64,000 nt of DNA, taken from assembly GCA_037142615.1 (NCBI GenBank), contig JBAXAI010000017.1, positions 1 to 64,000 on the forward strand, read 5' to 3'. Under the pieces are notes generated by a model. It did not search any database, had not been told where the DNA came from, and saw only the letters and a list, made by a program, of their open reading frames with translations. Position 1 is the stretch's first letter. Every line of letters begins with the position of its first letter. Positions 1-64,000 of this stretch are shown here, piece after piece. The translations under genes and the position numbers were made by a program. This stretch comes from Spirochaetales bacterium (GTDB taxonomy: Bacteria; Spirochaetota; Spirochaetia; JABEVK01).

Positions 1-25
1 AATGGCCCGAGTCGCGAATTGGGCC

Positions 26-442
26 TCAAACAGCGTCGAGAGCCCTTTCCACGGCGTGCCAAGCCAAAGTCGCGCATTTCACCCTGACGGGGAGTTCTAC
101 GATGCCTTTGAGGGCGGCTAGGTCGCCTAGGTCGTCGAGGGTTTCGGGGGGGAGTTCGCCGCGGATGACCGACAGGAAGCTATGCACGAGGTTCTTCGCT
201 TCGTCGACGGTCTTGCCGGTCAGCAAATCGGTCATCATCGAAGCGCTGCACATCGAAATGGAACAGCCACTGCCGTCGAAGCTGACGGTGCGGATATGCT
301 GACCGTCGCCCTCGATCTCGACCTTCACGCTGTCGCCGCACGACGGGTTCTCAACGGCCTTGAGGTGGCTCAGTGGTTTCTTGTTGCGAGGATTCTTGTA
401 GTGGTCGCGGATGATTTCCTGGTACATTTCGTCGTAGGCCAT
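26..442 (-). CDS. sufU: SUF system Fe-S cluster assembly sulfur-transfer protein SufU (NifU/IscU family)
   Basis: Motifs YQEIIRDHYKNPRN, NPSCGD, GCSISMCSAS and RVKCATLAW; lies downstream of sufCBDS. Confidence 0.93.
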   Translation of the reverse strand: MAYDEMYQEIIRDHYKNPRNKKPLSHLKAVENPSCGDSVKVEIEGDGQHIRTVSFDGSGCSISMCSASMMTDLLTGKTVDEAKNLVHSFLSVIRGELPPETLDDLGDLAALKGIVELPVRVKCATLAWHAVERALDAV

Positions 443-507
443 GCGGTCAAAGTAACGGATTTGTGGGGGCTCGACAAGGACAGGGGGTGGTCGCGTACAG
501 TGGCTGC

Positions 508-1395
508 GTGGCCCGTTTCCTCAAAGTCGCGACCTTCAACGCCGAGAACTTCTCGCTGCTGCTCAGCGGCATCCGCAGCCGTGTCCAGCTCGACGAGCTC
601 ACCGAAGCCGCGTACCAGTCCATGAACGCCTCAATCTTCAACCCGAACAAAGAGCGCCGCAAAATCGCTGAGATCGCGAGGCTTATCCTGACCGGCCGGT
701 TCGACGTTGTCGGCCTCTGTGAAGTCGGCGGCCGCGAAACCCTGGAGGCTTTCAACCGCCTCTATCTGGACGGTGGCTTCGATACCTACCTGCACGAAGA
801 GAACTCGCGGCGGGGCATTTTTGTGGGGGCTCTGGTAAGGAAGGGCCGGTTTTCCGAACTCAAGGCCAGCAATCTCCCGGGGGCGTTCGCGCGCAACGTT
901 TTGCGCCTGGATCTGGGAAGAGTCGGTGGCAACCTGCAAGTGTTCGTCGTTCACCTGAAAAGCCAGCTGGGCAGCGACTGGGGCCTGGAGCACCGACTCA
1001 AGGAAGTCGCCTGGTTGAGTTCTGTGGTTCCCACCACGCGCTGCGTTGTGATGGGAGATTTCAACGGCATTTTGATCCGGGAGCAACCGCAGTTCGAGTA
1101 CGAGGCGTTCCTGCGGCTCCCGTTCCGCGATGTCCTCGAGGCCGTAGGCGTTCCGCCTGAAAAACGGCGCACGCACTACCACTTTGCTCCCGAGCCCCAC
1201 TTTGCCCAGTTGGACTATATCTTCTGCAGCAACGACTTACTCGTAAGGAACGCGAAGGTTCTCGAAGGCAAAATCCCCCTCAACCGTGCCCAGCGGAACT
1301 ACTTGCCGTCGGACCATCTGATGGTCGAAGCCAAGGTCGGCTGGCACGAAGAGAAGGCCCAGTTTTGGTCTAGAGTGTGGCGATGGCTTCGATGA
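508..1395 (+). CDS. Endonuclease/exonuclease/phosphatase (EEP) family protein
   Basis: Motifs ATFNAENF, GLCEV, VHLKS, MGDFN, LDYIF and PSDH; GTG at 508 chosen as start (ORF is open from 463). Confidence 0.88.
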   Translation: MARFLKVATFNAENFSLLLSGIRSRVQLDELTEAAYQSMNASIFNPNKERRKIAEIARLILTGRFDVVGLCEVGGRETLEAFNRLYLDGGFDTYLHEENSRRGIFVGALVRKGRFSELKASNLPGAFARNVLRLDLGRVGGNLQVFVVHLKSQLGSDWGLEHRLKEVAWLSSVVPTTRCVVMGDFNGILIREQPQFEYEAFLRLPFRDVLEAVGVPPEKRRTHYHFAPEPHFAQLDYIFCSNDLLVRNAKVLEGKIPLNRAQRNYLPSDHLMVEAKVGWHEEKAQFWSRVWRWLR

Positions 1396-2629
1396 CCGCG
1401 GCGATGAAGGCGTCGGCCTCGGTGACCGTGTTGTAGAAGTAGAAGCTCGCCCGGGCGGTGCTGACGACCCCGAGGCGACGGGCCAGGGGGTGGGCGCAGT
1501 GATGGCCCGCGCGGATGGCAATGCCCTTGGTGTCGAGGAAGGCGGCCAGGTCGTGGGCGTGAACGCCCTCAACGGCGAAGCTGAGAATGCCGCCCTTTCC
1601 CGGTGCCGTTCCATACACCTTGACGCCGGGAAGCGCCACCAACTGCTCGGTGGTGTACTGCGTTAACAGCTGTTCGTAGCGGTGGATGAAGTCCAGTCCG
1701 ACCATGTCGAGGTAGTCGATGGCGGCCGACAGCCCCGCGGCGCCTTCGATATGCGGAGTACCGGCCTCGAACTTGTAGGGCAGCACGTTGGGTTCAAAGT
1801 GGTCGATCCAGACGGAACGGATCATGTTGCCCCCCCCCTGCACCGGAGGAAGCTTTTCGAGCCAATTCTTTTTGCCGTAAAGAACTCCGAAGCCGGTGGG
1901 GCCGAGCATCTTGTGGCTGCTGAAGGCCAGAAAATCACAATCGAGGGCCTGCACGTCGAGCTTCAGGTGGGGCGCGGCTTGCGCGGCGTCGACCAGGACG
2001 GGGACTCCGCGCGCATGGGCAAAGGCAACGATGTCGGCCACCGGATTGAGGGTACCCAGCACGTTGCTCATGGCCGAAACCGCGACCAGCCTGACCCGGT
2101 CGGTCCAGAGTCCGGCCAGCTTGTCGATCTGCAAAACTCCCTCATCGGTGATGGGAATCACCTTGAGCGACAGACCCTTGGCTTCGGCCGCCATCTGCCA
2201 GGGCACCAAGTTGGCGTGGTGTTCCATCTCTGTAAGCAGAATCTCGTCGCCCGCCGACAGACCTTGCGTGAACGTCTGCGCCAGCAGATTGATGCTGTCG
2301 GTGGTGCCGCGTGTGAAGATAATCTCTTCGCGGTGAGCAGCGTTCAGGAAGGTCCGCACCCGGTCGCGGGCGCCTTCGTAGATGCGGGTGCTTTCTTCTC
2401 CCAAACTATGAATGGCACGGCTGACGTTGGCGTTGCTAGTCTCGTAGTAGTCGACCAACGCGTCGATGACGACCTGGGGCTTCTGCGTGGTGTTGGCGTT
2501 GTCGAGGTAAACCAGCTTGCGGGGTTTGCCCCCGAAGACCAGCGGCCGGTTCAAGATCGGGAAATCGAGCCGCAGAAAGTTCACCTTCTCCTGCGAACCC
2601 ATCAGCTCGAGGAGGTCGGCGGGGTTCAA
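1370..2629 (-). CDS. sufS: Cysteine desulfurase SufS
   Basis: YLDNANTTQKP, HHANLVPW, FSSHKMLGPTG (PLP lysine) and RAGHHCA group-II motif. Confidence 0.96.
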   Translation of the reverse strand: MNPADLLELMGSQEKVNFLRLDFPILNRPLVFGGKPRKLVYLDNANTTQKPQVVIDALVDYYETSNANVSRAIHSLGEESTRIYEGARDRVRTFLNAAHREEIIFTRGTTDSINLLAQTFTQGLSAGDEILLTEMEHHANLVPWQMAAEAKGLSLKVIPITDEGVLQIDKLAGLWTDRVRLVAVSAMSNVLGTLNPVADIVAFAHARGVPVLVDAAQAAPHLKLDVQALDCDFLAFSSHKMLGPTGFGVLYGKKNWLEKLPPVQGGGNMIRSVWIDHFEPNVLPYKFEAGTPHIEGAAGLSAAIDYLDMVGLDFIHRYEQLLTQYTTEQLVALPGVKVYGTAPGKGGILSFAVEGVHAHDLAAFLDTKGIAIRAGHHCAHPLARRLGVVSTARASFYFYNTVTEADAFIAAVIEAIATL

Positions 2630-3839
2630 CGTGCCCCCCCGGAAGCCGGGGAACGCAGCGAGTCTTCTACCACGCGCTCGAGTTCCCCACGCAACGCTTC
2701 GGGAGCCTCGTCGATCAACTCAGCAAACAGGCCTTCGGAGATGATCAGACGGGCCTCATCACGAGAGAAGCCGCGGGCCATGAGGTAGAACACCTCGTCT
2801 TCGTTCACCTTGCCGGTCGTGGAACCGTGGGAGCACTTGACGTCGTTGGTGTCGATCTTGAGCTGCGGCAGACTGTCGGCCCGCGCGCCGTCGTTGAGGA
2901 TGAGGTTCTTGTTGCTGAGGTAGGCATCGGTGCCGGGGGCCGTCGGCGCGACTTCGATGAGGCCCTGGAAGATGGTCCGGGACCGGTCGCGAACGGCGCC
3001 CTTGTACAGCGCGTAGCTAGTCGTGTGTGGAGCGCGGTGCGTGGTGGCGATGCGCAGGTCCTTGTGCTGGTCACTGGTGCCGAAGTACAGGCCGTGGGTC
3101 TTGAGGTTGGCGCCTTCGCCGTCGAGTGAAAACTCGAAGCGGCTCTTCACGACGCCACCGCCGAGACAGGCCTGCCAGTGAAACAACTGGGCATCGCGCC
3201 CCAGGCGGGCGAAGCTGTGATCGAGCACAGCCGCGGAAAGGTTGTGGTTCTGCAGGTCGCACAGGCGAAAGTGCGCCCCGTCGTCGAGTTGCACGGTGGT
3301 TGCGGTGTGCGTGGTGAAGGCCGTGCCAGCCGGCGAGTCGCTGCGTATCACCAGCGACGCTTGGCTGAGCGACCCGGCATGAATAGCAAAGTGAGGCACC
3401 GACAGCACTTCTTTGCGCGTCTCGGTGAGGTGGATCAAGAACGGTTTGTCGGCGACGACCTTGGGTGGCAGCACCAGTACAGCGCCGAACTCGAGGTTCT
3501 GGTAGTGGTGCAACGAAGCCTGGGTATCGCAAAGGGCCTCGGCGATGGTGAGGAACTTGGTCACGCTGGCGGGGGCCTGGGTCAGCAATCCCAACTGCAC
3601 CCCGGCGGCCTTGAGCGCCGGATCGAGAACGACCCCGGTCAGCGCACCGTCGACAAACCTCAACTGACCGGCCCACTGGGCGTCGGCCTGGAGCGTTTCA
3701 GGTGCCGGAACTCGGCTTCCGACGGCTTTTGCTGCCGGCCGCGTCGCCCGGGTGTCGAGGGCAAAACGCGCCAGTTTGCTGCGGTGCCATTCCTCGTTGG
3801 TGCGGCCGGGCCACTCGAGAGCGGGGGCTTTGGTGGCAA

Positions 3840-3843
<4 letters not shown>
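2626..3843 (-). CDS. sufD: Fe-S cluster assembly protein SufD
   Basis: [17 protein letters not shown] and FYLMARG motifs; position between sufB and sufS. Confidence 0.92.
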
Positions 3844-5261
<1,418 letters not shown>

Positions 5262-5269
5262 GGGGCCTC

Positions 5270-6030
<761 letters not shown>

Positions 6031-6031
<1 letters not shown>

Positions 6032-6333
6032 CAGATGGGCATTCCTAGGGTGAGCTTGAGTTCTTCGGACATCATGGACTGGTTCCACGGCGGGTCCCAC
6101 ACGATGGTCGCGGTGACGTTTTGGGCTCCCGTGCGGGCCTTGACGGTCTCTTGCAGGTCTTCGACGAGCAGGTCACCCACGGGACACGCGGGACTGGTCA
6201 GGGTGAGCTCGATCTCGACGCGGTCTTCGTGCACATCGACCTTGTAGATGAGCCCCAGGTCGAGGATGGGTAGACCCAAGTCAGGGTCGAGAACTTCTCC
6301 CACGGCGGCGTAAACATCCTCGAGAGTTGGCAT
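6031..6333 (-). CDS. Metal-sulfur cluster assembly factor (DUF59/SufT-like)
   Basis: DPDLGLPILDLGLIY, TLTSPACP and WDPPW; first gene of the suf operon. Confidence 0.9.
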
Positions 6334-6344
6334 GGATTCCCCCT

Positions 6345-6383
6345 ATTCCTGACTATGGTACTCATATTCAGCGCCTCTTTCAA
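6345..6383 (-). promoter_or_regulatory. Sigma70-type promoter of the suf operon, overlapped by a candidate Rrf2/IscR-like operator
   Basis: Minus strand TTGAAA-N17-TACCAT; ATTCCTGACTATGGTACTCATATTC (6345-6369) resembles the type-1 IscR box TGAC-N7-(G/C)TC. Confidence 0.5.
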
Positions 6384-6459
6384 GATAGGTCTTTTAGGGA
6401 GTTTATTCAAGTGAGAACATGACTGGACGAGTGAGCTTTAGAATGGTATTTTGGGCCTC

Positions 6460-7035
6460 ATGCTGCCCCACGCTCTTGTCGTCCTTTGCCACCCCAACAC
6501 CTCCGGTTTCAATCAAGCCATCGCCGAAGCCGCCGTGGCCGCGCTGAAAAAAACCCACGAAGTGACCCTGCTCGACTTGTACCGCAGCGGCTTTGATCCC
6601 GTGCTTCCGTACAACGAGATTCCCCGCAAGTTCAGTTTCGACGAAAAGACTCTCGAGTTCATGGAACTGGTCAAGCGTTCGCAGACCTTTGTGTTTGTGC
6701 ACCCCGACTGGTGGGGTGGCCCGCCGGCGCTGCTCAAGGGCTTTATCGACCGCGTGTTCCGCCCGGGCGTTGCCTACGAGTTCGATGGCTACGCCTTCCT
6801 GTCGAACCAAAAGAGAGCTCTGCTCGAAGGCCGCAAGGCTGCTGTGTTCACCACCACCGACTACGCCAAACCCGCAGGAAGCTACCCGCCGGAAGAGATT
6901 TGGCGCACCAACGTGCTGGCGTATTGCGGCATCACCAACCCCGGCCTGCACACCTTTTTTGGCACCTACGAGTCGAGCTACGAGGCCCGCCACGCCTGGA
7001 TTGCCAGCGTGGGCGAGAAGCTGGCCCTGCTCTAG
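6460..7035 (+). CDS. Flavodoxin-fold NAD(P)H-dependent oxidoreductase (quinone reductase-like)
   Basis: HPNTSGFN, DLYRSGFDP and HPDWWGGPPALLKGFIDRV motifs. Confidence 0.9.
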   Translation: MLPHALVVLCHPNTSGFNQAIAEAAVAALKKTHEVTLLDLYRSGFDPVLPYNEIPRKFSFDEKTLEFMELVKRSQTFVFVHPDWWGGPPALLKGFIDRVFRPGVAYEFDGYAFLSNQKRALLEGRKAAVFTTTDYAKPAGSYPPEEIWRTNVLAYCGITNPGLHTFFGTYESSYEARHAWIASVGEKLALL

Positions 7036-7039
7036 CTGC

Positions 7040-7900
7040 CTACCGATCGAAAAGAGGAACCATTTCCTGCCGGGCAATGAGGGCGGCCATCGAGGCCTCG
7101 TCGGGCCGAACCGTGTAGCGTGAAGCGGCTGACAGCACTTTTGGCAGGACGTGAATGTCACCAATGGTGTTGAGAAACACGTCGGGATTGCCCAGAACCC
7201 AGTGGACGGCAAGGTCAATGTCGGTTTGCTCGACCAATGGCTCGTACCACGTGCTCGCAAAATGCGCCGAGCCAGTCCAGGGCCGACGGACCAACGACTT
7301 GATGGTCTGGACAGCGATGTTGCGGGCTTTGGCGAGCGCAAAAACCTCGCCCGCTTCGCTCAGGTACTGGGTTTTCTGCATCAGAATATGGCTGTAAGGC
7401 AACAGCACGGTGTCAAAGTCGAACCTCTCGAAGCTCCGTAGGTGCATGGCGGCGACCGTCCAATCGTGCCCGGTTACCCCGACAAAGCGGGTGAGGCCCT
7501 GTTCGCGGGCTTCGACGACGGCTTCGAGCGCTCCGTTTGGTGACAGGGCGGTCTTCCATTCGTCCGGGTCGACCAAATAGTGCAACTGGATCAGATCGAC
7601 ATTTGCCACCTTCAGGCGGTCGAGCGAGCGGTGGATCTGCTCCTTGGCGGCCTGATAGGTCCGCTGGTCGGTTTTGGTGGCCAAGAAGAAATCCTGGCGG
7701 TGTCGTGCCATCCACGGCCCGAGGCGAAGTTCGGAATCGCCATAACTGGCAGCGGTGTCGATGTGGTTGACCCCGAACTTCAGCAGGACTTCGAGGGTCC
7801 GGTCGGCCTCGTCCTGGGTCACGCTGCCCAAGGCGGCGGCACCAAAAATCGTGCGGCTGCTGAGGTGCCCGGTACGCCCGAAAACCGACTTTGGAATCAT
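7040..7900 (-). CDS. Aldo/keto reductase
   Basis: [36 protein letters not shown] and GVTGH. Confidence 0.92.
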
Positions 7901-7924
7901 GAGAGCCTCCTCACGGCGCGTGGC

Positions 7925-8392
7925 CTACAGCGTCAGGCCATTGACCAGCAAGTTCCCCAAAGCGCGGGAATCCTTGACTTCGTTGGAGGAGGAGGCCACC
8001 AGCGCGGCAGTCAGGTTGCCGCCCTTGAGCAAGTCGCCTTTGGGTCCGACGAGTTGGTAGCTGACGTGGTCAAGCAGCACTTCTTTTTCTTTGCCGGCCT
8101 TCCAATAGACGCGGAAGTACACCACTTTGCTGGCACCGTAACTGCGCGAGAGGTTCGACAGCCACTGCGCCGAGGGATCGACCGACTCGTCTTTCATCGC
8201 GGTGTCAAAGGCGATGTCGCCCTTGTCGAACAGTTTGTCGAACACCATGTCGACCAAAGTCTGCGAAACACCACTCTGAAAGCCATCCGCATTGGTGGCC
8301 GGGAGGCTCTGGGCGTGGCAGATGAGCACCGTCTCGGCGGTGAGTGAGGTGGCCAGCAGGGCCACGAGTGCGATTACAACAAGTCGTTTCAT
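7925..8392 (-). CDS. Hypothetical exported protein
   Basis: Signal-peptide-like N-terminus MKRLVVIALVALLATSLTA; RBS GGAGG upstream. Confidence 0.7.
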   Translation of the reverse strand: MKRLVVIALVALLATSLTAETVLICHAQSLPATNADGFQSGVSQTLVDMVFDKLFDKGDIAFDTAMKDESVDPSAQWLSNLSRSYGASKVVYFRVYWKAGKEKEVLLDHVSYQLVGPKGDLLKGGNLTAALVASSSNEVKDSRALGNLLVNGLTL

Positions 8393-8445
8393 CTTGTCCT
8401 CCGTTTGACTTCTCGGCAGAACCGCGATTGTGCTAAAATCAGAGT

Positions 8446-9024
8446 GTGAACTATTACGTGATCCGGGTAGAGCCCCAGCGGGAACAGGTGTTCAGCGAGC
8501 AAACGGCCAAGCAGCTCGACGACCCGGCGGTGCAGGTGATGTTCCCCCGCCGCAAGATGATCCACCTGCGCAAGGGCAAGCGCAAAGAGGTCGAGGTGGC
8601 TTTGTTCCCGGGCTACGTGTTCTTGCGCCTCGAGACTCCTCTGGAAGCCCCGCTCTACGACAAGCTCAAACGAGTTCCCGGTTTCGTGTTGTTCCTCAAA
8701 CAGGAGGGTGAGGCCCAGGAGGTCAAAGGCCCCGACCTGAAGCTGCTGAGCCACTTTCTGCGCTTCGGCGAGGTGGTGCCGGTCAGCACGGTGTGGTTCG
8801 ACGAAAACCAGCGCATCCGCGTGCATTCTGGCCCCATGGAAGGGCTCGAGGGCCAGGTGATCCACGTCGACAAGCGCAAGCGCCGGGCCAAAATAAGGCT
8901 CGACTTTGATCAGGGCGAGTTCACGATTACACTGGCGTTCGAGGTGCTCGAGAAAATGCCCGAAAGTCCAACTACGGCAGCAGGCGCGGCGAAGGCTGCA
9001 GGCGCTGCGAAGGGAGCGCCATGA
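8446..9024 (+). CDS. loaP: NusG-paralog transcription antiterminator (LoaP-like)
   Basis: NGN domain (YYVIRV...FPRRKMIHLRKGK...LFPGYVFL) and KOW domain (SGPMEGLEG...DKRKRRAKI); heads a glycan operon. Confidence 0.8.
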   Translation: MNYYVIRVEPQREQVFSEQTAKQLDDPAVQVMFPRRKMIHLRKGKRKEVEVALFPGYVFLRLETPLEAPLYDKLKRVPGFVLFLKQEGEAQEVKGPDLKLLSHFLRFGEVVPVSTVWFDENQRIRVHSGPMEGLEGQVIHVDKRKRRAKIRLDFDQGEFTITLAFEVLEKMPESPTTAAGAAKAAGAAKGAP

Positions 9025-10496
9025 CCCCTCCACCAGCCCGACGCACGATCATCCTCGGTGCCGGTTTTGCCGGCAAGGCGTTGGCCCGCGAAATCCAGGC
9101 CCGGATGCCCGACCGTCACCTGGTGGGCTTCTTGGACGACGACGAGGCCAAACAGGGCACCGAGGTCGAGGGGCTGCCTGTTCGCGGTCCCATCGCCCTT
9201 GTCAAGTCGCTGGCGGCCGAGTTGGACGAGGCCTTCATCGCGATTCCCAGCGCCACCAAGAACCAACTTCGCTCCATCTGGCAGACGCTGGTCGAAGCGG
9301 GCATCCCGAAGATCCAGATTCTTCCCGCAATCAGCCAGATTGTCGACGGCGAACCCCACCTGGTGCTCACACGCGAGATTGACCCGCAGGACTTGCTGGG
9401 CCGCAACCCCGTGCAGATTTCGCTGCGCCAAAGCCTGGCCTACCTGCAGGGCAAACGCGTGCTCATCACGGGCGCCGGGGGAAGTATCGGCAGCGAACTG
9501 GCGCGGCAACTGCTGTCGGGCGGTGCGGAACGGCTGTACCTCTACGGTCACGGCGAAAACAGCATCTACCAGATCGACAAGGAATTACGCGTTCTTCAGC
9601 AGGGCGGTGTCGGCGAAAGGGCCACCATCGTGCCGGTCATCGGTGATTTGAAGGACGAGGGGCACTTGAAGTTCCTCATCGAGCGCATGAAAGTTGACGT
9701 GATTTTCCATACTGCGGCGCACAAGCACGTGCCCCTGATGGAACTCAACCCCGTCGAGGCCGTGACCAACAACATTTTTGGTACAAGGCACCTCGTCGAA
9801 GCCGCGCTGGCTGCCGGTACCAAGAGGTTTGTGCTCATCAGCACCGATAAGGCCGTCGACCCGAACTCGATCTATGGCGTCACGAAGAAGCTGTGCGAAG
9901 ACATCGTGCTCGACGCGAACAAGCGGGCCGCGCCGGGCAACCATTTCATGGTGGTGCGGTTTGGCAATGTGCTGGGCTCGCGCGGCAGCATCATCCCCCT
10001 GTTCCGGGAGCAGATTCTGGCCGGTGGGCCGGTGACCATCACCGACAAGCGGGCCAGCCGCTACTTCATGACGATACCCGAGGCTTCCAGCTTGGTGTTG
10101 CAGGCTGGCGGCGTGGGCAGCGGCGGCAACCTGTACCTGCTCGACATGGGCGAGCCCATTGTGATTGAAGACCTCGCGGCGCAGATCATGAAGTTCTACG
10201 GCAAGCGGCCCCACCTCGACATCCAGTTTGAGTACATCGGTTTGCGCCCTGGTGAGCGGCTCGAGGAGAGGCTTTCGGCCGACGACGAAGAGCCCGTACC
10301 GACGGCGTACGCCCGCCTGAACCGACTGGTGCGTCCGGCCGTGAGCCGTGACCTTCGGCCGTTCTTCCGCCTGCTCGACCCGGTGTGCTTTTTTGACCCG
10401 GAGCAGCCGTCGCTGTATCGCAACCGCCAGCACCTGCGAACCGTTCTGCGAGCTTGGTGCCCCACTCTGGAAGAGAAAAATGAACCCGAATACTGA
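9021..10496 (+). CDS. Nucleotide-sugar 4,6-dehydratase (CapD/PglF-like, lacking the N-terminal membrane domain)
   Basis: TGAGGSIGSE, HTAAHKHVP, ISTDKAV, YGVTK and VRFGNVLGSRGS. Confidence 0.92.
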   Translation: MTPPPARRTIILGAGFAGKALAREIQARMPDRHLVGFLDDDEAKQGTEVEGLPVRGPIALVKSLAAELDEAFIAIPSATKNQLRSIWQTLVEAGIPKIQILPAISQIVDGEPHLVLTREIDPQDLLGRNPVQISLRQSLAYLQGKRVLITGAGGSIGSELARQLLSGGAERLYLYGHGENSIYQIDKELRVLQQGGVGERATIVPVIGDLKDEGHLKFLIERMKVDVIFHTAAHKHVPLMELNPVEAVTNNIFGTRHLVEAALAAGTKRFVLISTDKAVDPNSIYGVTKKLCEDIVLDANKRAAPGNHFMVVRFGNVLGSRGSIIPLFREQILAGGPVTITDKRASRYFMTIPEASSLVLQAGGVGSGGNLYLLDMGEPIVIEDLAAQIMKFYGKRPHLDIQFEYIGLRPGERLEERLSADDEEPVPTAYARLNRLVRPAVSRDLRPFFRLLDPVCFFDPEQPSLYRNRQHLRTVLRAWCPTLEEKNEPEY

Positions 10497-10638
10497 CAGG
10501 CCGCGCGGGCTACTGCGGCGCCCCCGGTCCGCGCCGAATCCGCGTTCGAGTCCTCACGTGTCAAAGACACGCTCCGGTTCTCACTTTGGCTTCGGCTTGC
10601 CCGCAGGCGTCCTCGCTACGCCCGGGCGGCCTGTCAGT
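10492..10638. repeat. MITE-like palindromic intergenic element with terminal inverted repeats
   Basis: 13-bp perfect inverted repeat ACTGACAGGCCGC (10492-10504 and 10626-10638), extendable to 19 bp with one mismatch; internal hairpin CGTGTC-AAA-GACACG. Confidence 0.75.
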
Positions 10639-10649
10639 GGGGGGCGACG

Positions 10650-11825
10650 ATGAACGACGATAGGTCCCCTATCCCTTTCAGCCGGCCAGTGCTGGGAGTG
10701 GAGGAAGAAGAGGCGGTGGTGGCGGTGCTGCGCTCGGGTTGGCTGACCACGGGCAAGGTGACGGCCGCGTTCGAGGCCGAGTTTGCAGCCTACTGCGAGG
10801 TACCGATCGCGCTGGCGGTGAACAGCGCGACAGCCGGGTTGCACCTGGCGCTCGAGGCGCTGGGCGTGGGTCCCGGCGACGTGTGTGCGGTGCCCAATTA
10901 CACCTTCACGGCGACGGCCGAAGTGGTGCGCTACCTCGGAGCCGAGGTGGCCCTGATCGACTGCGAAACCGACAGCGCCAACCTCGACATGGGGGCGTTG
11001 GAACGGGTGCTGGCAGCGCAGAAGATCAAAGTGGTCCTTCCCGTGCATCTGGCGGGCGAACCAGTGGATTGGCCACAGTTGAAGGCCCTGCAAGCGATGT
11101 ACGGCTTCCGTATCGTTGAGGACGCCGCGCACGTGTTCCCTGCCCGCTGCGACGAGGGCTATTACGGGGCGCTCGGCGACATCGGCGTGTACTCGTTCTA
11201 CGCCAACAAAAACATGACCACCGGCGAAGGTGGCATGATCGTCACCCGCAACCCCGAGTGGGCGGCCCGCATGAGGGTGATGCGCCTGCATGGCATCGAC
11301 CGCGACGCGTTTGAGCGTTTCACGAGCGTCAAGGCCACCGGCGCGGCGGCCAGTTGGGAATACGCCGTCGTCGCCCCGGGCTACAAGTACAACCTCACCG
11401 ACATCGCCAGCGCCATCGGCCGCGAACAGCTCAAAAAGGCCGCCGGGTTTTGGCGCCAGCGCCAGGAATTGGTGAAGGCGTATAACTCGCTCCTCGCTGG
11501 AGTTCCGGGCTTGGACCTGCCACGCGGGCGCGATGACCACGCCTACCACGTATATTCGGTGCTCTTGCCGCTCGGAACCGACCGCAGCGTGGTCGTTACG
11601 AAGCTCACCGAGCAGGGCATCGGGATTTCCGTACACTACATCCCTCTGCACCGGATGCCCTACTGGAAGACAACTTACTCGTTGCAGAGCAAAGACTTCC
11701 CAAACTCCGAAGCCCGTTTTTCCCGGACTTTGTCGTTGCCACTCTACCCGGCGCTCAGCCTAGCCCAGGTGGAGCGGGTGTGCCTGGCTCTGCGCCAAGC
11801 CCTTCACGGCTCCGGGGGGGTCTGA
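10650..11825 (+). CDS. DegT/DnrJ/EryC1/StrS family PLP-dependent sugar aminotransferase
   Basis: SGWLTTG, NSATAGLHLAL, EDAAH, SFYANKNMTTGEGG and GYKYNLTD. Confidence 0.94.
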   Translation: MNDDRSPIPFSRPVLGVEEEEAVVAVLRSGWLTTGKVTAAFEAEFAAYCEVPIALAVNSATAGLHLALEALGVGPGDVCAVPNYTFTATAEVVRYLGAEVALIDCETDSANLDMGALERVLAAQKIKVVLPVHLAGEPVDWPQLKALQAMYGFRIVEDAAHVFPARCDEGYYGALGDIGVYSFYANKNMTTGEGGMIVTRNPEWAARMRVMRLHGIDRDAFERFTSVKATGAAASWEYAVVAPGYKYNLTDIASAIGREQLKKAAGFWRQRQELVKAYNSLLAGVPGLDLPRGRDDHAYHVYSVLLPLGTDRSVVVTKLTEQGIGISVHYIPLHRMPYWKTTYSLQSKDFPNSEARFSRTLSLPLYPALSLAQVERVCLALRQALHGSGGV

Positions 11826-13939
11826 TGGCCCGCAAGCGAAAAGGAACCCGGGACCCGCTGTTCGATCCGGATCCGCGGCTGTTCTCGCCGCCACTCGCCG
11901 AGTGCTGGTTTGGCGTCTGCCTGCGCGCGCCGGTGTCGCACGGCCGGGTCGTCGGGCTGGTTCACCCGCCGCTGCCCGGCAATTTCGTGTTGGTGGGCCC
12001 GGGGCAGATTCCCGGTAACGAGAGTTTTCAGGTCCTCAAGGTCAAGCTTCCCCTGCTACCCGAACATGTGCATTACGTAGGGGAACCTTTGGCCCTGCTG
12101 GCTGGCCCCGATGAGCACACGGTGAGGGCCTTTGCGGCGCAGTCCCGCTTTGTCATTGTCCCTTCGGGGCCAGAACCGGGCCCCCACGAACAGGCGGCGC
12201 ACGGGCATACCCGCACGGTGCAGCGGGGGGCGGTTCTCGAAACGCGAGACTTGCCTGCGGACTGCCTGGTGGTCGAAAGCACCACGAGTTCGGGGGCCCA
12301 GGATCATGGACGTTTTGACGCGCTTGAGGTGCTCGCCAATGTGACCGAAGTCGCCATGATCCGCGTCAAGTCACAGTGGCCGGCCCACGTGGTCCAAAGC
12401 GTCGCCCGGGCGCTCGACCTGGATCCGGCTCAGGTTCAGGTCATGGCCACGACCACGGCCGGCCTCACCGGCAGTCAGGTCTGGTTCCCGTCGCTTTACT
12501 CGGTGTACGCCGCGGTGCTGTCGAAGGCCTGCGCTCACCCGGTTCTGATGCGCCTCACCCGCCAAGAAGACTTTCACCACTCGCCCAAGAGGCCAGAATG
12601 CAGAACCAAGCTGCGCTCGGTGGTGACCCGCGACGGCCGCATCCTGTCGTTGCAAGCCGACGTGGTCGTGCAGGTGGGTGCTTGGCCGGTGATGGCCGAA
12701 GAGCTGCTCGACCGCACGCTGGTCGGACTCCTGACACCCTACTATCTGGAGCACTTTGAGGTCACGGGCACGGCCCAGGTCTCTGCCACCCCGCCCCGAG
12801 GTCCGGTGGGGAGTAACGGCGAAGCCATGGGCCTCTTTGCGCTTGAAAATCATGTACAGGACCTGTGCCGCGAGCTCGATTTGGATCCTATCAAGTGGCG
12901 CATGGCGAACGCGGTGGCCAAGGACCAGCCTTGGTTCACCGGGCTGGTCCCCAAAGCGGAAAACCCCCTGAGGCCCCTGATGGCCGAGGCCGCGCGGGTC
13001 ACGGACTTTTCACGCAAGCAGGCCGCGTTCGAACTGCTGGCTCAAGACCGATCGCGCCTGCTGGAAGAGGCCTTGCCGCTGCGGGGAATCGGGGTGGCTT
13101 CCGGCTTTCAGGGCAACGGCTTCTTAGCCGGTGGCAGCCCCGTTCACTTGGAAGGACGTCTCGAAGAGACCGGTCAGTTGTCGCTCTACATTCCCCTGGT
13201 GACGCCCAACGCGCGGCAAATCGAGCTCTGGAAGCAAAGCGCCGCTGCGATCCTCCAGCTTTCGGTCGACAACGTGCGCATCTGCCCCGTCTTCTCGGGA
13301 GATCACCCCACTGGCGGTCCGTCGTTTGCGTCGAGGGCCTTCGAGATCATCCCCAGGCTGCTGTTGCAAACCTGCGAGGCGCTGGCCCAGAAGCGCTTCC
13401 GCCAGCCGCTGCCGCTCACGGTTCGTTCGGTGTACCGCCGCAACAAAGGCCCGGCGTGGGACGCTGAGCAGTTCACCGGCCAGCCGTTTTTGTCGCTGAC
13501 CTGGTGCGCTGCCGTGGCCGAAGTGCAAATCATCCCCCACAGGGCCGAGGTGGAAATCGTGCGGCTGTCGCTGGTTGTCGATGCCGGTCCGCGCATCGAC
13601 GAATCGGCCGCGCGAAACGCCCTGATCGAAGGCGTCCAGATGGCCGTCGGCTGGACCCTCACCGAAGCGCTGGGCTGGGACCAGGGCGGGGTCGATACCG
13701 GACTGGGCCGCTACCGGTTGCCGGGGCCGCGGGAGTTGCCACCCATCGAAATCCGCTTCCTCGAAAATGCCAACCAGACGAGGCCCCACGGTCTGGGAAA
13801 TCTGGGAGCTCATGCCGTAGCTCCGGCGCTTCTGGGCGCCATCCGGCAGGCGCTCGGCCAAGCCTCGTCGCTGAGTTCCATCCCCGTTTCGCGGAAAATG
13901 CTCGACGAGGCCTTGAGGCTGGGAGGCAACGCGCGATGA
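11825..13939 (+). CDS. Xanthine dehydrogenase/aldehyde oxidase family large-subunit homolog with a degenerate Mo-site
   Basis: Hammerhead-like N-terminus (LRAPVSHGRV...VHYVGEPLAL), VVDAG and GVQMAVGWTLTE; canonical GGGFGGK, FRGFG and KGxGE motifs altered. Confidence 0.82.
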   Translation: MARKRKGTRDPLFDPDPRLFSPPLAECWFGVCLRAPVSHGRVVGLVHPPLPGNFVLVGPGQIPGNESFQVLKVKLPLLPEHVHYVGEPLALLAGPDEHTVRAFAAQSRFVIVPSGPEPGPHEQAAHGHTRTVQRGAVLETRDLPADCLVVESTTSSGAQDHGRFDALEVLANVTEVAMIRVKSQWPAHVVQSVARALDLDPAQVQVMATTTAGLTGSQVWFPSLYSVYAAVLSKACAHPVLMRLTRQEDFHHSPKRPECRTKLRSVVTRDGRILSLQADVVVQVGAWPVMAEELLDRTLVGLLTPYYLEHFEVTGTAQVSATPPRGPVGSNGEAMGLFALENHVQDLCRELDLDPIKWRMANAVAKDQPWFTGLVPKAENPLRPLMAEAARVTDFSRKQAAFELLAQDRSRLLEEALPLRGIGVASGFQGNGFLAGGSPVHLEGRLEETGQLSLYIPLVTPNARQIELWKQSAAAILQLSVDNVRICPVFSGDHPTGGPSFASRAFEIIPRLLLQTCEALAQKRFRQPLPLTVRSVYRRNKGPAWDAEQFTGQPFLSLTWCAAVAEVQIIPHRAEVEIVRLSLVVDAGPRIDESAARNALIEGVQMAVGWTLTEALGWDQGGVDTGLGRYRLPGPRELPPIEIRFLENANQTRPHGLGNLGAHAVAPALLGAIRQALGQASSLSSIPVSRKMLDEALRLGGNAR

Positions 13940-14421
13940 AAGTGCATCTGATTCTCAATGGTGACGACGTGACCGTCACCGCCGAGCCCCGCGAGTCGCT
14001 GTTTGAAGTGCTGCAAAGCGAGGCGGGCCTCTTTGCCGACAAAGTCTGTTGCGACCAGGGCGACTGCGGCCGCTGCCATTTGCTGCTCGACGGCCGCGAG
14101 GTGCCGGGTTGCCTCATCCCGTTCTTCCAGGTGCGCGAGCGCGAAGTCGTTACCCCAGAAGGCTTTCGGAACACTGAGGAATACCGCCTCTTCCGGACCC
14201 TGCTCGACGACGAGGGTCTGGTCCCCTGCCCCGAATGCACCGAAGTCCAGGTGTTCCACCTTTTCTCGTTCCTGGAGCAGTTCCCTCAGGCCGACGCTGA
14301 GGAATGCCGTCTGGTGATCGGAGAAATCCCCTGCCGCTGCGGCAGCCGGCCCGTGCTCGAACGCGGGGCCCGTCGTTGGCTCGAAGCCCGCAAGGAGGTC
14401 CCGCGTGGCCGCCGCCGTTGA
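13936..14421 (+). CDS. [2Fe-2S] small subunit of the XDH/CoxS family
   Basis: CDQGDCGRC-x11-C, then CPEC and CRC; ATGA overlap with the upstream gene. Confidence 0.87.
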   Translation: MKVHLILNGDDVTVTAEPRESLFEVLQSEAGLFADKVCCDQGDCGRCHLLLDGREVPGCLIPFFQVREREVVTPEGFRNTEEYRLFRTLLDDEGLVPCPECTEVQVFHLFSFLEQFPQADAEECRLVIGEIPCRCGSRPVLERGARRWLEARKEVPRGRRR

Positions 14422-15244
14422 AGTCGCCCAGCCTCTGGTCTACAGCCCCCGAACGTTGAGTGAGACCTTGGCGTTTCTGTCGGCCAACCCCGGCTGCCAG
14501 ATCATCGCCGGCGGTACTGCGCGGAATCCCGAAGTGGCCGTCGCGGTCAGTCTGCACCAGCTCGACGAACTCAAGAGGATCACCTTGGGTGAACGGGCCC
14601 TCGACCTGGGCGCGGGGGTTACCTTGGCGGCCCTGCTGGCGCTGCCCGATAGCCAGGTTCCCCGCGTGCTCAAAGAGGCACTGCGGTCCATCGGGACCTC
14701 GGCCCTGCGCAATCTGGCCACGTTGGGAGGAAACGTGTGTCAGAGGGGGTTCTTCGGTGACCTGGTTCCGGTCCTGTTGTTGCTCGGCGCGCAGTTTGAG
14801 CTTCGCGGGCAGCGAACCTCGCGCTGGGTGGCGGCGCAGGACTTTGGCGAGCACGGCCACGTCGAACTCAGTGGGGGCGAAGTCTTGGTGCGGGTTCGCC
14901 TGCCGCTCGAAGACCCTGGCGTGCATTTCTACCAAAAAATAGGAAGCTTCCGTTCGGCCTGGGACGAACGCTTGTCGATGGTCTGTCTCGCAACCCCCAA
15001 GAACGGGCTGATTTCACGGTTCCGCTTGGTTTTTTCGCTGCCCCAAAGCGGCTTGGTACGCCACCGCGACCTCGAAGCCGACCTGACCGGACAAAGGCTC
15101 CCGCTTTCGGCCCGCGAACGTGCCACGGTGTTGGAGCGGCTGGACGAGTACCTGGGTCACCTGCCACTTCCGGCCAGCGTCTTCCAGCGGGAGAGGATTT
15201 TGCACTTGGCGCGCTGGGTCCTCACCCGCTTGGAAGACGACTAA
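14405..15244 (+). CDS. FAD-binding medium subunit of the XDH/CoxM family
   Basis: IIAGGT, IGTSALRNLATLGGN and downstream GD motif. Confidence 0.87.
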   Translation: MAAAVEVAQPLVYSPRTLSETLAFLSANPGCQIIAGGTARNPEVAVAVSLHQLDELKRITLGERALDLGAGVTLAALLALPDSQVPRVLKEALRSIGTSALRNLATLGGNVCQRGFFGDLVPVLLLLGAQFELRGQRTSRWVAAQDFGEHGHVELSGGEVLVRVRLPLEDPGVHFYQKIGSFRSAWDERLSMVCLATPKNGLISRFRLVFSLPQSGLVRHRDLEADLTGQRLPLSARERATVLERLDEYLGHLPLPASVFQRERILHLARWVLTRLEDD

Positions 15245-17037
15245 GCCTCGAGCTCTTGCTTTTCACGTTCGTCCAGGAACTGCTCGGTATACAGCTCAAA
15301 GTAGCGCCCCCGGCGGGCCATCAGTTCGCTGTGGTTGCCGTCCTCGAGGATGCGTCCCTTTTCGAGCAACAGGATGCGGTCGGCGCCACGCACGGTTGAA
15401 AGCCGGTGGGCGATCAGGAAGCTCGTTCGCCCGTGGAGCAGTTTCTCGACCGCCAACTGAATCAGGCGCTCGGTTTCGGTATCGACCGAGCTGGTCGCTT
15501 CATCGAGCAGGAACAACGCCGGATCGGCCAGCACGGCACGGGCCAGGCTCACCAGCTGTTTCTGCCCCGTCGAAAGGCGGCTGCCCCCTTCTCCAATGTC
15601 AGTGTCAAAACCCTTTTCGAGCTCCTGGATGAACTCCGTCGCCGACACTTGCTTGGCGGCCTCTTCCACCTCAGCGTCGGTGGCCGTGAGCCTGCCATAG
15701 CGGATGTTGTCGCGGACCGTTCCCCGAAAGAGTTGGGGGGTCTGGAGCACGTAGCCGAGGCGCGAATGCAGCCAGTGCTGACTCCGATCGCGGGTGTCGA
15801 CCCCGTCGATGAGCACTTGCCCCGAGGTTGGTTCGTAAAAGCGGCAAAGCAGATTGATGATGGTGCTCTTGCCGCTTCCCGTCTCGCCGACCAAGGCGAT
15901 GCTCTGGCCCGGCTCCACCACGAGCTGGAACCGTTCGAGGATGGGTTGCCCCGGCACGTACGAAAAGCTCACCTCGTGAAACTCGACCCGTCCCACCAGC
16001 GGCGGTTCGTTCGAGGTGTCGAGTCCAGGACGGTCGCGGATCTCGGGCTCGGCCTCCACCAGCGCCAGGAGTCGCTCCGCAGAGGTCTGGGCCTGCTGCA
16101 ACTCACCCAGCACTCTCGCCAGCTCCCGCACGGGTTCAAAAAACTGAACCGTGTACGAGGCAAACGCTACCAGCGTGCCCAGGCTGAGCGCCCCGGCCAG
16201 CACCATGGGCGCGCCAAAGCTGAGGGCCAGCGCGGTGCCGAGACTGGCCAGCGTGAGCACCACCGGCAGGTAGAGCGCGCCGAACCAAGCCGAGCGCACC
16301 GACGCGTCGCGCAGGTTACCGGCCCGCACGCCGAACTCGCGGCGGTTGCCGTCTTCGCGTCCGAGCACTTTGCTGCTGCGTGCGCCCTGAATCCCCTCCG
16401 AAAACGCCGCCGAAACCTCGGATCCCAGTTTTTTCACCTGCCGGTACCACGTGAGCAGCGTCTTTTGGAACACCACGCTCACCCAAGCCAGCGGGGGCAG
16501 CACCGACAACGTGATGGCGGCCAGCAACGGATTGAGCACAAACAGCACGATGGTGATGGCCAGCATCATGGCTGCCCCCCACACCATGTCGACAATGCCC
16601 CACGAGATCACCTGCCCCAAGCGGGTGGCGTCGCTGGTCAGGCGGGCCAAAATCCAGCCGCCGGGGGTCTTGTCGTAATAGCTGAACGACAGATCCATCA
16701 GGCGGTCGAACCCGGCCTGCCTCAAGTCGTGGATCAGCCCCTGCTCGATCCAGCCGGCCACCCAGATCAGTGACCACACCAACGCACACTGCGCCAGCAT
16801 GGCACCGCCGTACAAAGCCAGAAAGCCTTCGATTCCCTTCATCGACCGAGGAACCAAGAAGGTGTCCACAGCCACTTTGGTGAGGTAAGGGAAGCTCGTG
16901 TCGATGGCACCGACCGCAAGCATCACCAGGCCGAGCGCGACCAGGTGCTTTGTGTATGGCTTGGTGAACCTCAACAGTCCTTTCCACAGCTTCCAGTTCC
17001 AACGGGTCTGGAAGGCCTCGTCTTCCCAGTCGCTCAT
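15241..17037 (-). CDS. ABC exporter, fused permease/ATPase (heterodimer half)
   Basis: Transmembrane domain plus GETGSGKST, LSTGQ, LLDEATS and AHRLST; ATG at 17037 overlaps the upstream stop. Confidence 0.93.
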   Translation of the reverse strand: MSDWEDEAFQTRWNWKLWKGLLRFTKPYTKHLVALGLVMLAVGAIDTSFPYLTKVAVDTFLVPRSMKGIEGFLALYGGAMLAQCALVWSLIWVAGWIEQGLIHDLRQAGFDRLMDLSFSYYDKTPGGWILARLTSDATRLGQVISWGIVDMVWGAAMMLAITIVLFVLNPLLAAITLSVLPPLAWVSVVFQKTLLTWYRQVKKLGSEVSAAFSEGIQGARSSKVLGREDGNRREFGVRAGNLRDASVRSAWFGALYLPVVLTLASLGTALALSFGAPMVLAGALSLGTLVAFASYTVQFFEPVRELARVLGELQQAQTSAERLLALVEAEPEIRDRPGLDTSNEPPLVGRVEFHEVSFSYVPGQPILERFQLVVEPGQSIALVGETGSGKSTIINLLCRFYEPTSGQVLIDGVDTRDRSQHWLHSRLGYVLQTPQLFRGTVRDNIRYGRLTATDAEVEEAAKQVSATEFIQELEKGFDTDIGEGGSRLSTGQKQLVSLARAVLADPALFLLDEATSSVDTETERLIQLAVEKLLHGRTSFLIAHRLSTVRGADRILLLEKGRILEDGNHSELMARRGRYFELYTEQFLDEREKQELEA

Positions 17038-18767
17038 AGCAACCATTCCTTTTGCAGGGCGTTCTGCAGTTCGGCCATGCGCCGGTACAAACCCGGCTGG
17101 GCCGCCAGTTCGGCGTGGGTGCCCTGTTGCACCAGACGGCCGTGTTCGAGCACCAAAATCACGTCGGCCTGCGCCAAGGTCGACAAGCGGTGCGAAATCA
17201 AAATGATCGTCCCAGACGACTTGCGGCTCGCCAAACTCGCCCGGATCTGCGCATCGGTGTGGTTGTCGACGGCCGACAGCGAGTCGTCGAAAATCAGCAC
17301 CGGTTTGGGCCTCACCAGCATCTGCGCGATGGCCGTGCGCTGGCGCTGACCGCCCGACAGGGTCACCCCGCGCTCCCCGAGCAGGGTCTTGTACCCTTCG
17401 GGAAAGCCGGTGATGCCCTCGTGGAACCGGGCCAGCGTCGCCGCATGAACGATCTCGTCGGCATGCGGCGTTTCGTGCGCCAGCCCGATGTTGTCGCCGA
17501 TGGTTTTGGCAAATAACCACGGCTCTTGCAAAACCAGTCCTACCTGAGACCTCAGCTCTCGTTTGCTCAGCGTGGCGAGCTCGCGCCCGTCGAGAAGGAT
17601 TTCTCCTTCGTAGGGTGACAGCCCTGCCAGCAATTGCACCAACGTCGACTTGCCGCTGCCCGTGGGCCCCAACAACGCTGCGGTTTGGCCAGCCTCGATG
17701 ACGAAGTTCAGGCCCTCGAGAATGGTGCGGCCTTCTTTGTGCACGCTCACGTTGCGAAACTCGAGCCGGCCCTTCCATTCGGTGCCCGGGAACACTTCCC
17801 GTTCGCCGAGCTCCTCGGTGGGCTTGGCCAAGATTTCCTTGACCCGAGTCCACGACACCTTCGCCTTTCCGAGGTCGGTGAGCACGCGGCCCAACTGACG
17901 GATGGGCCACACCAGCATGCCGGTGAGCGTCATGAACATGACAACCGTGCCTGTGGTGACCAGGCCAGCATTCACAAACACGATTCCGGCCGTCAACACA
18001 ATGCCGAGTTGGAGCAGCGACAGCACGTTCACCAGCCCCCAATAGTAGGCGAACAGGTTGATCAGTTTGCGGGTCACCTGCCGGTAGTGGTCGTTCTCGG
18101 CGCCGAATCGTTGCCGCTCGAAGTCTTGACGGGCAAAGGCTTTAACGACCCGCACCCCCGTGATATTTTCTTGCAGGATGCCCGACAAGCGCCCTTCGGA
18201 CTCGTCACTTTCCTTGAAAGCCTTTTCGACCTGATGGAAGAAGGCGTAGCTAAAAATGAGCACCACCGGAAGCAAGGGCACCGTGAACCAGGCCAACCGC
18301 GGTTCCAGAGCAAACAGCATGGGGAGTATCCACAGGGCCTGCAGACTGCTGTTGACCAGCTCGGGGAACTGAAGACCAGCCAACCGCCTCAACGTATCGA
18401 CATCGGAGGTGCAACGCTGAACCCAGTCACCGGTGGGAGCTTTTTGCAGCTCATCCCAGGTCAACAACTGAAGGTGACCGTACAGCTGGTTGCGAAGATC
18501 CTTGGCAGCGTCTTCGGCGACCCGCTGGGTGCCGTACCCCGACAGAAAGTTCAGGCCGGCCGCACCGAAGCTGAAGGCGAACATGCAGGCGATGGCCCAG
18601 GCGATGCTGTTGACCCAGCTCAAGGGACCAGGAAGCGTCCAAGCGGCACCGCCGAGCCCGCTATCAAGAATGGACCGTAACAGCAACGGTGGCAACGAGG
18701 AAAGGATGGTCCCCGCAGCGGCAGCCAACAGCGCCGCGACGTACAGGGGCAGGTATTTACGAAACAT
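17034..18767 (-). CDS. ABC exporter, fused permease/ATPase (heterodimer half with degenerate Walker B)
   Basis: GPTGSGKST, LSGGQ, IFDDSLS and SHRLST; RBS GGAG before ATG at 18767. Confidence 0.93.
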   Translation of the reverse strand: MFRKYLPLYVAALLAAAAGTILSSLPPLLLRSILDSGLGGAAWTLPGPLSWVNSIAWAIACMFAFSFGAAGLNFLSGYGTQRVAEDAAKDLRNQLYGHLQLLTWDELQKAPTGDWVQRCTSDVDTLRRLAGLQFPELVNSSLQALWILPMLFALEPRLAWFTVPLLPVVLIFSYAFFHQVEKAFKESDESEGRLSGILQENITGVRVVKAFARQDFERQRFGAENDHYRQVTRKLINLFAYYWGLVNVLSLLQLGIVLTAGIVFVNAGLVTTGTVVMFMTLTGMLVWPIRQLGRVLTDLGKAKVSWTRVKEILAKPTEELGEREVFPGTEWKGRLEFRNVSVHKEGRTILEGLNFVIEAGQTAALLGPTGSGKSTLVQLLAGLSPYEGEILLDGRELATLSKRELRSQVGLVLQEPWLFAKTIGDNIGLAHETPHADEIVHAATLARFHEGITGFPEGYKTLLGERGVTLSGGQRQRTAIAQMLVRPKPVLIFDDSLSAVDNHTDAQIRASLASRKSSGTIILISHRLSTLAQADVILVLEHGRLVQQGTHAELAAQPGLYRRMAELQNALQKEWLL

Positions 18768-18877
18768 GGAAGTTCTCCAAAAGAAACCAGGACACCTGGC
18801 AAAAGGCATCGCGAAACCGACAAAAGGGGGAAAGGACTACTGGGAGGCCACACCGAAGCGTTGGCCCACTTGTGCCG

Positions 18878-18940
18878 CTAGGAGCGCGGAACCAGCAGAT
18901 ACACCCGGTAAAGGGTCACAGGGACAGTGGTGCTTTTCAT
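18878..18940 (-). CDS. Putative leader peptide MKSTTVPVTLYRVYLLVPRS (20 aa)
   Basis: GGAGGT RBS at 18948-18953, ATG...TAG, followed by a UUCG-capped hairpin (18846-18866) upstream of the ABC pair. Confidence 0.6.
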   Translation of the reverse strand: MKSTTVPVTLYRVYLLVPRS

Positions 18941-19056
18941 GTTGTGAACCTCCGGGTGGCGATAGGATTTGCCTACGATAGCCCGACACTAGCGTGCTGT
19001 CAACTCACCCTGAGCGTCCATGACAAAGATTTCATCCGCCGGTATACTGCCACGTC

Positions 19057-19599
19057 ATGCGCATCACCGGTGGGAAATACCGAGGAAGAATCGTTCAATG
19101 CCCCCCCGGGGTCATCCGACCCGCGATGGACCGCATGCGCACCAGCCTGTTTTCCATTCTGGGGCCCTTGGACGGTCTGAGCTTCCTCGACCTGTTTTCA
19201 GGCTCGGGGCTGGTGGGCATCGAAGCCGCCAGCCGAGGCGCCGAACCCGTCGATCTGGTCGAAAAAGACTTCGGCAAGAAGGCCGTCATCCTGAAGAACC
19301 TGGCCATGGTCGACACGGCGATCAAGCTGCACCTGGCAGACGTCAAAGCCTTTTTGAAGCGAGCCGAACGCCGCTACGATGTCATCTACCTCGATCCGCC
19401 GTTCCCGCTGGAGGGCAAGCTCGAGGTGCTTCAGCTCATCGACGAACGCAACGTTTTGGCCGAAAACGGCTCGCTGCTGATGCACTACCCCGGTGAAGAG
19501 ACTTACCCGGATACGGTAGGACGTTACCGCCGCTATGACCACCGCGAGTACGGCCGCAGTCATGTAGTGTTCTACACGCAGGCCAACACGACCGAATAA
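19057..19599 (+). CDS. rsmD: 16S rRNA m2G966 methyltransferase RsmD
   Basis: MRITGGKYRGR, RPAMDRMR, LDLFSGSG, EAASRGA and YLDPPF. Confidence 0.93.
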   Translation: MRITGGKYRGRIVQCPPGVIRPAMDRMRTSLFSILGPLDGLSFLDLFSGSGLVGIEAASRGAEPVDLVEKDFGKKAVILKNLAMVDTAIKLHLADVKAFLKRAERRYDVIYLDPPFPLEGKLEVLQLIDERNVLAENGSLLMHYPGEETYPDTVGRYRRYDHREYGRSHVVFYTQANTTE

Positions 19600-19603
19600 G
19601 CTT

Positions 19604-19630
19604 TCAAGTCGCGCCGATTTCGGTCGATAC
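19604..19630 (+). promoter_or_regulatory. Sigma28 (FliA)-like promoter of motAB
   Basis: TCAA-N15-GTCGATAC compared with consensus TAAA-N15-GCCGATAA, directly upstream of the stator genes. Confidence 0.55.
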
Positions 19631-19655
19631 CTTGGGTATGAAATCGGGAAAAGGC

Positions 19656-20441
19656 ATGGACATATCGCTGGTCATCGGCTTCGTGACCGGCTTGGGCGGC
19701 ATCTTGGTGGGGTACATCGTCGAAGGCGGTAACCCCGCCTCTCTCATCGGCGTCTCGGCCCTCATCATCATCGGAGCAGGCACCTCGGGAACCATTTTGG
19801 TCTCGTTCGGAATCAAGGGCTACATGTCCATTCCGGCGGGCGTGGGGGCGGCGATGTCGCCACCCAACGGACCGTCTGCCGACCTGGCGGGGCAAATCGT
19901 TGACCTTTCCGACAAAGCGCGCAAAGAAGGCCTGCTCTCGCTCGACGACATGGTGGAAGACATCGAAGACCCCTTGTTCCGCAAAGGCATCCGCATGGTT
20001 GTTGACGGCGTCGACCCCGAAGAAATCGAGAAGCTGCTCGAAACCGACATTGCGGTCTACGAACACGTCAAGAAGGAAGAGGCGGAAATCTTCGGCCAGA
20101 TGGGCGGTTTTGCTCCGACGATGGGGATCATCGGTACGGTTACCGGTCTGGTCTTGGTTCTTGGTAACTTGGCGGGCGACATCGAGCGCTTAGGTCACTC
20201 CATTGCGGCGGCGTTCATCGCGACGTTGTACGGAATCGGTATCGCCAACGTGTTCGCCCTGCCGGTGGCCAACAAGCTCAAGGGCAAAATCAAGGTCGAA
20301 AAGCTGCGCATGGAAATGATCCTCACGGGGGTCTTTGCCATCCACAAGGGCGAAAGCCCCATGCTGGTTAAGGAAAAGATGCTGTCGTACCTCGAAGAAG
20401 AAGAACAGAAGCTGCTCGACAAGGGCGGAGCTGAGGACTAA
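19656..20441 (+). CDS. motA: Flagellar stator protein MotA
   Basis: ARKEGLLSL, GGFAPTMGIIGTVTGL, AFIATLYGI and ALPVANKL. Confidence 0.93.
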   Translation: MDISLVIGFVTGLGGILVGYIVEGGNPASLIGVSALIIIGAGTSGTILVSFGIKGYMSIPAGVGAAMSPPNGPSADLAGQIVDLSDKARKEGLLSLDDMVEDIEDPLFRKGIRMVVDGVDPEEIEKLLETDIAVYEHVKKEEAEIFGQMGGFAPTMGIIGTVTGLVLVLGNLAGDIERLGHSIAAAFIATLYGIGIANVFALPVANKLKGKIKVEKLRMEMILTGVFAIHKGESPMLVKEKMLSYLEEEEQKLLDKGGAED

Positions 20442-21200
20442 ATGGCCGCCAAAAAAGCGCCTGCCAAAAAAAAGAAGAAGGCCGTCGACGAAGAGAAAGA
20501 AAACTCAGAACGCTGGCTTCTGACCTACGCCGACATGATCACCCTGCTGATGCTCTTCTTCATCGTGTTGTACGCCATGAGTCCCCGCGACCCCAAAAAG
20601 TTTGAGGACCTGGCGCAAACCTTCCAGACGGTGTTTCAGGGAGCCAACATGGGCTTCGTGTTCTCGGCCAGCAACTCGGTGGGCACCAAGGGCGAAATGC
20701 TTCTGGGCCGCCAGCAGACTGACCCGTCGAAAACGCTGCGTGAAAAGCGCAACGCCATGATGTCGCAGCTGGAATACCGCATGAAGAACATCATGCCGCA
20801 AAATCAGTACAAGGTGACCGAGGTGCAGGAAGGCATCAAGATCACGCTGTTCAGCGACACTTTTTTTGACCCAGGTAGCCCCGAAGTTCACCCCGAAGCC
20901 GTGCCTTTCCTGGGCAAGGTCGCCGATGGGATCAAGGCCCTTCCCAACGCCATCCGCGTCGAAGGCCATACCGACGGCAGCACCATCGAGGGCAACAAGT
21001 TCTCCAAGGAATGGCAACTGAGCACCGAACGGGCCCTGAGCGTGCTCAACTTGTTCCTCAGCTATGGCTACCCCGAGGAACGCTCAGGCGTGGCCGGCTA
21101 CGGAAGCACGCGTCCCGTGGCGACGAACACCACTCCCGAAGGTCAGGCGTTTAACCGGCGGGTGGATGTGCTGTTGCTGTGGGACAAATCTCAAATGTAG
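20442..21200 (+). CDS. motB: Flagellar stator protein MotB
   Basis: WLLTYADMITLLMLFF; OmpA-like domain VEGHTD...LSTERA...NRRVD. Confidence 0.93.
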   Translation: MAAKKAPAKKKKKAVDEEKENSERWLLTYADMITLLMLFFIVLYAMSPRDPKKFEDLAQTFQTVFQGANMGFVFSASNSVGTKGEMLLGRQQTDPSKTLREKRNAMMSQLEYRMKNIMPQNQYKVTEVQEGIKITLFSDTFFDPGSPEVHPEAVPFLGKVADGIKALPNAIRVEGHTDGSTIEGNKFSKEWQLSTERALSVLNLFLSYGYPEERSGVAGYGSTRPVATNTTPEGQAFNRRVDVLLLWDKSQM

Positions 21201-21216
21201 GTCGAGGTCGGCGCGC

Positions 21217-21936
21217 CTACTGCGGAGCAGCCCACTTTCCCTGCGGCCCCGGCACTACCACCAACTCCTTCAAGCGCGCCAGAAACTCCGTTCGCGGAAT
21301 CTCTACCGCACCGAAACTGGCCAGGTAAGGGGTCTTCTGCTGGCAGTCGACCAACTGCACGCCCTGTTCGCGGGCTAACCAGGGCACCAGCGTGGCAAAC
21401 CCGACTTTGGAAGCGTTGGGGGCACGGCTGAACATGCTTTCGCCGCAAAACACGCCGCCCAGATGGATGCCGTACAGCCCGCCGACCAGTTCGGGAGTGG
21501 CCCCAGGCCCCGGCACTCGCCAAACCTCGACGCTGTGGGCAAACCCCACCTTGTGCAGTTCGGTGTACGCGGGAAAGTAATCGCTGGTGATCCAGGTGCC
21601 GCGCTGGCCAGGTCTCCGGGTTTCGGAGCAGCCGTGCATCACGTCGGCGAACGCGGTGTCGAACGTCACGCGGTAGGGGTTCTTCTTCAGCAGTTTGGCC
21701 AAGCTTTCGCTCACATGCAGGTGCGGGGGCTCAAGAACAAACCGCGGATCGGGGCAGAACCAGAACGGAACCTGCTCTTCGGTGAACCAAGGGAAAAGTC
21801 CCTGGCGGTAGGCCGACACCAGCATCCCAGGCGAAAGGTTACCCCCGGCGCCGACCAGCCCACTGTCATCGGCGCTGCTGGGATCGGGGAACTCGAACTC
21901 CTGGTCCCACTCCAGCCGGGGGAAAGCGTCAGCCAA
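21217..21936 (-). CDS. aat: Leucyl/phenylalanyl-tRNA--protein transferase
   Basis: AYRQGLFPW, CPDPR, GTWIT, AHSVEVW, GGLYG, GESMFS and NASK. Confidence 0.95.
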   Translation of the reverse strand: MADAFPRLEWDQEFEFPDPSSADDSGLVGAGGNLSPGMLVSAYRQGLFPWFTEEQVPFWFCPDPRFVLEPPHLHVSESLAKLLKKNPYRVTFDTAFADVMHGCSETRRPGQRGTWITSDYFPAYTELHKVGFAHSVEVWRVPGPGATPELVGGLYGIHLGGVFCGESMFSRAPNASKVGFATLVPWLAREQGVQLVDCQQKTPYLASFGAVEIPRTEFLARLKELVVVPGPQGKWAAPQ

Positions 21937-24229
21937 CCTTCACCTTGAGCTCGTCGCCTTCGACCTCGAGCACGGCCTTGCCACCGTGTTCCAGCTCGCC
22001 AAAGAGCACCGAGTCGACAAACCACGCCTTGACGTGCTCCTCGACGGTGCGGGCAATGTTGCGGGCCCCGTACTCGTCGGAATAGCCCTTGGTCGCCAAC
22101 CAGGTGAGGGCCGCCGGGGTGACTTCCACGCTGATCTTCTTCTCTTCCAACAACTTACGGAACTCGTCGATTTCCTTGCTGACGATGTTCTCGATGATGT
22201 TCTGCGCCAGGCGATGGAACACCACCACCTTGTCGAGGCGGTTGCGGAACTCGGGAGCAAACGCCTTTTCGACGGCCCGCAACACTTCGGTGCCGGGGAC
22301 CACTTTGCTCTCAAAGCCGATCATGCTCTTGCCGATCTCGCGGGCACCGGCGTTGCTGGTCATGATGAGAATCACATTGCGGAAGTCGGCCTTGCGCCCT
22401 TGGTTGTCAGTGAGCGTGGCGTAATCCATGATCTGCAGCAAAATGTTGAAAATGTCGGGGTGGGCCTTCTCGATTTCGTCGAGCAGCACCACGGCGTGGG
22501 GCGTCTTGCGGATGGCGTCGGTGAGTTGACCGCCTTCGTCGTAGCCCACGTAACCGGGAGGCGAACCGATGAGGCGGCTCACGGTGTGTTTTTCCTGGTA
22601 CTCGCTCATGTCGAAGCGGTGCACGGTGAGCCCGAGTTCGGCGGCCAAGCTTCGTGCCAATTCCGTTTTGCCCACACCGGTCGGTCCCACGAACAAAAAG
22701 CTCGCCACCGGTTTGCCCGGTTTTTTGAACCCGGCACGGCTGCGCTTGATGGCGGCGGTCACCTCGGCCACGGCGGCGTCCTGGCCGAAGATCACGCCGC
22801 GCAGACGCTCAGCAAGCCCGGCCAGCTTGTCTTTTTCGTTGGTGGTGACGGTCTTTTCGGGAATGCGCGCGATGCGGGCGAGCACCTTTTCGACCTCGAT
22901 CGGGGTGACGGGCCTGTCGATTTGCGCCTCGCGGTCGGGGTAGAGGAAGTTGGCCACCCACGCCCCGGCCTCATCGATCACGTCGATGGCCTTGTCGGGC
23001 AGGTGCCGTTCGGTAATGAACTGGTGGCTGAGGTCGACGGCGCTGTGGAGAGCTTCGTCGCTGTAGGTGACTTTGTGGAACTCTTCGTACTTGGGTTTGA
23101 GTCCCTGAAGGATGAGGTAGGCCTCGTCGGTGGTGGGCTCGAGCACGTCGATCTTCTGGAAGCGGCGGCTGAGCGCACGGTCCTTGTCGAAGTACTTGCG
23201 GTACTCCTCGAAGGTGGTGCTGCCGATGCACTTGAGCTTGCCCGACGCCAGCGCGGGCTTGAGCAGGTTGCTGGCGTCCATGGATCCGCCCGACACAGCC
23301 CCGGCGCCGACGATGGTGTGAATCTCGTCAATGAACAAAATGACCTTGGGCAAGGCTTGCAGTTCGCTGATCACCTTTTTGAGGCGTTCCTCAAAGTCGC
23401 CCCGGTAGCGGGTGCCGGCAATCAGGTTGCCCATGTCGAGGCTGTACACGCTGTACCCGCGAAGGGCCGGCGGCACCTGATCGGCGACAATGCGCTGGGC
23501 CAGACCCTCGGTGATGGCGGTCTTTCCCACCCCGGGCTCTCCCACGTGGATGGGGTTATTCTTCAGGCGGCGACACAGCACCTGGATGGTGCGTTCCAGA
23601 ATGTCGGCACGGCCGATCAGCGGCTCGAGCTCACCCTTTTTAGCCAGGTCGGTCAGGTTGGTGGTGAACTGGTCGAGAAACGACTTCTTCTTTTTTCCTT
23701 CGGCCGGGGCAGACTCCGCCGAGGCTTCGGGCTCGTCATCGGTGCCGCCTTCCCGTTCCAACAGGTCCTCGAGGGCTTCTTCCTCGTCATCGGGGCCATG
23801 ACTGAGAAAACGGGTGAGGCCCAGGCGGTCGACCCCTGCGCTGCGGAGCGCAAAAGCCGCGTAGCTGTCCTTCTCGTCGAGGATGCTCACCAGCACGTCG
23901 CCAGTTTCCACATCGTCCTTCTGGGCCGAAACCGTGTGCATGATAGCGCGTTCGATAACGGTCTGAAAACCCAGAGACTGGGTGGGCTCATCTTCGTCAG
24001 AAGGTTCGCCGACCACGTCCCTGGCAGGAACTTCTTTCGCCAGATAGCTTTCCAGCAGATCTCGGACGACCTTGACTTCGCCTCCGCACCCTTCGATCAG
24101 CTTGACCTGTGAGTCGAACTGAAGTGAGCACAGCAGCAGGTGCTCGGGGGTCAGGTACTCGCTTCGGCGGCTCTTGGCCTCTTCAAAGGCCAGATTGAAG
24201 ATCGCCTGGAGTTCATGGGAAATTTTCAT
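21929..24229 (-). CDS. clpA: ATP-dependent Clp protease ATP-binding subunit ClpA
   Basis: Two AAA+ modules (GEPGVGKT and GPTGVGKT), RFDMSEY, IGF loop, no long middle domain; next to clpS and aat. Confidence 0.95.
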
Positions 24230-24537
24230 AGGGGCTCCACGGTGCACTTAAGGGGGTAATCGTTGTCCTGGGCCAGTTTGACCACCTCGTTGGCCTTGGT
24301 GGCCGCGATGTCATAGCTGTAATTGCCCACCTTGCCTTTGCCGCTGCGGTGAACGTCCATCATCTTCTTCAGAGCGTCTTGCTCCTGAAGCTGAAAGATC
24401 TTCACCAGCACGTAGACCACAAAGTCGCGGGTGGTGAAGTGGTCATTGTAGATGACGCAGGAGTAACGGGGCGGCTCGGTGACTTTGTCCCTGGTTTTTT
24501 CCAGCAGACCGGTGTCGTTGTTGGCTTGGTTTGCCAT
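24226..24537 (-). CDS. clpS: Clp protease adaptor ClpS
   Basis: YNDHFTTRDFVV, MMDVH, YDIAATK and YPLKC. Confidence 0.93.
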   Translation of the reverse strand: MANQANNDTGLLEKTRDKVTEPPRYSCVIYNDHFTTRDFVVYVLVKIFQLQEQDALKKMMDVHRSGKGKVGNYSYDIAATKANEVVKLAQDNDYPLKCTVEPL

Positions 24538-24568
24538 GGCAACAATATGGCTTTGACCCCGTCAAAAG

Positions 24569-25393
24569 TCAAATCAGCGCGACACTCAACCAGTCGGCGG
24601 CGGGCCTAAGCGGGTCGCGAAGATGGCCCTCGTCCAGAACCACGGCTTGGCCCGGGAACTCGAGCCGCAGAAGGAAGAACACGCCACCCCCAGCCGCATA
24701 GGAATCTTGGCGCTGGCGGAGCAAGTTTCGCGTTTCGAAAACCCTCCGGCGCGCAAGATACTGAATAATGAGGGTGCCAGGCACGATGCGGTACTCCAGC
24801 GGAAAGAAGAAGACGATGCGGATCAACGGAATGCCGGCGAACGTCCAGAACACCGGCCCCAGCCAACTCTGCCAGGTCGCCAGCAGGGCTCCTGTCAAGG
24901 CCGTCCCCAGGGCAAACAGCGTCAGCGAAATCAACCCCACGAGCGTGCTGCGCAAGCGCAAGGCTTCGCCGGGCACCGGAAAAAGGTCGGGTCGATGGTC
25001 GCGGATCTGCTCAAGCAAGTCTTCGAAGCGCAACAACTTGTGTGACAGTTTGAGCCGCCCTTCAGGAGACCTCAGGACGGTGTGAAGGTCGCAGGGAATT
25101 ACCCTTACCTGCGTAAGGGCATCGAGGTGCAGGCGGCGCGCCCCCCCAAAACTTCGCAGGACCAACGACGTGCCTTCCTCGGACTCGTTCCAATGGACAG
25201 TTTCAAACGAGGCAACCCAGTTCGCAGCAAAAAAACCACTGACCGCGAGGAAGGTCACAAACGCTACCCAACCGTAAGTGCCCCAGTAGGGCCCCGAAAA
25301 CAAAACCATGACAAGGGCGACTCCCAGAAACAGGAGGCTCAGGGTCAGGTTGGTGAGGCGCTCGGGTAGACTCCTGCGGTAGGTTTTCGTCAC
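24569..25393 (-). CDS. Hypothetical membrane protein
   Basis: Two pairs of hydrophobic segments, each followed by a soluble region. Confidence 0.65.
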   Translation of the reverse strand: MTKTYRRSLPERLTNLTLSLLFLGVALVMVLFSGPYWGTYGWVAFVTFLAVSGFFAANWVASFETVHWNESEEGTSLVLRSFGGARRLHLDALTQVRVIPCDLHTVLRSPEGRLKLSHKLLRFEDLLEQIRDHRPDLFPVPGEALRLRSTLVGLISLTLFALGTALTGALLATWQSWLGPVFWTFAGIPLIRIVFFFPLEYRIVPGTLIIQYLARRRVFETRNLLRQRQDSYAAGGGVFFLLRLEFPGQAVVLDEGHLRDPLRPAADWLSVALI

Positions 25394-25427
25394 GGTGCGT
25401 GGTATACTAGCATCTTAAGGAGCTCCT

Positions 25428-26168
25428 GTGAACCGACATTGCGGATCCGTCCTGACCCTTGTTGCCGCCTTGCTTTTGGCCCCCGCGTTGGGTATCCCGG
25501 CAGCGGCTGAAACCTTGATCGATCAACTCTATGCCCAGAGGCAGTTTGACTTGGCCGACGCCTACTGGCTTGCGGGCCAGAAGTTCACCGAACTCGGTCA
25601 AAAGGAGCGGGGCGCAGAGTTTCAGGCCAAGGCAAAGCACTTGTTTCCGGGTTATGTTGCCGGCAAGGCTCCCGAGTTTGCCGTGGTTCCCGAGGCCCAA
25701 GCGATCGCCGTGGCCGCCGTTCCGGAAACGCCCCGCATGCCCGACGTCACGGTGGTCCGCGAGCAGAATCTTCAGGGTGAAAAGATCGCCAAACTCGCCT
25801 GGAACAAGCTTCTGCGCGGCTTCCTGAGTTCGAATGCCGATACCATTGCCTCGGTGCTGGCCGACAAGCTCACCCTACCCCGCGAAGGGAACCCCGAGGT
25901 ACTCGCCACCGCCGGGATGACAACCCAAATCGAGGCCTTCTTTCAGGATCATGTGCTCGACGTGTCAGCTCCGGCGGACCTCTACGATCTGGCTTCCATG
26001 AAGTCATCGGAAGGGACCGAACCCGGATCGGTGGTCCTGACCGTAGCGGCGCAACCCGAAGCTCCTGCCGAACTGGAGACTCTTCTCCCCTTCTGGAAGC
26101 CTGTGCAGCAGTTTACTTTCGTGCGCAGCGGCGACACCTGGAAGCTCGCTGCCATCAGCGGCGAATAG
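25428..26168 (+). CDS. Hypothetical exported protein
   Basis: Signal-peptide-like N-terminus; AAGGAG RBS. Confidence 0.7.
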   Translation: MNRHCGSVLTLVAALLLAPALGIPAAAETLIDQLYAQRQFDLADAYWLAGQKFTELGQKERGAEFQAKAKHLFPGYVAGKAPEFAVVPEAQAIAVAAVPETPRMPDVTVVREQNLQGEKIAKLAWNKLLRGFLSSNADTIASVLADKLTLPREGNPEVLATAGMTTQIEAFFQDHVLDVSAPADLYDLASMKSSEGTEPGSVVLTVAAQPEAPAELETLLPFWKPVQQFTFVRSGDTWKLAAISGE

Positions 26169-28193
26169 CTACTGCGGGCCGAAGTAGGTCAACTGGGCCC
26201 GACCGCTCTGCTTGAAGTTCTGAACCTCGACGGTCACCGGTATGCTCCGGGTTCCGGCCTCCGGAGGGGTGATGGCTGTGTACTTCAAGCTATACAACCC
26301 ACTCACCCGCTCGTTCACGGAGGCTTCAAACGGGCGCAGGTCTTTTTTGACCGACCAAGCCCTGCCCCCCGTGGCTTCCATCAAGTAGCTCAGCTCTGCG
26401 GCCAGCGGCGCGTCGTTCACCGAGGCTACGTCAAACACAATGCCGTTGTTTCTCAAGAAGGCCGCTGTTTCGGTCAGATTGAAGCGGGCAAAGCCCTTGG
26501 CGGCCACTGTACCACCGGTCACGTACACCACGGTACGCCGCTTGAGCGAGGGAATCATCGAAGAGGCCGCTTGGAGGACAGCAAGGTCAAACTGCCCCGT
26601 GGTGGTCAGCGTTGCAGGATTCACCGCGGCGTTCTGGTTTTCGCTGACGCCCGACAACCGCTGGTTTTGCGGCAGCGGGTTGTTCCCCGCAGCGTAAAGC
26701 CATACACCGCCCCTGTCAGCGAAGGTTTGCGTAAAGAATCCTGTGGCCTCGCGGATACCGGCTTCCTCTCGGGCCATGGCAGGGTCGCGGTCAATGACCA
26801 GCGCCGTCTCGGACTCGTTGCTACGGTACCCTTGAAAGGCCAGCGTGGGGGTCACGAGGCGTTTTCCGCTCTCGCTGAGCACAAAATTGCCCACCTTGAG
26901 CCCGGTCACTGGGCGGCCCCAACGGTCCTCGACGGTAAAATCGACCGAAATCTCGGGGTAGGCCTTCGTATTCAAGCGGACAATCCGGACTACCAGGCCG
27001 CTGTAGATGGTCTGCCCTTCGGTCAACACGCGGATTTTGTTGTCGTCAAAATCGGCCAGCACAAGGTTGTGGTTCGCGTCGATGGCCGACGAGGTCACCT
27101 TGAGCCCTTGGTTCCAGTCGGGGTCAAACGGCACCAAAGTATCAGAGGCGGGGTCGAGGAACTGGACCCGGGTCTCGTCGCTGACCAGGAGTCGACCGTC
27201 GGTTAGCAACTGCAAGCTCTCGGGGGCCTCCAGCCGACCGGCCGCGTAGGTTGCCAGCCAATTGCCGTTGGGATCGAAGGCAAGCACAGACTTCAGGCTC
27301 TTGTCGGCCACGTAGACCGTGCTTTCGGTGGCAGCTAGCCCCGTGGGATTCTTCAGGCCGGCGAAGCCGACCGCCGGTGCCCCAAAGCTGAGCAGGAAGT
27401 TCCCCTCGCGGTCGAACTTCTGCACGCGGGAATTACCCCAGTCGCTGACGTACAAAGCACTGCCGTCGCTGGCCAAGAACTGCGGCCCCAGAAACTTGCC
27501 CTCAGCACGACCCTTGCCTCCGAAACTCTTGGTCTTCAGGCCGGTGGAATCCAAGATGCTGATCTGGTCGGTCAGGAACTCGCTGACATAGTATTTGTCG
27601 TCCAAGACCAGGACATCGAACGGTGCCTGCAAGCCGCCGACGCCAGCGACCAGTCGCTTGACGAGGTTGCCGCCGGCGTCGATCTGGATCACTTCCTCGG
27701 TGCCGAACCCGGCGATCAGGTAACCGCCGTCCGGCAAGGTACGAAGAGCGCTGGGACGCAGAAAGAGTGTCTTGCCCTGAACGTCCTTGGCTTTTCCCGA
27801 AAGCTCGTACAGGGGCAGGTAGCGATCAGGCCCCTGGGTCTCGCGGTCCAGACTGCGCCGAGCGTCGAGCACGTCGACCCACGCGGTGAGGAGCTCGTTC
27901 TTGACGCCGGTTTGAAGCACATGCTTCCACTCGTTGAGGGCCTGTTCCACCAAACCCGAAGCGTAGAGGGCCTCGCCCAGCCAGGAGCGGGCGGTGGCCG
28001 CTTCGGGCTTGGAAACGAGGGCTTTTTCGAAGGCCAGCACCGCCCGCGAGTATTGTCCGTTGTGAAAGGCCACGACCCCTTCGTGCACCGCTTCGTCGCT
28101 GCGTACCTGGTCGTAGTCGAGGGCCTTGGTTTGGGAACCCAATGGCGAGGCCAACAGGAGTGCCAGCCAGGCGGTCGCCAACAGAGATTTCAC
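26169..28193 (-). CDS. Exported TPR + NHL-repeat beta-propeller protein with a C-terminal VWA-like domain
   Basis: Signal peptide, TPR segment, repeated YVSD/YVAD...VQKFD blades; GTGA overlap at the start. Confidence 0.8.
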   Translation of the reverse strand: MKSLLATAWLALLLASPLGSQTKALDYDQVRSDEAVHEGVVAFHNGQYSRAVLAFEKALVSKPEAATARSWLGEALYASGLVEQALNEWKHVLQTGVKNELLTAWVDVLDARRSLDRETQGPDRYLPLYELSGKAKDVQGKTLFLRPSALRTLPDGGYLIAGFGTEEVIQIDAGGNLVKRLVAGVGGLQAPFDVLVLDDKYYVSEFLTDQISILDSTGLKTKSFGGKGRAEGKFLGPQFLASDGSALYVSDWGNSRVQKFDREGNFLLSFGAPAVGFAGLKNPTGLAATESTVYVADKSLKSVLAFDPNGNWLATYAAGRLEAPESLQLLTDGRLLVSDETRVQFLDPASDTLVPFDPDWNQGLKVTSSAIDANHNLVLADFDDNKIRVLTEGQTIYSGLVVRIVRLNTKAYPEISVDFTVEDRWGRPVTGLKVGNFVLSESGKRLVTPTLAFQGYRSNESETALVIDRDPAMAREEAGIREATGFFTQTFADRGGVWLYAAGNNPLPQNQRLSGVSENQNAAVNPATLTTTGQFDLAVLQAASSMIPSLKRRTVVYVTGGTVAAKGFARFNLTETAAFLRNNGIVFDVASVNDAPLAAELSYLMEATGGRAWSVKKDLRPFEASVNERVSGLYSLKYTAITPPEAGTRSIPVTVEVQNFKQSGRAQLTYFGPQ

Positions 28194-28867
28194 TTGGCTT
28201 TGCCTCCGAGAGCCCGTTCGACCTCGACCAAATGGACCCGAAAGTCCACGTTGTCGGGTTGGGCATCGACGGCTTTTTGTAGGTAGAGCGCGCCCATTTT
28301 GTGCTGTCCCATACGGTAATACACCCACCCCAACGAATCGAGATAGGCCGGGTTATCCTTTTTCAGCGTGAGGGCCTTGCGGCAGTACGCCAAAGCCTTG
28401 TCGAGCAGCACGCCTTCCTCGGCCAGGATGTAGCCCATCGAGTTCAAAGCGTTGGCGTTGTCCGGATCAAGGGCCAAGGCCCTGTTGAGCCACGCGATCC
28501 CCTCTTTGCCGCGCCCGAGCGCCCACAGCACGTAGCCGTAGTTGGAAAAAACCTGAACCGACTCGACGCCCTCTTCGAGCATGCCTCGAAGAGCTGCCTC
28601 GGCTTCGGGGTAACGGCGATCCGTTGTCAAAAGGTAGCTGCGGATCATCTTGGCCTGAAGCAACTTGAGAAAGTTTGTCTCGTGCGAAATCAGAAGCACA
28701 AGAGCTGCCAGGGCCTCGTCGGAACGACCGAGCTTCGAATAGGAAAGCGCCTGGTAGTAGGCGGCCTCGGGCTCGTCTACCGGATCGACGTCTTCCAGAA
28801 AGTACAGGGCCTGTTCGTACATGCCCTGAACGAACATCCTGACGCCCTCGTCGAAGCCTTCGCTCAC
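28190..28867 (-). CDS. Tetratricopeptide repeat protein
   Basis: ALALDPDNANALNSMGY and NPAYLDSLGWVYY. Confidence 0.88.
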   Translation of the reverse strand: MSEGFDEGVRMFVQGMYEQALYFLEDVDPVDEPEAAYYQALSYSKLGRSDEALAALVLLISHETNFLKLLQAKMIRSYLLTTDRRYPEAEAALRGMLEEGVESVQVFSNYGYVLWALGRGKEGIAWLNRALALDPDNANALNSMGYILAEEGVLLDKALAYCRKALTLKKDNPAYLDSLGWVYYRMGQHKMGALYLQKAVDAQPDNVDFRVHLVEVERALGGKAK

Positions 28868-29589
28868 CAGGTTCCTCCGATCCAAGGGGCCGCAGTAGGT
28901 TGGGCAACCATCAGCGACAGCGCCACACACCCGCGTCGCACAAGGCCCCAGTCGGAGTCGTCGGGGATCTCGTCGTCACGGATCAGTCCCTCGACAAAAC
29001 AATGCTGATCGCCGCGCGGGTCGGTGAAGGTAACCACTTTGTCGAAGTACTTGCGCACCGAAGGAATGGCACTATGGCCGGCGAGTGGCAAGACCGGCTT
29101 TCCGGGAAGATTGATGTTCACGAAGTGCCCGGCGCGGCAAGAGGTCACAGCTTTTTCCCAATGCTCGGCGAGCCAACGGGCACCGGTGTCGAAGTCAAAC
29201 GGTTGGTGAAACGACGCCAGCGAAACGGCCACCGACGGCATACCCGCTAGCGCGCCTTGACGGGCAGCGGCGCAGGTGCCTGAGTAGACGACGTCGGTGC
29301 CCAGGTTGGGTCCGTGGTTGATTCCCGAAAGCACGGCGTCGATACTGGGAAGAAAGTCACCTCGCAGTCCGAGGAACACGCAGTCGGCAGGAGTACCCGA
29401 ACAGGAAAAACGCCGTTCACCTTCGTGGCGGATGCGCACCGGGCCCTGGAGGTGTATGGCGTGGCTGGTGCCGGAGCGTTCGCCGTCGGGCGCCACAACC
29501 CACACTTCGTGCCGGGAGCCGAAGGCGGCTTCCAGCGCGGCCAAGCCGGCTGCCCCGATTCCGTCGTCATTGGTCAGTAGAATGCGCAA
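28864..29589 (-). CDS. surE: 5'/3'-nucleotidase SurE
   Basis: RILLTNDDG, VAPDGERSG, GTPADCV, SGINHGPNLG and YSGT. Confidence 0.95.
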   Translation of the reverse strand: MRILLTNDDGIGAAGLAALEAAFGSRHEVWVVAPDGERSGTSHAIHLQGPVRIRHEGERRFSCSGTPADCVFLGLRGDFLPSIDAVLSGINHGPNLGTDVVYSGTCAAARQGALAGMPSVAVSLASFHQPFDFDTGARWLAEHWEKAVTSCRAGHFVNINLPGKPVLPLAGHSAIPSVRKYFDKVVTFTDPRGDQHCFVEGLIRDDEIPDDSDWGLVRRGCVALSLMVAQPTAAPWIGGTW

Positions 29590-29612
29590 GGAACCCCTCC
29601 CCCGCGTTGATC

Positions 29613-30809
29613 TTAGCCTTCGTGTTGCATTTGGACAAGCTGGTGTACTTGCGCGCCGGCCGAGGGTCGCAACGAAATCAGCTCGGCTTTGAAGCCGAAA
29701 ATCCGCTCGTATTCTTCGGACTGGTGCTTGAACGACTTCCACGCTTCGGGCCGAGCCAGGGCCAACACCGCGCCGCCGGACTCTTCACCAGTCATCCGGG
29801 CACCCGTCACCAGATCGGTTTCTTGCAGGCGTTTGACCAGCCAGTCGATTTCGGGGCACGAGACTTCGTAGAGGTCGCGCAGGCTCTCGTGGGAGCGGTT
29901 CATCAACCTGCCGACGGAGGCAAAGTCGCCTTCGCGAAAGGACTCAAGGGCTTCTTGAGCGCGGGACATCTCGTCGATAACGTGGAGGCTGCGGCGGCGG
30001 GCCGACTCCGGCAAAGTTCCAACCCGATCGCGAAGGTCGGTCTTCGTGTAATCCCTCAGCGAGCGCCCTGGTCTTCCAGTCGCCAACAAGCGAAGGCAGG
30101 CCTCGCACTCGGCCCGGGCCCTTCCGGACGAAGAATCGAACGAACTGGAGGGAACCCGGGAGTTGATCAACGTCATTTCGCCGGCTTCGGGGGGAAACGG
30201 GAGGTTTTCCCACTCAAAACTGCGCGTATCGAGAAAGAAGAGTTCGTCTTCCTGGCCAAAGGCCTGCACGTACGACGTGGCGGCCGTCGCAGGGAGGGAT
30301 TCACCACCTTGAGCGAAGTAGGCGGTCTCGGCTTTCTGAGCCATTTGTATCAGTTGGAGCACCGGAAATCCCGTTCCAAAAAACTCGTTGAACGCGAAAG
30401 CCGACGCCAAACAGAGCGCCTGAGAGGAGCCAAGCCCGATGCCCTGGGGAATATCGCCGCAGATGGAGAGGTCCAGACCATCGATCCGGACACCTTGCTG
30501 CGCGAACGCGGCCAAAACCCCTTTGGGGTAGTTCGCCCAGCGGTCCTCTTTGCGGAACTTCAAGTTTGTGGCGGCGGTTTTTTTGCGCTCGTTGTATTCC
30601 CGGGAATGAAACCGGACCAAGGCGTCGGAGCGGGAAGACACGGTCACGTACACTCGCCGCGAAATAGCTGCCGACAAGAAAAATCCCTTGGCAAACTCGG
30701 TGTGGTCACCCAACAGGCTGACCTTGCCCGGAGCCGAGGCCAGCACGGCGGGAGCAGTGCCATACTCCTTGTGATGCACTTCGTGGCAGGCTTCGAGCTT
30801 TGGATTCAA
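29613..30809 (-). CDS. Galactokinase-like GHMP kinase (divergent)
   Basis: APGKVSLLGDHTE, PQGIGLGSS, SHESLRDLYEVS and GARMTG; start uncertain (TTG at 30809 or 30857). Confidence 0.8.
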   Translation of the reverse strand: MNPKLEACHEVHHKEYGTAPAVLASAPGKVSLLGDHTEFAKGFFLSAAISRRVYVTVSSRSDALVRFHSREYNERKKTAATNLKFRKEDRWANYPKGVLAAFAQQGVRIDGLDLSICGDIPQGIGLGSSQALCLASAFAFNEFFGTGFPVLQLIQMAQKAETAYFAQGGESLPATAATSYVQAFGQEDELFFLDTRSFEWENLPFPPEAGEMTLINSRVPSSSFDSSSGRARAECEACLRLLATGRPGRSLRDYTKTDLRDRVGTLPESARRRSLHVIDEMSRAQEALESFREGDFASVGRLMNRSHESLRDLYEVSCPEIDWLVKRLQETDLVTGARMTGEESGGAVLALARPEAWKSFKHQSEEYERIFGFKAELISLRPSAGAQVHQLVQMQHEG

Positions 30810-30881
30810 CCGGGGTTTCCTTGAGCCCAGTGTAAGGGCAAAAGCTGGATTCTTCAACTTTTTTTTCCTATAATGCGATCC

Positions 30882-32465
30882 ATGCTGTTTGCCTTGCTCT
30901 GGTCCGTGGGCCTCTCGTCGTTAGCGGTTTCACTGGCCCAACCGAACGACTTATTTCTGACAGGTTTGCCTTGGTTCGTGCTCGTGGGTTGGGTCCCGTT
31001 ATTCTGGGCGCTGCGCAACAGCCTTTCCAACCGGATGGCAGCGGGTCTGGGCGCGCTGTTTGGTCTTTTGACCACGCTGATGCAGGATTATTGGTTGGCG
31101 TTCTTTCAGGACTACGCCTTTTGGACCATCGCCGCACCGGCGTTGGGCCTGGCCGGCTACGGGGCCCTTCTGGGGCCGATTCTGCGAACGTTGCTGCGAA
31201 CCAGAAGCGACTGGCGACCTTTTGCCGTGGGAGCCCTCTGGGCTGTTTTTGAATACCTCAAGTCCAACGGTTTTCTGGGCTTTCCGTGGGGATTGGCCTC
31301 GTATCCTCTGCACGGCTGGCCCGTGTTCCTGCAGATTCTCGACGTCACGGGCATTGGGTTCCTGACGTTTGTCGTGATTTCGCTCAACGCCTGGTTGGCC
31401 GAAACGATCGGGAGCTTTCCCCGACGTCAAAACCCGGGGCGGGCCACGTGGGGCGGAGCCCTCTTTCTGGCGGGACTGGTCGCCCTCACCGCTGGCTACG
31501 GGCTTCAAAAACTCGATGCACCGGCCGTCGCAGGCAAGAAAGTTCAGTTGCTGCTGGTCCAGCAAAATGCCGACCCATGGAAGTCGGGCGACGATTTGAC
31601 TCCACTTCTCACCTCGGTCAAGGAGTCCCAGGAAGGCCTGAAACAAGCCCCGGGGACCGACCTCGTGGTGTGGAGCGAGACAGCCCTTCGCTATCCGCTC
31701 CAAGAATGGAGGCCGTACTACGAGCGCAACCCTGCCAAGTCGCCGCTGTTCAAGGTGATCCGGTCGGCCACCCCGTTTTGGCTTTTCGGAAACCCGTATT
31801 TTCAGGACTACAACCCCGAGAAGGGTCTGCGCGGCGGCGGCGTCAACGCCACGGTGCTGATGAACCCCCAGGCTCAGATTGTGGACTACTACGGCAAGAT
31901 CCAGCAGGTGCCATTTGCCGAATACATCCCCTACTGGGAGGTTCCTGCGGTTCAGAACTTCTTCATCCACGTGGTGGGCCTGGCGGGAAGCTGGGAGCTC
32001 GGTCGCCAACTGACGGTGTTCCAGCTTCCTTTGGCAGCAGGAGGCCAGCTTCATTTTTCGACGCCCATCTGCTTTGAAGACGCCTTTCCGTGGATCAACC
32101 GAGCCATGGTGGCCAAGGGAGCCGAAGTGCTGATCAACCTCACCAACGATTCGTGGTCGCACCGTGACTCCAGCCAGGAGCAACACCTCATTGCCTCGAT
32201 GTTCCGTGCGGTAGAAAACCGGGTCCCCTTGGTCCGATCCACCAACTCGGGGGTTACGGGGGTCATCGGACCCATGGGCACGTGGCTTGCCGGTCCCCTG
32301 CCCTCGTTCCAAAGCGGACACTTGAACGTCGAGCTGAACTTGCCAGAGGTGAGACCACTGACCTTCTACAACCAGTGGGGCGACTGGATTATTGCGGTGT
32401 TCGCGCTGGTATTGGTTCTGGTTCTTCTGGTAGGAGCCCTGCGTCCCGAGCGGAGAACACTTTGA
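30882..32465 (+). CDS. lnt: Apolipoprotein N-acyltransferase (paralog 1)
   Basis: GFPW; E-K-C triad in WSET, KIQQVPFAE and TPICFED; NLTNDSW; RAVENR; alternative start 30873. Confidence 0.93.
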   Translation: MLFALLWSVGLSSLAVSLAQPNDLFLTGLPWFVLVGWVPLFWALRNSLSNRMAAGLGALFGLLTTLMQDYWLAFFQDYAFWTIAAPALGLAGYGALLGPILRTLLRTRSDWRPFAVGALWAVFEYLKSNGFLGFPWGLASYPLHGWPVFLQILDVTGIGFLTFVVISLNAWLAETIGSFPRRQNPGRATWGGALFLAGLVALTAGYGLQKLDAPAVAGKKVQLLLVQQNADPWKSGDDLTPLLTSVKESQEGLKQAPGTDLVVWSETALRYPLQEWRPYYERNPAKSPLFKVIRSATPFWLFGNPYFQDYNPEKGLRGGGVNATVLMNPQAQIVDYYGKIQQVPFAEYIPYWEVPAVQNFFIHVVGLAGSWELGRQLTVFQLPLAAGGQLHFSTPICFEDAFPWINRAMVAKGAEVLINLTNDSWSHRDSSQEQHLIASMFRAVENRVPLVRSTNSGVTGVIGPMGTWLAGPLPSFQSGHLNVELNLPEVRPLTFYNQWGDWIIAVFALVLVLVLLVGALRPERRTL

Positions 32466-33637
32466 AGCTGCCCTGGTGCACGGGTCTGCTCGCAATGGTG
32501 TCAGTGGCGCTGGTATCGGTGCCTCTGGCAGCGCAGTCGGTCTTCCCGGGCAATGCGCTGGCGCTGTTGCAGACGGGCCAAGTGGCCGAAGCCCGGGAGC
32601 TCGCCCTGGCCGCCCACGAGGCAGATCGCACCAACGTCGATGCCCTGGTGATCCTGGGTACGGCTGACCTTTACAGCAGCATGGTCTTGCGGCCCGACGA
32701 AACCATTTATCATCCGGTAGCCGACCTCAAGGCCGCCTGGAATCCGGTGCTTCCCTTGAGAGGAGTGCAGGCTGCGGCGGTCTGGTGGAAGGACGTACCC
32801 ACGCTCGACCCTTCCCGCAATTCGGTTTGGGAGGATCTTTCGGGCCTGTACTTCGACGCCGGAAGCCTCAAACAGGCTCTGGACTACGGGAGGCTCGCGG
32901 TGGCCGTTCCTGGGGTGAGCGGCGATACCCTTCACAGGGTGGCCTACCTGGCTGGTTTGGCGCAGGGGTGGCCGGAAATGGTCAGCCTCCTGCAAGGAAT
33001 GACCGACTCGGCGAACGCAGCGAGGGAAGCCCTCCTGTATCGGGCTCTCGGTCTTTGGCGAACCAATGACCAAAACTGGAAGACCGCGATGAAGGCCTTT
33101 CTGGCGACCCCGGGCGCAGCGATGACCGGAACCAAGTTGGCGGCCTACCTTTTGAGCGACAAACCGCGCGACACCGACGCCGGCTATCAGGAACTGCTCA
33201 CGGTAGAACCTGGGTTCCCCAACCTGCTGGTGAAACAGAAGTATGCCGACCGTTTTTCGGAGCTGTTTGCCCCCCGGCTGGACCTGGCGAGGAACCTGGC
33301 GCAGTACGGCAATTACGACCGCGCCCTGGAACTCTACATCGACCTGGAACGGCGCCAGCTCGCCAAGACTCCCGACGAAAAAGCCGCCCTCGCGCTCAAC
33401 GCGGCGTGGGCCTGGGAATCGGCTGGGCGCTATCCGGAAGCGACAAATGCGTGGAAACTGGTCGCGGTGGCCAAGGATTTCTACGCCCGCAGCGCTGCCT
33501 GCTGGTTCCTGGGACGTTCAGCCCGTGAAGGCGGTCAACTGGCCGAAGCCCGCAGTTGGTGGACCCAAGTCGCCGACGAACCCGCCCGCAGCAAGTATGC
33601 CGCGTGGTGCGCCACCGAACTCAAGAAATTGAACTAG
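32462..33637 (+). CDS. Hypothetical exported TPR-like protein
   Basis: Signal peptide and Ala/Trp/Tyr-rich helical repeats; TTGA overlap with the lnt stop. Confidence 0.7.
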   Translation: MKLPWCTGLLAMVSVALVSVPLAAQSVFPGNALALLQTGQVAEARELALAAHEADRTNVDALVILGTADLYSSMVLRPDETIYHPVADLKAAWNPVLPLRGVQAAAVWWKDVPTLDPSRNSVWEDLSGLYFDAGSLKQALDYGRLAVAVPGVSGDTLHRVAYLAGLAQGWPEMVSLLQGMTDSANAAREALLYRALGLWRTNDQNWKTAMKAFLATPGAAMTGTKLAAYLLSDKPRDTDAGYQELLTVEPGFPNLLVKQKYADRFSELFAPRLDLARNLAQYGNYDRALELYIDLERRQLAKTPDEKAALALNAAWAWESAGRYPEATNAWKLVAVAKDFYARSAACWFLGRSAREGGQLAEARSWWTQVADEPARSKYAAWCATELKKLN

Positions 33638-33641
33638 CAGA

Positions 33642-33802
33642 CTGCCGACAGAGGCGCAGCCGTCCGAGGCGCAGCCGGCGGCGCCTACTGTAGCAATGGC
33701 GACGTAGATCGTGTCGGCGGCAAAGCCGAGGCCGAGCGAGGAGCGCAGCCGTACGAGAGGTACGGCGAGCACCACAGCCGTCCGAGGCGCAGCCGGCGGC
33801 GC
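33642..33802. repeat. Structured intergenic repeat with a 28-bp direct duplication
   Basis: CAGCCGTCCGAGGCGCAGCCGGCGGCGC at 33657-33684 and 33775-33802; hairpin GCCGTAC-GAGAG-GTACGGC at 33748-33766. Confidence 0.8.
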
Positions 33803-33808
33803 GAGATT

Positions 33809-35584
<1,776 letters not shown>

Positions 35585-35744
35585 GGCACCTCCAAGGAAT
35601 GGAACTGGTCAAGGGTGTTTGCTTGGTAATGGTTTCAACGCTGATTTTTGGGGGGAATTGGAAAGTGGCCCATCTGGCCTGAAGCGTCTGCGTCAGCAGA
35701 GGCAAGAACTTGTTCATTATCAAACAGGCGGGACCGCCTGTCAA
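35585..35744 (-). promoter_or_regulatory. rho promoter and C-rich leader
   Basis: TTGACA-N17-GATAAT (35744-35716) with palindrome ACAGGCGG-GA-CCGCCTGT covering the spacer; leader of about 125 nt that is C-rich and G-poor; GGAGG RBS. Confidence 0.6.
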
Positions 35745-35765
35745 GCGGTGAGCCCCCGCCAAGGC

Positions 35766-36179
35766 TCAGAGTGTTTCCAGCGATTGTTTGAGTTGCGTGG
35801 CCGTGGCCGAAAAAATGTCGAGGCTGTCGGAGTTCTTGAGCATTTCGACCTTGCCTTCAAAGACAACCCCGTCGTCCATCTTCAATTGCGACGTGCGGAC
35901 GTTGCCGAACACCTTTCCGGTGGCGAGCATTTCCGTCTGTTCAGTGGCCTCGATGTTCCCCTTCACGGTCCCGGCCACAATGATCGAACCCACTCGGATG
36001 TCAGCCAAGACCTCGGCACCCTTGCCGATCACGAGGGCGCCGCCGGACTCGATAACCCCTTCGCATCGACCAAAGATCTTGAGCGAGTCGCGGAAACGCA
36101 AGGTCCCACGGAACACGGTTTCGGGTCCGAGAATGGTTTTGATGTCCTGATCGATCTGAAGGGGGGGCTTGGAACTCAT
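35766..36179 (-). CDS. Bactofilin (polymer-forming cytoskeletal protein)
   Basis: TILGPETVFRGTL, IVAGTVKGNI, GKVFGNV and GVVFEG beta-helix pattern. Confidence 0.9.
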   Translation of the reverse strand: MSSKPPLQIDQDIKTILGPETVFRGTLRFRDSLKIFGRCEGVIESGGALVIGKGAEVLADIRVGSIIVAGTVKGNIEATEQTEMLATGKVFGNVRTSQLKMDDGVVFEGKVEMLKNSDSLDIFSATATQLKQSLETL

Positions 36180-36397
36180 TTGTGGGTCATGGTGAAGACG
36201 CCGTCCCAGTCTTCCGGAGGGGGATTCTCGATCAGGTCGCGACAACGCCGGGCGTACTCTTTCGAGGGACCGTCCTTGGGATCAACCAGCAACGCCTGAT
36301 CAAAAAGTTCGAGGGCTTTGGTAAACTCCATCAGTTTGTAACACTTGCGTCCGGCAGCGAACAAACGGAGTACTTCCTGTTTTTCGGCGCTAATCAT
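36176..36397 (-). CDS. Small TPR-like protein resembling the C-terminal tail of class III nucleotide cyclases
   Basis: FTKALELFDQAL...DGPSKEY..RC...PPEDWDGVFTMTHK. Confidence 0.75.
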   Translation of the reverse strand: MISAEKQEVLRLFAAGRKCYKLMEFTKALELFDQALLVDPKDGPSKEYARRCRDLIENPPPEDWDGVFTMTHK

Positions 36398-36413
36398 GCC
36401 CGGCTCCTTGAGT

Positions 36414-37130
36414 TCAGTGGCTGGTGCCGTTGAAATGTTTCTGGAACTTCTCTTCCAGGTCCTGAAGGGTGACTTCCGACTGCTTGAGCTTGTCGCCCTC
36501 GGACTTCAACGCGTGGATCTCGTCCCGCAGGCCTTCGAGGGCAGCGAGCACTTCCTCGCCTTCCTTGATCACGAGTTGCTGAAAAGTCCCGACGTTCTTT
36601 TGGTTGGCGAGGTCGAGGCTTCGGGCCGTGGTGATCATCTCGTCCATGGGCCTCTTGAGGTGATCGGTAAAGTACAACAGCGACTGGTTGAGGCTCTCAA
36701 TGAGAGCGATACGCCGTTCGCGGTTGACAACCTGGTGAGCCAGTTCTTTATTGCGAAGCACCGCCCGGATTCGGGCCAGCACTTCGGAAAAATTAAACGG
36801 CTTGGTGATGTAGTCTTCGATGCCGAGCTCAAAACCTTCGATCTTGTCTTTCACGGCGTCCATCGCCGAGAACATGATGATAGGTATGTCACGGAATTGT
36901 TCGTAGGCTTTGCTTTTTTTGAGAATCTTGGTGAGTTCCCAGCCGGTCATCTTCGGCATGATGTTGTCGAGGATGATAAGGTCGGGTTTGTCCTGCTGGA
37001 TCATCTCCAGGGCTTCCTCCCCGTCTTCCGCCATGACGACTTCAAAACCAAGGCGGGACAGCATGACGTCGAAGAAGTCGAGATTGATGGGCTCATCGTC
37101 GACGATCAGGATTTTGCCTTTCAGTGACAC
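36414..37130 (-). CDS. Response regulator (receiver domain plus helical output)
   Basis: ILIVDD, LDNIMP, FSA and YITKPF; GGAGAG RBS before GTG. Confidence 0.9.
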   Translation of the reverse strand: MSLKGKILIVDDEPINLDFFDVMLSRLGFEVVMAEDGEEALEMIQQDKPDLIILDNIMPKMTGWELTKILKKSKAYEQFRDIPIIMFSAMDAVKDKIEGFELGIEDYITKPFNFSEVLARIRAVLRNKELAHQVVNRERRIALIESLNQSLLYFTDHLKRPMDEMITTARSLDLANQKNVGTFQQLVIKEGEEVLAALEGLRDEIHALKSEGDKLKQSEVTLQDLEEKFQKHFNGTSH

Positions 37131-37179
37131 GTTTCTCTCCAGTTGGATGATCTTCCTATAGGATGAAACCCTTGTCAAT

Positions 37180-38730
37180 CTAAATCGCCCGAGGGCGACC
37201 CCGCCACCGGCGCTCAAGGGCCCAAAAGGCGGGAATTCCGAGCAAAAAACTAAGGAAAATCGCCCCAAAATCGCCCCAGCGGGTGTAAATCGTCGGCTTG
37301 CTGATACCCACCCAAACGGGGGCAGCCAGCACTCCGCGGACCCCGACGGCGAGGCTGGCGGTGACCCTTCCCCGCGAGTCGATCACCGCCGTTCGACCGT
37401 CGTTACCAGCGCGGACCAACGGCAAGCGGGTCTCTGCCGAGCGGAACACAGCCAGCGCCAGATGCTGATTGCGGGCGGCGGTTCCTGTGGTCCACGAATC
37501 GTTGGTCAGGTTGACCAGCAGGTTGGCTCCTGCAAGAGCGAAGGCCCTCGAGGCGTCAGGAAAAGCATCCTCGTAGCAGATGGGGGTTCCCAGTACCAAC
37601 GGACCCGCATGCAAGACCTCGAACGTCGTCCCAGCCTCCCAAAAATGCGAGCCGTTGCGTTCGAGCAACTGACGCAACCAAGGAAGCTGGTCCTTCCAGG
37701 GCAGGCTCTCGGTAAAGGGCACCAAACGGTTCTTCAAGTACCGGTCGGCCCAACCGCCGTTCCACAGCAAGGCAGCGTTGTAGTCGAGCCGGGTCTTGCC
37801 GTCGGGGGCCAGCACGCCGTGGTCGTTGCCGAGGACAAACGTTGTCGCTGAGTTAGCCAGAAAGACTTCGAGTCTCTTCACGAGCTGCCAGGAGGTTGGG
37901 TCGGGTCGGTAGCGGGTATGCCAGTCGATACCGGGGACAAAGGCAGTTTCTGGCCACACGACCAGGTCAGGTTTGTCGGCCAGCGCCTTCGTGGACAGCT
38001 CAAGCAAGGTGTCGAGGGCGCCGCTGTAGGTTTCCACCCCCCCCTTCCAGGGATCCTGGGCATTTTGAACCAGGGCTACCCGGACAGGCCCCCCTCCCTC
38101 GTCCTGTCCGAGAATCCACCAGCCGTAGCCGAAGTTGAGGACGAGCAGGACACCCGCCAGTGCCAGATCGAGCCAAGGCAACAGGGGCAAGGCCGCTCCG
38201 GCAGCAGAAACCAAGGCGAGCAGGTAGGTTAGTCCGGTAGTTCCCAGGAGATCAGCGGATTGAAAAGCGACGGGAAAGAAGGCCTGAGTCGAGGCGAGGC
38301 TTCCGTAGGGGAACGCAAGCCAACCGAGATTGCGCACAGCCTCGAAGACCGCCCAGAGCGCCGCCTGGAACCAAATCCCAACGAGCCTGGACTTTTTCGG
38401 GGGCACCCAGCGCCAAAGCAGGCTCGAAAGCGCAAAAACCGCAGCGTACTGAGGTACCATCACAAGAAGTACAATGGGGAAGGCCAACGGGTGAAACCCC
38501 AACAGCCAAGAGCAGGAAGTGAGAAACAGGGTGGTTGCAAACAAGGCCCCACCGGCGGCGCTGGCAACCCAAGCATGGCGCCGGGTGAACCAGAACGATG
38601 GAAACAACGCTAGCCAACCGAACGCCGCCAAGCCCTCCGGAAACAGCTCGGAGGGCAACGCCAAGGCCAGGACGACGGCGCTCACTACGGGCGCCAGAAA
38701 CTCCACAGCCCCAGGCAGAGGCTTGCGCAC
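37180..38730 (-). CDS. lnt: Apolipoprotein N-acyltransferase (paralog 2)
   Basis: WPET, KNRLVPFTE, TPICYED, NLTNDSW and RSAETR. Confidence 0.92.
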   Translation of the reverse strand: MRKPLPGAVEFLAPVVSAVVLALALPSELFPEGLAAFGWLALFPSFWFTRRHAWVASAAGGALFATTLFLTSCSWLLGFHPLAFPIVLLVMVPQYAAVFALSSLLWRWVPPKKSRLVGIWFQAALWAVFEAVRNLGWLAFPYGSLASTQAFFPVAFQSADLLGTTGLTYLLALVSAAGAALPLLPWLDLALAGVLLVLNFGYGWWILGQDEGGGPVRVALVQNAQDPWKGGVETYSGALDTLLELSTKALADKPDLVVWPETAFVPGIDWHTRYRPDPTSWQLVKRLEVFLANSATTFVLGNDHGVLAPDGKTRLDYNAALLWNGGWADRYLKNRLVPFTESLPWKDQLPWLRQLLERNGSHFWEAGTTFEVLHAGPLVLGTPICYEDAFPDASRAFALAGANLLVNLTNDSWTTGTAARNQHLALAVFRSAETRLPLVRAGNDGRTAVIDSRGRVTASLAVGVRGVLAAPVWVGISKPTIYTRWGDFGAIFLSFLLGIPAFWALERRWRGRPRAI

Positions 38731-38733
38731 GAA

Positions 38734-39036
38734 CTACTCGCGCAGTTCCCAGGTCTTCTTCTTGAGATCCTTGCCCGGACGGAACACGGTCACCCCGTGG
38801 TTCTGAACAGGCACCACTTCCCCGGTTTTGGGGTTGCGGGCTTTCTCGCGGCCCTTACGGGTGCGGATTTCGAAAGTGCCAAACCCACGGAGTTCGACCA
38901 CGCGGTCGTCCATGAGAGCGTCTTTCACCTCGTCGAAGAACTGGTCGATCACCCCGTGGATGATCTTGCGGTTCACTTGGGTCTTTTCGAAAATGGCCTC
39001 GATGATCTCGGCCTTGGTCAGCTTGGGAGTGGACAC
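38734..39036 (-). CDS. HU/IHF family nucleoid DNA-binding protein (Hbb-like)
   Basis: VELRGFGTF, ARNPKTGE and FRPGKDLK; directly downstream of rpsT. Confidence 0.95.
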   Translation of the reverse strand: MSTPKLTKAEIIEAIFEKTQVNRKIIHGVIDQFFDEVKDALMDDRVVELRGFGTFEIRTRKGREKARNPKTGEVVPVQNHGVTVFRPGKDLKKKTWELRE

Positions 39037-39064
39037 AGAAGCTCCTCAAGGAAAAAGTTGGAAA

Positions 39065-39331
39065 TCAGGCGGAAACAGCAGCAAGACGTTTAGCGAGACG
39101 GGAAAGCTTGCGGGCAACGGTATTCTTGTGAACATGACCCTTGCGGGCAGCCGTGGCGAGAGTCTTCTGAACTTTGACGAACTTTTCGCCGTTGGTCACC
39201 TTGTCGGAGTCGGCGATACCGTTTTCAAAGGTCTTGACGGTGGTGCGAACCATGCTCCGGTACGCCTTGTTGGCAAGGCGGCGGGTGAGGTTCTGGCGGA
39301 TGCGTTTTTTGGCAGATCGGGAATTGGCCAA
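39065..39331 (-). CDS. rpsT: 30S ribosomal protein S20
   Basis: ANSRSAKKRIRQ and HKNTVARKLSRL; TTG start. Confidence 0.96.
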   Translation of the reverse strand: MANSRSAKKRIRQNLTRRLANKAYRSMVRTTVKTFENGIADSDKVTNGEKFVKVQKTLATAARKGHVHKNTVARKLSRLAKRLAAVSA

Positions 39332-39450
39332 GGAGATCACCTCTCAGTAAGTTATTGTTTTACAACAGAAAAGGAAATTATCAAACTCTCGGGTCACCTG
39401 TCAAGAGAACACTGGAGCCCGAGCGCAGAATTCCGTATATTGGGTTCAAC

Positions 39451-41178
39451 GTGCTGAAAACTTTCGCCTCTCTCCTCCCCTATTTGAAACGCTATGGCTG
39501 GTGGTACTTCGCCGGTCTACTTTGCCTTTTGGTGACCAATGCCGGGCAAATCCAGTTCCCCCAATGGCTCAAGCAGGCGGTCAACCAGATCGCCAGCGGC
39601 CACCCGGACACCGAGGCCGTGGCGGGCCTGATGGTGGGCATGGCCGTGACAGCGCTGCTGATAGCCCTGGGGAGGATAGGTTGGCGGGTCTTCCTCATCG
39701 GAGCGGCCCGACGGATCGAAAAGGAACTGAGGGAAGACCTCGTGAACCACCTGATGTCGCTCCCGGCTTCGTGGTTTGCCAACCAGCGTACTGGCGACCT
39801 TCTTGCCCGCGCCACCAACGACATGGAAGCGGTTCGAATGTCGATCGGCATGGTGCTGGTGGCCCTCACCGACGCGGTGACCATCTCGGGAGCGGTGCTG
39901 GTCTTCTTGCTGGTGCAAGACCCGGTGCTCGGGCTCATCATTGTGTCGCCCCTGCCCGTGATCACCGTGCTCATCGTGGTTTTTGGGGGCCGAGTCGGCG
40001 TTCTGTTCAAAAAAGTGCAGGAAGAATACTCGGCGCTGAGCACATTTGTGCAGGAAACGCTGGCGGGAAGCCGAGTGATCAAGGCCTTTGTGCAGGAAGC
40101 GACGATGGACGCCAAGTTCCGTGCCGCGAATCAGGCTTACCTCAACGCCAACATGGAACTAGTCAAGCTGTGGGGGTTCTTCTTCCCCATCATCACGGCG
40201 CTGTCGGGGTTGTCCGCGCTGTTCCTGCTGTACTGGGGTGGCCAGGACGTGATGAGCGGCAAGTTGAGCCCGGGCGACTTTACCGCCTACCTTTCGTATC
40301 TGGGCATGCTGATCTGGCCGCTCATGGGTGCCGGCATGGTGGTCAACTGGCTTCAGCGGGGCGCCGCGAGCTTGGCCCGCATTCGGGAAGTGATCGATAC
40401 CCAGCCAGCCATCGTGGCCGAAGGCGATCTGCCCCGCCCGGAAACCTTTGACTTGGAAGTGCGCGGCCTGAGTTTCGCCTACGGTGAGGGGCCCGAAGTG
40501 TTGCATGGGTTGAATCTGACCGTCGGACAAGGCCAGTTTGTCGGCCTGCTCGGGCGTGTGGGGAGCGGTAAGACCACCTTGACGGCGCTGTTGCCCCGCA
40601 CCTTTGACCCGCCGCCGGGAACGGTTTTTCTGGGCGGTCAGGACATTCGGAACTACCGCCTGAATGACCTTCGCTCGTGCTTCAGCGTGGTCCCGCAGTC
40701 GACGTTCCTGTTTTCCGACACGATCCGCAACAACATCGCCTTCGCCCGGCCCGAGACGCCCGATGCCCGCCTGCGCGAAATGGCCGAGCTGTCGACCATC
40801 AGCCGCGACATCGATACCCTGAGCCACGGCTGGGACACCGAAGTAGGCGAACGCGGGGTAACGCTCTCGGGCGGTCAAAAGCAGCGGCTTTCGCTTTCGC
40901 GGGCGCTCAACGTCGATGCACCCATCTTGATCCTCGACGACGCGCTTTCGGCTGTCGATCTCGAGACCGAGGAGAAAATCATCACCCACCTTCGGGAGAC
41001 CCGCGCGGGCAAGACCAACCTGCTGATCAGCCACCGGGTGGCGACGCTGCGTCACTGCGACCTGATCGTGGTGCTCGACGATGGGCGCGTGGTCGACCAG
41101 GGCACACACGCCGAGCTCATGGCCCGCGACGGCTTTTACGCCGAGACCGCACGCTTGCAGCACGTGGAGAACCGATGA
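39451..41178 (+). CDS. ABC exporter, fused permease/ATPase (degenerate Walker B half)
   Basis: TGDLLARATND, GRVGSGKTT, LSGGQ and ILDDALS. Confidence 0.93.
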   Translation: MLKTFASLLPYLKRYGWWYFAGLLCLLVTNAGQIQFPQWLKQAVNQIASGHPDTEAVAGLMVGMAVTALLIALGRIGWRVFLIGAARRIEKELREDLVNHLMSLPASWFANQRTGDLLARATNDMEAVRMSIGMVLVALTDAVTISGAVLVFLLVQDPVLGLIIVSPLPVITVLIVVFGGRVGVLFKKVQEEYSALSTFVQETLAGSRVIKAFVQEATMDAKFRAANQAYLNANMELVKLWGFFFPIITALSGLSALFLLYWGGQDVMSGKLSPGDFTAYLSYLGMLIWPLMGAGMVVNWLQRGAASLARIREVIDTQPAIVAEGDLPRPETFDLEVRGLSFAYGEGPEVLHGLNLTVGQGQFVGLLGRVGSGKTTLTALLPRTFDPPPGTVFLGGQDIRNYRLNDLRSCFSVVPQSTFLFSDTIRNNIAFARPETPDARLREMAELSTISRDIDTLSHGWDTEVGERGVTLSGGQKQRLSLSRALNVDAPILILDDALSAVDLETEEKIITHLRETRAGKTNLLISHRVATLRHCDLIVVLDDGRVVDQGTHAELMARDGFYAETARLQHVENR

Positions 41179-42956
41179 GCACGCCCGCCAACGACCTCAT
41201 CCGAGGCGCCAACCTGCGACTTCTGGGCCAACTCATGGGCACTTTGCGACCCTACTTCTGGCCCGTGCTCACTTCGGTGATCGCGCTGGCGATCGGGGCC
41301 CTTTCCGAGCTGGCGGTTCCCCTGCTATTGCAAAATGGCATCGATAAGGGCTTTCTTGCAAAGGACTTACCTCATCTGACGCTCGTGAGCGCAGGCATTT
41401 TGGTTGCCATCGTCGTCACCATGCTGGCGTCGTTTTACCAAGTGTACATGCTGTCAAAAATCTCGCAGTGCGTGATGCTCGACCTGCGAACCGCGCTGCT
41501 GGCCCGGTTCCAGCGCCAAAGCTCGGCCTCGTTGCTGGGGCATCCGCAGGGCAAACTGGTTTCGGCGGTCACCAGCGATGTTTCGACACTCAGCGACTTT
41601 TTCAGCACGCTGTTCACTTCGCTGCTCAAGGACTTCGTGATGATGTTCGGCGTGGTGGTGGCGCTGTTTCTGCTCAACCCCGTGCTGGCCTTCTGGACTG
41701 TCATCACCTTACCGCCAGTGTTGGTGTTGGTGGTGCTCTTTGGTCGCTGGAACCGCAAGGCCAACCGCCGCGTGAGGGCTCAGGTCGGGCGCGTTACGGC
41801 GTTTCTGGCAGAGCACATCCAGGGCATCGGCATCGTTCAGCTGTTCGGCCGCCAGCAGGCTGCCAAGGTGACTTTCAGTGTCGAGAACACGGCCTTGCTC
41901 GAGGCCAATCTGGCCGAACGAACTGTGAACGCAGTGTTCCGGCCGATCATTGACGTGTTGTGGGCCGTTTCGCTGGGCTTTCTGGTGTGGTTCGGCACCG
42001 ACCTGTTCCTGCATCCGGTTGTCGGAGCTTCGTTGACGGTCGGCGTGCTCATCGCGTTCATTACCCTCGTCACACGGTTCTACAATCCGGTGGCAAGCTT
42101 GGCAGAGAACTTCACTGCGTTGCAGTCAGCCTTGGCCGGGGCCGAGCGCGTGTTCCATTTCTTGGGCAGCGACGAAACGATACCCGACACGGGCGCCCTG
42201 ACACTCGACGGTGCGCCGAACGGCAACATCGCCTTTTGCCAGGTACACTTCCGGTATCTGCCCGAAGAGCCCGTGCTGCAAGGTCTGGATTTTGAGGTAC
42301 GAGAAGGCCAAACGGTGGCCCTCGTGGGCACGACTGGTGCCGGCAAAACGACCGTGACGAGCCTGCTGACCCGGCTCTGGGACGTTGATGAGGGCTGTAT
42401 TCTATTGGGAGGGAAGGACTTACGCGAGTACCGTCTGGACTCTCTGCGGGGTGGAATCCAAAGTGTGTTGCAGGATGTGTTCTTGTTTTCGGGGAGCGTC
42501 TTCGACAACATTGACCTGGGGCGGGGGTTGAGCCGCGGACGCATTGAGGACGTGTGCCGTCAGGTTCAGGCGCACGAGTTCATCGCCAAGCTGCCTGCCG
42601 GGTACGATACCTTGCTCAACGAAGGTGCCACCAACCTGAGCACCGGCCAGCGCCAACTGATCTCGTTTGCACGCGTGCTGGCGCAAGACCCGCGGGTGCT
42701 CATCCTCGACGAGGCCACCGCCAACATCGACACCGAAACCGAGGGCAAGATCCAGAAGGCCTTACAGGTGCTGTTGCACGGCCGCACGAGCCTGGTGATC
42801 GCGCATCGGCTTTCGACCATCCGCAAGGCCGACCGCATCCTGGTGCTCGACCGCGGCGTCATCGTCGAGGCAGGCACCCACGAAGAGCTGCTGAGGCAGG
42901 GGGGAATGTACGCCGACCTGTACAAGTTGCAGTTTGAAAAGGCCGGGAGCCCTTAG
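41175..42956 (+). CDS. ABC exporter, fused permease/ATPase (partner half)
   Basis: GTTGAGKTT, LSTGQ, ILDEAT and AHRLST; ATGA overlap. Confidence 0.93.
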   Translation: MSTPANDLIRGANLRLLGQLMGTLRPYFWPVLTSVIALAIGALSELAVPLLLQNGIDKGFLAKDLPHLTLVSAGILVAIVVTMLASFYQVYMLSKISQCVMLDLRTALLARFQRQSSASLLGHPQGKLVSAVTSDVSTLSDFFSTLFTSLLKDFVMMFGVVVALFLLNPVLAFWTVITLPPVLVLVVLFGRWNRKANRRVRAQVGRVTAFLAEHIQGIGIVQLFGRQQAAKVTFSVENTALLEANLAERTVNAVFRPIIDVLWAVSLGFLVWFGTDLFLHPVVGASLTVGVLIAFITLVTRFYNPVASLAENFTALQSALAGAERVFHFLGSDETIPDTGALTLDGAPNGNIAFCQVHFRYLPEEPVLQGLDFEVREGQTVALVGTTGAGKTTVTSLLTRLWDVDEGCILLGGKDLREYRLDSLRGGIQSVLQDVFLFSGSVFDNIDLGRGLSRGRIEDVCRQVQAHEFIAKLPAGYDTLLNEGATNLSTGQRQLISFARVLAQDPRVLILDEATANIDTETEGKIQKALQVLLHGRTSLVIAHRLSTIRKADRILVLDRGVIVEAGTHEELLRQGGMYADLYKLQFEKAGSP

Positions 42957-43462
42957 TGTCTCAGGTCAACGAGTAACCCGTTCAACTCGTCCACCTTGCG
43001 CAAAAGCTCGAGGTGGTCTTTCTGGTTGCTCAGCACGTAGACCCCAAGCTTGTCGAGTTTGTCGTTGATCACCTGCAATAGGGCGTACTTGGGCTTTTTC
43101 ATGTCTTTGCGCATTCGGCCCTCGACCTCGGTGAGTTCCAACGAGCTCGAGACAATCAGCTGGACAAAACGACCCACCGTTTTCTTGTAGGAAATCACGT
43201 TTTCGGGACTCGGATAACGCGCCAATTCCTCTCCGGCAAGGTGCACTTCATCGAGCAGAGATTCCAATTCGGCCTCGGTGGCCGCAAGAGCCCCGGCCGC
43301 CGTGGTGCCGATCGAAGGTGCTTCCTGTTCGCGGGTGCGGAGTAGCCCCAGGAAACCGGCGGCAGGTTTGGCGTCGGTTTTTTTGGGCTTGCGGGAGTCA
43401 TCTCTGGAGGGTAGAAAGCCGGTCAGCGGTCCCAGGGGTCCGGGACCGCCCAACCTATCCAT
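42953..43462 (-). CDS. YaaR (DUF327) family protein
   Basis: LLDEVHLAGEEL...YKKTV..F...INDKLDKL...VDELNGLLVDL. Confidence 0.8.
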   Translation of the reverse strand: MDRLGGPGPLGPLTGFLPSRDDSRKPKKTDAKPAAGFLGLLRTREQEAPSIGTTAAGALAATEAELESLLDEVHLAGEELARYPSPENVISYKKTVGRFVQLIVSSSLELTEVEGRMRKDMKKPKYALLQVINDKLDKLGVYVLSNQKDHLELLRKVDELNGLLVDLRH

Positions 43463-43937
43463 GGCTGGGGCCAAGGCCGGAGCTTTCGGCCAGGGCCACA
43501 TCGGCGGGAGTCCGCACTTTAAGTCCCGTGTCGATCTTGAGGGTGTAGGCCTTTTGGGCCATCAACGGGTGTTCACCGGTTTCGCGGATGCGGGGAGTAG
43601 CGCAACAGGAACCGTCGATCACGACACCGTTGTCGATCTGGATGCGTGGAGCGTACACGTTGCCAACCACCAATGCAGTCGACATCAACGTGATTTTCTC
43701 GCTGGCCGAAAGGTTGCCCTTGATGATACCGCCAACCACGATGTCGCGGGCTGTGAGGTTGCCTTTGACGCGCCCGTGGCGGCCCACGAGAATGCGGCCC
43801 TCAGTCTGCGCGTTGCCCTGAAAGTCGCCATCGATACGGAAAAAGCCGCTGACGCTGAGGTCACCCTTGAAGGACGAGTTTTCGCCGATGATGCTGTTGA
43901 TGTAGACGGTCGGATCGCCTTCGGGACCCCGCATCAC
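43455..43937 (-). CDS. Bactofilin (polymer-forming cytoskeletal protein)
   Basis: SIIGENSSFKGDL, RIDGDFQG, VGGIIKGNL and GVVIDG; directly downstream of an M23 gene. Confidence 0.9.
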   Translation of the reverse strand: MMRGPEGDPTVYINSIIGENSSFKGDLSVSGFFRIDGDFQGNAQTEGRILVGRHGRVKGNLTARDIVVGGIIKGNLSASEKITLMSTALVVGNVYAPRIQIDNGVVIDGSCCATPRIRETGEHPLMAQKAYTLKIDTGLKVRTPADVALAESSGLGPSHG

Positions 43938-44971
43938 TCGGCCTTTTGGTCGAACAGGTCGCTCGAGAAGCTCAGGTACTTGGTCGGGTCAACCACCTGG
44001 GTGCCGATGCGCACTTCGTAATGCAGGTGAGGTCCGGTGGAAAGGCCGGTTGAACCCAGGAACCCGATGACCTGCCCACGCACGATATCTTGTCCTTTGG
44101 TGACTGCGATGCGGGAAAGGTGACCGTAGCGGGTCGAGAATCCGTAGTTGTGTTTGATGTCGATGTAGTTTCCAAAGCCCAGCGCTTCGTAGTCGGTTTT
44201 GAGCACCTTGCCGTTGGCCGTGGCCACGACAGGCGTTCCTTGTTGCTGGGCGATGTCGATGCCCTTGTGGAGGTACCACTGGCCCGTGAACGGGTGAACT
44301 GAGGGGCCAAAGGGAGTCGTGATCCAGCCGCGTACGTTGGCCAGCGGCCACAGCGTCGGAATGTCTAGCAACAAGGACTTTTGCGACGACAGAGCGCTGC
44401 TCACCTGGGCCAGCGGCCCCGTCGTATCAGCTAGGTACGACTGAAGGTTCTTGAGCTCGCCGATTTCGCGGACGGCTCCCTGATCGACCTCCTGCAGACT
44501 CAAGAGCGAAGCGAGGTCGCCCCGCACTTGAGGGTCCACGGTAGGTTTATGGATGGGAACGCCAACCACGCTGAGCGTGGCGTTGAGTGAGTTCTCGAAT
44601 TGCTTGGCCACGGTGCGCAGTTGCGCGACCTCTTCGCGAACGCGGTCGAGGTTGGACTGCGACGATTCCAGAGTGTCGGATTTTTGGGCCAAGAGCCGGT
44701 TGAGGCCGGTGTAGCTGGCGGAATACCAGAGCAACGCGGCCAGCAGACACGTGGCCAGAAGCGCCAAAAAACCAATGGCGAACACCGAGATCTTGAAGTT
44801 CACGATGCGCTTTTCCGAGTGAGGAATGAGCATGATCGTGAAGTTCTGCCGCCCAACGGTCCAGACCCGCTTCCAAAAGGCCACCAAGCGTTGGAACAGC
44901 CCCCGGTAGCCCTTTTTGACACTTTGGGCTACCTGCGCCTCCATCTGTTTGTATTGCCTGACAGGTGACAA
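43934..44971 (-). CDS. M23 family metallopeptidase
   Basis: HKGID, YGHL and STGPHLHYEV; N-terminal transmembrane segment and coiled coil. Confidence 0.93.
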   Translation of the reverse strand: MSPVRQYKQMEAQVAQSVKKGYRGLFQRLVAFWKRVWTVGRQNFTIMLIPHSEKRIVNFKISVFAIGFLALLATCLLAALLWYSASYTGLNRLLAQKSDTLESSQSNLDRVREEVAQLRTVAKQFENSLNATLSVVGVPIHKPTVDPQVRGDLASLLSLQEVDQGAVREIGELKNLQSYLADTTGPLAQVSSALSSQKSLLLDIPTLWPLANVRGWITTPFGPSVHPFTGQWYLHKGIDIAQQQGTPVVATANGKVLKTDYEALGFGNYIDIKHNYGFSTRYGHLSRIAVTKGQDIVRGQVIGFLGSTGLSTGPHLHYEVRIGTQVVDPTKYLSFSSDLFDQKAE

Positions 44972-45009
44972 GCCCTATTCCCTCCGGAACACACGAACTC
45001 TATCTTGAC

Positions 45010-45074
45010 AAGCTACCTTCAAAGAACCCCTTTGTCAATTCAAGGTTGACCAACCGGATCATCTGTTGTAAATT
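45010..45074. promoter_or_regulatory. Divergent sigma70-type promoters (M23 operon and tatD)
   Basis: Minus strand TTGACA-N17-TAGCTT (45038-45010); plus strand TTGACC-N17-TAAATT (45046-45074). Confidence 0.5.
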
Positions 45075-45136
45075 TGAGCCGAAGATCGTTTCTTCCCATC
45101 CCCGACAAGTTTGTTTTGCCTCTTCCGGAGCGTTCC

Positions 45137-45916
45137 ATGAAACTGTTTGACACACACTCGCATATGAGCCTCATCCATGACGACCACATCGAACAGTTGC
45201 TCTTGGCCCAGGAGGCCAAACGCGAAAACGTTCTAGGTATCCTGAGCATTACCAACAACATCCAGGACTTCTTTGTGGTCCACGAGAACCTCAAGACCGC
45301 GTCGAATATTTACTACGCTATTGGTGTTTCCCCGTCGGAAGTGTCACACCCTGGCCGCGATTGGGAACAGAAGGTGATGCAGGGGGCCCTACTCGACCGC
45401 GTGGTGGCCATCGGTGAAACAGGTCTCGATTACGAAAAGAAATACGGTGACAAGAAGAGTCAGATTGACCTGTTCCTGAAGCAGTTGGAGTTGGCGGGAC
45501 GCCTGAACCTGCCCGTGATCGTGCACAACCGGGGGGCCGGCGACGACGTGCTGGCGATTCTGCGCGACAAGCTGCCCAGCCGGGGCGCCATTTTGCATTG
45601 CTACAGCGAGGACGTGGCCTTTGTGCACAAGGCTCTCGACCTGAACGTGTACATCAGTTTTGCCGGCAACGTGACCTACCGCAACGCCCGGACCATCCAG
45701 GAAACCGCCATCGAGATGCCGCTCGACCGCATGCTCATCGAAAGTGAAAGCCCGTTCCTGATTCCCAGCGAACACCGGGGCAAGCGCAACAAGCCCAGCT
45801 ACCTGCCCAGCACGCTCTACCACATCGCTGAACTGCGCAATGAAGACCCCGAGAGAGTGGCTGACCAGATTTGGGAGAACTCTTTGGCGGTTTTCGGGCT
45901 CACTGGCAAACTGTAG
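45137..45916 (+). CDS. tatD: TatD family hydrolase/DNase
   Basis: DTHSH, AIGETGLD, VHNR, ILHC and LIESESPF. Confidence 0.9.
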   Translation: MKLFDTHSHMSLIHDDHIEQLLLAQEAKRENVLGILSITNNIQDFFVVHENLKTASNIYYAIGVSPSEVSHPGRDWEQKVMQGALLDRVVAIGETGLDYEKKYGDKKSQIDLFLKQLELAGRLNLPVIVHNRGAGDDVLAILRDKLPSRGAILHCYSEDVAFVHKALDLNVYISFAGNVTYRNARTIQETAIEMPLDRMLIESESPFLIPSEHRGKRNKPSYLPSTLYHIAELRNEDPERVADQIWENSLAVFGLTGKL

Positions 45917-45932
45917 CTAGCCGAACTTAGCC

Positions 45933-46730
45933 CTACAGGTCGAGCGTCACGCTCACCGGGCAGTGGTCGCTGCCCATGACCGACGGGTGGATTTCGGCGG
46001 CTTTGACCTTGTCTTTGAGGCTAGCCGAGACCATCACGTAATCGATGCGCCAGCCTGAGTTGTTGGCGCGGGCGTTGCCGAAGTTGCTCCACCAGCTATA
46101 GTGACCGTTGCCTTGGGTGAAAAGGCGGAAGCTGTCGACGAATCCAGCATCGACCATGGCCTGGAAGCCCGAGCGCTCCTCGTCGGTGAAGCCGTGTTTG
46201 CCCCGGTTGCTCTTGGGGTTGGCGAGGTCGAGCTCGGTGTGGGCCACATTGAAGTCACCGCAAAACACCACCGGCTTGGTCTTTTCGAGCTGCTTGCAGT
46301 AGGCCAAGAAAGCCGGATCCCATTGCTTTTGGCGCAAGGGAACGCGACTGAGGTCTTCCTTGGCGTTGGGCGTGTACACCGTCACAACAAACAATTGCGG
46401 ATATTCCACCGCCAGCACGCGGCCCTCCGTATTTGGGTCGCCGTACGCATCGGGAGCCATCGAGAACTGCTTCTGGATGTCGTCTGGGATTCCGTTGCGC
46501 ACCGACAGCGGTGCCGTCTTGCTGAGCACCGCGGTGCCGGAGTAGCCCTTCTTGACGGCCGAGTACCAGAACTCCTGATAACCAGGCGCGTTGACGTCGG
46601 CCTCACCGGCCTGAGCCTTGGTCTCTTGCACGCAAAACACATCGGGGTTGTTGCTGGCAAGAAAGGGGAGCAGCGCGTCTTTTTTGAGCACCGAACGGAT
46701 GCCGTTGACGTTCCAGGACGTGATTTTCAT
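45933..46730 (-). CDS. xth: Exodeoxyribonuclease III (AP endonuclease)
   Basis: SWNVNGIR, QETK, GYSG, VYTPN, GDFNVAH, GWRIDY and SDHCP. Confidence 0.95.
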   Translation of the reverse strand: MKITSWNVNGIRSVLKKDALLPFLASNNPDVFCVQETKAQAGEADVNAPGYQEFWYSAVKKGYSGTAVLSKTAPLSVRNGIPDDIQKQFSMAPDAYGDPNTEGRVLAVEYPQLFVVTVYTPNAKEDLSRVPLRQKQWDPAFLAYCKQLEKTKPVVFCGDFNVAHTELDLANPKSNRGKHGFTDEERSGFQAMVDAGFVDSFRLFTQGNGHYSWWSNFGNARANNSGWRIDYVMVSASLKDKVKAAEIHPSVMGSDHCPVSVTLDL

Positions 46731-46744
46731 CGGCAAAGGATAGC

Positions 46745-46839
46745 TTACCAGAAGAGTTTGAGTCCATGGGGCTCGAAGCCGGCCAGGCGACGGTCGCGAC
46801 TGACGAGCACCAATTTGCGGGTAAAGCCAAGGCCGCCTT
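46745..46839 (-). pseudogene. C-terminal remnant of a PIN-domain (VapC-like) toxin gene
   Basis: ...LVLVSRDRRLAGFEPHGLKLFW* resembles the LxLxSxD...W end of VapC proteins; the frame runs into the 49-bp repeat. Confidence 0.45.
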
Positions 46840-46888
46840 GACCCGCTTTTGGGTTGACCTGCCACTTGCTGCCAAGAACGGGAAGGTA
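46840..46888. repeat. 49-bp perfect direct repeat, copy 1
   Basis: GACCCGCTTTTGGGTTGACCTGCCACTTGCTGCCAAGAACGGGAAGGTA, identical to 48936-48984. Confidence 0.95.
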
Positions 46889-47361
46889 GTACTTTGCCGG
46901 TGAACCTGGGAAGTCACGAACGCGCCCTCGGTCGCGATGTTCTTGGCCCAGCCCGAGTACGAAACCTTGCTCTGGCCATCGGTACCGCTTCCCGCCACAA
47001 GGCAGGCGGCCACCTGCTCTCCGGAACCCCATGACACGTCCATCGCTTGATGCGCGACAGGTTTCCCGGCGGCGAATTCCTGCGCCGTCACAGCGAGTTT
47101 ACCAGCTTGGGTAGCTCGTTCAGGTGCCAGGGTGACCACGTTTCCGTCGATGGCACGAGACCAATAGAATCGACACAACAAGTGTTATAAGGGATACCTT
47201 CATAGGAACGAACACTAGCGAAGGTGTGCCAGCGAGTCAATCCTCGACAGCCGTAAATCGTCGCTGCCTCTGGACTTAACGGGAATAAACCAGATCGGGG
47301 GCCACAGCGCGTTGAGGCTTGCACCCTTGACACCCAAGAAGGGGGCATCCAGACTGTCCGC

Positions 47362-48990
47362 ATGACCTTGGAGAACGCGCGAGATACTCCTGACTCCCAG
47401 GCAACGACACCGTTTGAAGCGTCCCTGCGGTGGCGGACTCTGAACTATGTTTTGCTTGTCCTCTTCATCGCAGCCACAGCTCTGCTGCTCTACAACCTCC
47501 AGTTTGGCTCCATCTTCTCGCTTGTTTCGCTGGGCCTTCTTGACTCGCTATGCTTGGTCTCGTTTGGGCTCAATTCGCGCGGACATTACCGTTTTGCCGC
47601 GATCCTCTGCATCGTGGCAAGTCTTCTTGCTGTAAACTTCAATGTCTACGACGGCTACGGTCTGTTTGATTCCGGCGTGGTCGCGTATCCGATCTTCATT
47701 ATCCTCGGCGCGATGCTGCTGGGGCGTCGCACGGTGCCCTGGCTCTCGATTGCAGCCCTGGCTTCGCTGGGGTTGATCACCTACCTGCAGTGGTCTGGCT
47801 TGATTTCCGTCAGGGCCAAGGCAGAGAAGATCGGTGGGGTACTTCCCCTGAGCATTCTTACTTTGATTGCAGGCCTGCTGGTCAGTGCCATCATGGGGGC
47901 GATGGAACGAAGCTTGGGACAACTCAGGCGCGCCGAGTCGGAGCTACGCGTCGCCAATGGTTCACTCGAAGCAAGGGTCAACCAGAGGGAGGCCGAACTG
48001 CGTGAGCTTCAGGGACGTTTGATTGAAGATGAGAAACTGGCCACCTTGGGCCGTGTGACAGCAGCCGTCGCGCACGAAATGAACTCTCCGATTGCCGCGA
48101 TGGTCTCGATGTCGGGTAGCACGGAGGAGTCGCTGGCGCAACTGCAGAAGTCACTGACAGTTCTCGTGAGCCAAAGTACGCAGGAAGAGCGGGAGGCCTT
48201 CTTGGCCCTGCTCAATGCCCGGCAGACCTATCCACCCGGTTCCGAGCGAGATGCGCGCAAGCTGGCCTTGGCGGAAGTAGAGCGGTGGGGCTTTGCCGAC
48301 GCTCCGGCATTGGCGGACCTGCTTCTCGGCTTTCGAGTCCCGGTGACGCAAGAAAACGCCCAGCGGATCGCTGTGGCGGTGACGACAACGGCAGGACGGG
48401 CATCGGCCGACGTCTTGTTCCGCATGGCAGACTTGGAAGAAGCGTCTCTTGTTATTCGCGACGCCGCCCTCAAGCAGAGTCGGGTCGTCGACTCCCTTCG
48501 GGCGAGTCTCCTTGCGGGGAACCCAACCTCGAGGGTGGAACTTGACCTAGCGGGAGAGGTCGGTGCTGCCGTGAAAGGTTTCGTTTCGAGGCAGAGGACC
48601 GAAACTGATGTCAGTTTCACTTCCCGGGGGAACGTGGTCGTCGAGGGAAACTCTGGTCGCTTGGGGCTGGTCTGGTTGAATCTCCTGAAGAATGCGGTGG
48701 AAGCGGCCGGCCCGTCGGGACGTGTCAGCGTAGAAGTGATTCCCTTGGCAACGACCGCGAGGGTGGAAGTTCGCGATTCGGGCCCTGGCATCCCCATTGA
48801 GAATCACAGCCAAATCTTCAAGCCCTTCTTCACAACCAGGAGCCTAGGAACAGGTCTCGGTCTGGGCCTCACGACAGCCAACCGGGTCGTGCTGGACCAT
48901 GGTGGTACCATCAGCTTTAGCAGCGAACCGGGAGAGACCCGCTTTTGGGTTGACCTGCCACTTGCTGCCAAGAACGGGAAGGTACCCTAA
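47362..48990 (+). CDS. Membrane-bound sensor histidine kinase (orphan)
   Basis: About six transmembrane segments; H-box AHEMNSP, N-box NLLKNA, DSGPGI, PFFTT and GLGLGL. Confidence 0.92.
   Translation: MTLENARDTPDSQATTPFEASLRWRTLNYVLLVLFIAATALLLYNLQFGSIFSLVSLGLLDSLCLVSFGLNSRGHYRFAAILCIVASLLAVNFNVYDGYGLFDSGVVAYPIFIILGAMLLGRRTVPWLSIAALASLGLITYLQWSGLISVRAKAEKIGGVLPLSILTLIAGLLVSAIMGAMERSLGQLRRAESELRVANGSLEARVNQREAELRELQGRLIEDEKLATLGRVTAAVAHEMNSPIAAMVSMSGSTEESLAQLQKSLTVLVSQSTQEEREAFLALLNARQTYPPGSERDARKLALAEVERWGFADAPALADLLLGFRVPVTQENAQRIAVAVTTTAGRASADVLFRMADLEEASLVIRDAALKQSRVVDSLRASLLAGNPTSRVELDLAGEVGAAVKGFVSRQRTETDVSFTSRGNVVVEGNSGRLGLVWLNLLKNAVEAAGPSGRVSVEVIPLATTARVEVRDSGPGIPIENHSQIFKPFFTTRSLGTGLGLGLTTANRVVLDHGGTISFSSEPGETRFWVDLPLAAKNGKVP
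48936..48984. repeat. 49-bp perfect direct repeat, copy 2 (3' end of the kinase gene)
   Basis: Identical to 46840-46888. Confidence 0.95.
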
Positions 48991-50159
48991 AACAGCAGGT
49001 TCAGCGTGATGACGGTGAGGTTGCTCTCGCGGATCTGGTTGACGAGGCTTTCGAAGTGGACGCCGACTTTTTGGCATTCCTCGGACAAGTAGCTGAGGTA
49101 GTACAAGCCGAGTTCGGTGTTGGCACCCGCGTCACCGGGGGTGTCTTTGTAAAAGTCCATCAGGCTGCGAAGTTTGACGTCGGCAGTTTTGGTTTCATCG
49201 ACGCTCTTCTTGGTTTCGAGGAAGGCGGCGTCCTTATTATAGATCTTGACCTGCAGTTTTTCGCGGCTACCGACGGCGCGGCTGGTCTCGCCCCCGACCT
49301 TCCAGCTGAGAAACACGTTCTGGCTGCGGGCCCGCATTTCTTCGACGATCATTTTGCGCATTTCAGGGTCGTACATCACGGCCATCGGGTCGAGCGTTCC
49401 CTTGTAGCGGTTCTTGGCGAAAGTTTGCAGGTTGGTGTTTTCGGCCATGATGGCCAGTTCCATGGTCATCAGGCTCAGGTACTCGGCGATCTTGCTCTTG
49501 ACCATGAAGTCCTTGAGGATGCCTTCGATCTCGTTGAGCAAGAGCGGCAAATCGTCGCTGTCTTTGAACTTGACAAGGATGAACCAGATGAACGGCCTGA
49601 GGGTGGTGAGGAACTTGTCGGCGAGAAAAATCTGGATGTTTTTTTCTTCGGGCAACAGCGTGTCGTTGGCCTGAACGGTCTGCACGATGACCGCGAGGAT
49701 TTCCTGCTTGATGGCGCCCACAATGGCACGGTTCTTGTCGAGCGATGCGGCGAGCGCAGTCTCGCCGAGATTGGTCTTTCGGTCGATGATGCTGCCTGAG
49801 TTGGAACGGTTCCACTTGCGCACCACCTCGGAGTCGATGACCTTGGTGAACACGATTTCGTCGAAACGGCGGTAGAGGGTACCGTAGGTGATGAGCTTGG
49901 ACAGGTCCATGACATCCTGGCGCTTGCTCATGAACTCGGGGCGGCTGATCTCCAGGTTCTGCACGTAGTTGATCAGGAGCATCTTCTGCACCGAGGCGGG
50001 ACTGAACGTGTCGAAGTAAATGCCGTACTGCTCAACATCGTCGGCGAGCTTGAACTTGGTGAGTTTCTTGTTGCTCTTGATGAAGAAGTTGATGCCGTCT
50101 TCGTTGAAGATGATCTTCATCGGGAGTTCCAAGATTTTTTTTCGTTTTTCTTCGGCCAT
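48987..50159 (-). CDS. Hypothetical cytoplasmic protein
   Basis: 390-aa ORF with strongly GC-ending codons; family not recognised. Confidence 0.8.
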   Translation of the reverse strand: MAEEKRKKILELPMKIIFNEDGINFFIKSNKKLTKFKLADDVEQYGIYFDTFSPASVQKMLLINYVQNLEISRPEFMSKRQDVMDLSKLITYGTLYRRFDEIVFTKVIDSEVVRKWNRSNSGSIIDRKTNLGETALAASLDKNRAIVGAIKQEILAVIVQTVQANDTLLPEEKNIQIFLADKFLTTLRPFIWFILVKFKDSDDLPLLLNEIEGILKDFMVKSKIAEYLSLMTMELAIMAENTNLQTFAKNRYKGTLDPMAVMYDPEMRKMIVEEMRARSQNVFLSWKVGGETSRAVGSREKLQVKIYNKDAAFLETKKSVDETKTADVKLRSLMDFYKDTPGDAGANTELGLYYLSYLSEECQKVGVHFESLVNQIRESNLTVITLNLLF

Positions 50160-50169
50160 CAGAGCAACC

Positions 50170-50682
50170 TTACCAATGCTCGTACGAAACCAAACGGCCC
50201 AAAGGCAGGCGGCTGTGTTCCATGGTCATTGTTTCGCCGGGAAAACCCACGAGAAGTAGCAGGACCACTCGCATCGAGTACGGGACAGTGAGAAGATCAC
50301 GAATCTCGTCTTCGTTGAAGGTTGTGTTGATGCAGGTGCCGAAACCTTCACGCACGGCCTGCAAACCCATGAAGGCGGCGCTCATGGCCAGATCGATAGG
50401 ATAACTGAGCTGGCCATTGGGCATGCGGTAGTCGATGTTGGTGCTGCAGACGGCGATGATAGCACTCGCCTGACCCACGCCGGGCTCGTTGTAGGCGGCT
50501 TCTTGGAACTTTCGTCGAAGCTCGGCGTCTTGAACCACAACAAAACGCCAAGGCTGGCGGTTCTTGGCCGAAGGAGCGAGCCGACCCGCTTCGAGAATGC
50601 GCTGCAGCGCCTCGGGATCCATCGATCCTTCCCGGAACTGGTGCACACTGTAGCGATTGAGGATTTCGGGAAGAAGGTCCAT
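50170..50682 (-). CDS. Nitroreductase family protein
   Basis: RYSVHQF, LAPSAKNRQPWRF and GFGTC. Confidence 0.9.
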   Translation of the reverse strand: MDLLPEILNRYSVHQFREGSMDPEALQRILEAGRLAPSAKNRQPWRFVVVQDAELRRKFQEAAYNEPGVGQASAIIAVCSTNIDYRMPNGQLSYPIDLAMSAAFMGLQAVREGFGTCINTTFNEDEIRDLLTVPYSMRVVLLLLVGFPGETMTMEHSRLPLGRLVSYEHW

Positions 50683-50747
50683 TCAGTGTCCTTCGGGGCA
50701 GTATACACGAACTTGTGCAAGTGTCAAAGATGTCTTATTTTAGTGTG

Positions 50748-52904
50748 GTGAAACGCGTCGCCTGGCTCCGTGTATCTTCCTTGCTGGCAACGCTCCTGGG
50801 GTTCTCGCTGACGCTGTCGGCGGCCCCGGCCAGCCTGCCCGACGCTTCCGATTTTCCAGCGGTGCTGAGCCGTTTGGAAGCTCAAGGGGTCCGTGGTGAA
50901 GGTAGCCCGGCAGAAGCTCGGGTGTTCCAGGACCTCAGAAAGTGGTTCGAGAGGCGCGCCGTCGGTCTCGTTGTCACGGATTTTCAGCAGCAGCAGGACT
51001 TTCATAGTTTCTCGAAGTCTTTGTGGTTCCGGGTGGCAGGGCGCAAACCAGGCGAGCTGGTGGTGGTGGTTCCCACCGACGGACTGCCGGGGCAAAGCAA
51101 TAATGCAGGGCTCGCATGGGCCATAGCTTGGGCCGATCGGGCGCTGAACATTCCCCCGCCGGTATCGATCACCTACTTTTTCACGGGGGCCCAGCGAGGC
51201 GCCGGGACGTTGATGGCCCGGGGCACGGGCCCCTTCCTCAAGGACTTCTTTCCAGAGACCCCCGCTGCGGCGGTCGTTCTTGACCTGGACAACCTGAGCA
51301 CCCCGATCGACCTCAATACCGGGTCAGGCGCTTTTCCGTCGCCCATCTGGCTCAGCCAGGGCCTTCTCGAGGCGCTCCAGGCCGGGGGCTTCCTGCCCGA
51401 AATCCAGGGAACCCAGCCGCAGATTTTCCGCTTTGACCTGCCTGAAAAGCGCAACCTGATGCAGCCTTGGTTCGACCGCGACATTCCCGCCTTGTTGCTG
51501 ACCAACTCGGCCAGCCGGTCGTACCCGCCACCCGAAGTGGTCCAACGTGACTTTCCGCAGTCGATGACGAGGTTCCTCGATGCGCTGGCCACCGGAATCC
51601 CGGGCTATTGGGACAAGCATTACCTGTACTTTCACCTGGGGGACCTGAAGTTCTTTCTCAGCCAGCAAACCTATCTGATCGGATTGCTGGGCATTCTAGG
51701 CATCGTCCTGTTGGTGTTCCTGCTGTTTGCCACGTCGCTTCAGCGGGACCTGGGGTCGTTGCTTCGGGGCTTGTGGCAGTTGCCAGTATTCTTCTCGTTC
51801 TTGTTTCTGTTCCTCTATTCTGGAACGTGGTGGACGAGCGAACTGTTCATTGCCCGTGGTTTTCCAGACTTTTGGAAGTACAGCGCGTTGCCGGTGCTGT
51901 TGCTCAAAGTGAGCGTCGCTATCGGCTTGTATTTTGGCATCTTCCTGCAGTTCCGGCGGCTACCTTTGTCGCGTTGGCCGGGTTTCTACAGCTATGCGGC
52001 CCTGCTGGTGTTGGGTCTTGGGGTACTGGTTTCGGCGGCCATTGAGCTCTCCTTTTCGTTTTACTTCCTCTGGGCACTTGTTTTTGCCGCGCTCTTTCAC
52101 CTGGTGCCGTGGAGGCCGTTGAAGTTCGTGGCCTTTGCGCTGTCGCCGTTGTGGTTCGTGAAGTCGTTTCTGGAAATCTTCTGGTTGGCGCCGGATCCGG
52201 AGATGATTCGCATCACCCTTGTGTCGGGATTCGCGGGCAATCTGGCCCTGGCGGCAGTGCTTTTTCCGTTCCTTTTGCTGGTCAATTCGTATCACTACAC
52301 CCGCCATCAGCGGCAGGAGCGCAACGAGAAACACCGTTCACGGTTGAATCTGGGGGTGTGGGTGGCCACTTCGGCCGTGCTTTCGCTGGTGCTTCTCCGG
52401 CTTGATCCATTTGCCGGTTCAGCGGTGCCGCTCATGCGCCAGGAGACCCTGGACCTGTCGGCGGGTACACGCTACGAAGAGGCCTTTACCCCGGTGGCAT
52501 CGGGTTTGCCGGCGCGCCAGGAACTGCCGTACCTCAACGGCGTTTGGGACACTGTCGTGAGCCGTGAAGCGTTCCTGGACCGTCTGGTTTGGCGCATCCG
52601 GTTTCAGGCGTTTGAACAGCCCGAAACCGTGACGCTTTCACTGACCGGCGACAACAGCCTGCTTGTCTACGACGCCAACTTCCCCTACACCATTGACGCG
52701 ACCGGGACAAAAGTCAGCATCCTCGTGGGCCGAACCCCACCCAAGGGCTTCGATCTTTCACTCACGCTGGGCGCGAAGGTGAAAGCCGACCTCAAGGTCA
52801 GCGCCCTGTTCACCGAGCCGAGCGACCGCGAATGGCGGTTGGGACGCTGGTACGACACCACCCGGCGTATCCGGGTCAGCGATGTGAGGAGTTTGGCGCC
52901 GTGA
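50748..52904 (+). CDS. Multi-pass membrane protein with a degenerate M28 peptidase-like extracytoplasmic domain
   Basis: Signal peptide, soluble domain (ITYFFTGA, AAVVLDLD), about 8-10 transmembrane segments and a soluble C-terminus. Confidence 0.6.
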   Translation: MKRVAWLRVSSLLATLLGFSLTLSAAPASLPDASDFPAVLSRLEAQGVRGEGSPAEARVFQDLRKWFERRAVGLVVTDFQQQQDFHSFSKSLWFRVAGRKPGELVVVVPTDGLPGQSNNAGLAWAIAWADRALNIPPPVSITYFFTGAQRGAGTLMARGTGPFLKDFFPETPAAAVVLDLDNLSTPIDLNTGSGAFPSPIWLSQGLLEALQAGGFLPEIQGTQPQIFRFDLPEKRNLMQPWFDRDIPALLLTNSASRSYPPPEVVQRDFPQSMTRFLDALATGIPGYWDKHYLYFHLGDLKFFLSQQTYLIGLLGILGIVLLVFLLFATSLQRDLGSLLRGLWQLPVFFSFLFLFLYSGTWWTSELFIARGFPDFWKYSALPVLLLKVSVAIGLYFGIFLQFRRLPLSRWPGFYSYAALLVLGLGVLVSAAIELSFSFYFLWALVFAALFHLVPWRPLKFVAFALSPLWFVKSFLEIFWLAPDPEMIRITLVSGFAGNLALAAVLFPFLLLVNSYHYTRHQRQERNEKHRSRLNLGVWVATSAVLSLVLLRLDPFAGSAVPLMRQETLDLSAGTRYEEAFTPVASGLPARQELPYLNGVWDTVVSREAFLDRLVWRIRFQAFEQPETVTLSLTGDNSLLVYDANFPYTIDATGTKVSILVGRTPPKGFDLSLTLGAKVKADLKVSALFTEPSDREWRLGRWYDTTRRIRVSDVRSLAP

Positions 52905-52917
52905 ACCGGAGTCGGAG

Positions 52918-54108
52918 GTGATTTTTCACCTGGACCTCGATGCGTTCTTTGCGTCGGTGGAACAGCTCGATCACCCCGAATGGGTCGGCAAGCCGGTGAT
53001 CGTAGGTGCGTTGCCGGGCCACCGGGGCGTGGTTTCCACCTGTTCGTACGAGGCAAGGGCTTTCGGCGTTCGGTCAGCCTTGCCGATTTCGAAAGCGTTT
53101 GCCCTCTGCCCGCAGGGGGTATTTGTAGCGCCGCATTTTGGCCGCTACCAGGAACTCTCGCGGGCCGTGATGGAAATCCTGAGACAGCAGTCGCCGAGGT
53201 TCTGCCAGATGTCGATCGATGAGGCGTACCTGGACATGCGCGGGATGGAAACGCTGATCGGTCCGCTCGAGGCTCACGCGGGTGCGCTCAAGAGGCGTAT
53301 TCTCAGCGAAACTGGCCTCAAAGTGTCGGTGGGTATCGCCCCCAACTGGTACCTCGCCAAAATCGCTTCCGACTTTGGAAAACCCGACGGACTGTTTGTG
53401 ATCGAGCCCGACGACGTGGAGGCCTTTCTGGAGGCCTTGCCGCTGAAAAAACTGCACGGGGCCGGGGGCAAGACCCGTGAGCGCCTGGAAGAGGCAGGGT
53501 TCCGGAGCGTTGCAGCTTTGCGGCGGTTGAGCGCTCAAGCGCTGGAGGTGCTGTTGGGGCCTGGCGGCGGTAAGTTCGTTTGGCAGGCTTGCCGGGGCGA
53601 GGCGGACTACAACCCTTTCCGCGAGGCGCGCAGCCACTCTATCTCGGCCGAAACAACCTTTGAGGAAGACACCGCCGACGAAGAGGTGCTGCTGGCCACG
53701 TTACAGAATCTATGCCAGGAAGTAGCCTTCCGCACCGCCTCTGAGGGCCTTGAAAGCCGCACACCGCACCTCAAATTGCGGTGGACCGACTTCACCACCG
53801 TCAGCGGACAAACCACGAGGGAGGCGCCGGTTTCTTCGTCGAGCGAACTGCTTCGGGTGGTCGAAGGTCTGTTCCGTTTGCGCTGGAAAAAGGGCCGCAC
53901 GGTGCGACTGATCGGCGTCGGCCTGAGCAACGTGCTGCCGGCAGGCTCGGCGCGGCAGGAACTTCTTTTTGGCGACAGCAGCGAGGGTAACGACGCCAAG
54001 CAGGCCAAGGTGGAGAAGGCCATTGTGGAGCGGATGAAAAAAAAGCCCGGCGAACCGGGCATCACGAAAGCGAGTCTGTTGAAACCGGGCCGTGGGCCCA
54101 GGCCCTAG
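52918..54108 (+). CDS. dinB: DNA polymerase IV
   Basis: HLDLDAFFASVE, STCSYEARAFGV, SIDEAYLD and AKIASDFGKPDG. Confidence 0.95.
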   Translation: MIFHLDLDAFFASVEQLDHPEWVGKPVIVGALPGHRGVVSTCSYEARAFGVRSALPISKAFALCPQGVFVAPHFGRYQELSRAVMEILRQQSPRFCQMSIDEAYLDMRGMETLIGPLEAHAGALKRRILSETGLKVSVGIAPNWYLAKIASDFGKPDGLFVIEPDDVEAFLEALPLKKLHGAGGKTRERLEEAGFRSVAALRRLSAQALEVLLGPGGGKFVWQACRGEADYNPFREARSHSISAETTFEEDTADEEVLLATLQNLCQEVAFRTASEGLESRTPHLKLRWTDFTTVSGQTTREAPVSSSSELLRVVEGLFRLRWKKGRTVRLIGVGLSNVLPAGSARQELLFGDSSEGNDAKQAKVEKAIVERMKKKPGEPGITKASLLKPGRGPRP

Positions 54109-54126
54109 TCACAACGAACAGGGTGA

Positions 54127-54582
54127 CTAAACGGCGAGTTCTTCCTTGGTGGGATCCCAGAACTGCCGGGCCTTGCCGTCGAGGATGGCCTGCAGGGTAA
54201 GGCTGGAAAAATACCCCTGGATCTTGTCGGCAGCAGCCTTCCAGACGTCGTAGGAAAGGCACTCATCCTGCTCGGTGCAGACGGGCGTTTCTTCATTGCA
54301 CGAGGTGCAGGGAGTCAGGTCGAGCCCCTCACCGACGGCATCGAAGATATCCTTGACCGACACCTTGTCGCGAGGCTTGTCGAGGGTAAAACCGCCCCCG
54401 GGGCCGCGAACCGAAGCGATGATCCCCGCCTTCTTGAGCTTAAAGAACAGTTGCTCCAGAAACTCGGGACTGATCTTTTGGTCGCCAGCAATTTCCTTGA
54501 TGGAAATGGGCGACCCTTCGGAGTGTATTGTGAGGAACAAGATTGCCTTGAGGGCATACCGTCCTTTGGTGGTGATCCGCAT
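54127..54582 (-). CDS. Rrf2 family transcriptional regulator (IscR-like, Cys-containing)
   Basis: TTKGRYA, FLEQLF, SVRGPGGG and cysteines in PCTSC-x6-C-x5-C. Confidence 0.92.
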   Translation of the reverse strand: MRITTKGRYALKAILFLTIHSEGSPISIKEIAGDQKISPEFLEQLFFKLKKAGIIASVRGPGGGFTLDKPRDKVSVKDIFDAVGEGLDLTPCTSCNEETPVCTEQDECLSYDVWKAAADKIQGYFSSLTLQAILDGKARQFWDPTKEELAV

Positions 54583-54630
54583 AAACTGATTATGACACGG
54601 ACAGTCATCAAAAGACAAGTGAAGATTGCG

Positions 54631-55827
54631 TCAAGTTCGTTGAAAGAGCACGGCGCGCCAGCCCCGGTACTTCTCGTCGCGTTGTTTGCGAAGTCCTTTG
54701 TGGGCCTCGAGAAAACGGGCCAAATCGGTTGAGGTGCCGTTGATCAGCAGGGGTGCTCCCGCGGGCAGCAGGTCCACCAGTGCCGTGCGGGCTTCGTCGA
54801 CCCAAGGGACCTCTGGCTCGGAGTGTACCTGGAAGACGGCACCCTGAACTTCGCCCAGTCTTCCGGCAAGGAACTGGGGTCCCGCGACCGGGTGAGTCAC
54901 GGCCTCGGGCAACTGGCAGGCGGTGGCCCGGAGCGCCAGCACATCGTTGCCGGCCAGGTGCAGGGTTCCCCCCGGTGCCAAGGCCGAGGCCAGCAAGGTG
55001 GCGACGTGGCCCTGGACGGGTTCCCAAACAAGCAGTGAGGCGCGCTTCCAGATCGGCAGTGCCAGAAGGGCCTCACTGACCTTCCAGCGGTAGTCGAGGG
55101 CATCGAAGTTAGGAAGGCCGAAGTAGGTGTTCTGCGAGAAGGTTTTCGTCCCGACGGCGAAGGTCATGGTTCCTCTCAAGTAGGCCGCAGGGAACGGGGT
55201 TGCGGCTCCCTGGGGAACTTTTTTCGAGGGCCAGACGGCTGGACGCCGGTAATGGAACACCCGGTAGGCAGGGCTCTCTTCAACGTAAACCACCTGAGCC
55301 CCGCAGTCGCCCAACACCTCGACGGCCCACGCAGCCAGGGTCGACACCAGGACGATCGCGACCAGCCCGCCGGGTGAGATCTGCTGCAAGGAGCGGCAAA
55401 AGAAGTCACGAAGGACGCGTTCACCGGCCTTGGCGGGCAGATTCGACACGATGAGGTCCCAACCGCCGCCGGGAACCGGGGTTTCGAGCAGCAAACCTGG
55501 CATTACCGCAACAGCGACGTTGTTGAGGCGGGCGTTTTCGGCGGTGAAGGCAACGGCAAGAACCAAACGGTCGGTCGCGGTGACCGCGAGGCCCGGTCGG
55601 TGGTGGGCCATGGCGACCGCCAAAGGGCCCACGCCGCAACCCGCATCCAGAGCGTTTCCCTGCACGGGGATGGCCTCCTGTTGGGCCAGCGTCTTGAGCA
55701 GAAGCATGGTGCCGTCGTCGATTCGGTTCGACGAGAACAACGCGTGGCTGAGGTGAAACCGCATTTCGGTGCCCGAGAACTTCATGTTGACCGTGCGGGT
55801 CACAGCCCGCTCGGGAAAGGCGCTCAT
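54631..55827 (-). CDS. Class I SAM-dependent methyltransferase (RsmC-like, two-domain)
   Basis: FSSNRIDDGTMLLL, LDAGCGVG and IVSNLP; ATGA overlap with the M48 gene. Confidence 0.82.
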   Translation of the reverse strand: MSAFPERAVTRTVNMKFSGTEMRFHLSHALFSSNRIDDGTMLLLKTLAQQEAIPVQGNALDAGCGVGPLAVAMAHHRPGLAVTATDRLVLAVAFTAENARLNNVAVAVMPGLLLETPVPGGGWDLIVSNLPAKAGERVLRDFFCRSLQQISPGGLVAIVLVSTLAAWAVEVLGDCGAQVVYVEESPAYRVFHYRRPAVWPSKKVPQGAATPFPAAYLRGTMTFAVGTKTFSQNTYFGLPNFDALDYRWKVSEALLALPIWKRASLLVWEPVQGHVATLLASALAPGGTLHLAGNDVLALRATACQLPEAVTHPVAGPQFLAGRLGEVQGAVFQVHSEPEVPWVDEARTALVDLLPAGAPLLINGTSTDLARFLEAHKGLRKQRDEKYRGWRAVLFQRT

Positions 55828-56798
55828 GGGCGGAAGAGGTTGCCCAAGAAGCGCTCGGCTTCGGTCACGGCCTTGCCAAGCATCTGATTTCCCGCGTCGG
55901 CAGACCGGTTCAGGTCGGCCTTCCAGTCGTCGAAGGCCTCTTTGGCGTCGGTGGCGGGGTTGGGCGCTGCCTCGCCCTCGCGGGGGTAGGTTCCAGCCAG
56001 AATGGCGGCGTACGCTGGGTCGCGCGACCACCGTTCCAGTTCGGCCACCCTGGGCACCAGCAGAGGATGGCTGAGCTCGAGCACATTGAGCACCTTGTAC
56101 AGGCTGTCGAGCAGGTCGGGCGCGGCGTCGTAGTCGGCGGCCTGCTTGAGCACTTCGGCTTCGTCGAGAAGACTCTCCTGGCCCGGATAGGCGATCCGCA
56201 GGAGCGCCCGTCGCGCAGCTTCCGGGTTCTGGCACACCAGAGCACCGGCGCGATCGCAAGAGAGCTCACTCTTGCGCTCCCAGTCCTTGAGCGCGGCCAC
56301 CAAAGGCAGGCGGACCCACTGCGAGGCCTGCGCCAGCGACAGCGACACGTTGGTGAGCAGCCACAGCACCGTGCGGTACACCATGTGTCCGGCCTTGATG
56401 TGGGCCAGTTCATGGCCGAGCACGGCCAGCAACTCGTCTTCGGTCAGTTCGCGGTAGAGTCCCGAGCTGACCACCAAGAACGGCTGGTCAAACCCGACGG
56501 CCATGGCATTAAGGCCCAGCCCCGGAGCCACGAAAACTTCGGGAACGGGGCTGACGTCGAGCACACGGCAGGCTTCGGCGACGGCAGCGTGAAGCTGGGG
56601 AAACTGCAACGGGGTAGCCCGGAGCGATGATCCCAGCCAGTGCAAACGCAGGGCGCGGTCGGTGGTGAGGCCGCCCATGTTGGACAGGAACTCGGGAAGA
56701 CCTGGAATGCCCCGGAGCAGCGAGAAGGCAGCTTTGTCGGCGGGATGTTCCCAGGCGCGGGGGGCGATGGCTTCGAGACGGACGCGTTGAGTGCTCAT
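55824..56798 (-). CDS. M48 family zinc metallopeptidase
   Basis: WEHPAD, NAMAVG, GHELAH, ELSCDRAG and SHP. Confidence 0.92.
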   Translation of the reverse strand: MSTQRVRLEAIAPRAWEHPADKAAFSLLRGIPGLPEFLSNMGGLTTDRALRLHWLGSSLRATPLQFPQLHAAVAEACRVLDVSPVPEVFVAPGLGLNAMAVGFDQPFLVVSSGLYRELTEDELLAVLGHELAHIKAGHMVYRTVLWLLTNVSLSLAQASQWVRLPLVAALKDWERKSELSCDRAGALVCQNPEAARRALLRIAYPGQESLLDEAEVLKQAADYDAAPDLLDSLYKVLNVLELSHPLLVPRVAELERWSRDPAYAAILAGTYPREGEAAPNPATDAKEAFDDWKADLNRSADAGNQMLGKAVTEAERFLGNLFRP

Positions 56799-56862
56799 GA
56801 GGCTAGGGTACCCCTAATGCTGCGGGTTGGCAATTCCCTTCGCCTGCCGTTAGGATAGCACC

Positions 56863-58020
56863 ATGAAAACGTGGAACAGCCCTTGGGGCGATTTCGAGCT
56901 GGCGCGGGAACCCTACGACCGGGACCCGGCCCTTCAAGCCTGGAGCGCCGCCGATGCGCTTCTTGCCCGACACGCCCTCGAAACCCCAGAAAAAAAAGAC
57001 ACACCGTACGTGGTGTTCAACGACGCCTTCGGTGCCCTGACGGTGGTGCTGCGCAGTCAAGGTCGCTACGTCATCCAGGTTTCCGACTCAGCACTCAGCC
57101 AGCGTTGCACCTTGGTCAACCTTGACGCCAACAACCTCGACAACGCGCCCCTGCAACTGCTCGACAGCTTGACGGTGCCGGTCCTGAAGCCGGAGTCTCC
57201 GCCACCAGTGGTGCTGCTCCGCCTGCCCAAGACGCTGGCGCTTCTGGAGTATCAATTGCATCAGGTGCGGCAGTTTGCTCCGCTGGGAACCGTCGTCGCG
57301 GCCTCGGCGATGGCGAAAGATATCCACACCAGCACGCTCGAAACCTTCGAAGCGTTGTTGGGGCCCACCACGTCGAGCCTGGCCGAATCGAAGGCCCGGC
57401 TCATCCTGAGCACGCTGACCGACCAAGCGGTGGCGAAGAATCCCTACCCGACCCAATGGCACTTGCCGTCGTTGCACCTTCACCTGGTCAACCATGCGGC
57501 GGTCTTTTCGCGCGAAGGGCTCGACGAAGGGACCCGCCTGTTGCTGCAGCACTTTCCGAAGATTGGTCCCGAGATCAGGACCCTCGTCGACCTCGGCTGC
57601 GGCAACGGCATCTTGGGCTTGGTCGCGGCCCAACGCTCGGGGCGGATCGAGATCTTCTGTGTGGACGAGAGTTTCATGGCCACTTGCTCGGCCCGCGACA
57701 GTTTTCGGGCCAGCGAGATGGGAGGCAGGGCGCAGTTTTTGACCGGCGACGGTCTGGAAGACTTTGAAGCCCAGTCGGTTGACCTCATTTTGTGCAATCC
57801 GCCGTTCCACTTTCAAAACGCGCAGTCGCTCGAGGCGGCCTACAGCATGTTCGACGACGCCAAACGGGTGCTGCGACCGGGTGGTGAACTGTGGGTGGTG
57901 GCGAACAGGCATTTGGGGCACCACAAGGCGCTGGCTGAGCGCTTCCCGCAGGTACGCACCGCGGCGCTCACCGACAAGTTTATTGTTTTGCGGGCGGTGA
58001 TGGCGATATCACCAGAGTGA
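56863..58020 (+). CDS. rlmG: 23S rRNA m2G1835 methyltransferase RlmG-like
   Basis: LQAWSAAD, NDAFGAL, LPKTLALLEYQL, VFSREGLDEG, DLGCGNG, CNPPFH and VANRHL. Confidence 0.85.
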   Translation: MKTWNSPWGDFELAREPYDRDPALQAWSAADALLARHALETPEKKDTPYVVFNDAFGALTVVLRSQGRYVIQVSDSALSQRCTLVNLDANNLDNAPLQLLDSLTVPVLKPESPPPVVLLRLPKTLALLEYQLHQVRQFAPLGTVVAASAMAKDIHTSTLETFEALLGPTTSSLAESKARLILSTLTDQAVAKNPYPTQWHLPSLHLHLVNHAAVFSREGLDEGTRLLLQHFPKIGPEIRTLVDLGCGNGILGLVAAQRSGRIEIFCVDESFMATCSARDSFRASEMGGRAQFLTGDGLEDFEAQSVDLILCNPPFHFQNAQSLEAAYSMFDDAKRVLRPGGELWVVANRHLGHHKALAERFPQVRTAALTDKFIVLRAVMAISPE

Positions 58021-59086
58021 CGGTGTCGGTCGGTTCCAGGCCAGAAAGAACGACGGGTCCCGCCTCGGTGAGCAGTTGAGGAGCCTTGCCTTCGGACCTC
58101 AACACGAGCGACCACCCGGCCTCGCCCGAGGCGACAAAGGTCTGCAAACCGGTCGGATTTTTGGGCGCGGCGAGGTAAACCGCACCATCGGGTTGCCAGA
58201 CCCAAGGCAAACGGTCGCCAGTCGCCCGCTCGGACCAAGTACCAGCCGCCAAGAAGGCACCGGGGGCGAGCTCGACCCCGGCCGCGAGCGCCAGCCGCGA
58301 GGCGAACACCCCGCCCGAGCGGGGCTCGGGGGGTCCGGGGGGAGCCAGCCACTGGCCAGCCAGAGGCAACCCCCGCCACACCAGAAACTGCGCCGGCAGA
58401 CCTTCGGCGGCGCCCCAGCCCGCAGCAACCCAGCCCGGGGCCCCGATGTCGGGGTTCCAGAGCACCGCCGACAGCCGACCCGGGACAGGGCCGAGCACGG
58501 TTTCGTCGGCCGTTTCGACCAAAGGGAAGCCGTCGCCCGAACGCCCGGCCAGCGCGAGTTCACCCTCGGGACCAACGGCCACCGCAGCGTAGGTTCGGCC
58601 GTCGTCCCAAGCTTTGGACTGCGTTTTTTGCCCCGCCGACCAGAGTTCCCAGCGGGGGTGCGACGTGGTAGCGCCGTACACCAGCGCCAGCGCGTCGCCC
58701 TGGCGAAACAGCAAGTCGGGCCGTACCACCGAAAAGTCCTCGCGCTGCAGGCTCCGGTTCTTGATCGGAACTGACTCGCCTTCCTTGGCGGCCAGGCCCA
58801 GCTGAACCTCGAGCGTGAACGCCCGGACACGCTCTTCGCTCCCGAAGCCTTCGACCGAATAGCCCCACAGGTGCCATACCGGGTCTTTGTCGCCGCTCAG
58901 CTCGCCGCCGACCAAAATATCGTGACTCCAAGGGTCCGAGACCACGATTTTGGTGCCGTCTTTCCAGAGAAAAAGATGACCGGCACCGTCGGTGCCCGCC
59001 AGGTCGGGCAAAAGGGCCTTTTTGTCGGCCGCAGCCAGGGGGATCAGCGAGGTGGCCAAGAGCAGAAAGACGAGGGAGCGGCTCAC
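57980..59086 (-). CDS. Hypothetical exported protein
   Basis: Signal peptide VSRSLVFLLLATSLIPLAAA; GTGA overlap with suhB. Confidence 0.6.
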   Translation of the reverse strand: MSRSLVFLLLATSLIPLAAADKKALLPDLAGTDGAGHLFLWKDGTKIVVSDPWSHDILVGGELSGDKDPVWHLWGYSVEGFGSEERVRAFTLEVQLGLAAKEGESVPIKNRSLQREDFSVVRPDLLFRQGDALALVYGATTSHPRWELWSAGQKTQSKAWDDGRTYAAVAVGPEGELALAGRSGDGFPLVETADETVLGPVPGRLSAVLWNPDIGAPGWVAAGWGAAEGLPAQFLVWRGLPLAGQWLAPPGPPEPRSGGVFASRLALAAGVELAPGAFLAAGTWSERATGDRLPWVWQPDGAVYLAAPKNPTGLQTFVASGEAGWSLVLRSEGKAPQLLTEAGPVVLSGLEPTDTVTLVISPSPPAKQ

Positions 59087-59898
59087 CCCAGGTGCTCCCG
59101 CTGGTAGTCGCCCCAAGCGGGCAAAAGCGCCAGCATTTGGGGGTGCAGGGCCCGAGTACCGCAGACCAACGCCGTCTTGCGCAGGGGCAGGGGTTGGCCA
59201 AGCGCGTCGCTGGTGAGGGCCCCGGCCGTGCGGGCGATGTACTCACCGGCCGCGAAGTCCCACGCGTTGAGGCCGATCTCGAAGTAGCCGTCGATGCGGC
59301 CGGCGGCCAGGTAGCACAGATCGAGCGCCGCTGAGCCGAAACGGCGGATGCCCATGATGCCCTGGTCGTAGAACGACGAAATCGCGTTGAGCGTCAGGTC
59401 GATGTTCTTGCCCCGGTCGTAGTAGAAGCCGGTCACCAGCAAGGCCTCGGGGAACGTGGCCACCTGCGACGCCCGGATGGGGCTGTCGTTCAAAAAGGCG
59501 CCCTGCCCTTCCACGGCCCAAAACGTTTCGTCGACGACAGGGTTGCTCACTAAACCGAATACCGGCGCACCGTGGTGGTACACCGCGATCGAGCAGCTGA
59601 AGTAGGGAATGCCGCGCGAGTAGTTGGTGGTGCCGTCGATGGGATCGACCACCCACAGCCACTCGCTGTTGCGGCCGGCGTTGCCGGATTCCTCACCCAG
59701 AAAGTTGTGACCGGGAAACGCGTCGAGCACGGTGCTCGCAATCACCCGTTCGCTCTCTTCATCGGCCTCGGTGACCAGGTCGTTGGTGCGCCCTTTGTTG
59801 CGCACCTTGGTGCCTTCGCGCAGGCCCCGGAGCTGGACCTCACGGGCGGCGGCGGCGGCTTTCTTGGCAACATCGGCGATTTCGTTTAAGCTGGGCAT
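59083..59898 (-). CDS. suhB: Inositol monophosphatase family protein (SuhB)
   Basis: DLVTEAD, GEE, WVVDPIDGTTN, RRFGSAALDLC and WDFAAG. Confidence 0.92.
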   Translation of the reverse strand: MPSLNEIADVAKKAAAAAREVQLRGLREGTKVRNKGRTNDLVTEADEESERVIASTVLDAFPGHNFLGEESGNAGRNSEWLWVVDPIDGTTNYSRGIPYFSCSIAVYHHGAPVFGLVSNPVVDETFWAVEGQGAFLNDSPIRASQVATFPEALLVTGFYYDRGKNIDLTLNAISSFYDQGIMGIRRFGSAALDLCYLAAGRIDGYFEIGLNAWDFAAGEYIARTAGALTSDALGQPLPLRKTALVCGTRALHPQMLALLPAWGDYQREHLG

Positions 59899-59946
59899 GT
59901 TCTGAGTCTAGCGTATTTTGCTGCGCTTCGAGGAGTCCCCCGCCCC

Positions 59947-61221
59947 ATGGCCAAAGTTCCCGCCCGTCTGTTTCACCTCCCCCTACTGTCGCTGGTGGGA
60001 ACGCCTTGGCTCCACGATTCCGAAGACAAGAATTACTGGGTCAGCTTTACCTGGGAAGGGACCCCGTTCCCGCTGACCGAACTGGGCGTGCTCGAAACCG
60101 GACGAACCTTCCACGTCAAGAACATGATAACCAACGCCGAGGGCAAGGCGAAGTTCCAGTTCAAGGGCATTCCTGAAAAGGCCCTCACCGCCGGCTTGAA
60201 GCTCTACGACGCCAGCTGGCCGATTCGCCACGAACGCAAGGCGTACCTCATCCCGCTGGGCGCCCAGAACCAGGCGCTGAACGCCGTCAAGGGCGTGCTC
60301 CAGGGCCGCCTGCTGGGCGAAGAAGGTGTCGAGGTCGACCTGCACAAACTCGACGCCGGCAGCGACAAGTTCCTGCTGGCCGTCACCGCGCGGCGGTTGC
60401 TGCCTTGTCTGGTGGGCCAGGTATACACCGTGGTTCCGGCCACCGGTGCCGCGTTCGACGCCGCCCTGCTCACCTGCGGCACTCTGGAACCGCGCGACCT
60501 GGCCGACTTTGTGAAGAAAGCCTTCCGGTTCCCGGGCCTGCCAACGGTGAACGCGCTGTACTCGATCAACCTGCGGGTGCACGGCTGGGTGGTGCTTCCG
60601 CCGTCGATGAAAGACGAGGAGTTCGAGGAGTCTGAGGGCGCCGGCGCCGTGCGCATCATGACCAAGGCTCTGGCCCACTTCACGAAGAAGGCCCGCAACG
60701 CGGCCGCGCAACCCGGGGGCATTGCCACGGCCGCGTTGACCGAGAAGATGGCCCTTCCACCGGCCGTGTTCCACTTTTTGAGCGAGTTCCTCGTGGGACG
60801 TGGCGACCTCAAGGTGGTTGACGGCTACTACCTGCCCACCGCCGACCCGCTCACCTACCTGAGCCCCATCGCAAAGAAGGCGCTTCAGCAGCTCGACGAC
60901 GCGGGAGCCGCCGGTCTGGACGCAGCCAACGAGCCCAACGCCCTGTTTAAGCGCACCTACGGCGAGTTGGCCCGCATGGGGCTTGCCATCCAGACCGAGA
61001 CCCCGTGGCTGTACAGCCTGACGGGTTGGGCGCAGCTCGCCGGGCAGCTCTGCGGGCCGGGAACCCTAGGCAAGACCTGGCAGATCGCCGACGTCAAGGA
61101 CCTGCTGGGCATTACCCGCAAACCCATCCTCGGCCTGCTGAACAAGCTCGAGGAACAGGGCTATTTGGAACGCAAGGAAGACCACCGGTTGGTGGTGAAG
61201 GAACTCCAGCCCGCCCCATAG
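59947..61221 (+). CDS. Hypothetical protein with a SelB-type C-terminal winged-helix domain
   Basis: C-terminal IADVKDLLGITRKPILGLLNKLEEQGYLERKEDHR resembles SelB WH4; GAGGAG RBS; no GTPase motifs. Confidence 0.65.
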   Translation: MAKVPARLFHLPLLSLVGTPWLHDSEDKNYWVSFTWEGTPFPLTELGVLETGRTFHVKNMITNAEGKAKFQFKGIPEKALTAGLKLYDASWPIRHERKAYLIPLGAQNQALNAVKGVLQGRLLGEEGVEVDLHKLDAGSDKFLLAVTARRLLPCLVGQVYTVVPATGAAFDAALLTCGTLEPRDLADFVKKAFRFPGLPTVNALYSINLRVHGWVVLPPSMKDEEFEESEGAGAVRIMTKALAHFTKKARNAAAQPGGIATAALTEKMALPPAVFHFLSEFLVGRGDLKVVDGYYLPTADPLTYLSPIAKKALQQLDDAGAAGLDAANEPNALFKRTYGELARMGLAIQTETPWLYSLTGWAQLAGQLCGPGTLGKTWQIADVKDLLGITRKPILGLLNKLEEQGYLERKEDHRLVVKELQPAP

Positions 61222-61230
61222 GAGAACGTG

Positions 61231-61503
61231 ATGCGCTGGTTTTGGCAGTCCGAAGACAACAACGCCCTGACCGAGAACGCGGCGTTCATAACGCTGGCCC
61301 AGATCGCCCGCGAGAATGACAGCGAGGCGTCGCGCATCGTGCGCTCGCTGGTGGAGCGCCCCACTTCGGAGCGCGTGCTGCTGGTGGAAAAAGTGGCACG
61401 CCAGTTCGAGGCCGGGGGCGCCGACGCCCAGCTGGTGCAAGCCCTGCGGTTCCTGGCCCGCGACCCCGTGGCCGAGCGGCTACGGCAGCTGATGAACCCC
61501 TGA
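61231..61503 (+). CDS. Hypothetical protein
   Basis: AGGAG RBS; follows the SelB-like gene closely. Confidence 0.6.
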   Translation: MRWFWQSEDNNALTENAAFITLAQIARENDSEASRIVRSLVERPTSERVLLVEKVARQFEAGGADAQLVQALRFLARDPVAERLRQLMNP

Positions 61504-62478
61504 CAGCCTGGCCTGCGCCTCGCGGTCGAGCAAGTCCTCGTAATCCCACGGGCGGTTGAAGCTCGGCGCCTGGTTCTCGCCCTCGCTTCCCGGCAAGTTC
61601 AAACTCCCATTTCCCAGAAGGGCTTCCCAGTCCACGGAAGCGTCGGCCAGCGACGCCAAAGCCGCCCGGGCCTCGATCACGGCCCGGTCAAACAGCTCGA
61701 CGAAACTCTCGTGGCGGACTTGGCCCGAGACCGGGTCTTGCCACGGGCTGTGATCCAGATTGAGGAAGTCGAGCCCGGGCAACGCAATCGGGTGAAAGTA
61801 GTGCAGCGCACCGTGGAGGGCCCCCCGGGCCGCGTGTTCGGGGTTGCTCGGCGACGTGAAGGCCAAAAAGCCGCGCGTGTCGGCCACGGCGTTGCGCAGC
61901 CTCTGCTCCACATCGGCGCGGGCCGACAACTGGGGGAACACCTCGTGCAGGGCCTCGGCCCACGCAGGCCACAGGTCGGCAGGAAAGTCGGCCGGTCCCG
62001 GCAGGTCGTCTTGCCACGAGCACGAGACCAACGGAGCACCCGGCTCGGGCGAGCGGAGCTTCCAGAGCTCCACGTCGAGGATGCGCTCGAGGAACATGTG
62101 GGCGTGCTTGAGCCGGTCGGTGCGCGGGTCACCGGGCACCTTCCAGCCCGAAAAGTACACCACGAAAGGGTGGCCCTGGCGGTCGAGGAACCCGTGAGTG
62201 GCCATGCCCGCCAGCAGCGCCAGCCCCGGGTGGTCGGGGCCCCAGCCGCGCGCCAGGGCCTCGCGGCGGAAGCGCGACAAAAAGCTGCCCCACCCCCGCC
62301 GGTGCAGCCGCGTGCCGTAGAGGAACCCCGCCGGCTTGGTGCGCCGGTTGTGGTAGAACAGGTCGGGCCCTTGGCAACCCAGGCGGAAGGCCGGCGTGTG
62401 CGCGAGCCCGGCCAGTCTGACGGGAAGGGCCGAGGACGCCGCGAGACCGTGCAGGATGTGGCTGAGCTGCGAAGGCAT
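61480..62478 (-). CDS. Zinc-dependent phospholipase C family protein
   Basis: MPSQLSH, LGCQGPDLFYH, THGFLDRQGHPFV and HMFLERILD. Confidence 0.8.
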   Translation of the reverse strand: MPSQLSHILHGLAASSALPVRLAGLAHTPAFRLGCQGPDLFYHNRRTKPAGFLYGTRLHRRGWGSFLSRFRREALARGWGPDHPGLALLAGMATHGFLDRQGHPFVVYFSGWKVPGDPRTDRLKHAHMFLERILDVELWKLRSPEPGAPLVSCSWQDDLPGPADFPADLWPAWAEALHEVFPQLSARADVEQRLRNAVADTRGFLAFTSPSNPEHAARGALHGALHYFHPIALPGLDFLNLDHSPWQDPVSGQVRHESFVELFDRAVIEARAALASLADASVDWEALLGNGSLNLPGSEGENQAPSFNRPWDYEDLLDREAQARLSGVHQLP

Positions 62479-62513
62479 GGTCCATGGTACCACACTTCGC
62501 CCTCCGGCCCGAG

Positions 62514-62542
62514 TTGACTTTTTTTTGGGCCCATGCTAAAAA
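62514..62542 (+). promoter_or_regulatory. tRNA promoter
   Basis: TTGACT-N17-TAAAAA with an extended TG. Confidence 0.55.
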
Positions 62543-62553
62543 CTTCCCTGCAC

Positions 62554-62626
62554 GCCGCTGTAGCTCAGTTGGTAGAGCAGTGGATTGAAAATCCACGTGT
62601 CACCAGTTCGATTCTGGTCGGTGGCA
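62554..62626 (+). tRNA. tRNA-Phe (GAA)
   Basis: Cloverleaf: GCCGCTG acceptor, AGCTCAGTTGGTAGAGC D-arm, GTGGA-TTGAAAA-TCCAC anticodon arm, TTCGATT T-loop; CCA not encoded. Confidence 0.97.
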
Positions 62627-62632
62627 AGCGTG

Positions 62633-62666
62633 AACCGCCCTTGGGAAACCAAGGGCGGTTTTTTTT
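62633..62666 (+). terminator. Intrinsic terminator after tRNA-Phe
   Basis: AACCGCCCTTGG-GAAA-CCAAGGGCGGTT followed by a T run. Confidence 0.92.
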
Positions 62667-62872
62667 GTTAAGGCGGGGTGTCGACGCCGTCGGGGTCTCG
62701 TTGGATTCTTTGGACCGACTTGCCCCCAAACCACAAGACTGAATGTCGAAACGCTGGAAAGCGTAGGCCCCAGTGACTCTGTCGACAGGAGTGCTTGTCC
62801 ACGCTTGGGAGCCGACAATGGCTGGGGTCAGCGACCTTGTTCGACTTTTCCAGATGGGGTTGCATCCTTGAG

Positions 62873-64000
62873 CTAGCGAAGGACACTGGTCTCGAACACG
62901 ACCGGTGGCGTTCCGTCGACCTCGAGCGTGTCATGGCTGTTGGCTCCGTAGTTGACTAGATCAGGGTCGTATTGGTAGGTCGTGTTCTGCAAATTGGCGG
63001 CGACAACCAGTGACGTCAGTCCTGACGCATTCGTGAGGTCGACATCTTCGTTCATTCCTACGACCAAAAAACAGCGGTAGTCACAAGATCCGGTATCTCC
63101 AAGCGGGTCCGTCGATCCCAAAGGGTCGACAATAAAGTCGATTCCTAGCGCAGAATTGGGCGCGGTACTGGCGTACTTGGTCAGGTAGTTGTAGAAATAG
63201 CCGCCGACGGTCGCTTGATCAACTCCTGAGTTTGCAGAAGCGACTGCGATCATTGAGTTTATTTCCGTGTTGAAGGGGTCAGCCATCCAATCCGCCGCAC
63301 TCGATCTTGATCTTGGGTCAACCATGGAAGGGGCGTTGAGACCGGGGTAGTGGTTGCGAGGCGTTACAAGGTATGTGAAGTTTTTGCCAACAACCGAAGC
63401 GGGAACGAACATGATGTAAGCGATGCCACTGAAGTAGCCGGTAGAATCAGTGCCGTATTTGAGCCAGTGATCCGGCAACGTAGCGTAGTACCCCGCAGCC
63501 TTGTACGTATTGCCCTTATATGTGAATGAGATTAGGCAATCCTCGACTCCTGGGAAGTTGCCAGGCACGGATCCATAGACCGCTGGCATCAGCATGAGCG
63601 CTTCGTTAATCACCTGGCCGGAGAGACTGGCGCCATACGCGTAAAAGGTTCTCGGGGTACTGGAGTTGGTCATTGTGGCCCAATCCGCCGGGTTGCCCAC
63701 GCCGCCCGCGGAGAGCGAAAGCGTGATGGGCGTTACCGTGTTTGAACCATTCTGACTGACAAAGACCGACGGGTTATTGGTGACAACGCCGACATTCATC
63801 ACAATGTCTGTCGGTGGGACAGTTGCGACTGCCTTTGTAACCGAGTCAGCTTGTCCGAAAACCAGTTCGAACATGGGAGTTTGATTCGCTTTCTCGTCTG
63901 AAACCGGCGAATCGGAAGGTCCATTCGGACCTAATCCTGATCCGGTGCCTAGGTCGCCGCAACTAGCTAGCAACAGCACGAAACCAAAGGCCCAGATTAC
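62873..64000 (-). CDS. Putative lipoprotein, 5' end outside the window
   Basis: Frame open to the window edge, ...VIWAFGFVLLLASC lipobox; visibly lower GC than the flanking core genes. Confidence 0.7.
   Translation of the reverse strand, partial: VIWAFGFVLLLASCGDLGTGSGLGPNGPSDSPVSDEKANQTPMFELVFGQADSVTKAVATVPPTDIVMNVGVVTNNPSVFVSQNGSNTVTPITLSLSAGGVGNPADWATMTNSSTPRTFYAYGASLSGQVINEALMLMPAVYGSVPGNFPGVEDCLISFTYKGNTYKAAGYYATLPDHWLKYGTDSTGYFSGIAYIMFVPASVVGKNFTYLVTPRNHYPGLNAPSMVDPRSRSSAADWMADPFNTEINSMIAVASANSGVDQATVGGYFYNYLTKYASTAPNSALGIDFIVDPLGSTDPLGDTGSCDYRCFLVVGMNEDVDLTNASGLTSLVVAANLQNTTYQYDPDLVNYGANSHDTLEVDGTPPVVFETSVLR

Follow-up and report, generated by a model that had tools for sequence, protein, structure and literature searches.

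A LoaP-led spirochaete operon combines amino-sugar genes with a xanthine dehydrogenase-like complex that has lost its Moco-contact motifs

Results

Genes and features of the locus

The window analysed here is a stretch of 64,000 nucleotides from a Spirochaetales bacterium (contig JBAXAI010000017.1). Between positions 8446 and 15244, its plus strand carries six co-oriented genes, which encode LoaP, a CapD/PglF-type 4,6-dehydratase, a DegT aminotransferase and the large (XL), small (XS) and medium (XM) subunits of a complex related to xanthine dehydrogenase (XDH). An earlier sequence-only reading had named the same products (LoaP-like, dehydratase, DegT, XDH-type large, [2Fe-2S] and FAD subunits) and had reported overlapping stop and start codons at most junctions. 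Our profile matches agree with these identities, and four of the five junctions were found to overlap: LoaP/CapD by 4 nt, DegT/XL by 1 nt (XL starts with the ATG at 11825), XL/XS by 4 nt and XS/XM by 17 nt. Only CapD and DegT are separated, and here the coordinates give a gap of 153 nt. No acetyltransferase, hydrolase or synthase gene was found within the operon. The six genes appear to form a single operon headed by loaP, and this arrangement is conserved in the spirochaete class of the window.

Table 1. Features of the operon and of its divergent neighbour
Feature	Position	Strand	Remarks
'c9' family small secreted protein, 155 aa, signal peptide	7925..8392	-	divergent, conserved loaP neighbour
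LoaP-type NusG paralogue (processive antiterminator), first operon gene	8446..9024	+	GTG start; NF033641
Soluble CapD/PglF/WbpM-type nucleotide-sugar 4,6-dehydratase, 491 aa	9021..10496	+	PF02719 1.4e-103
Long inverted repeat that occupies the spacer between CapD and DegT	10492..10640	+	rod-like RNA hairpin predicted
DegT/PseC/PglE-type PLP-dependent sugar 4-aminotransferase, 391 aa	10650..11825	+	PF01041 1.1e-106
XL, XDH/CODH-family large subunit, 704 aa, all Moco-contact motifs lost	11825..13939	+	MoCoBD_1 1.4e-34; MoCoBD_2 1.4e-19
XS, small subunit, 161 aa, two [2Fe-2S] Cys sets	13936..14421	+	pucE 6.3e-19
XM, FAD-binding medium subunit, 279 aa	14405..15244	+	FAD_binding_5 PF00941 8.5e-30

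The first gene product scored 135.6 bits against the LoaP model (cut-off 125). Its NusG N-terminal domain was recovered with an E-value of 8.4e-11 (PF02357) and its KOW domain with 8e-4. Thus, the characteristics of the LoaP family (curated NCBIfam score, NusG N-terminal plus KOW domain) are all present, although the KOW score of 19.6 bits lies below its cut-off of 22.3. Of the 93 loci that could be evaluated, 59 have LoaP ahead of the cluster, and LoaP is reported to occur in Spirochaetota (PMC12691694). Like LoaP of Bacillus velezensis, the window protein exceeds the model cut-off and heads a biosynthetic operon. The dfn leader of that organism involves an UNCG-type hairpin and a terminator. 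In contrast, the operon of the window is short, and its loaP has almost no 5' leader, the GTG start following 6 nt past a TAAAAT; no terminator-like site was found on the plus strand of this leader. When we searched up to 250 nt upstream of loaP for UNCG hairpins whose stem comprises 5 bp or more, 61 of 62 loci lacked such a structure and one contained it.

An HMM derived from 49 c9 proteins detected the divergent neighbour of loaP (E 3e-10) as well as its orthologues in loci L003-L008, and in about 49 loci c9 is encoded divergently from LoaP. The c9 protein of the window yielded no Pfam match. An Atlas structure search pointed to an LpoB/CsgG-like fold, which we regard as a lead only.

The inverted repeat between CapD and DegT has a predicted fold of -82.8 kcal/mol (z -3.2), which involves an inner GGC-UUCG-GCU stem-loop but no U-tail. 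Within the window, its 13-nt arms were found at this site only. The repeat is not conserved, and in L003 the tblastn matches of CapD and DegT are only about 20 nt apart.

Amino-sugar enzymes

In CapD, a Rossmann-like N-terminal domain precedes the catalytic SDR domain. Its sequence identity between loci varies between 53 and 88%, and it contains both the Polysacc_synt_2 domain and the catalytic STDKAV block, which is conserved in 87 orthologues. The enzyme scored 177.8 bits against the PseB equivalog model (cut-off 407.75), and the cut-off of the FnlA equivalog was likewise not reached. Similarly, DegT remained with 342.6 bits below the cut-off of the PseC model (423.5), and its ArnB score was 286.9. 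The Schiff-base Lys187 in SFYANKNMTTGEGG is retained in 95 of 96 DegT orthologues, and a conserved Cys set was not seen among these 96 sequences. Judged by family membership, CapD and DegT would convert a nucleotide-HexNAc, most likely UDP-GlcNAc, to a 4-amino-4,6-dideoxy-hexosamine nucleotide. Such nucleotides are the entry intermediates of bacillosamine or nonulosonic-acid glycans. The pairs PglF/PglE (bacillosamine) and PseB/PseC (pseudaminic acid) carry out the same two first steps, and they also combine a PF02719 dehydratase with a DegT aminotransferase that uses a Schiff-base Lys. However, the window pair scores below the PseB and PseC equivalog cut-offs, its CapD is soluble and has an extra N-terminal domain, and the two genes are followed by the XDH-like trio instead of an acetyltransferase, hydrolase or synthase.

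Fold and motif losses of the large subunit

The AF2 model of XL reached a pLDDT of 89.5 and a pTM of 0.91, and its top Foldseek match was 1jro_B (E 3.9e-50, TM 0.85, 19% identity). From this model, we are confident that XL adopts the XDH fold. Motif substitutions were read from a phmmer alignment to R. capsulatus XdhB and from MAFFT alignments. Here, we found AGLTGSQV in place of GGGFGGKE (with Val at the position of XdhB Glu232), VGSNG in place of FRGFG and HGLGN in place of KGxGE, and the GQG motif is lost (PNARQ). The catalytic Glu of KGxGE, which we take to be Glu730 of the R. capsulatus enzyme and Glu1261 of the bovine one, is gone in the window. Replacement of these four motifs had been proposed before, and in the XdhB alignment none of them was intact; GQxxGG, which was not on the earlier list, is lost too (NA..E in the window). 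Five separate Moco-contact segments have been lost together. The earlier account of XL requires correction at two positions, since XL still has the SQ-motif Gln that corresponds to XdhB Gln197 (SQWP) and also an Arg aligned with XdhB Arg310 (LLDR).

We compared residue frequencies between 98 canonical homologues and 109 members of the degenerate clade that includes XL. The frequencies decreased from 1.00 to 0.01 for F215, to 0.02 for G216 and to 0.00 for R329, Q599 and G602, and from 0.96 to 0.06 and 0.16 for G462 and G464, respectively. Many clade members retain the Glu (GIGELP), the SQ Gln and an ASR-like segment. Several loci have K, R, L or M instead of the SQ Gln, and the subclade of the window no longer has the Glu. 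Other XL residues are conserved specifically in this clade (W185 0.98, W220 0.93, R397 1.00, K398 0.99, E566 1.00). A new conserved Cys/His cluster was not detected in the clade, C517 alone reaching 0.90.

Electron-transfer subunits and complex assembly

For the small subunit, the sequence-only reading had listed all eight Fe-S cysteines, and we located them at positions 39, 44, 47, 59, 98, 101, 133 and 135. Each of them is retained in 97-104 of 105 orthologues. The Pfam matches to Fer2 and Fer2_2 are below the cut-offs. The AGGT and RNxATxGGN motifs reported for the medium subunit are likewise present (IIAGGT, RNLATLGGN) and widely conserved (G36 in 100, T38 in 95, R102 in 96, T106 in 99, G109 in 101 and N110 in 90 of 103 orthologues). 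Taken together, about 100 orthologues that share only some 25-35% identity show 90-100% conservation of the Fe-S cysteines and of the FAD motifs. At the level of sequence, these data indicate that the sites of two [2Fe-2S] clusters and the FAD subunit have been kept.

Structure prediction of XL with XS gave a complex score of 0.78 (best control 0.00). Among solved complexes, 116 of 157 attain this mark, as do 2 of 215 mismatched pairs, but the result may be a product of the likeness to solved XDHs. The prediction runs agreed in at least 90% of the contacts, and the partner pLDDT was at least 81. On the XL side, the predicted interface is made up of the former Moco segments (residues 211-215, 461-464 and 594-606). 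XS contributes residues 94-101 and 125-140, which surround its second cluster. In the model, the remodelled XL pocket is positioned directly against the second [2Fe-2S] cluster of XS.

Phylogeny and Moco synthesis genes

All 118 related XL copies (80 loci plus 38 matches in same-class genomes) were degenerate, and their ORFs are intact. In the tree, the degenerate clade is monophyletic (109/109, support 0.88), and its sister consists of six canonical spirochaete sequences (parent support 1.0). Its path length is about 2.5-fold that of this canonical sister group, and the copy in genome G159 was too divergent for recovery by the profile search. The state of XL is a clade property of single origin and not local decay, and the intact ORFs and newly conserved residues speak for ongoing constraint. 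At the level of sequence, XL, XS and XM are descendants of a true molybdenum hydroxylase.

MoaC is missing from 35 of the 38 same-class carrier genomes (completeness 98-100%), where related genomes are non-independent samples; by family, it was found in 0/28 (f2), 0/3 (f3), 0/2 (f6) and 0/1 (f7) carriers and in 3/38 overall. MoeA_N was detected in none of five f2 carrier genomes tested. Genus g31 provides a contrast: a match was found in 22 of its genomes and MoaC in 22, and the two sets are identical. The canonical form was checked in G189. Thus, the degenerate trio is not confined to Moco makers but occurs mostly in genomes without MoaC. In family f29, a trio with canonical motifs occurs in spite of lacking MoaC (0/7) and MoeA_N (0/5), so that missing genes alone are no proof of missing Moco use. 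The window's own genome encodes MoaA, MoaC and MoeA together with a canonical XDH, and Moco would therefore be available there. Molybdenum independence, as suggested by the sequence-only reading, is in line with motif loss in 118/118 copies, the absence of MoaC and MoeA_N from most and all of the tested carriers (35/38 and 5/5), and the kept Fe-S and FAD sites. From these sequence data, XL, XS and XM very probably function independently of Moco and no longer bind it.

Linkage to the sugar genes

In 92 of the 107 loci that could be evaluated, DegT immediately precedes XL; the other 15 lack this arrangement. Among the neighbours of XL we counted CapD in 76/98, XS in 105/109 and XM in 101/103 loci, and all five enzyme genes in order in 62/85 loci. 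In most such loci, XL shares only about 20-33% identity with XL of the window. CapD-DegT-XL-XS-XM are also found, at about 84-90 kb, in G102, a same-class genome that consists of a single contig of 1.14 Mb. Here, the operon contains the sole strong DegT and CapD, and NeuB is present once. In the canonical sister clade, sugar genes do not adjoin, so that the tree places the loss of Moco and the recruitment next to CapD/DegT at the same point.

Other relatives show a different arrangement. XL directly follows LoaP in L041, L092 and L124, and XL-XS-XM stand alone in L027, L032, L040, L048, L073, L075 and L128. In G235, the trio comes directly after LoaP, and a separate PseB-like/DegT pair is located about 7 kb from a NeuB match. 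The reduced genomes G145 and G245 (family f6) keep LoaP-XL-XS-XM amid unrelated genes but have no CapD-type gene (best PF02719 match 50 bits) and no NeuB, and G245 also lacks a strong DegT. This argues against strict coupling. Hence, the linkage in relatives that the sequence-only reading had expected holds for the majority of loci but is not strict.

Discussion

The XDH/CODH family is, to our knowledge, regarded as obligately molybdenum-dependent. R. capsulatus XdhAB, B. subtilis PucCDE and T. aromatica HcrABC (4-hydroxybenzoyl-CoA reductase) share with the window trio the three-subunit layout of large, small and medium subunits, the fold of the large subunit, the two [2Fe-2S] Cys sets and the FAD motifs. 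The predicted interface between large and small subunit resembles that of the solved enzymes, and canonical spirochaete members form the direct sister. In contrast to these enzymes, the window trio lacks the Moco-contact motifs and the catalytic Glu, most of its carriers are devoid of Moco synthesis genes, it evolves faster and it resides inside an amino-sugar operon behind LoaP. We found no previous description of this Moco-less XDH-like complex in the literature.

XL, XS and XM probably constitute a Moco-independent flavo-Fe-S heterotrimer that serves as redox partner of the amino-sugar pathway. The three subunits would still assemble in the XDH-like manner, and electrons would pass between FAD on XM and the remodelled XL pocket through both [2Fe-2S] clusters of XS. 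This pocket adjoins the second cluster and has gained clade-specific Trp residues. Going by synteny, the most likely role of the trio would be that of a dedicated redox partner, with the amino-sugar nucleotide or an intermediate further along the route to a conserved spirochaete glycan as its substrate. The best candidate for this glycan would be the nonulosonic-acid glycan of the periplasmic flagellins, and T. denticola FlaB has been described to bear an N-acylated nonulosonic acid. The glycan role put forward by the sequence-only reading (reductase or scaffold) and the flagellin target are candidates suggested by gene order and by this T. denticola literature. A possible precedent for a flavo-Fe-S module in deoxy/amino sugar chemistry is CDP-ascarylose synthesis, in which the DegT-fold sugar enzyme E1 (AscC) is fed single electrons by the flavin-[2Fe-2S] reductase E3 (AscD). 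In AscC, His replaces the Lys and the enzyme carries its own Fe-S cluster. We use this system as a 'works like' analogy, since the window DegT keeps Lys187 and has no conserved Cys set, and its putative reductase is of the XDH rather than the E3 type. On balance, we favour this combined reading of operon and redox partner, and coupling of the trio to the sugar pathway, for which synteny is the evidence, appears somewhat likely.

Alternatively, the trio might be an oxidoreductase or redox sensor of the Moco-free flavo-Fe-S type with a task of its own, sharing with CapD and DegT no more than the LoaP-controlled transcript. The core unit would then be LoaP-XL-XS-XM. The loci in which XL directly follows LoaP, the seven stand-alone trios and the f6 genomes are consistent with such a function, and we know of no amino-sugar route, including the Pse, Leg and bacillosamine routes, that needs an external redox partner. 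However, DegT adjoins XL in several families despite the low XL identity, its stop codon overlaps the XL start in the window, and the recruitment beside CapD/DegT coincides with Moco loss. We consider this explanation rather unlikely but the most serious competitor.

A role as pseudoenzyme or non-catalytic scaffold, in which the trio organises or stabilises the sugar enzymes or another partner and has kept its cofactor sites for folding only, is improbable. The accelerated evolution of XL, the divergent G159 copy, the free variation of former active-site residues and the lack of a new Cys/His cluster would fit such a role. However, conservation of the Fe-S cysteines and FAD motifs at this low overall identity is hard to explain without electron transfer, and XL has its own strongly conserved clade-specific residues.

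Divergent binding of Moco or of another pterin/metal cofactor by XL, with the usual hydroxylase or reductase activity, would be conceivable from the Moco genes of the window genome, the Gln, Glu and ASR-like segment kept in many clade members and a cofactor uptake that is possible in principle (f29), but the joint loss of five contact segments and the lack of MoaC and MoeA_N in the carriers make it highly implausible.

The clade of the flavo-Fe-S trio is ancient, monophyletic and class-wide; its Mo site has been discarded and its electron-transfer chain preserved, and most carriers are unable to make Moco. The XDH architecture would thus be reusable for other chemistry, and the existing label 'xanthine dehydrogenase / CO dehydrogenase Mo-binding subunit' would mislead for treponemes and their relatives. 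As a more speculative and by itself unlikely extension, the former molybdopterin (di)nucleotide pocket may have been rebuilt for a nucleotide-diphospho amino sugar or a derivative (W185, W220, R397/K398), with the Fe-S/FAD chain performing one-electron chemistry on the sugar nucleotide. If true, this pocket would define a new class of metal-pterin-free 'XDH-like' sugar oxidoreductases, needed for a treponeme flagellin or envelope glycan and kept even in a 1.14-Mb genome. Since the operon holds the sole strong DegT and CapD of this minimal genome, the trio would be a testable candidate for an unassigned step in spirochaete glycan synthesis.

The operon in the window

The operon (window 8446-15244) consists of six co-oriented genes, which encode the NusG-paralogue antiterminator LoaP, a 4,6-dehydratase (CapD), a sugar aminotransferase (DegT) and the large (XL), [2Fe-2S] small (XS) and FAD-binding medium (XM) subunits of a complex of the xanthine dehydrogenase (XDH) type. 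Neighbouring genes overlap at four of the five junctions (by 4, 1, 4 and 17 nt), so that the six-gene order with overlaps at most junctions, which had been claimed in the sequence-only reading, was borne out by the coordinates. Only CapD and DegT are separated, by a spacer of 153 nt. Since the N-termini of the XL orthologues read MA(R/K)KK, the start of XL was assigned to the ATG at 11825 and not to the GTG at 11780. The 3' end of the operon is set by two convergent ABC exporter genes. For DegT, the nearest specific model was PseC, but the score of 342.6 bits was under the cut-off of 423.5.

Genes of the operon and adjacent features (window coordinates)
Feature	Position	Strand	Support
LoaP	8446-9024	+	NCBIfam NF033641, 135.6 bits (cut-off 125)
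CapD/PglF-type 4,6-dehydratase, soluble	9021-10496	+	PF02719, 1.4e-103
DegT aminotransferase	10650-11825	+	PF01041, 1.1e-106
XL	11825-13939	+	MoCoBD_1, 1.4e-34; MoCoBD_2, 1.4e-19
XS	13936-14421	+	pucE, 6e-19
XM	14405-15244	+	FAD_binding_5, 8.5e-30
Two ABC exporter genes, convergent on the operon	15241-18809	-	
c9 family small secreted protein, divergent from loaP	7925-8392	-	HMM E 3e-10

The spacer between CapD and DegT (window 10492-10640) is a single long inverted repeat (fold -82.8 kcal/mol, z -3.2), which contains a UUCG-loop hairpin and lacks a U-tail. Its arms occur nowhere else within the window and the repeat is absent in L003, the locus of the closest relative. It may function as processing or attenuation site. 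Upstream of loaP (window 8405-8448), the GTG start sits 6 nt past a TAAAAT box, no Shine-Dalgarno sequence precedes it, and a TTGACT element is located 23 nt 5' of the box, a spacing that is too long for standard sigma-70. The loaP mRNA may be leaderless or its promoter may be non-standard. LoaP is documented in Spirochaetota (PMC12691694). In contrast to the LoaP system of B. velezensis, a UNCG leader hairpin was present in only one of 62 loci, and an Rfam search over window 7500-15800 gave no match below E 0.4. Near-identical DNA to window 8300-15400 was found in freshwater/lake metagenome runs of 10 studies, and one of these samples may be that from which the window derives; no RNA data set was listed among the matches.

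The large subunit has lost its molybdenum site

To read the motifs of XL, we used an alignment to R. capsulatus XdhB together with MAFFT alignments. We take the relevant XdhB residues to be Gln197, Glu232 and Arg310, and the alignment numbering agrees with this assignment. The motifs that contact the molybdenum cofactor (Moco) in canonical large subunits are not intact in the window: GGGFGGKE reads AGLTGSQV, with Val at the position of Glu232, FRGFG reads VGSNG, KGxGE reads HGLGN, and both GQG and GQxxGG are absent. The Gln of the SQ motif and the Arg aligned with Arg310 are retained. XS carries all eight Fe-S cysteines and XM both flavin motifs (AGGT, RNLATLGGN). Taken together, the earlier description of replaced Moco motifs beside preserved Fe-S and FAD sites was right in each particular tested. 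According to the AF2 model (pLDDT 89.5, pTM 0.91) the XL fold is intact, and the best Foldseek match of this model was 1jro_B (E 3.9e-50, TM 0.85, 19% identity).

Degenerate large subunits form a clade

In a protein search with XL, 7997 candidates were scored, of which 160 were relatives at E ≤ 1e-5. Identity with the window copy was 51-70% for about 21 clusters and 29-32% for five clusters, and the relatives at ≤ 27% were mostly canonical. A one-genome-per-species scan gave 290 XL relatives, from which the best 80 loci were used; 79 of these 80 were named as spirochaetes, Treponema, Breznakiella, Gracilinema and Rectinemataceae among them, and the remaining one carried no label. An XL profile search matched 102 of 301 Spirochaetota genomes, 38 of them in the class of the window (families f2 28/28, f3 3/3, f4 2/2, f6 2/2, f7 1/1, f8 2/2). 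Since the bit score by itself failed to tell degenerate from canonical copies, the motifs were read in all matches. Here, we found that all 118 copies from the best 80 of 290 loci and the 38 class matches were degenerate at GGxFGGKE, FRGFG and GQG. The ten matches that were inspected from other classes of the phylum carried canonical motifs, the divergent L101 and L102 only partly; XS adjoined XL in eight of the ten and XM too in seven of these eight, and sugar genes adjoined XL in none of the ten. The profile search has false negatives: at 1e-10 it missed XL in G159 and G352, both from the family to which the window belongs, and these copies were recovered by protein search. Both loci contain the whole operon, and their CapD proteins are still 61-63% identical despite very divergent large subunits (L139 of G159, 633 aa and 55 bits by tblastn; L140 of G352, 23% identical).

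For comparison of residue frequencies, we excluded partial reading frames shorter than 640 aa as well as canonical proteins with a length outside 650-1000 aa, which left 109 degenerate and 98 canonical sequences. Canonical versus degenerate frequencies were 1.00 versus 0.01 for F215, 1.00 versus 0.02 for G216, 1.00 versus 0.00 for each of R329, Q599 and G602, and 0.96 versus 0.06 and 0.16 for G462 and G464. The degenerate copies share residues of their own, namely W185 (0.98), W220 (0.93), R397 (1.00), K398 (0.99), P530 (0.99), E566 (1.00), W582 (0.91) and C517 (0.90). We also considered that XL had acquired a new metal cluster but rejected this option, since there was no Cys/His cluster signature and C517 is the only conserved cysteine.

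In a FastTree LG+gamma phylogeny, rooted arbitrarily on P0063, the 109 degenerate sequences were monophyletic (support 0.88) and their sister group consisted of six canonical spirochaete sequences (parent node support 1.0). Mean path length was 1.58 plus a stem of 0.56 for the degenerate clade versus 0.76 plus 0.09 for the sister group. Monophyly, canonical sister and longer paths indicate that the site was lost once, at the base of the class, and that faster yet constrained evolution followed.

Linkage to the sugar genes

Gene order was quantified from tblastn coordinates of the 118 degenerate loci, and each count covers the loci with enough flank, which are related and not independent. DegT lies directly upstream of XL in 92 of 107 loci, so that the subunit genes are linked to the sugar genes in relatives as well. 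CapD is found upstream within 6 kb in 76/98 and LoaP upstream in 59/93, while XS (105/109) and XM (101/103) follow downstream. All six genes stand in order in 46 and the five enzyme genes in 62 of 85 loci. This order holds while XL identity drops to about 20-33% in most loci. In the single-contig genome G102 (1.14 Mb), which has one gene for the nonulosonic-acid synthase NeuB, no strong member of either sugar-enzyme family was present besides the operon copies, which scored 335 bits (DegT) and 365 bits (CapD). As exceptions, XL directly follows LoaP in L041, L092 and L124, the three subunit genes stand alone in L027, L032, L040, L048, L073, L075 and L128, and XL occurs by itself in L067 and L081. 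The small f6 genomes G145 and G245 (1.5-1.7 Mb) carry LoaP, XL, XS and XM amid a TRAP transporter and pyrB, and neither a CapD-type gene nor NeuB was found in them.

DegT retains its Schiff-base Lys187 in 95 of 96 orthologues, which marks it as an aminotransferase and not as an E1-type dehydrase. A model in which the Fe-S chain feeds DegT and DegT works as a PMP-dependent 3-dehydrase (E1/E3) was rejected on this ground and because no conserved Cys set was present.

Flanking genes

Two layouts recur. In the first, SecA and the divergent genes c11 and c9 precede the operon, and QueA, RuvB, RuvA, RuvC and YebC follow on the opposite strand. The genes c9 and c11 are retained in divergent orientation to loaP in some 40-60 related loci. 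For c9, an LpoB/CsgG-like fold is a lead; c11 is long, of low complexity, with a weak SPOR domain at its end, and it was not seen in the window. In the second, Breznakiella-type layout, XM is followed co-directionally by genes for a MarR-like protein, a 3-dehydroquinate-synthase-like protein and the 525-aa protein c24 (L016, L018, L046, L053, L058, L061, L062 and others; L062 is on the chromosome of Breznakiella homolactica RmG30). This set was observed in 18-21 Breznakiella/Treponema-type loci, sometimes with a second CapD next to it, and may constitute a pathway extension. Additional glycan genes in the conserved flanks were rejected, since the neighbours are the housekeeping genes QueA, RuvABC, YebC and SecA and the envelope-type c9/c11, or the MarR-like set. 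NeuB lies near the subunit genes in nine loci only. In genus g3, an S41 peptidase and a CAAX protease are inserted between CapD and DegT.

Just upstream of the operon in the window (1370-7900, - strand) are the SUF Fe-S assembly genes SufS, SufD, SufB and SufC and a small reading frame (6031-6333), the N-terminus of which we presume to be DUF59/SufT-like. Next to this SUF operon are reading frames for a protein resembling flavodoxin (6451-7035) and for an aldo-keto reductase (7040-7900).

Moco synthesis genes in carriers

Most carriers of degenerate XL lack Moco synthesis genes. MoaC (PF01967) was detected in three of the 38 same-class carriers (G110, G288, G296), with 0/28 in f2, 0/3 in f3, 0/2 in f6 and 0/1 in f7 at genome completeness of 98-100%, and MoeA_N in none of five f2 genomes from five genera. 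By contrast, XL matches and MoaC coincided fully in genus g31, both occurring in the same 22 genomes, and the one copy checked (G189) was canonical. In the genome of the window itself, contig 2 encodes MoaA, MoaC and MoeA and contig 43 a canonical XDH, and there the argument for a lost molybdenum site rests on the motifs. Family f29 has a canonical-motif trio of subunits (checked in G038, genus g41, locus L090 on contig C1: GGAFGGKE, FRGFG, GQG, GELP), yet MoaC was found in 0/7 and MoeA_N in 0/5 of its genomes, which makes the gene-content argument weaker when it is taken alone. In f29 the cofactor may be scavenged, its synthesis genes may have escaped detection, or the same decay may be at an early stage.

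The electron-transfer chain and assembly of XL with XS

The Fe-S and FAD sites are retained across the clade. Each of the eight XS cysteines is kept in 97-104 of 105 orthologues, and for 103 XM orthologues we counted G36 in 100, T38 in 95, R102 in 96, T106 in 99, G109 in 101 and N110 in 90, while orthologues of both proteins are only about 25-35% identical to the window copies. Complex prediction for XL plus XS gave a score of 0.78 (best control 0.00), and the runs shared at least 90% of contacts with a partner pLDDT of at least 81. In the calibration, 116 of 157 solved complexes attained the mark of this prediction, as did 2 of 215 mismatched pairs; these counts hold only roughly because our own alignments were used. 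Since XDH complexes have already been solved, this result indicates likeness and is no proof of binding. The modelled interface involves the former Moco segments of XL (211-215, 461-464, 594-606) and residues 94-101 and 125-140 of XS, round Cys98, Cys101, Cys133 and Cys135. With such an interface, the remodelled XL pocket would still face the second [2Fe-2S] cluster.

Proposed role

The observation of a clade without molybdenum site and of its operon is strong. The literature searched, with most subscription journals outside its scope, contained no description of a Moco-free XDH-type clade or of this operon, and nothing relevant was found in it that joins Treponema with XDH, molybdopterin or Moco. 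As to the similar gene order suggested for T. pallidum in the sequence-only reading, no paper in this literature mentioned TP0077 or TP0078, or named TP0080 together with Treponema pallidum.

A link of the three subunits to flagellin is circumstantial. T. denticola FlaB bears a 2-methoxy-4,5,6-trihydroxy-hexanoyl nonulosonic acid (PMC13439194), and the figure legends of a preprint name the synthase orthologues of T. pallidum and T. denticola among those assayed (bioRxiv 10.1101/2022.03.25.485807). NeuB was useless as co-occurrence marker and does not discriminate, since it is near-universal in the phylum (287 of 301 genomes).

We suggest that CapD and DegT would form a 4-amino-4,6-dideoxy-HexNAc nucleotide. 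XL, XS and XM would assemble and electrons would pass between the FAD and a newly formed ligand site of XL, and the substrate of this complex would be part of the CapD/DegT pathway.
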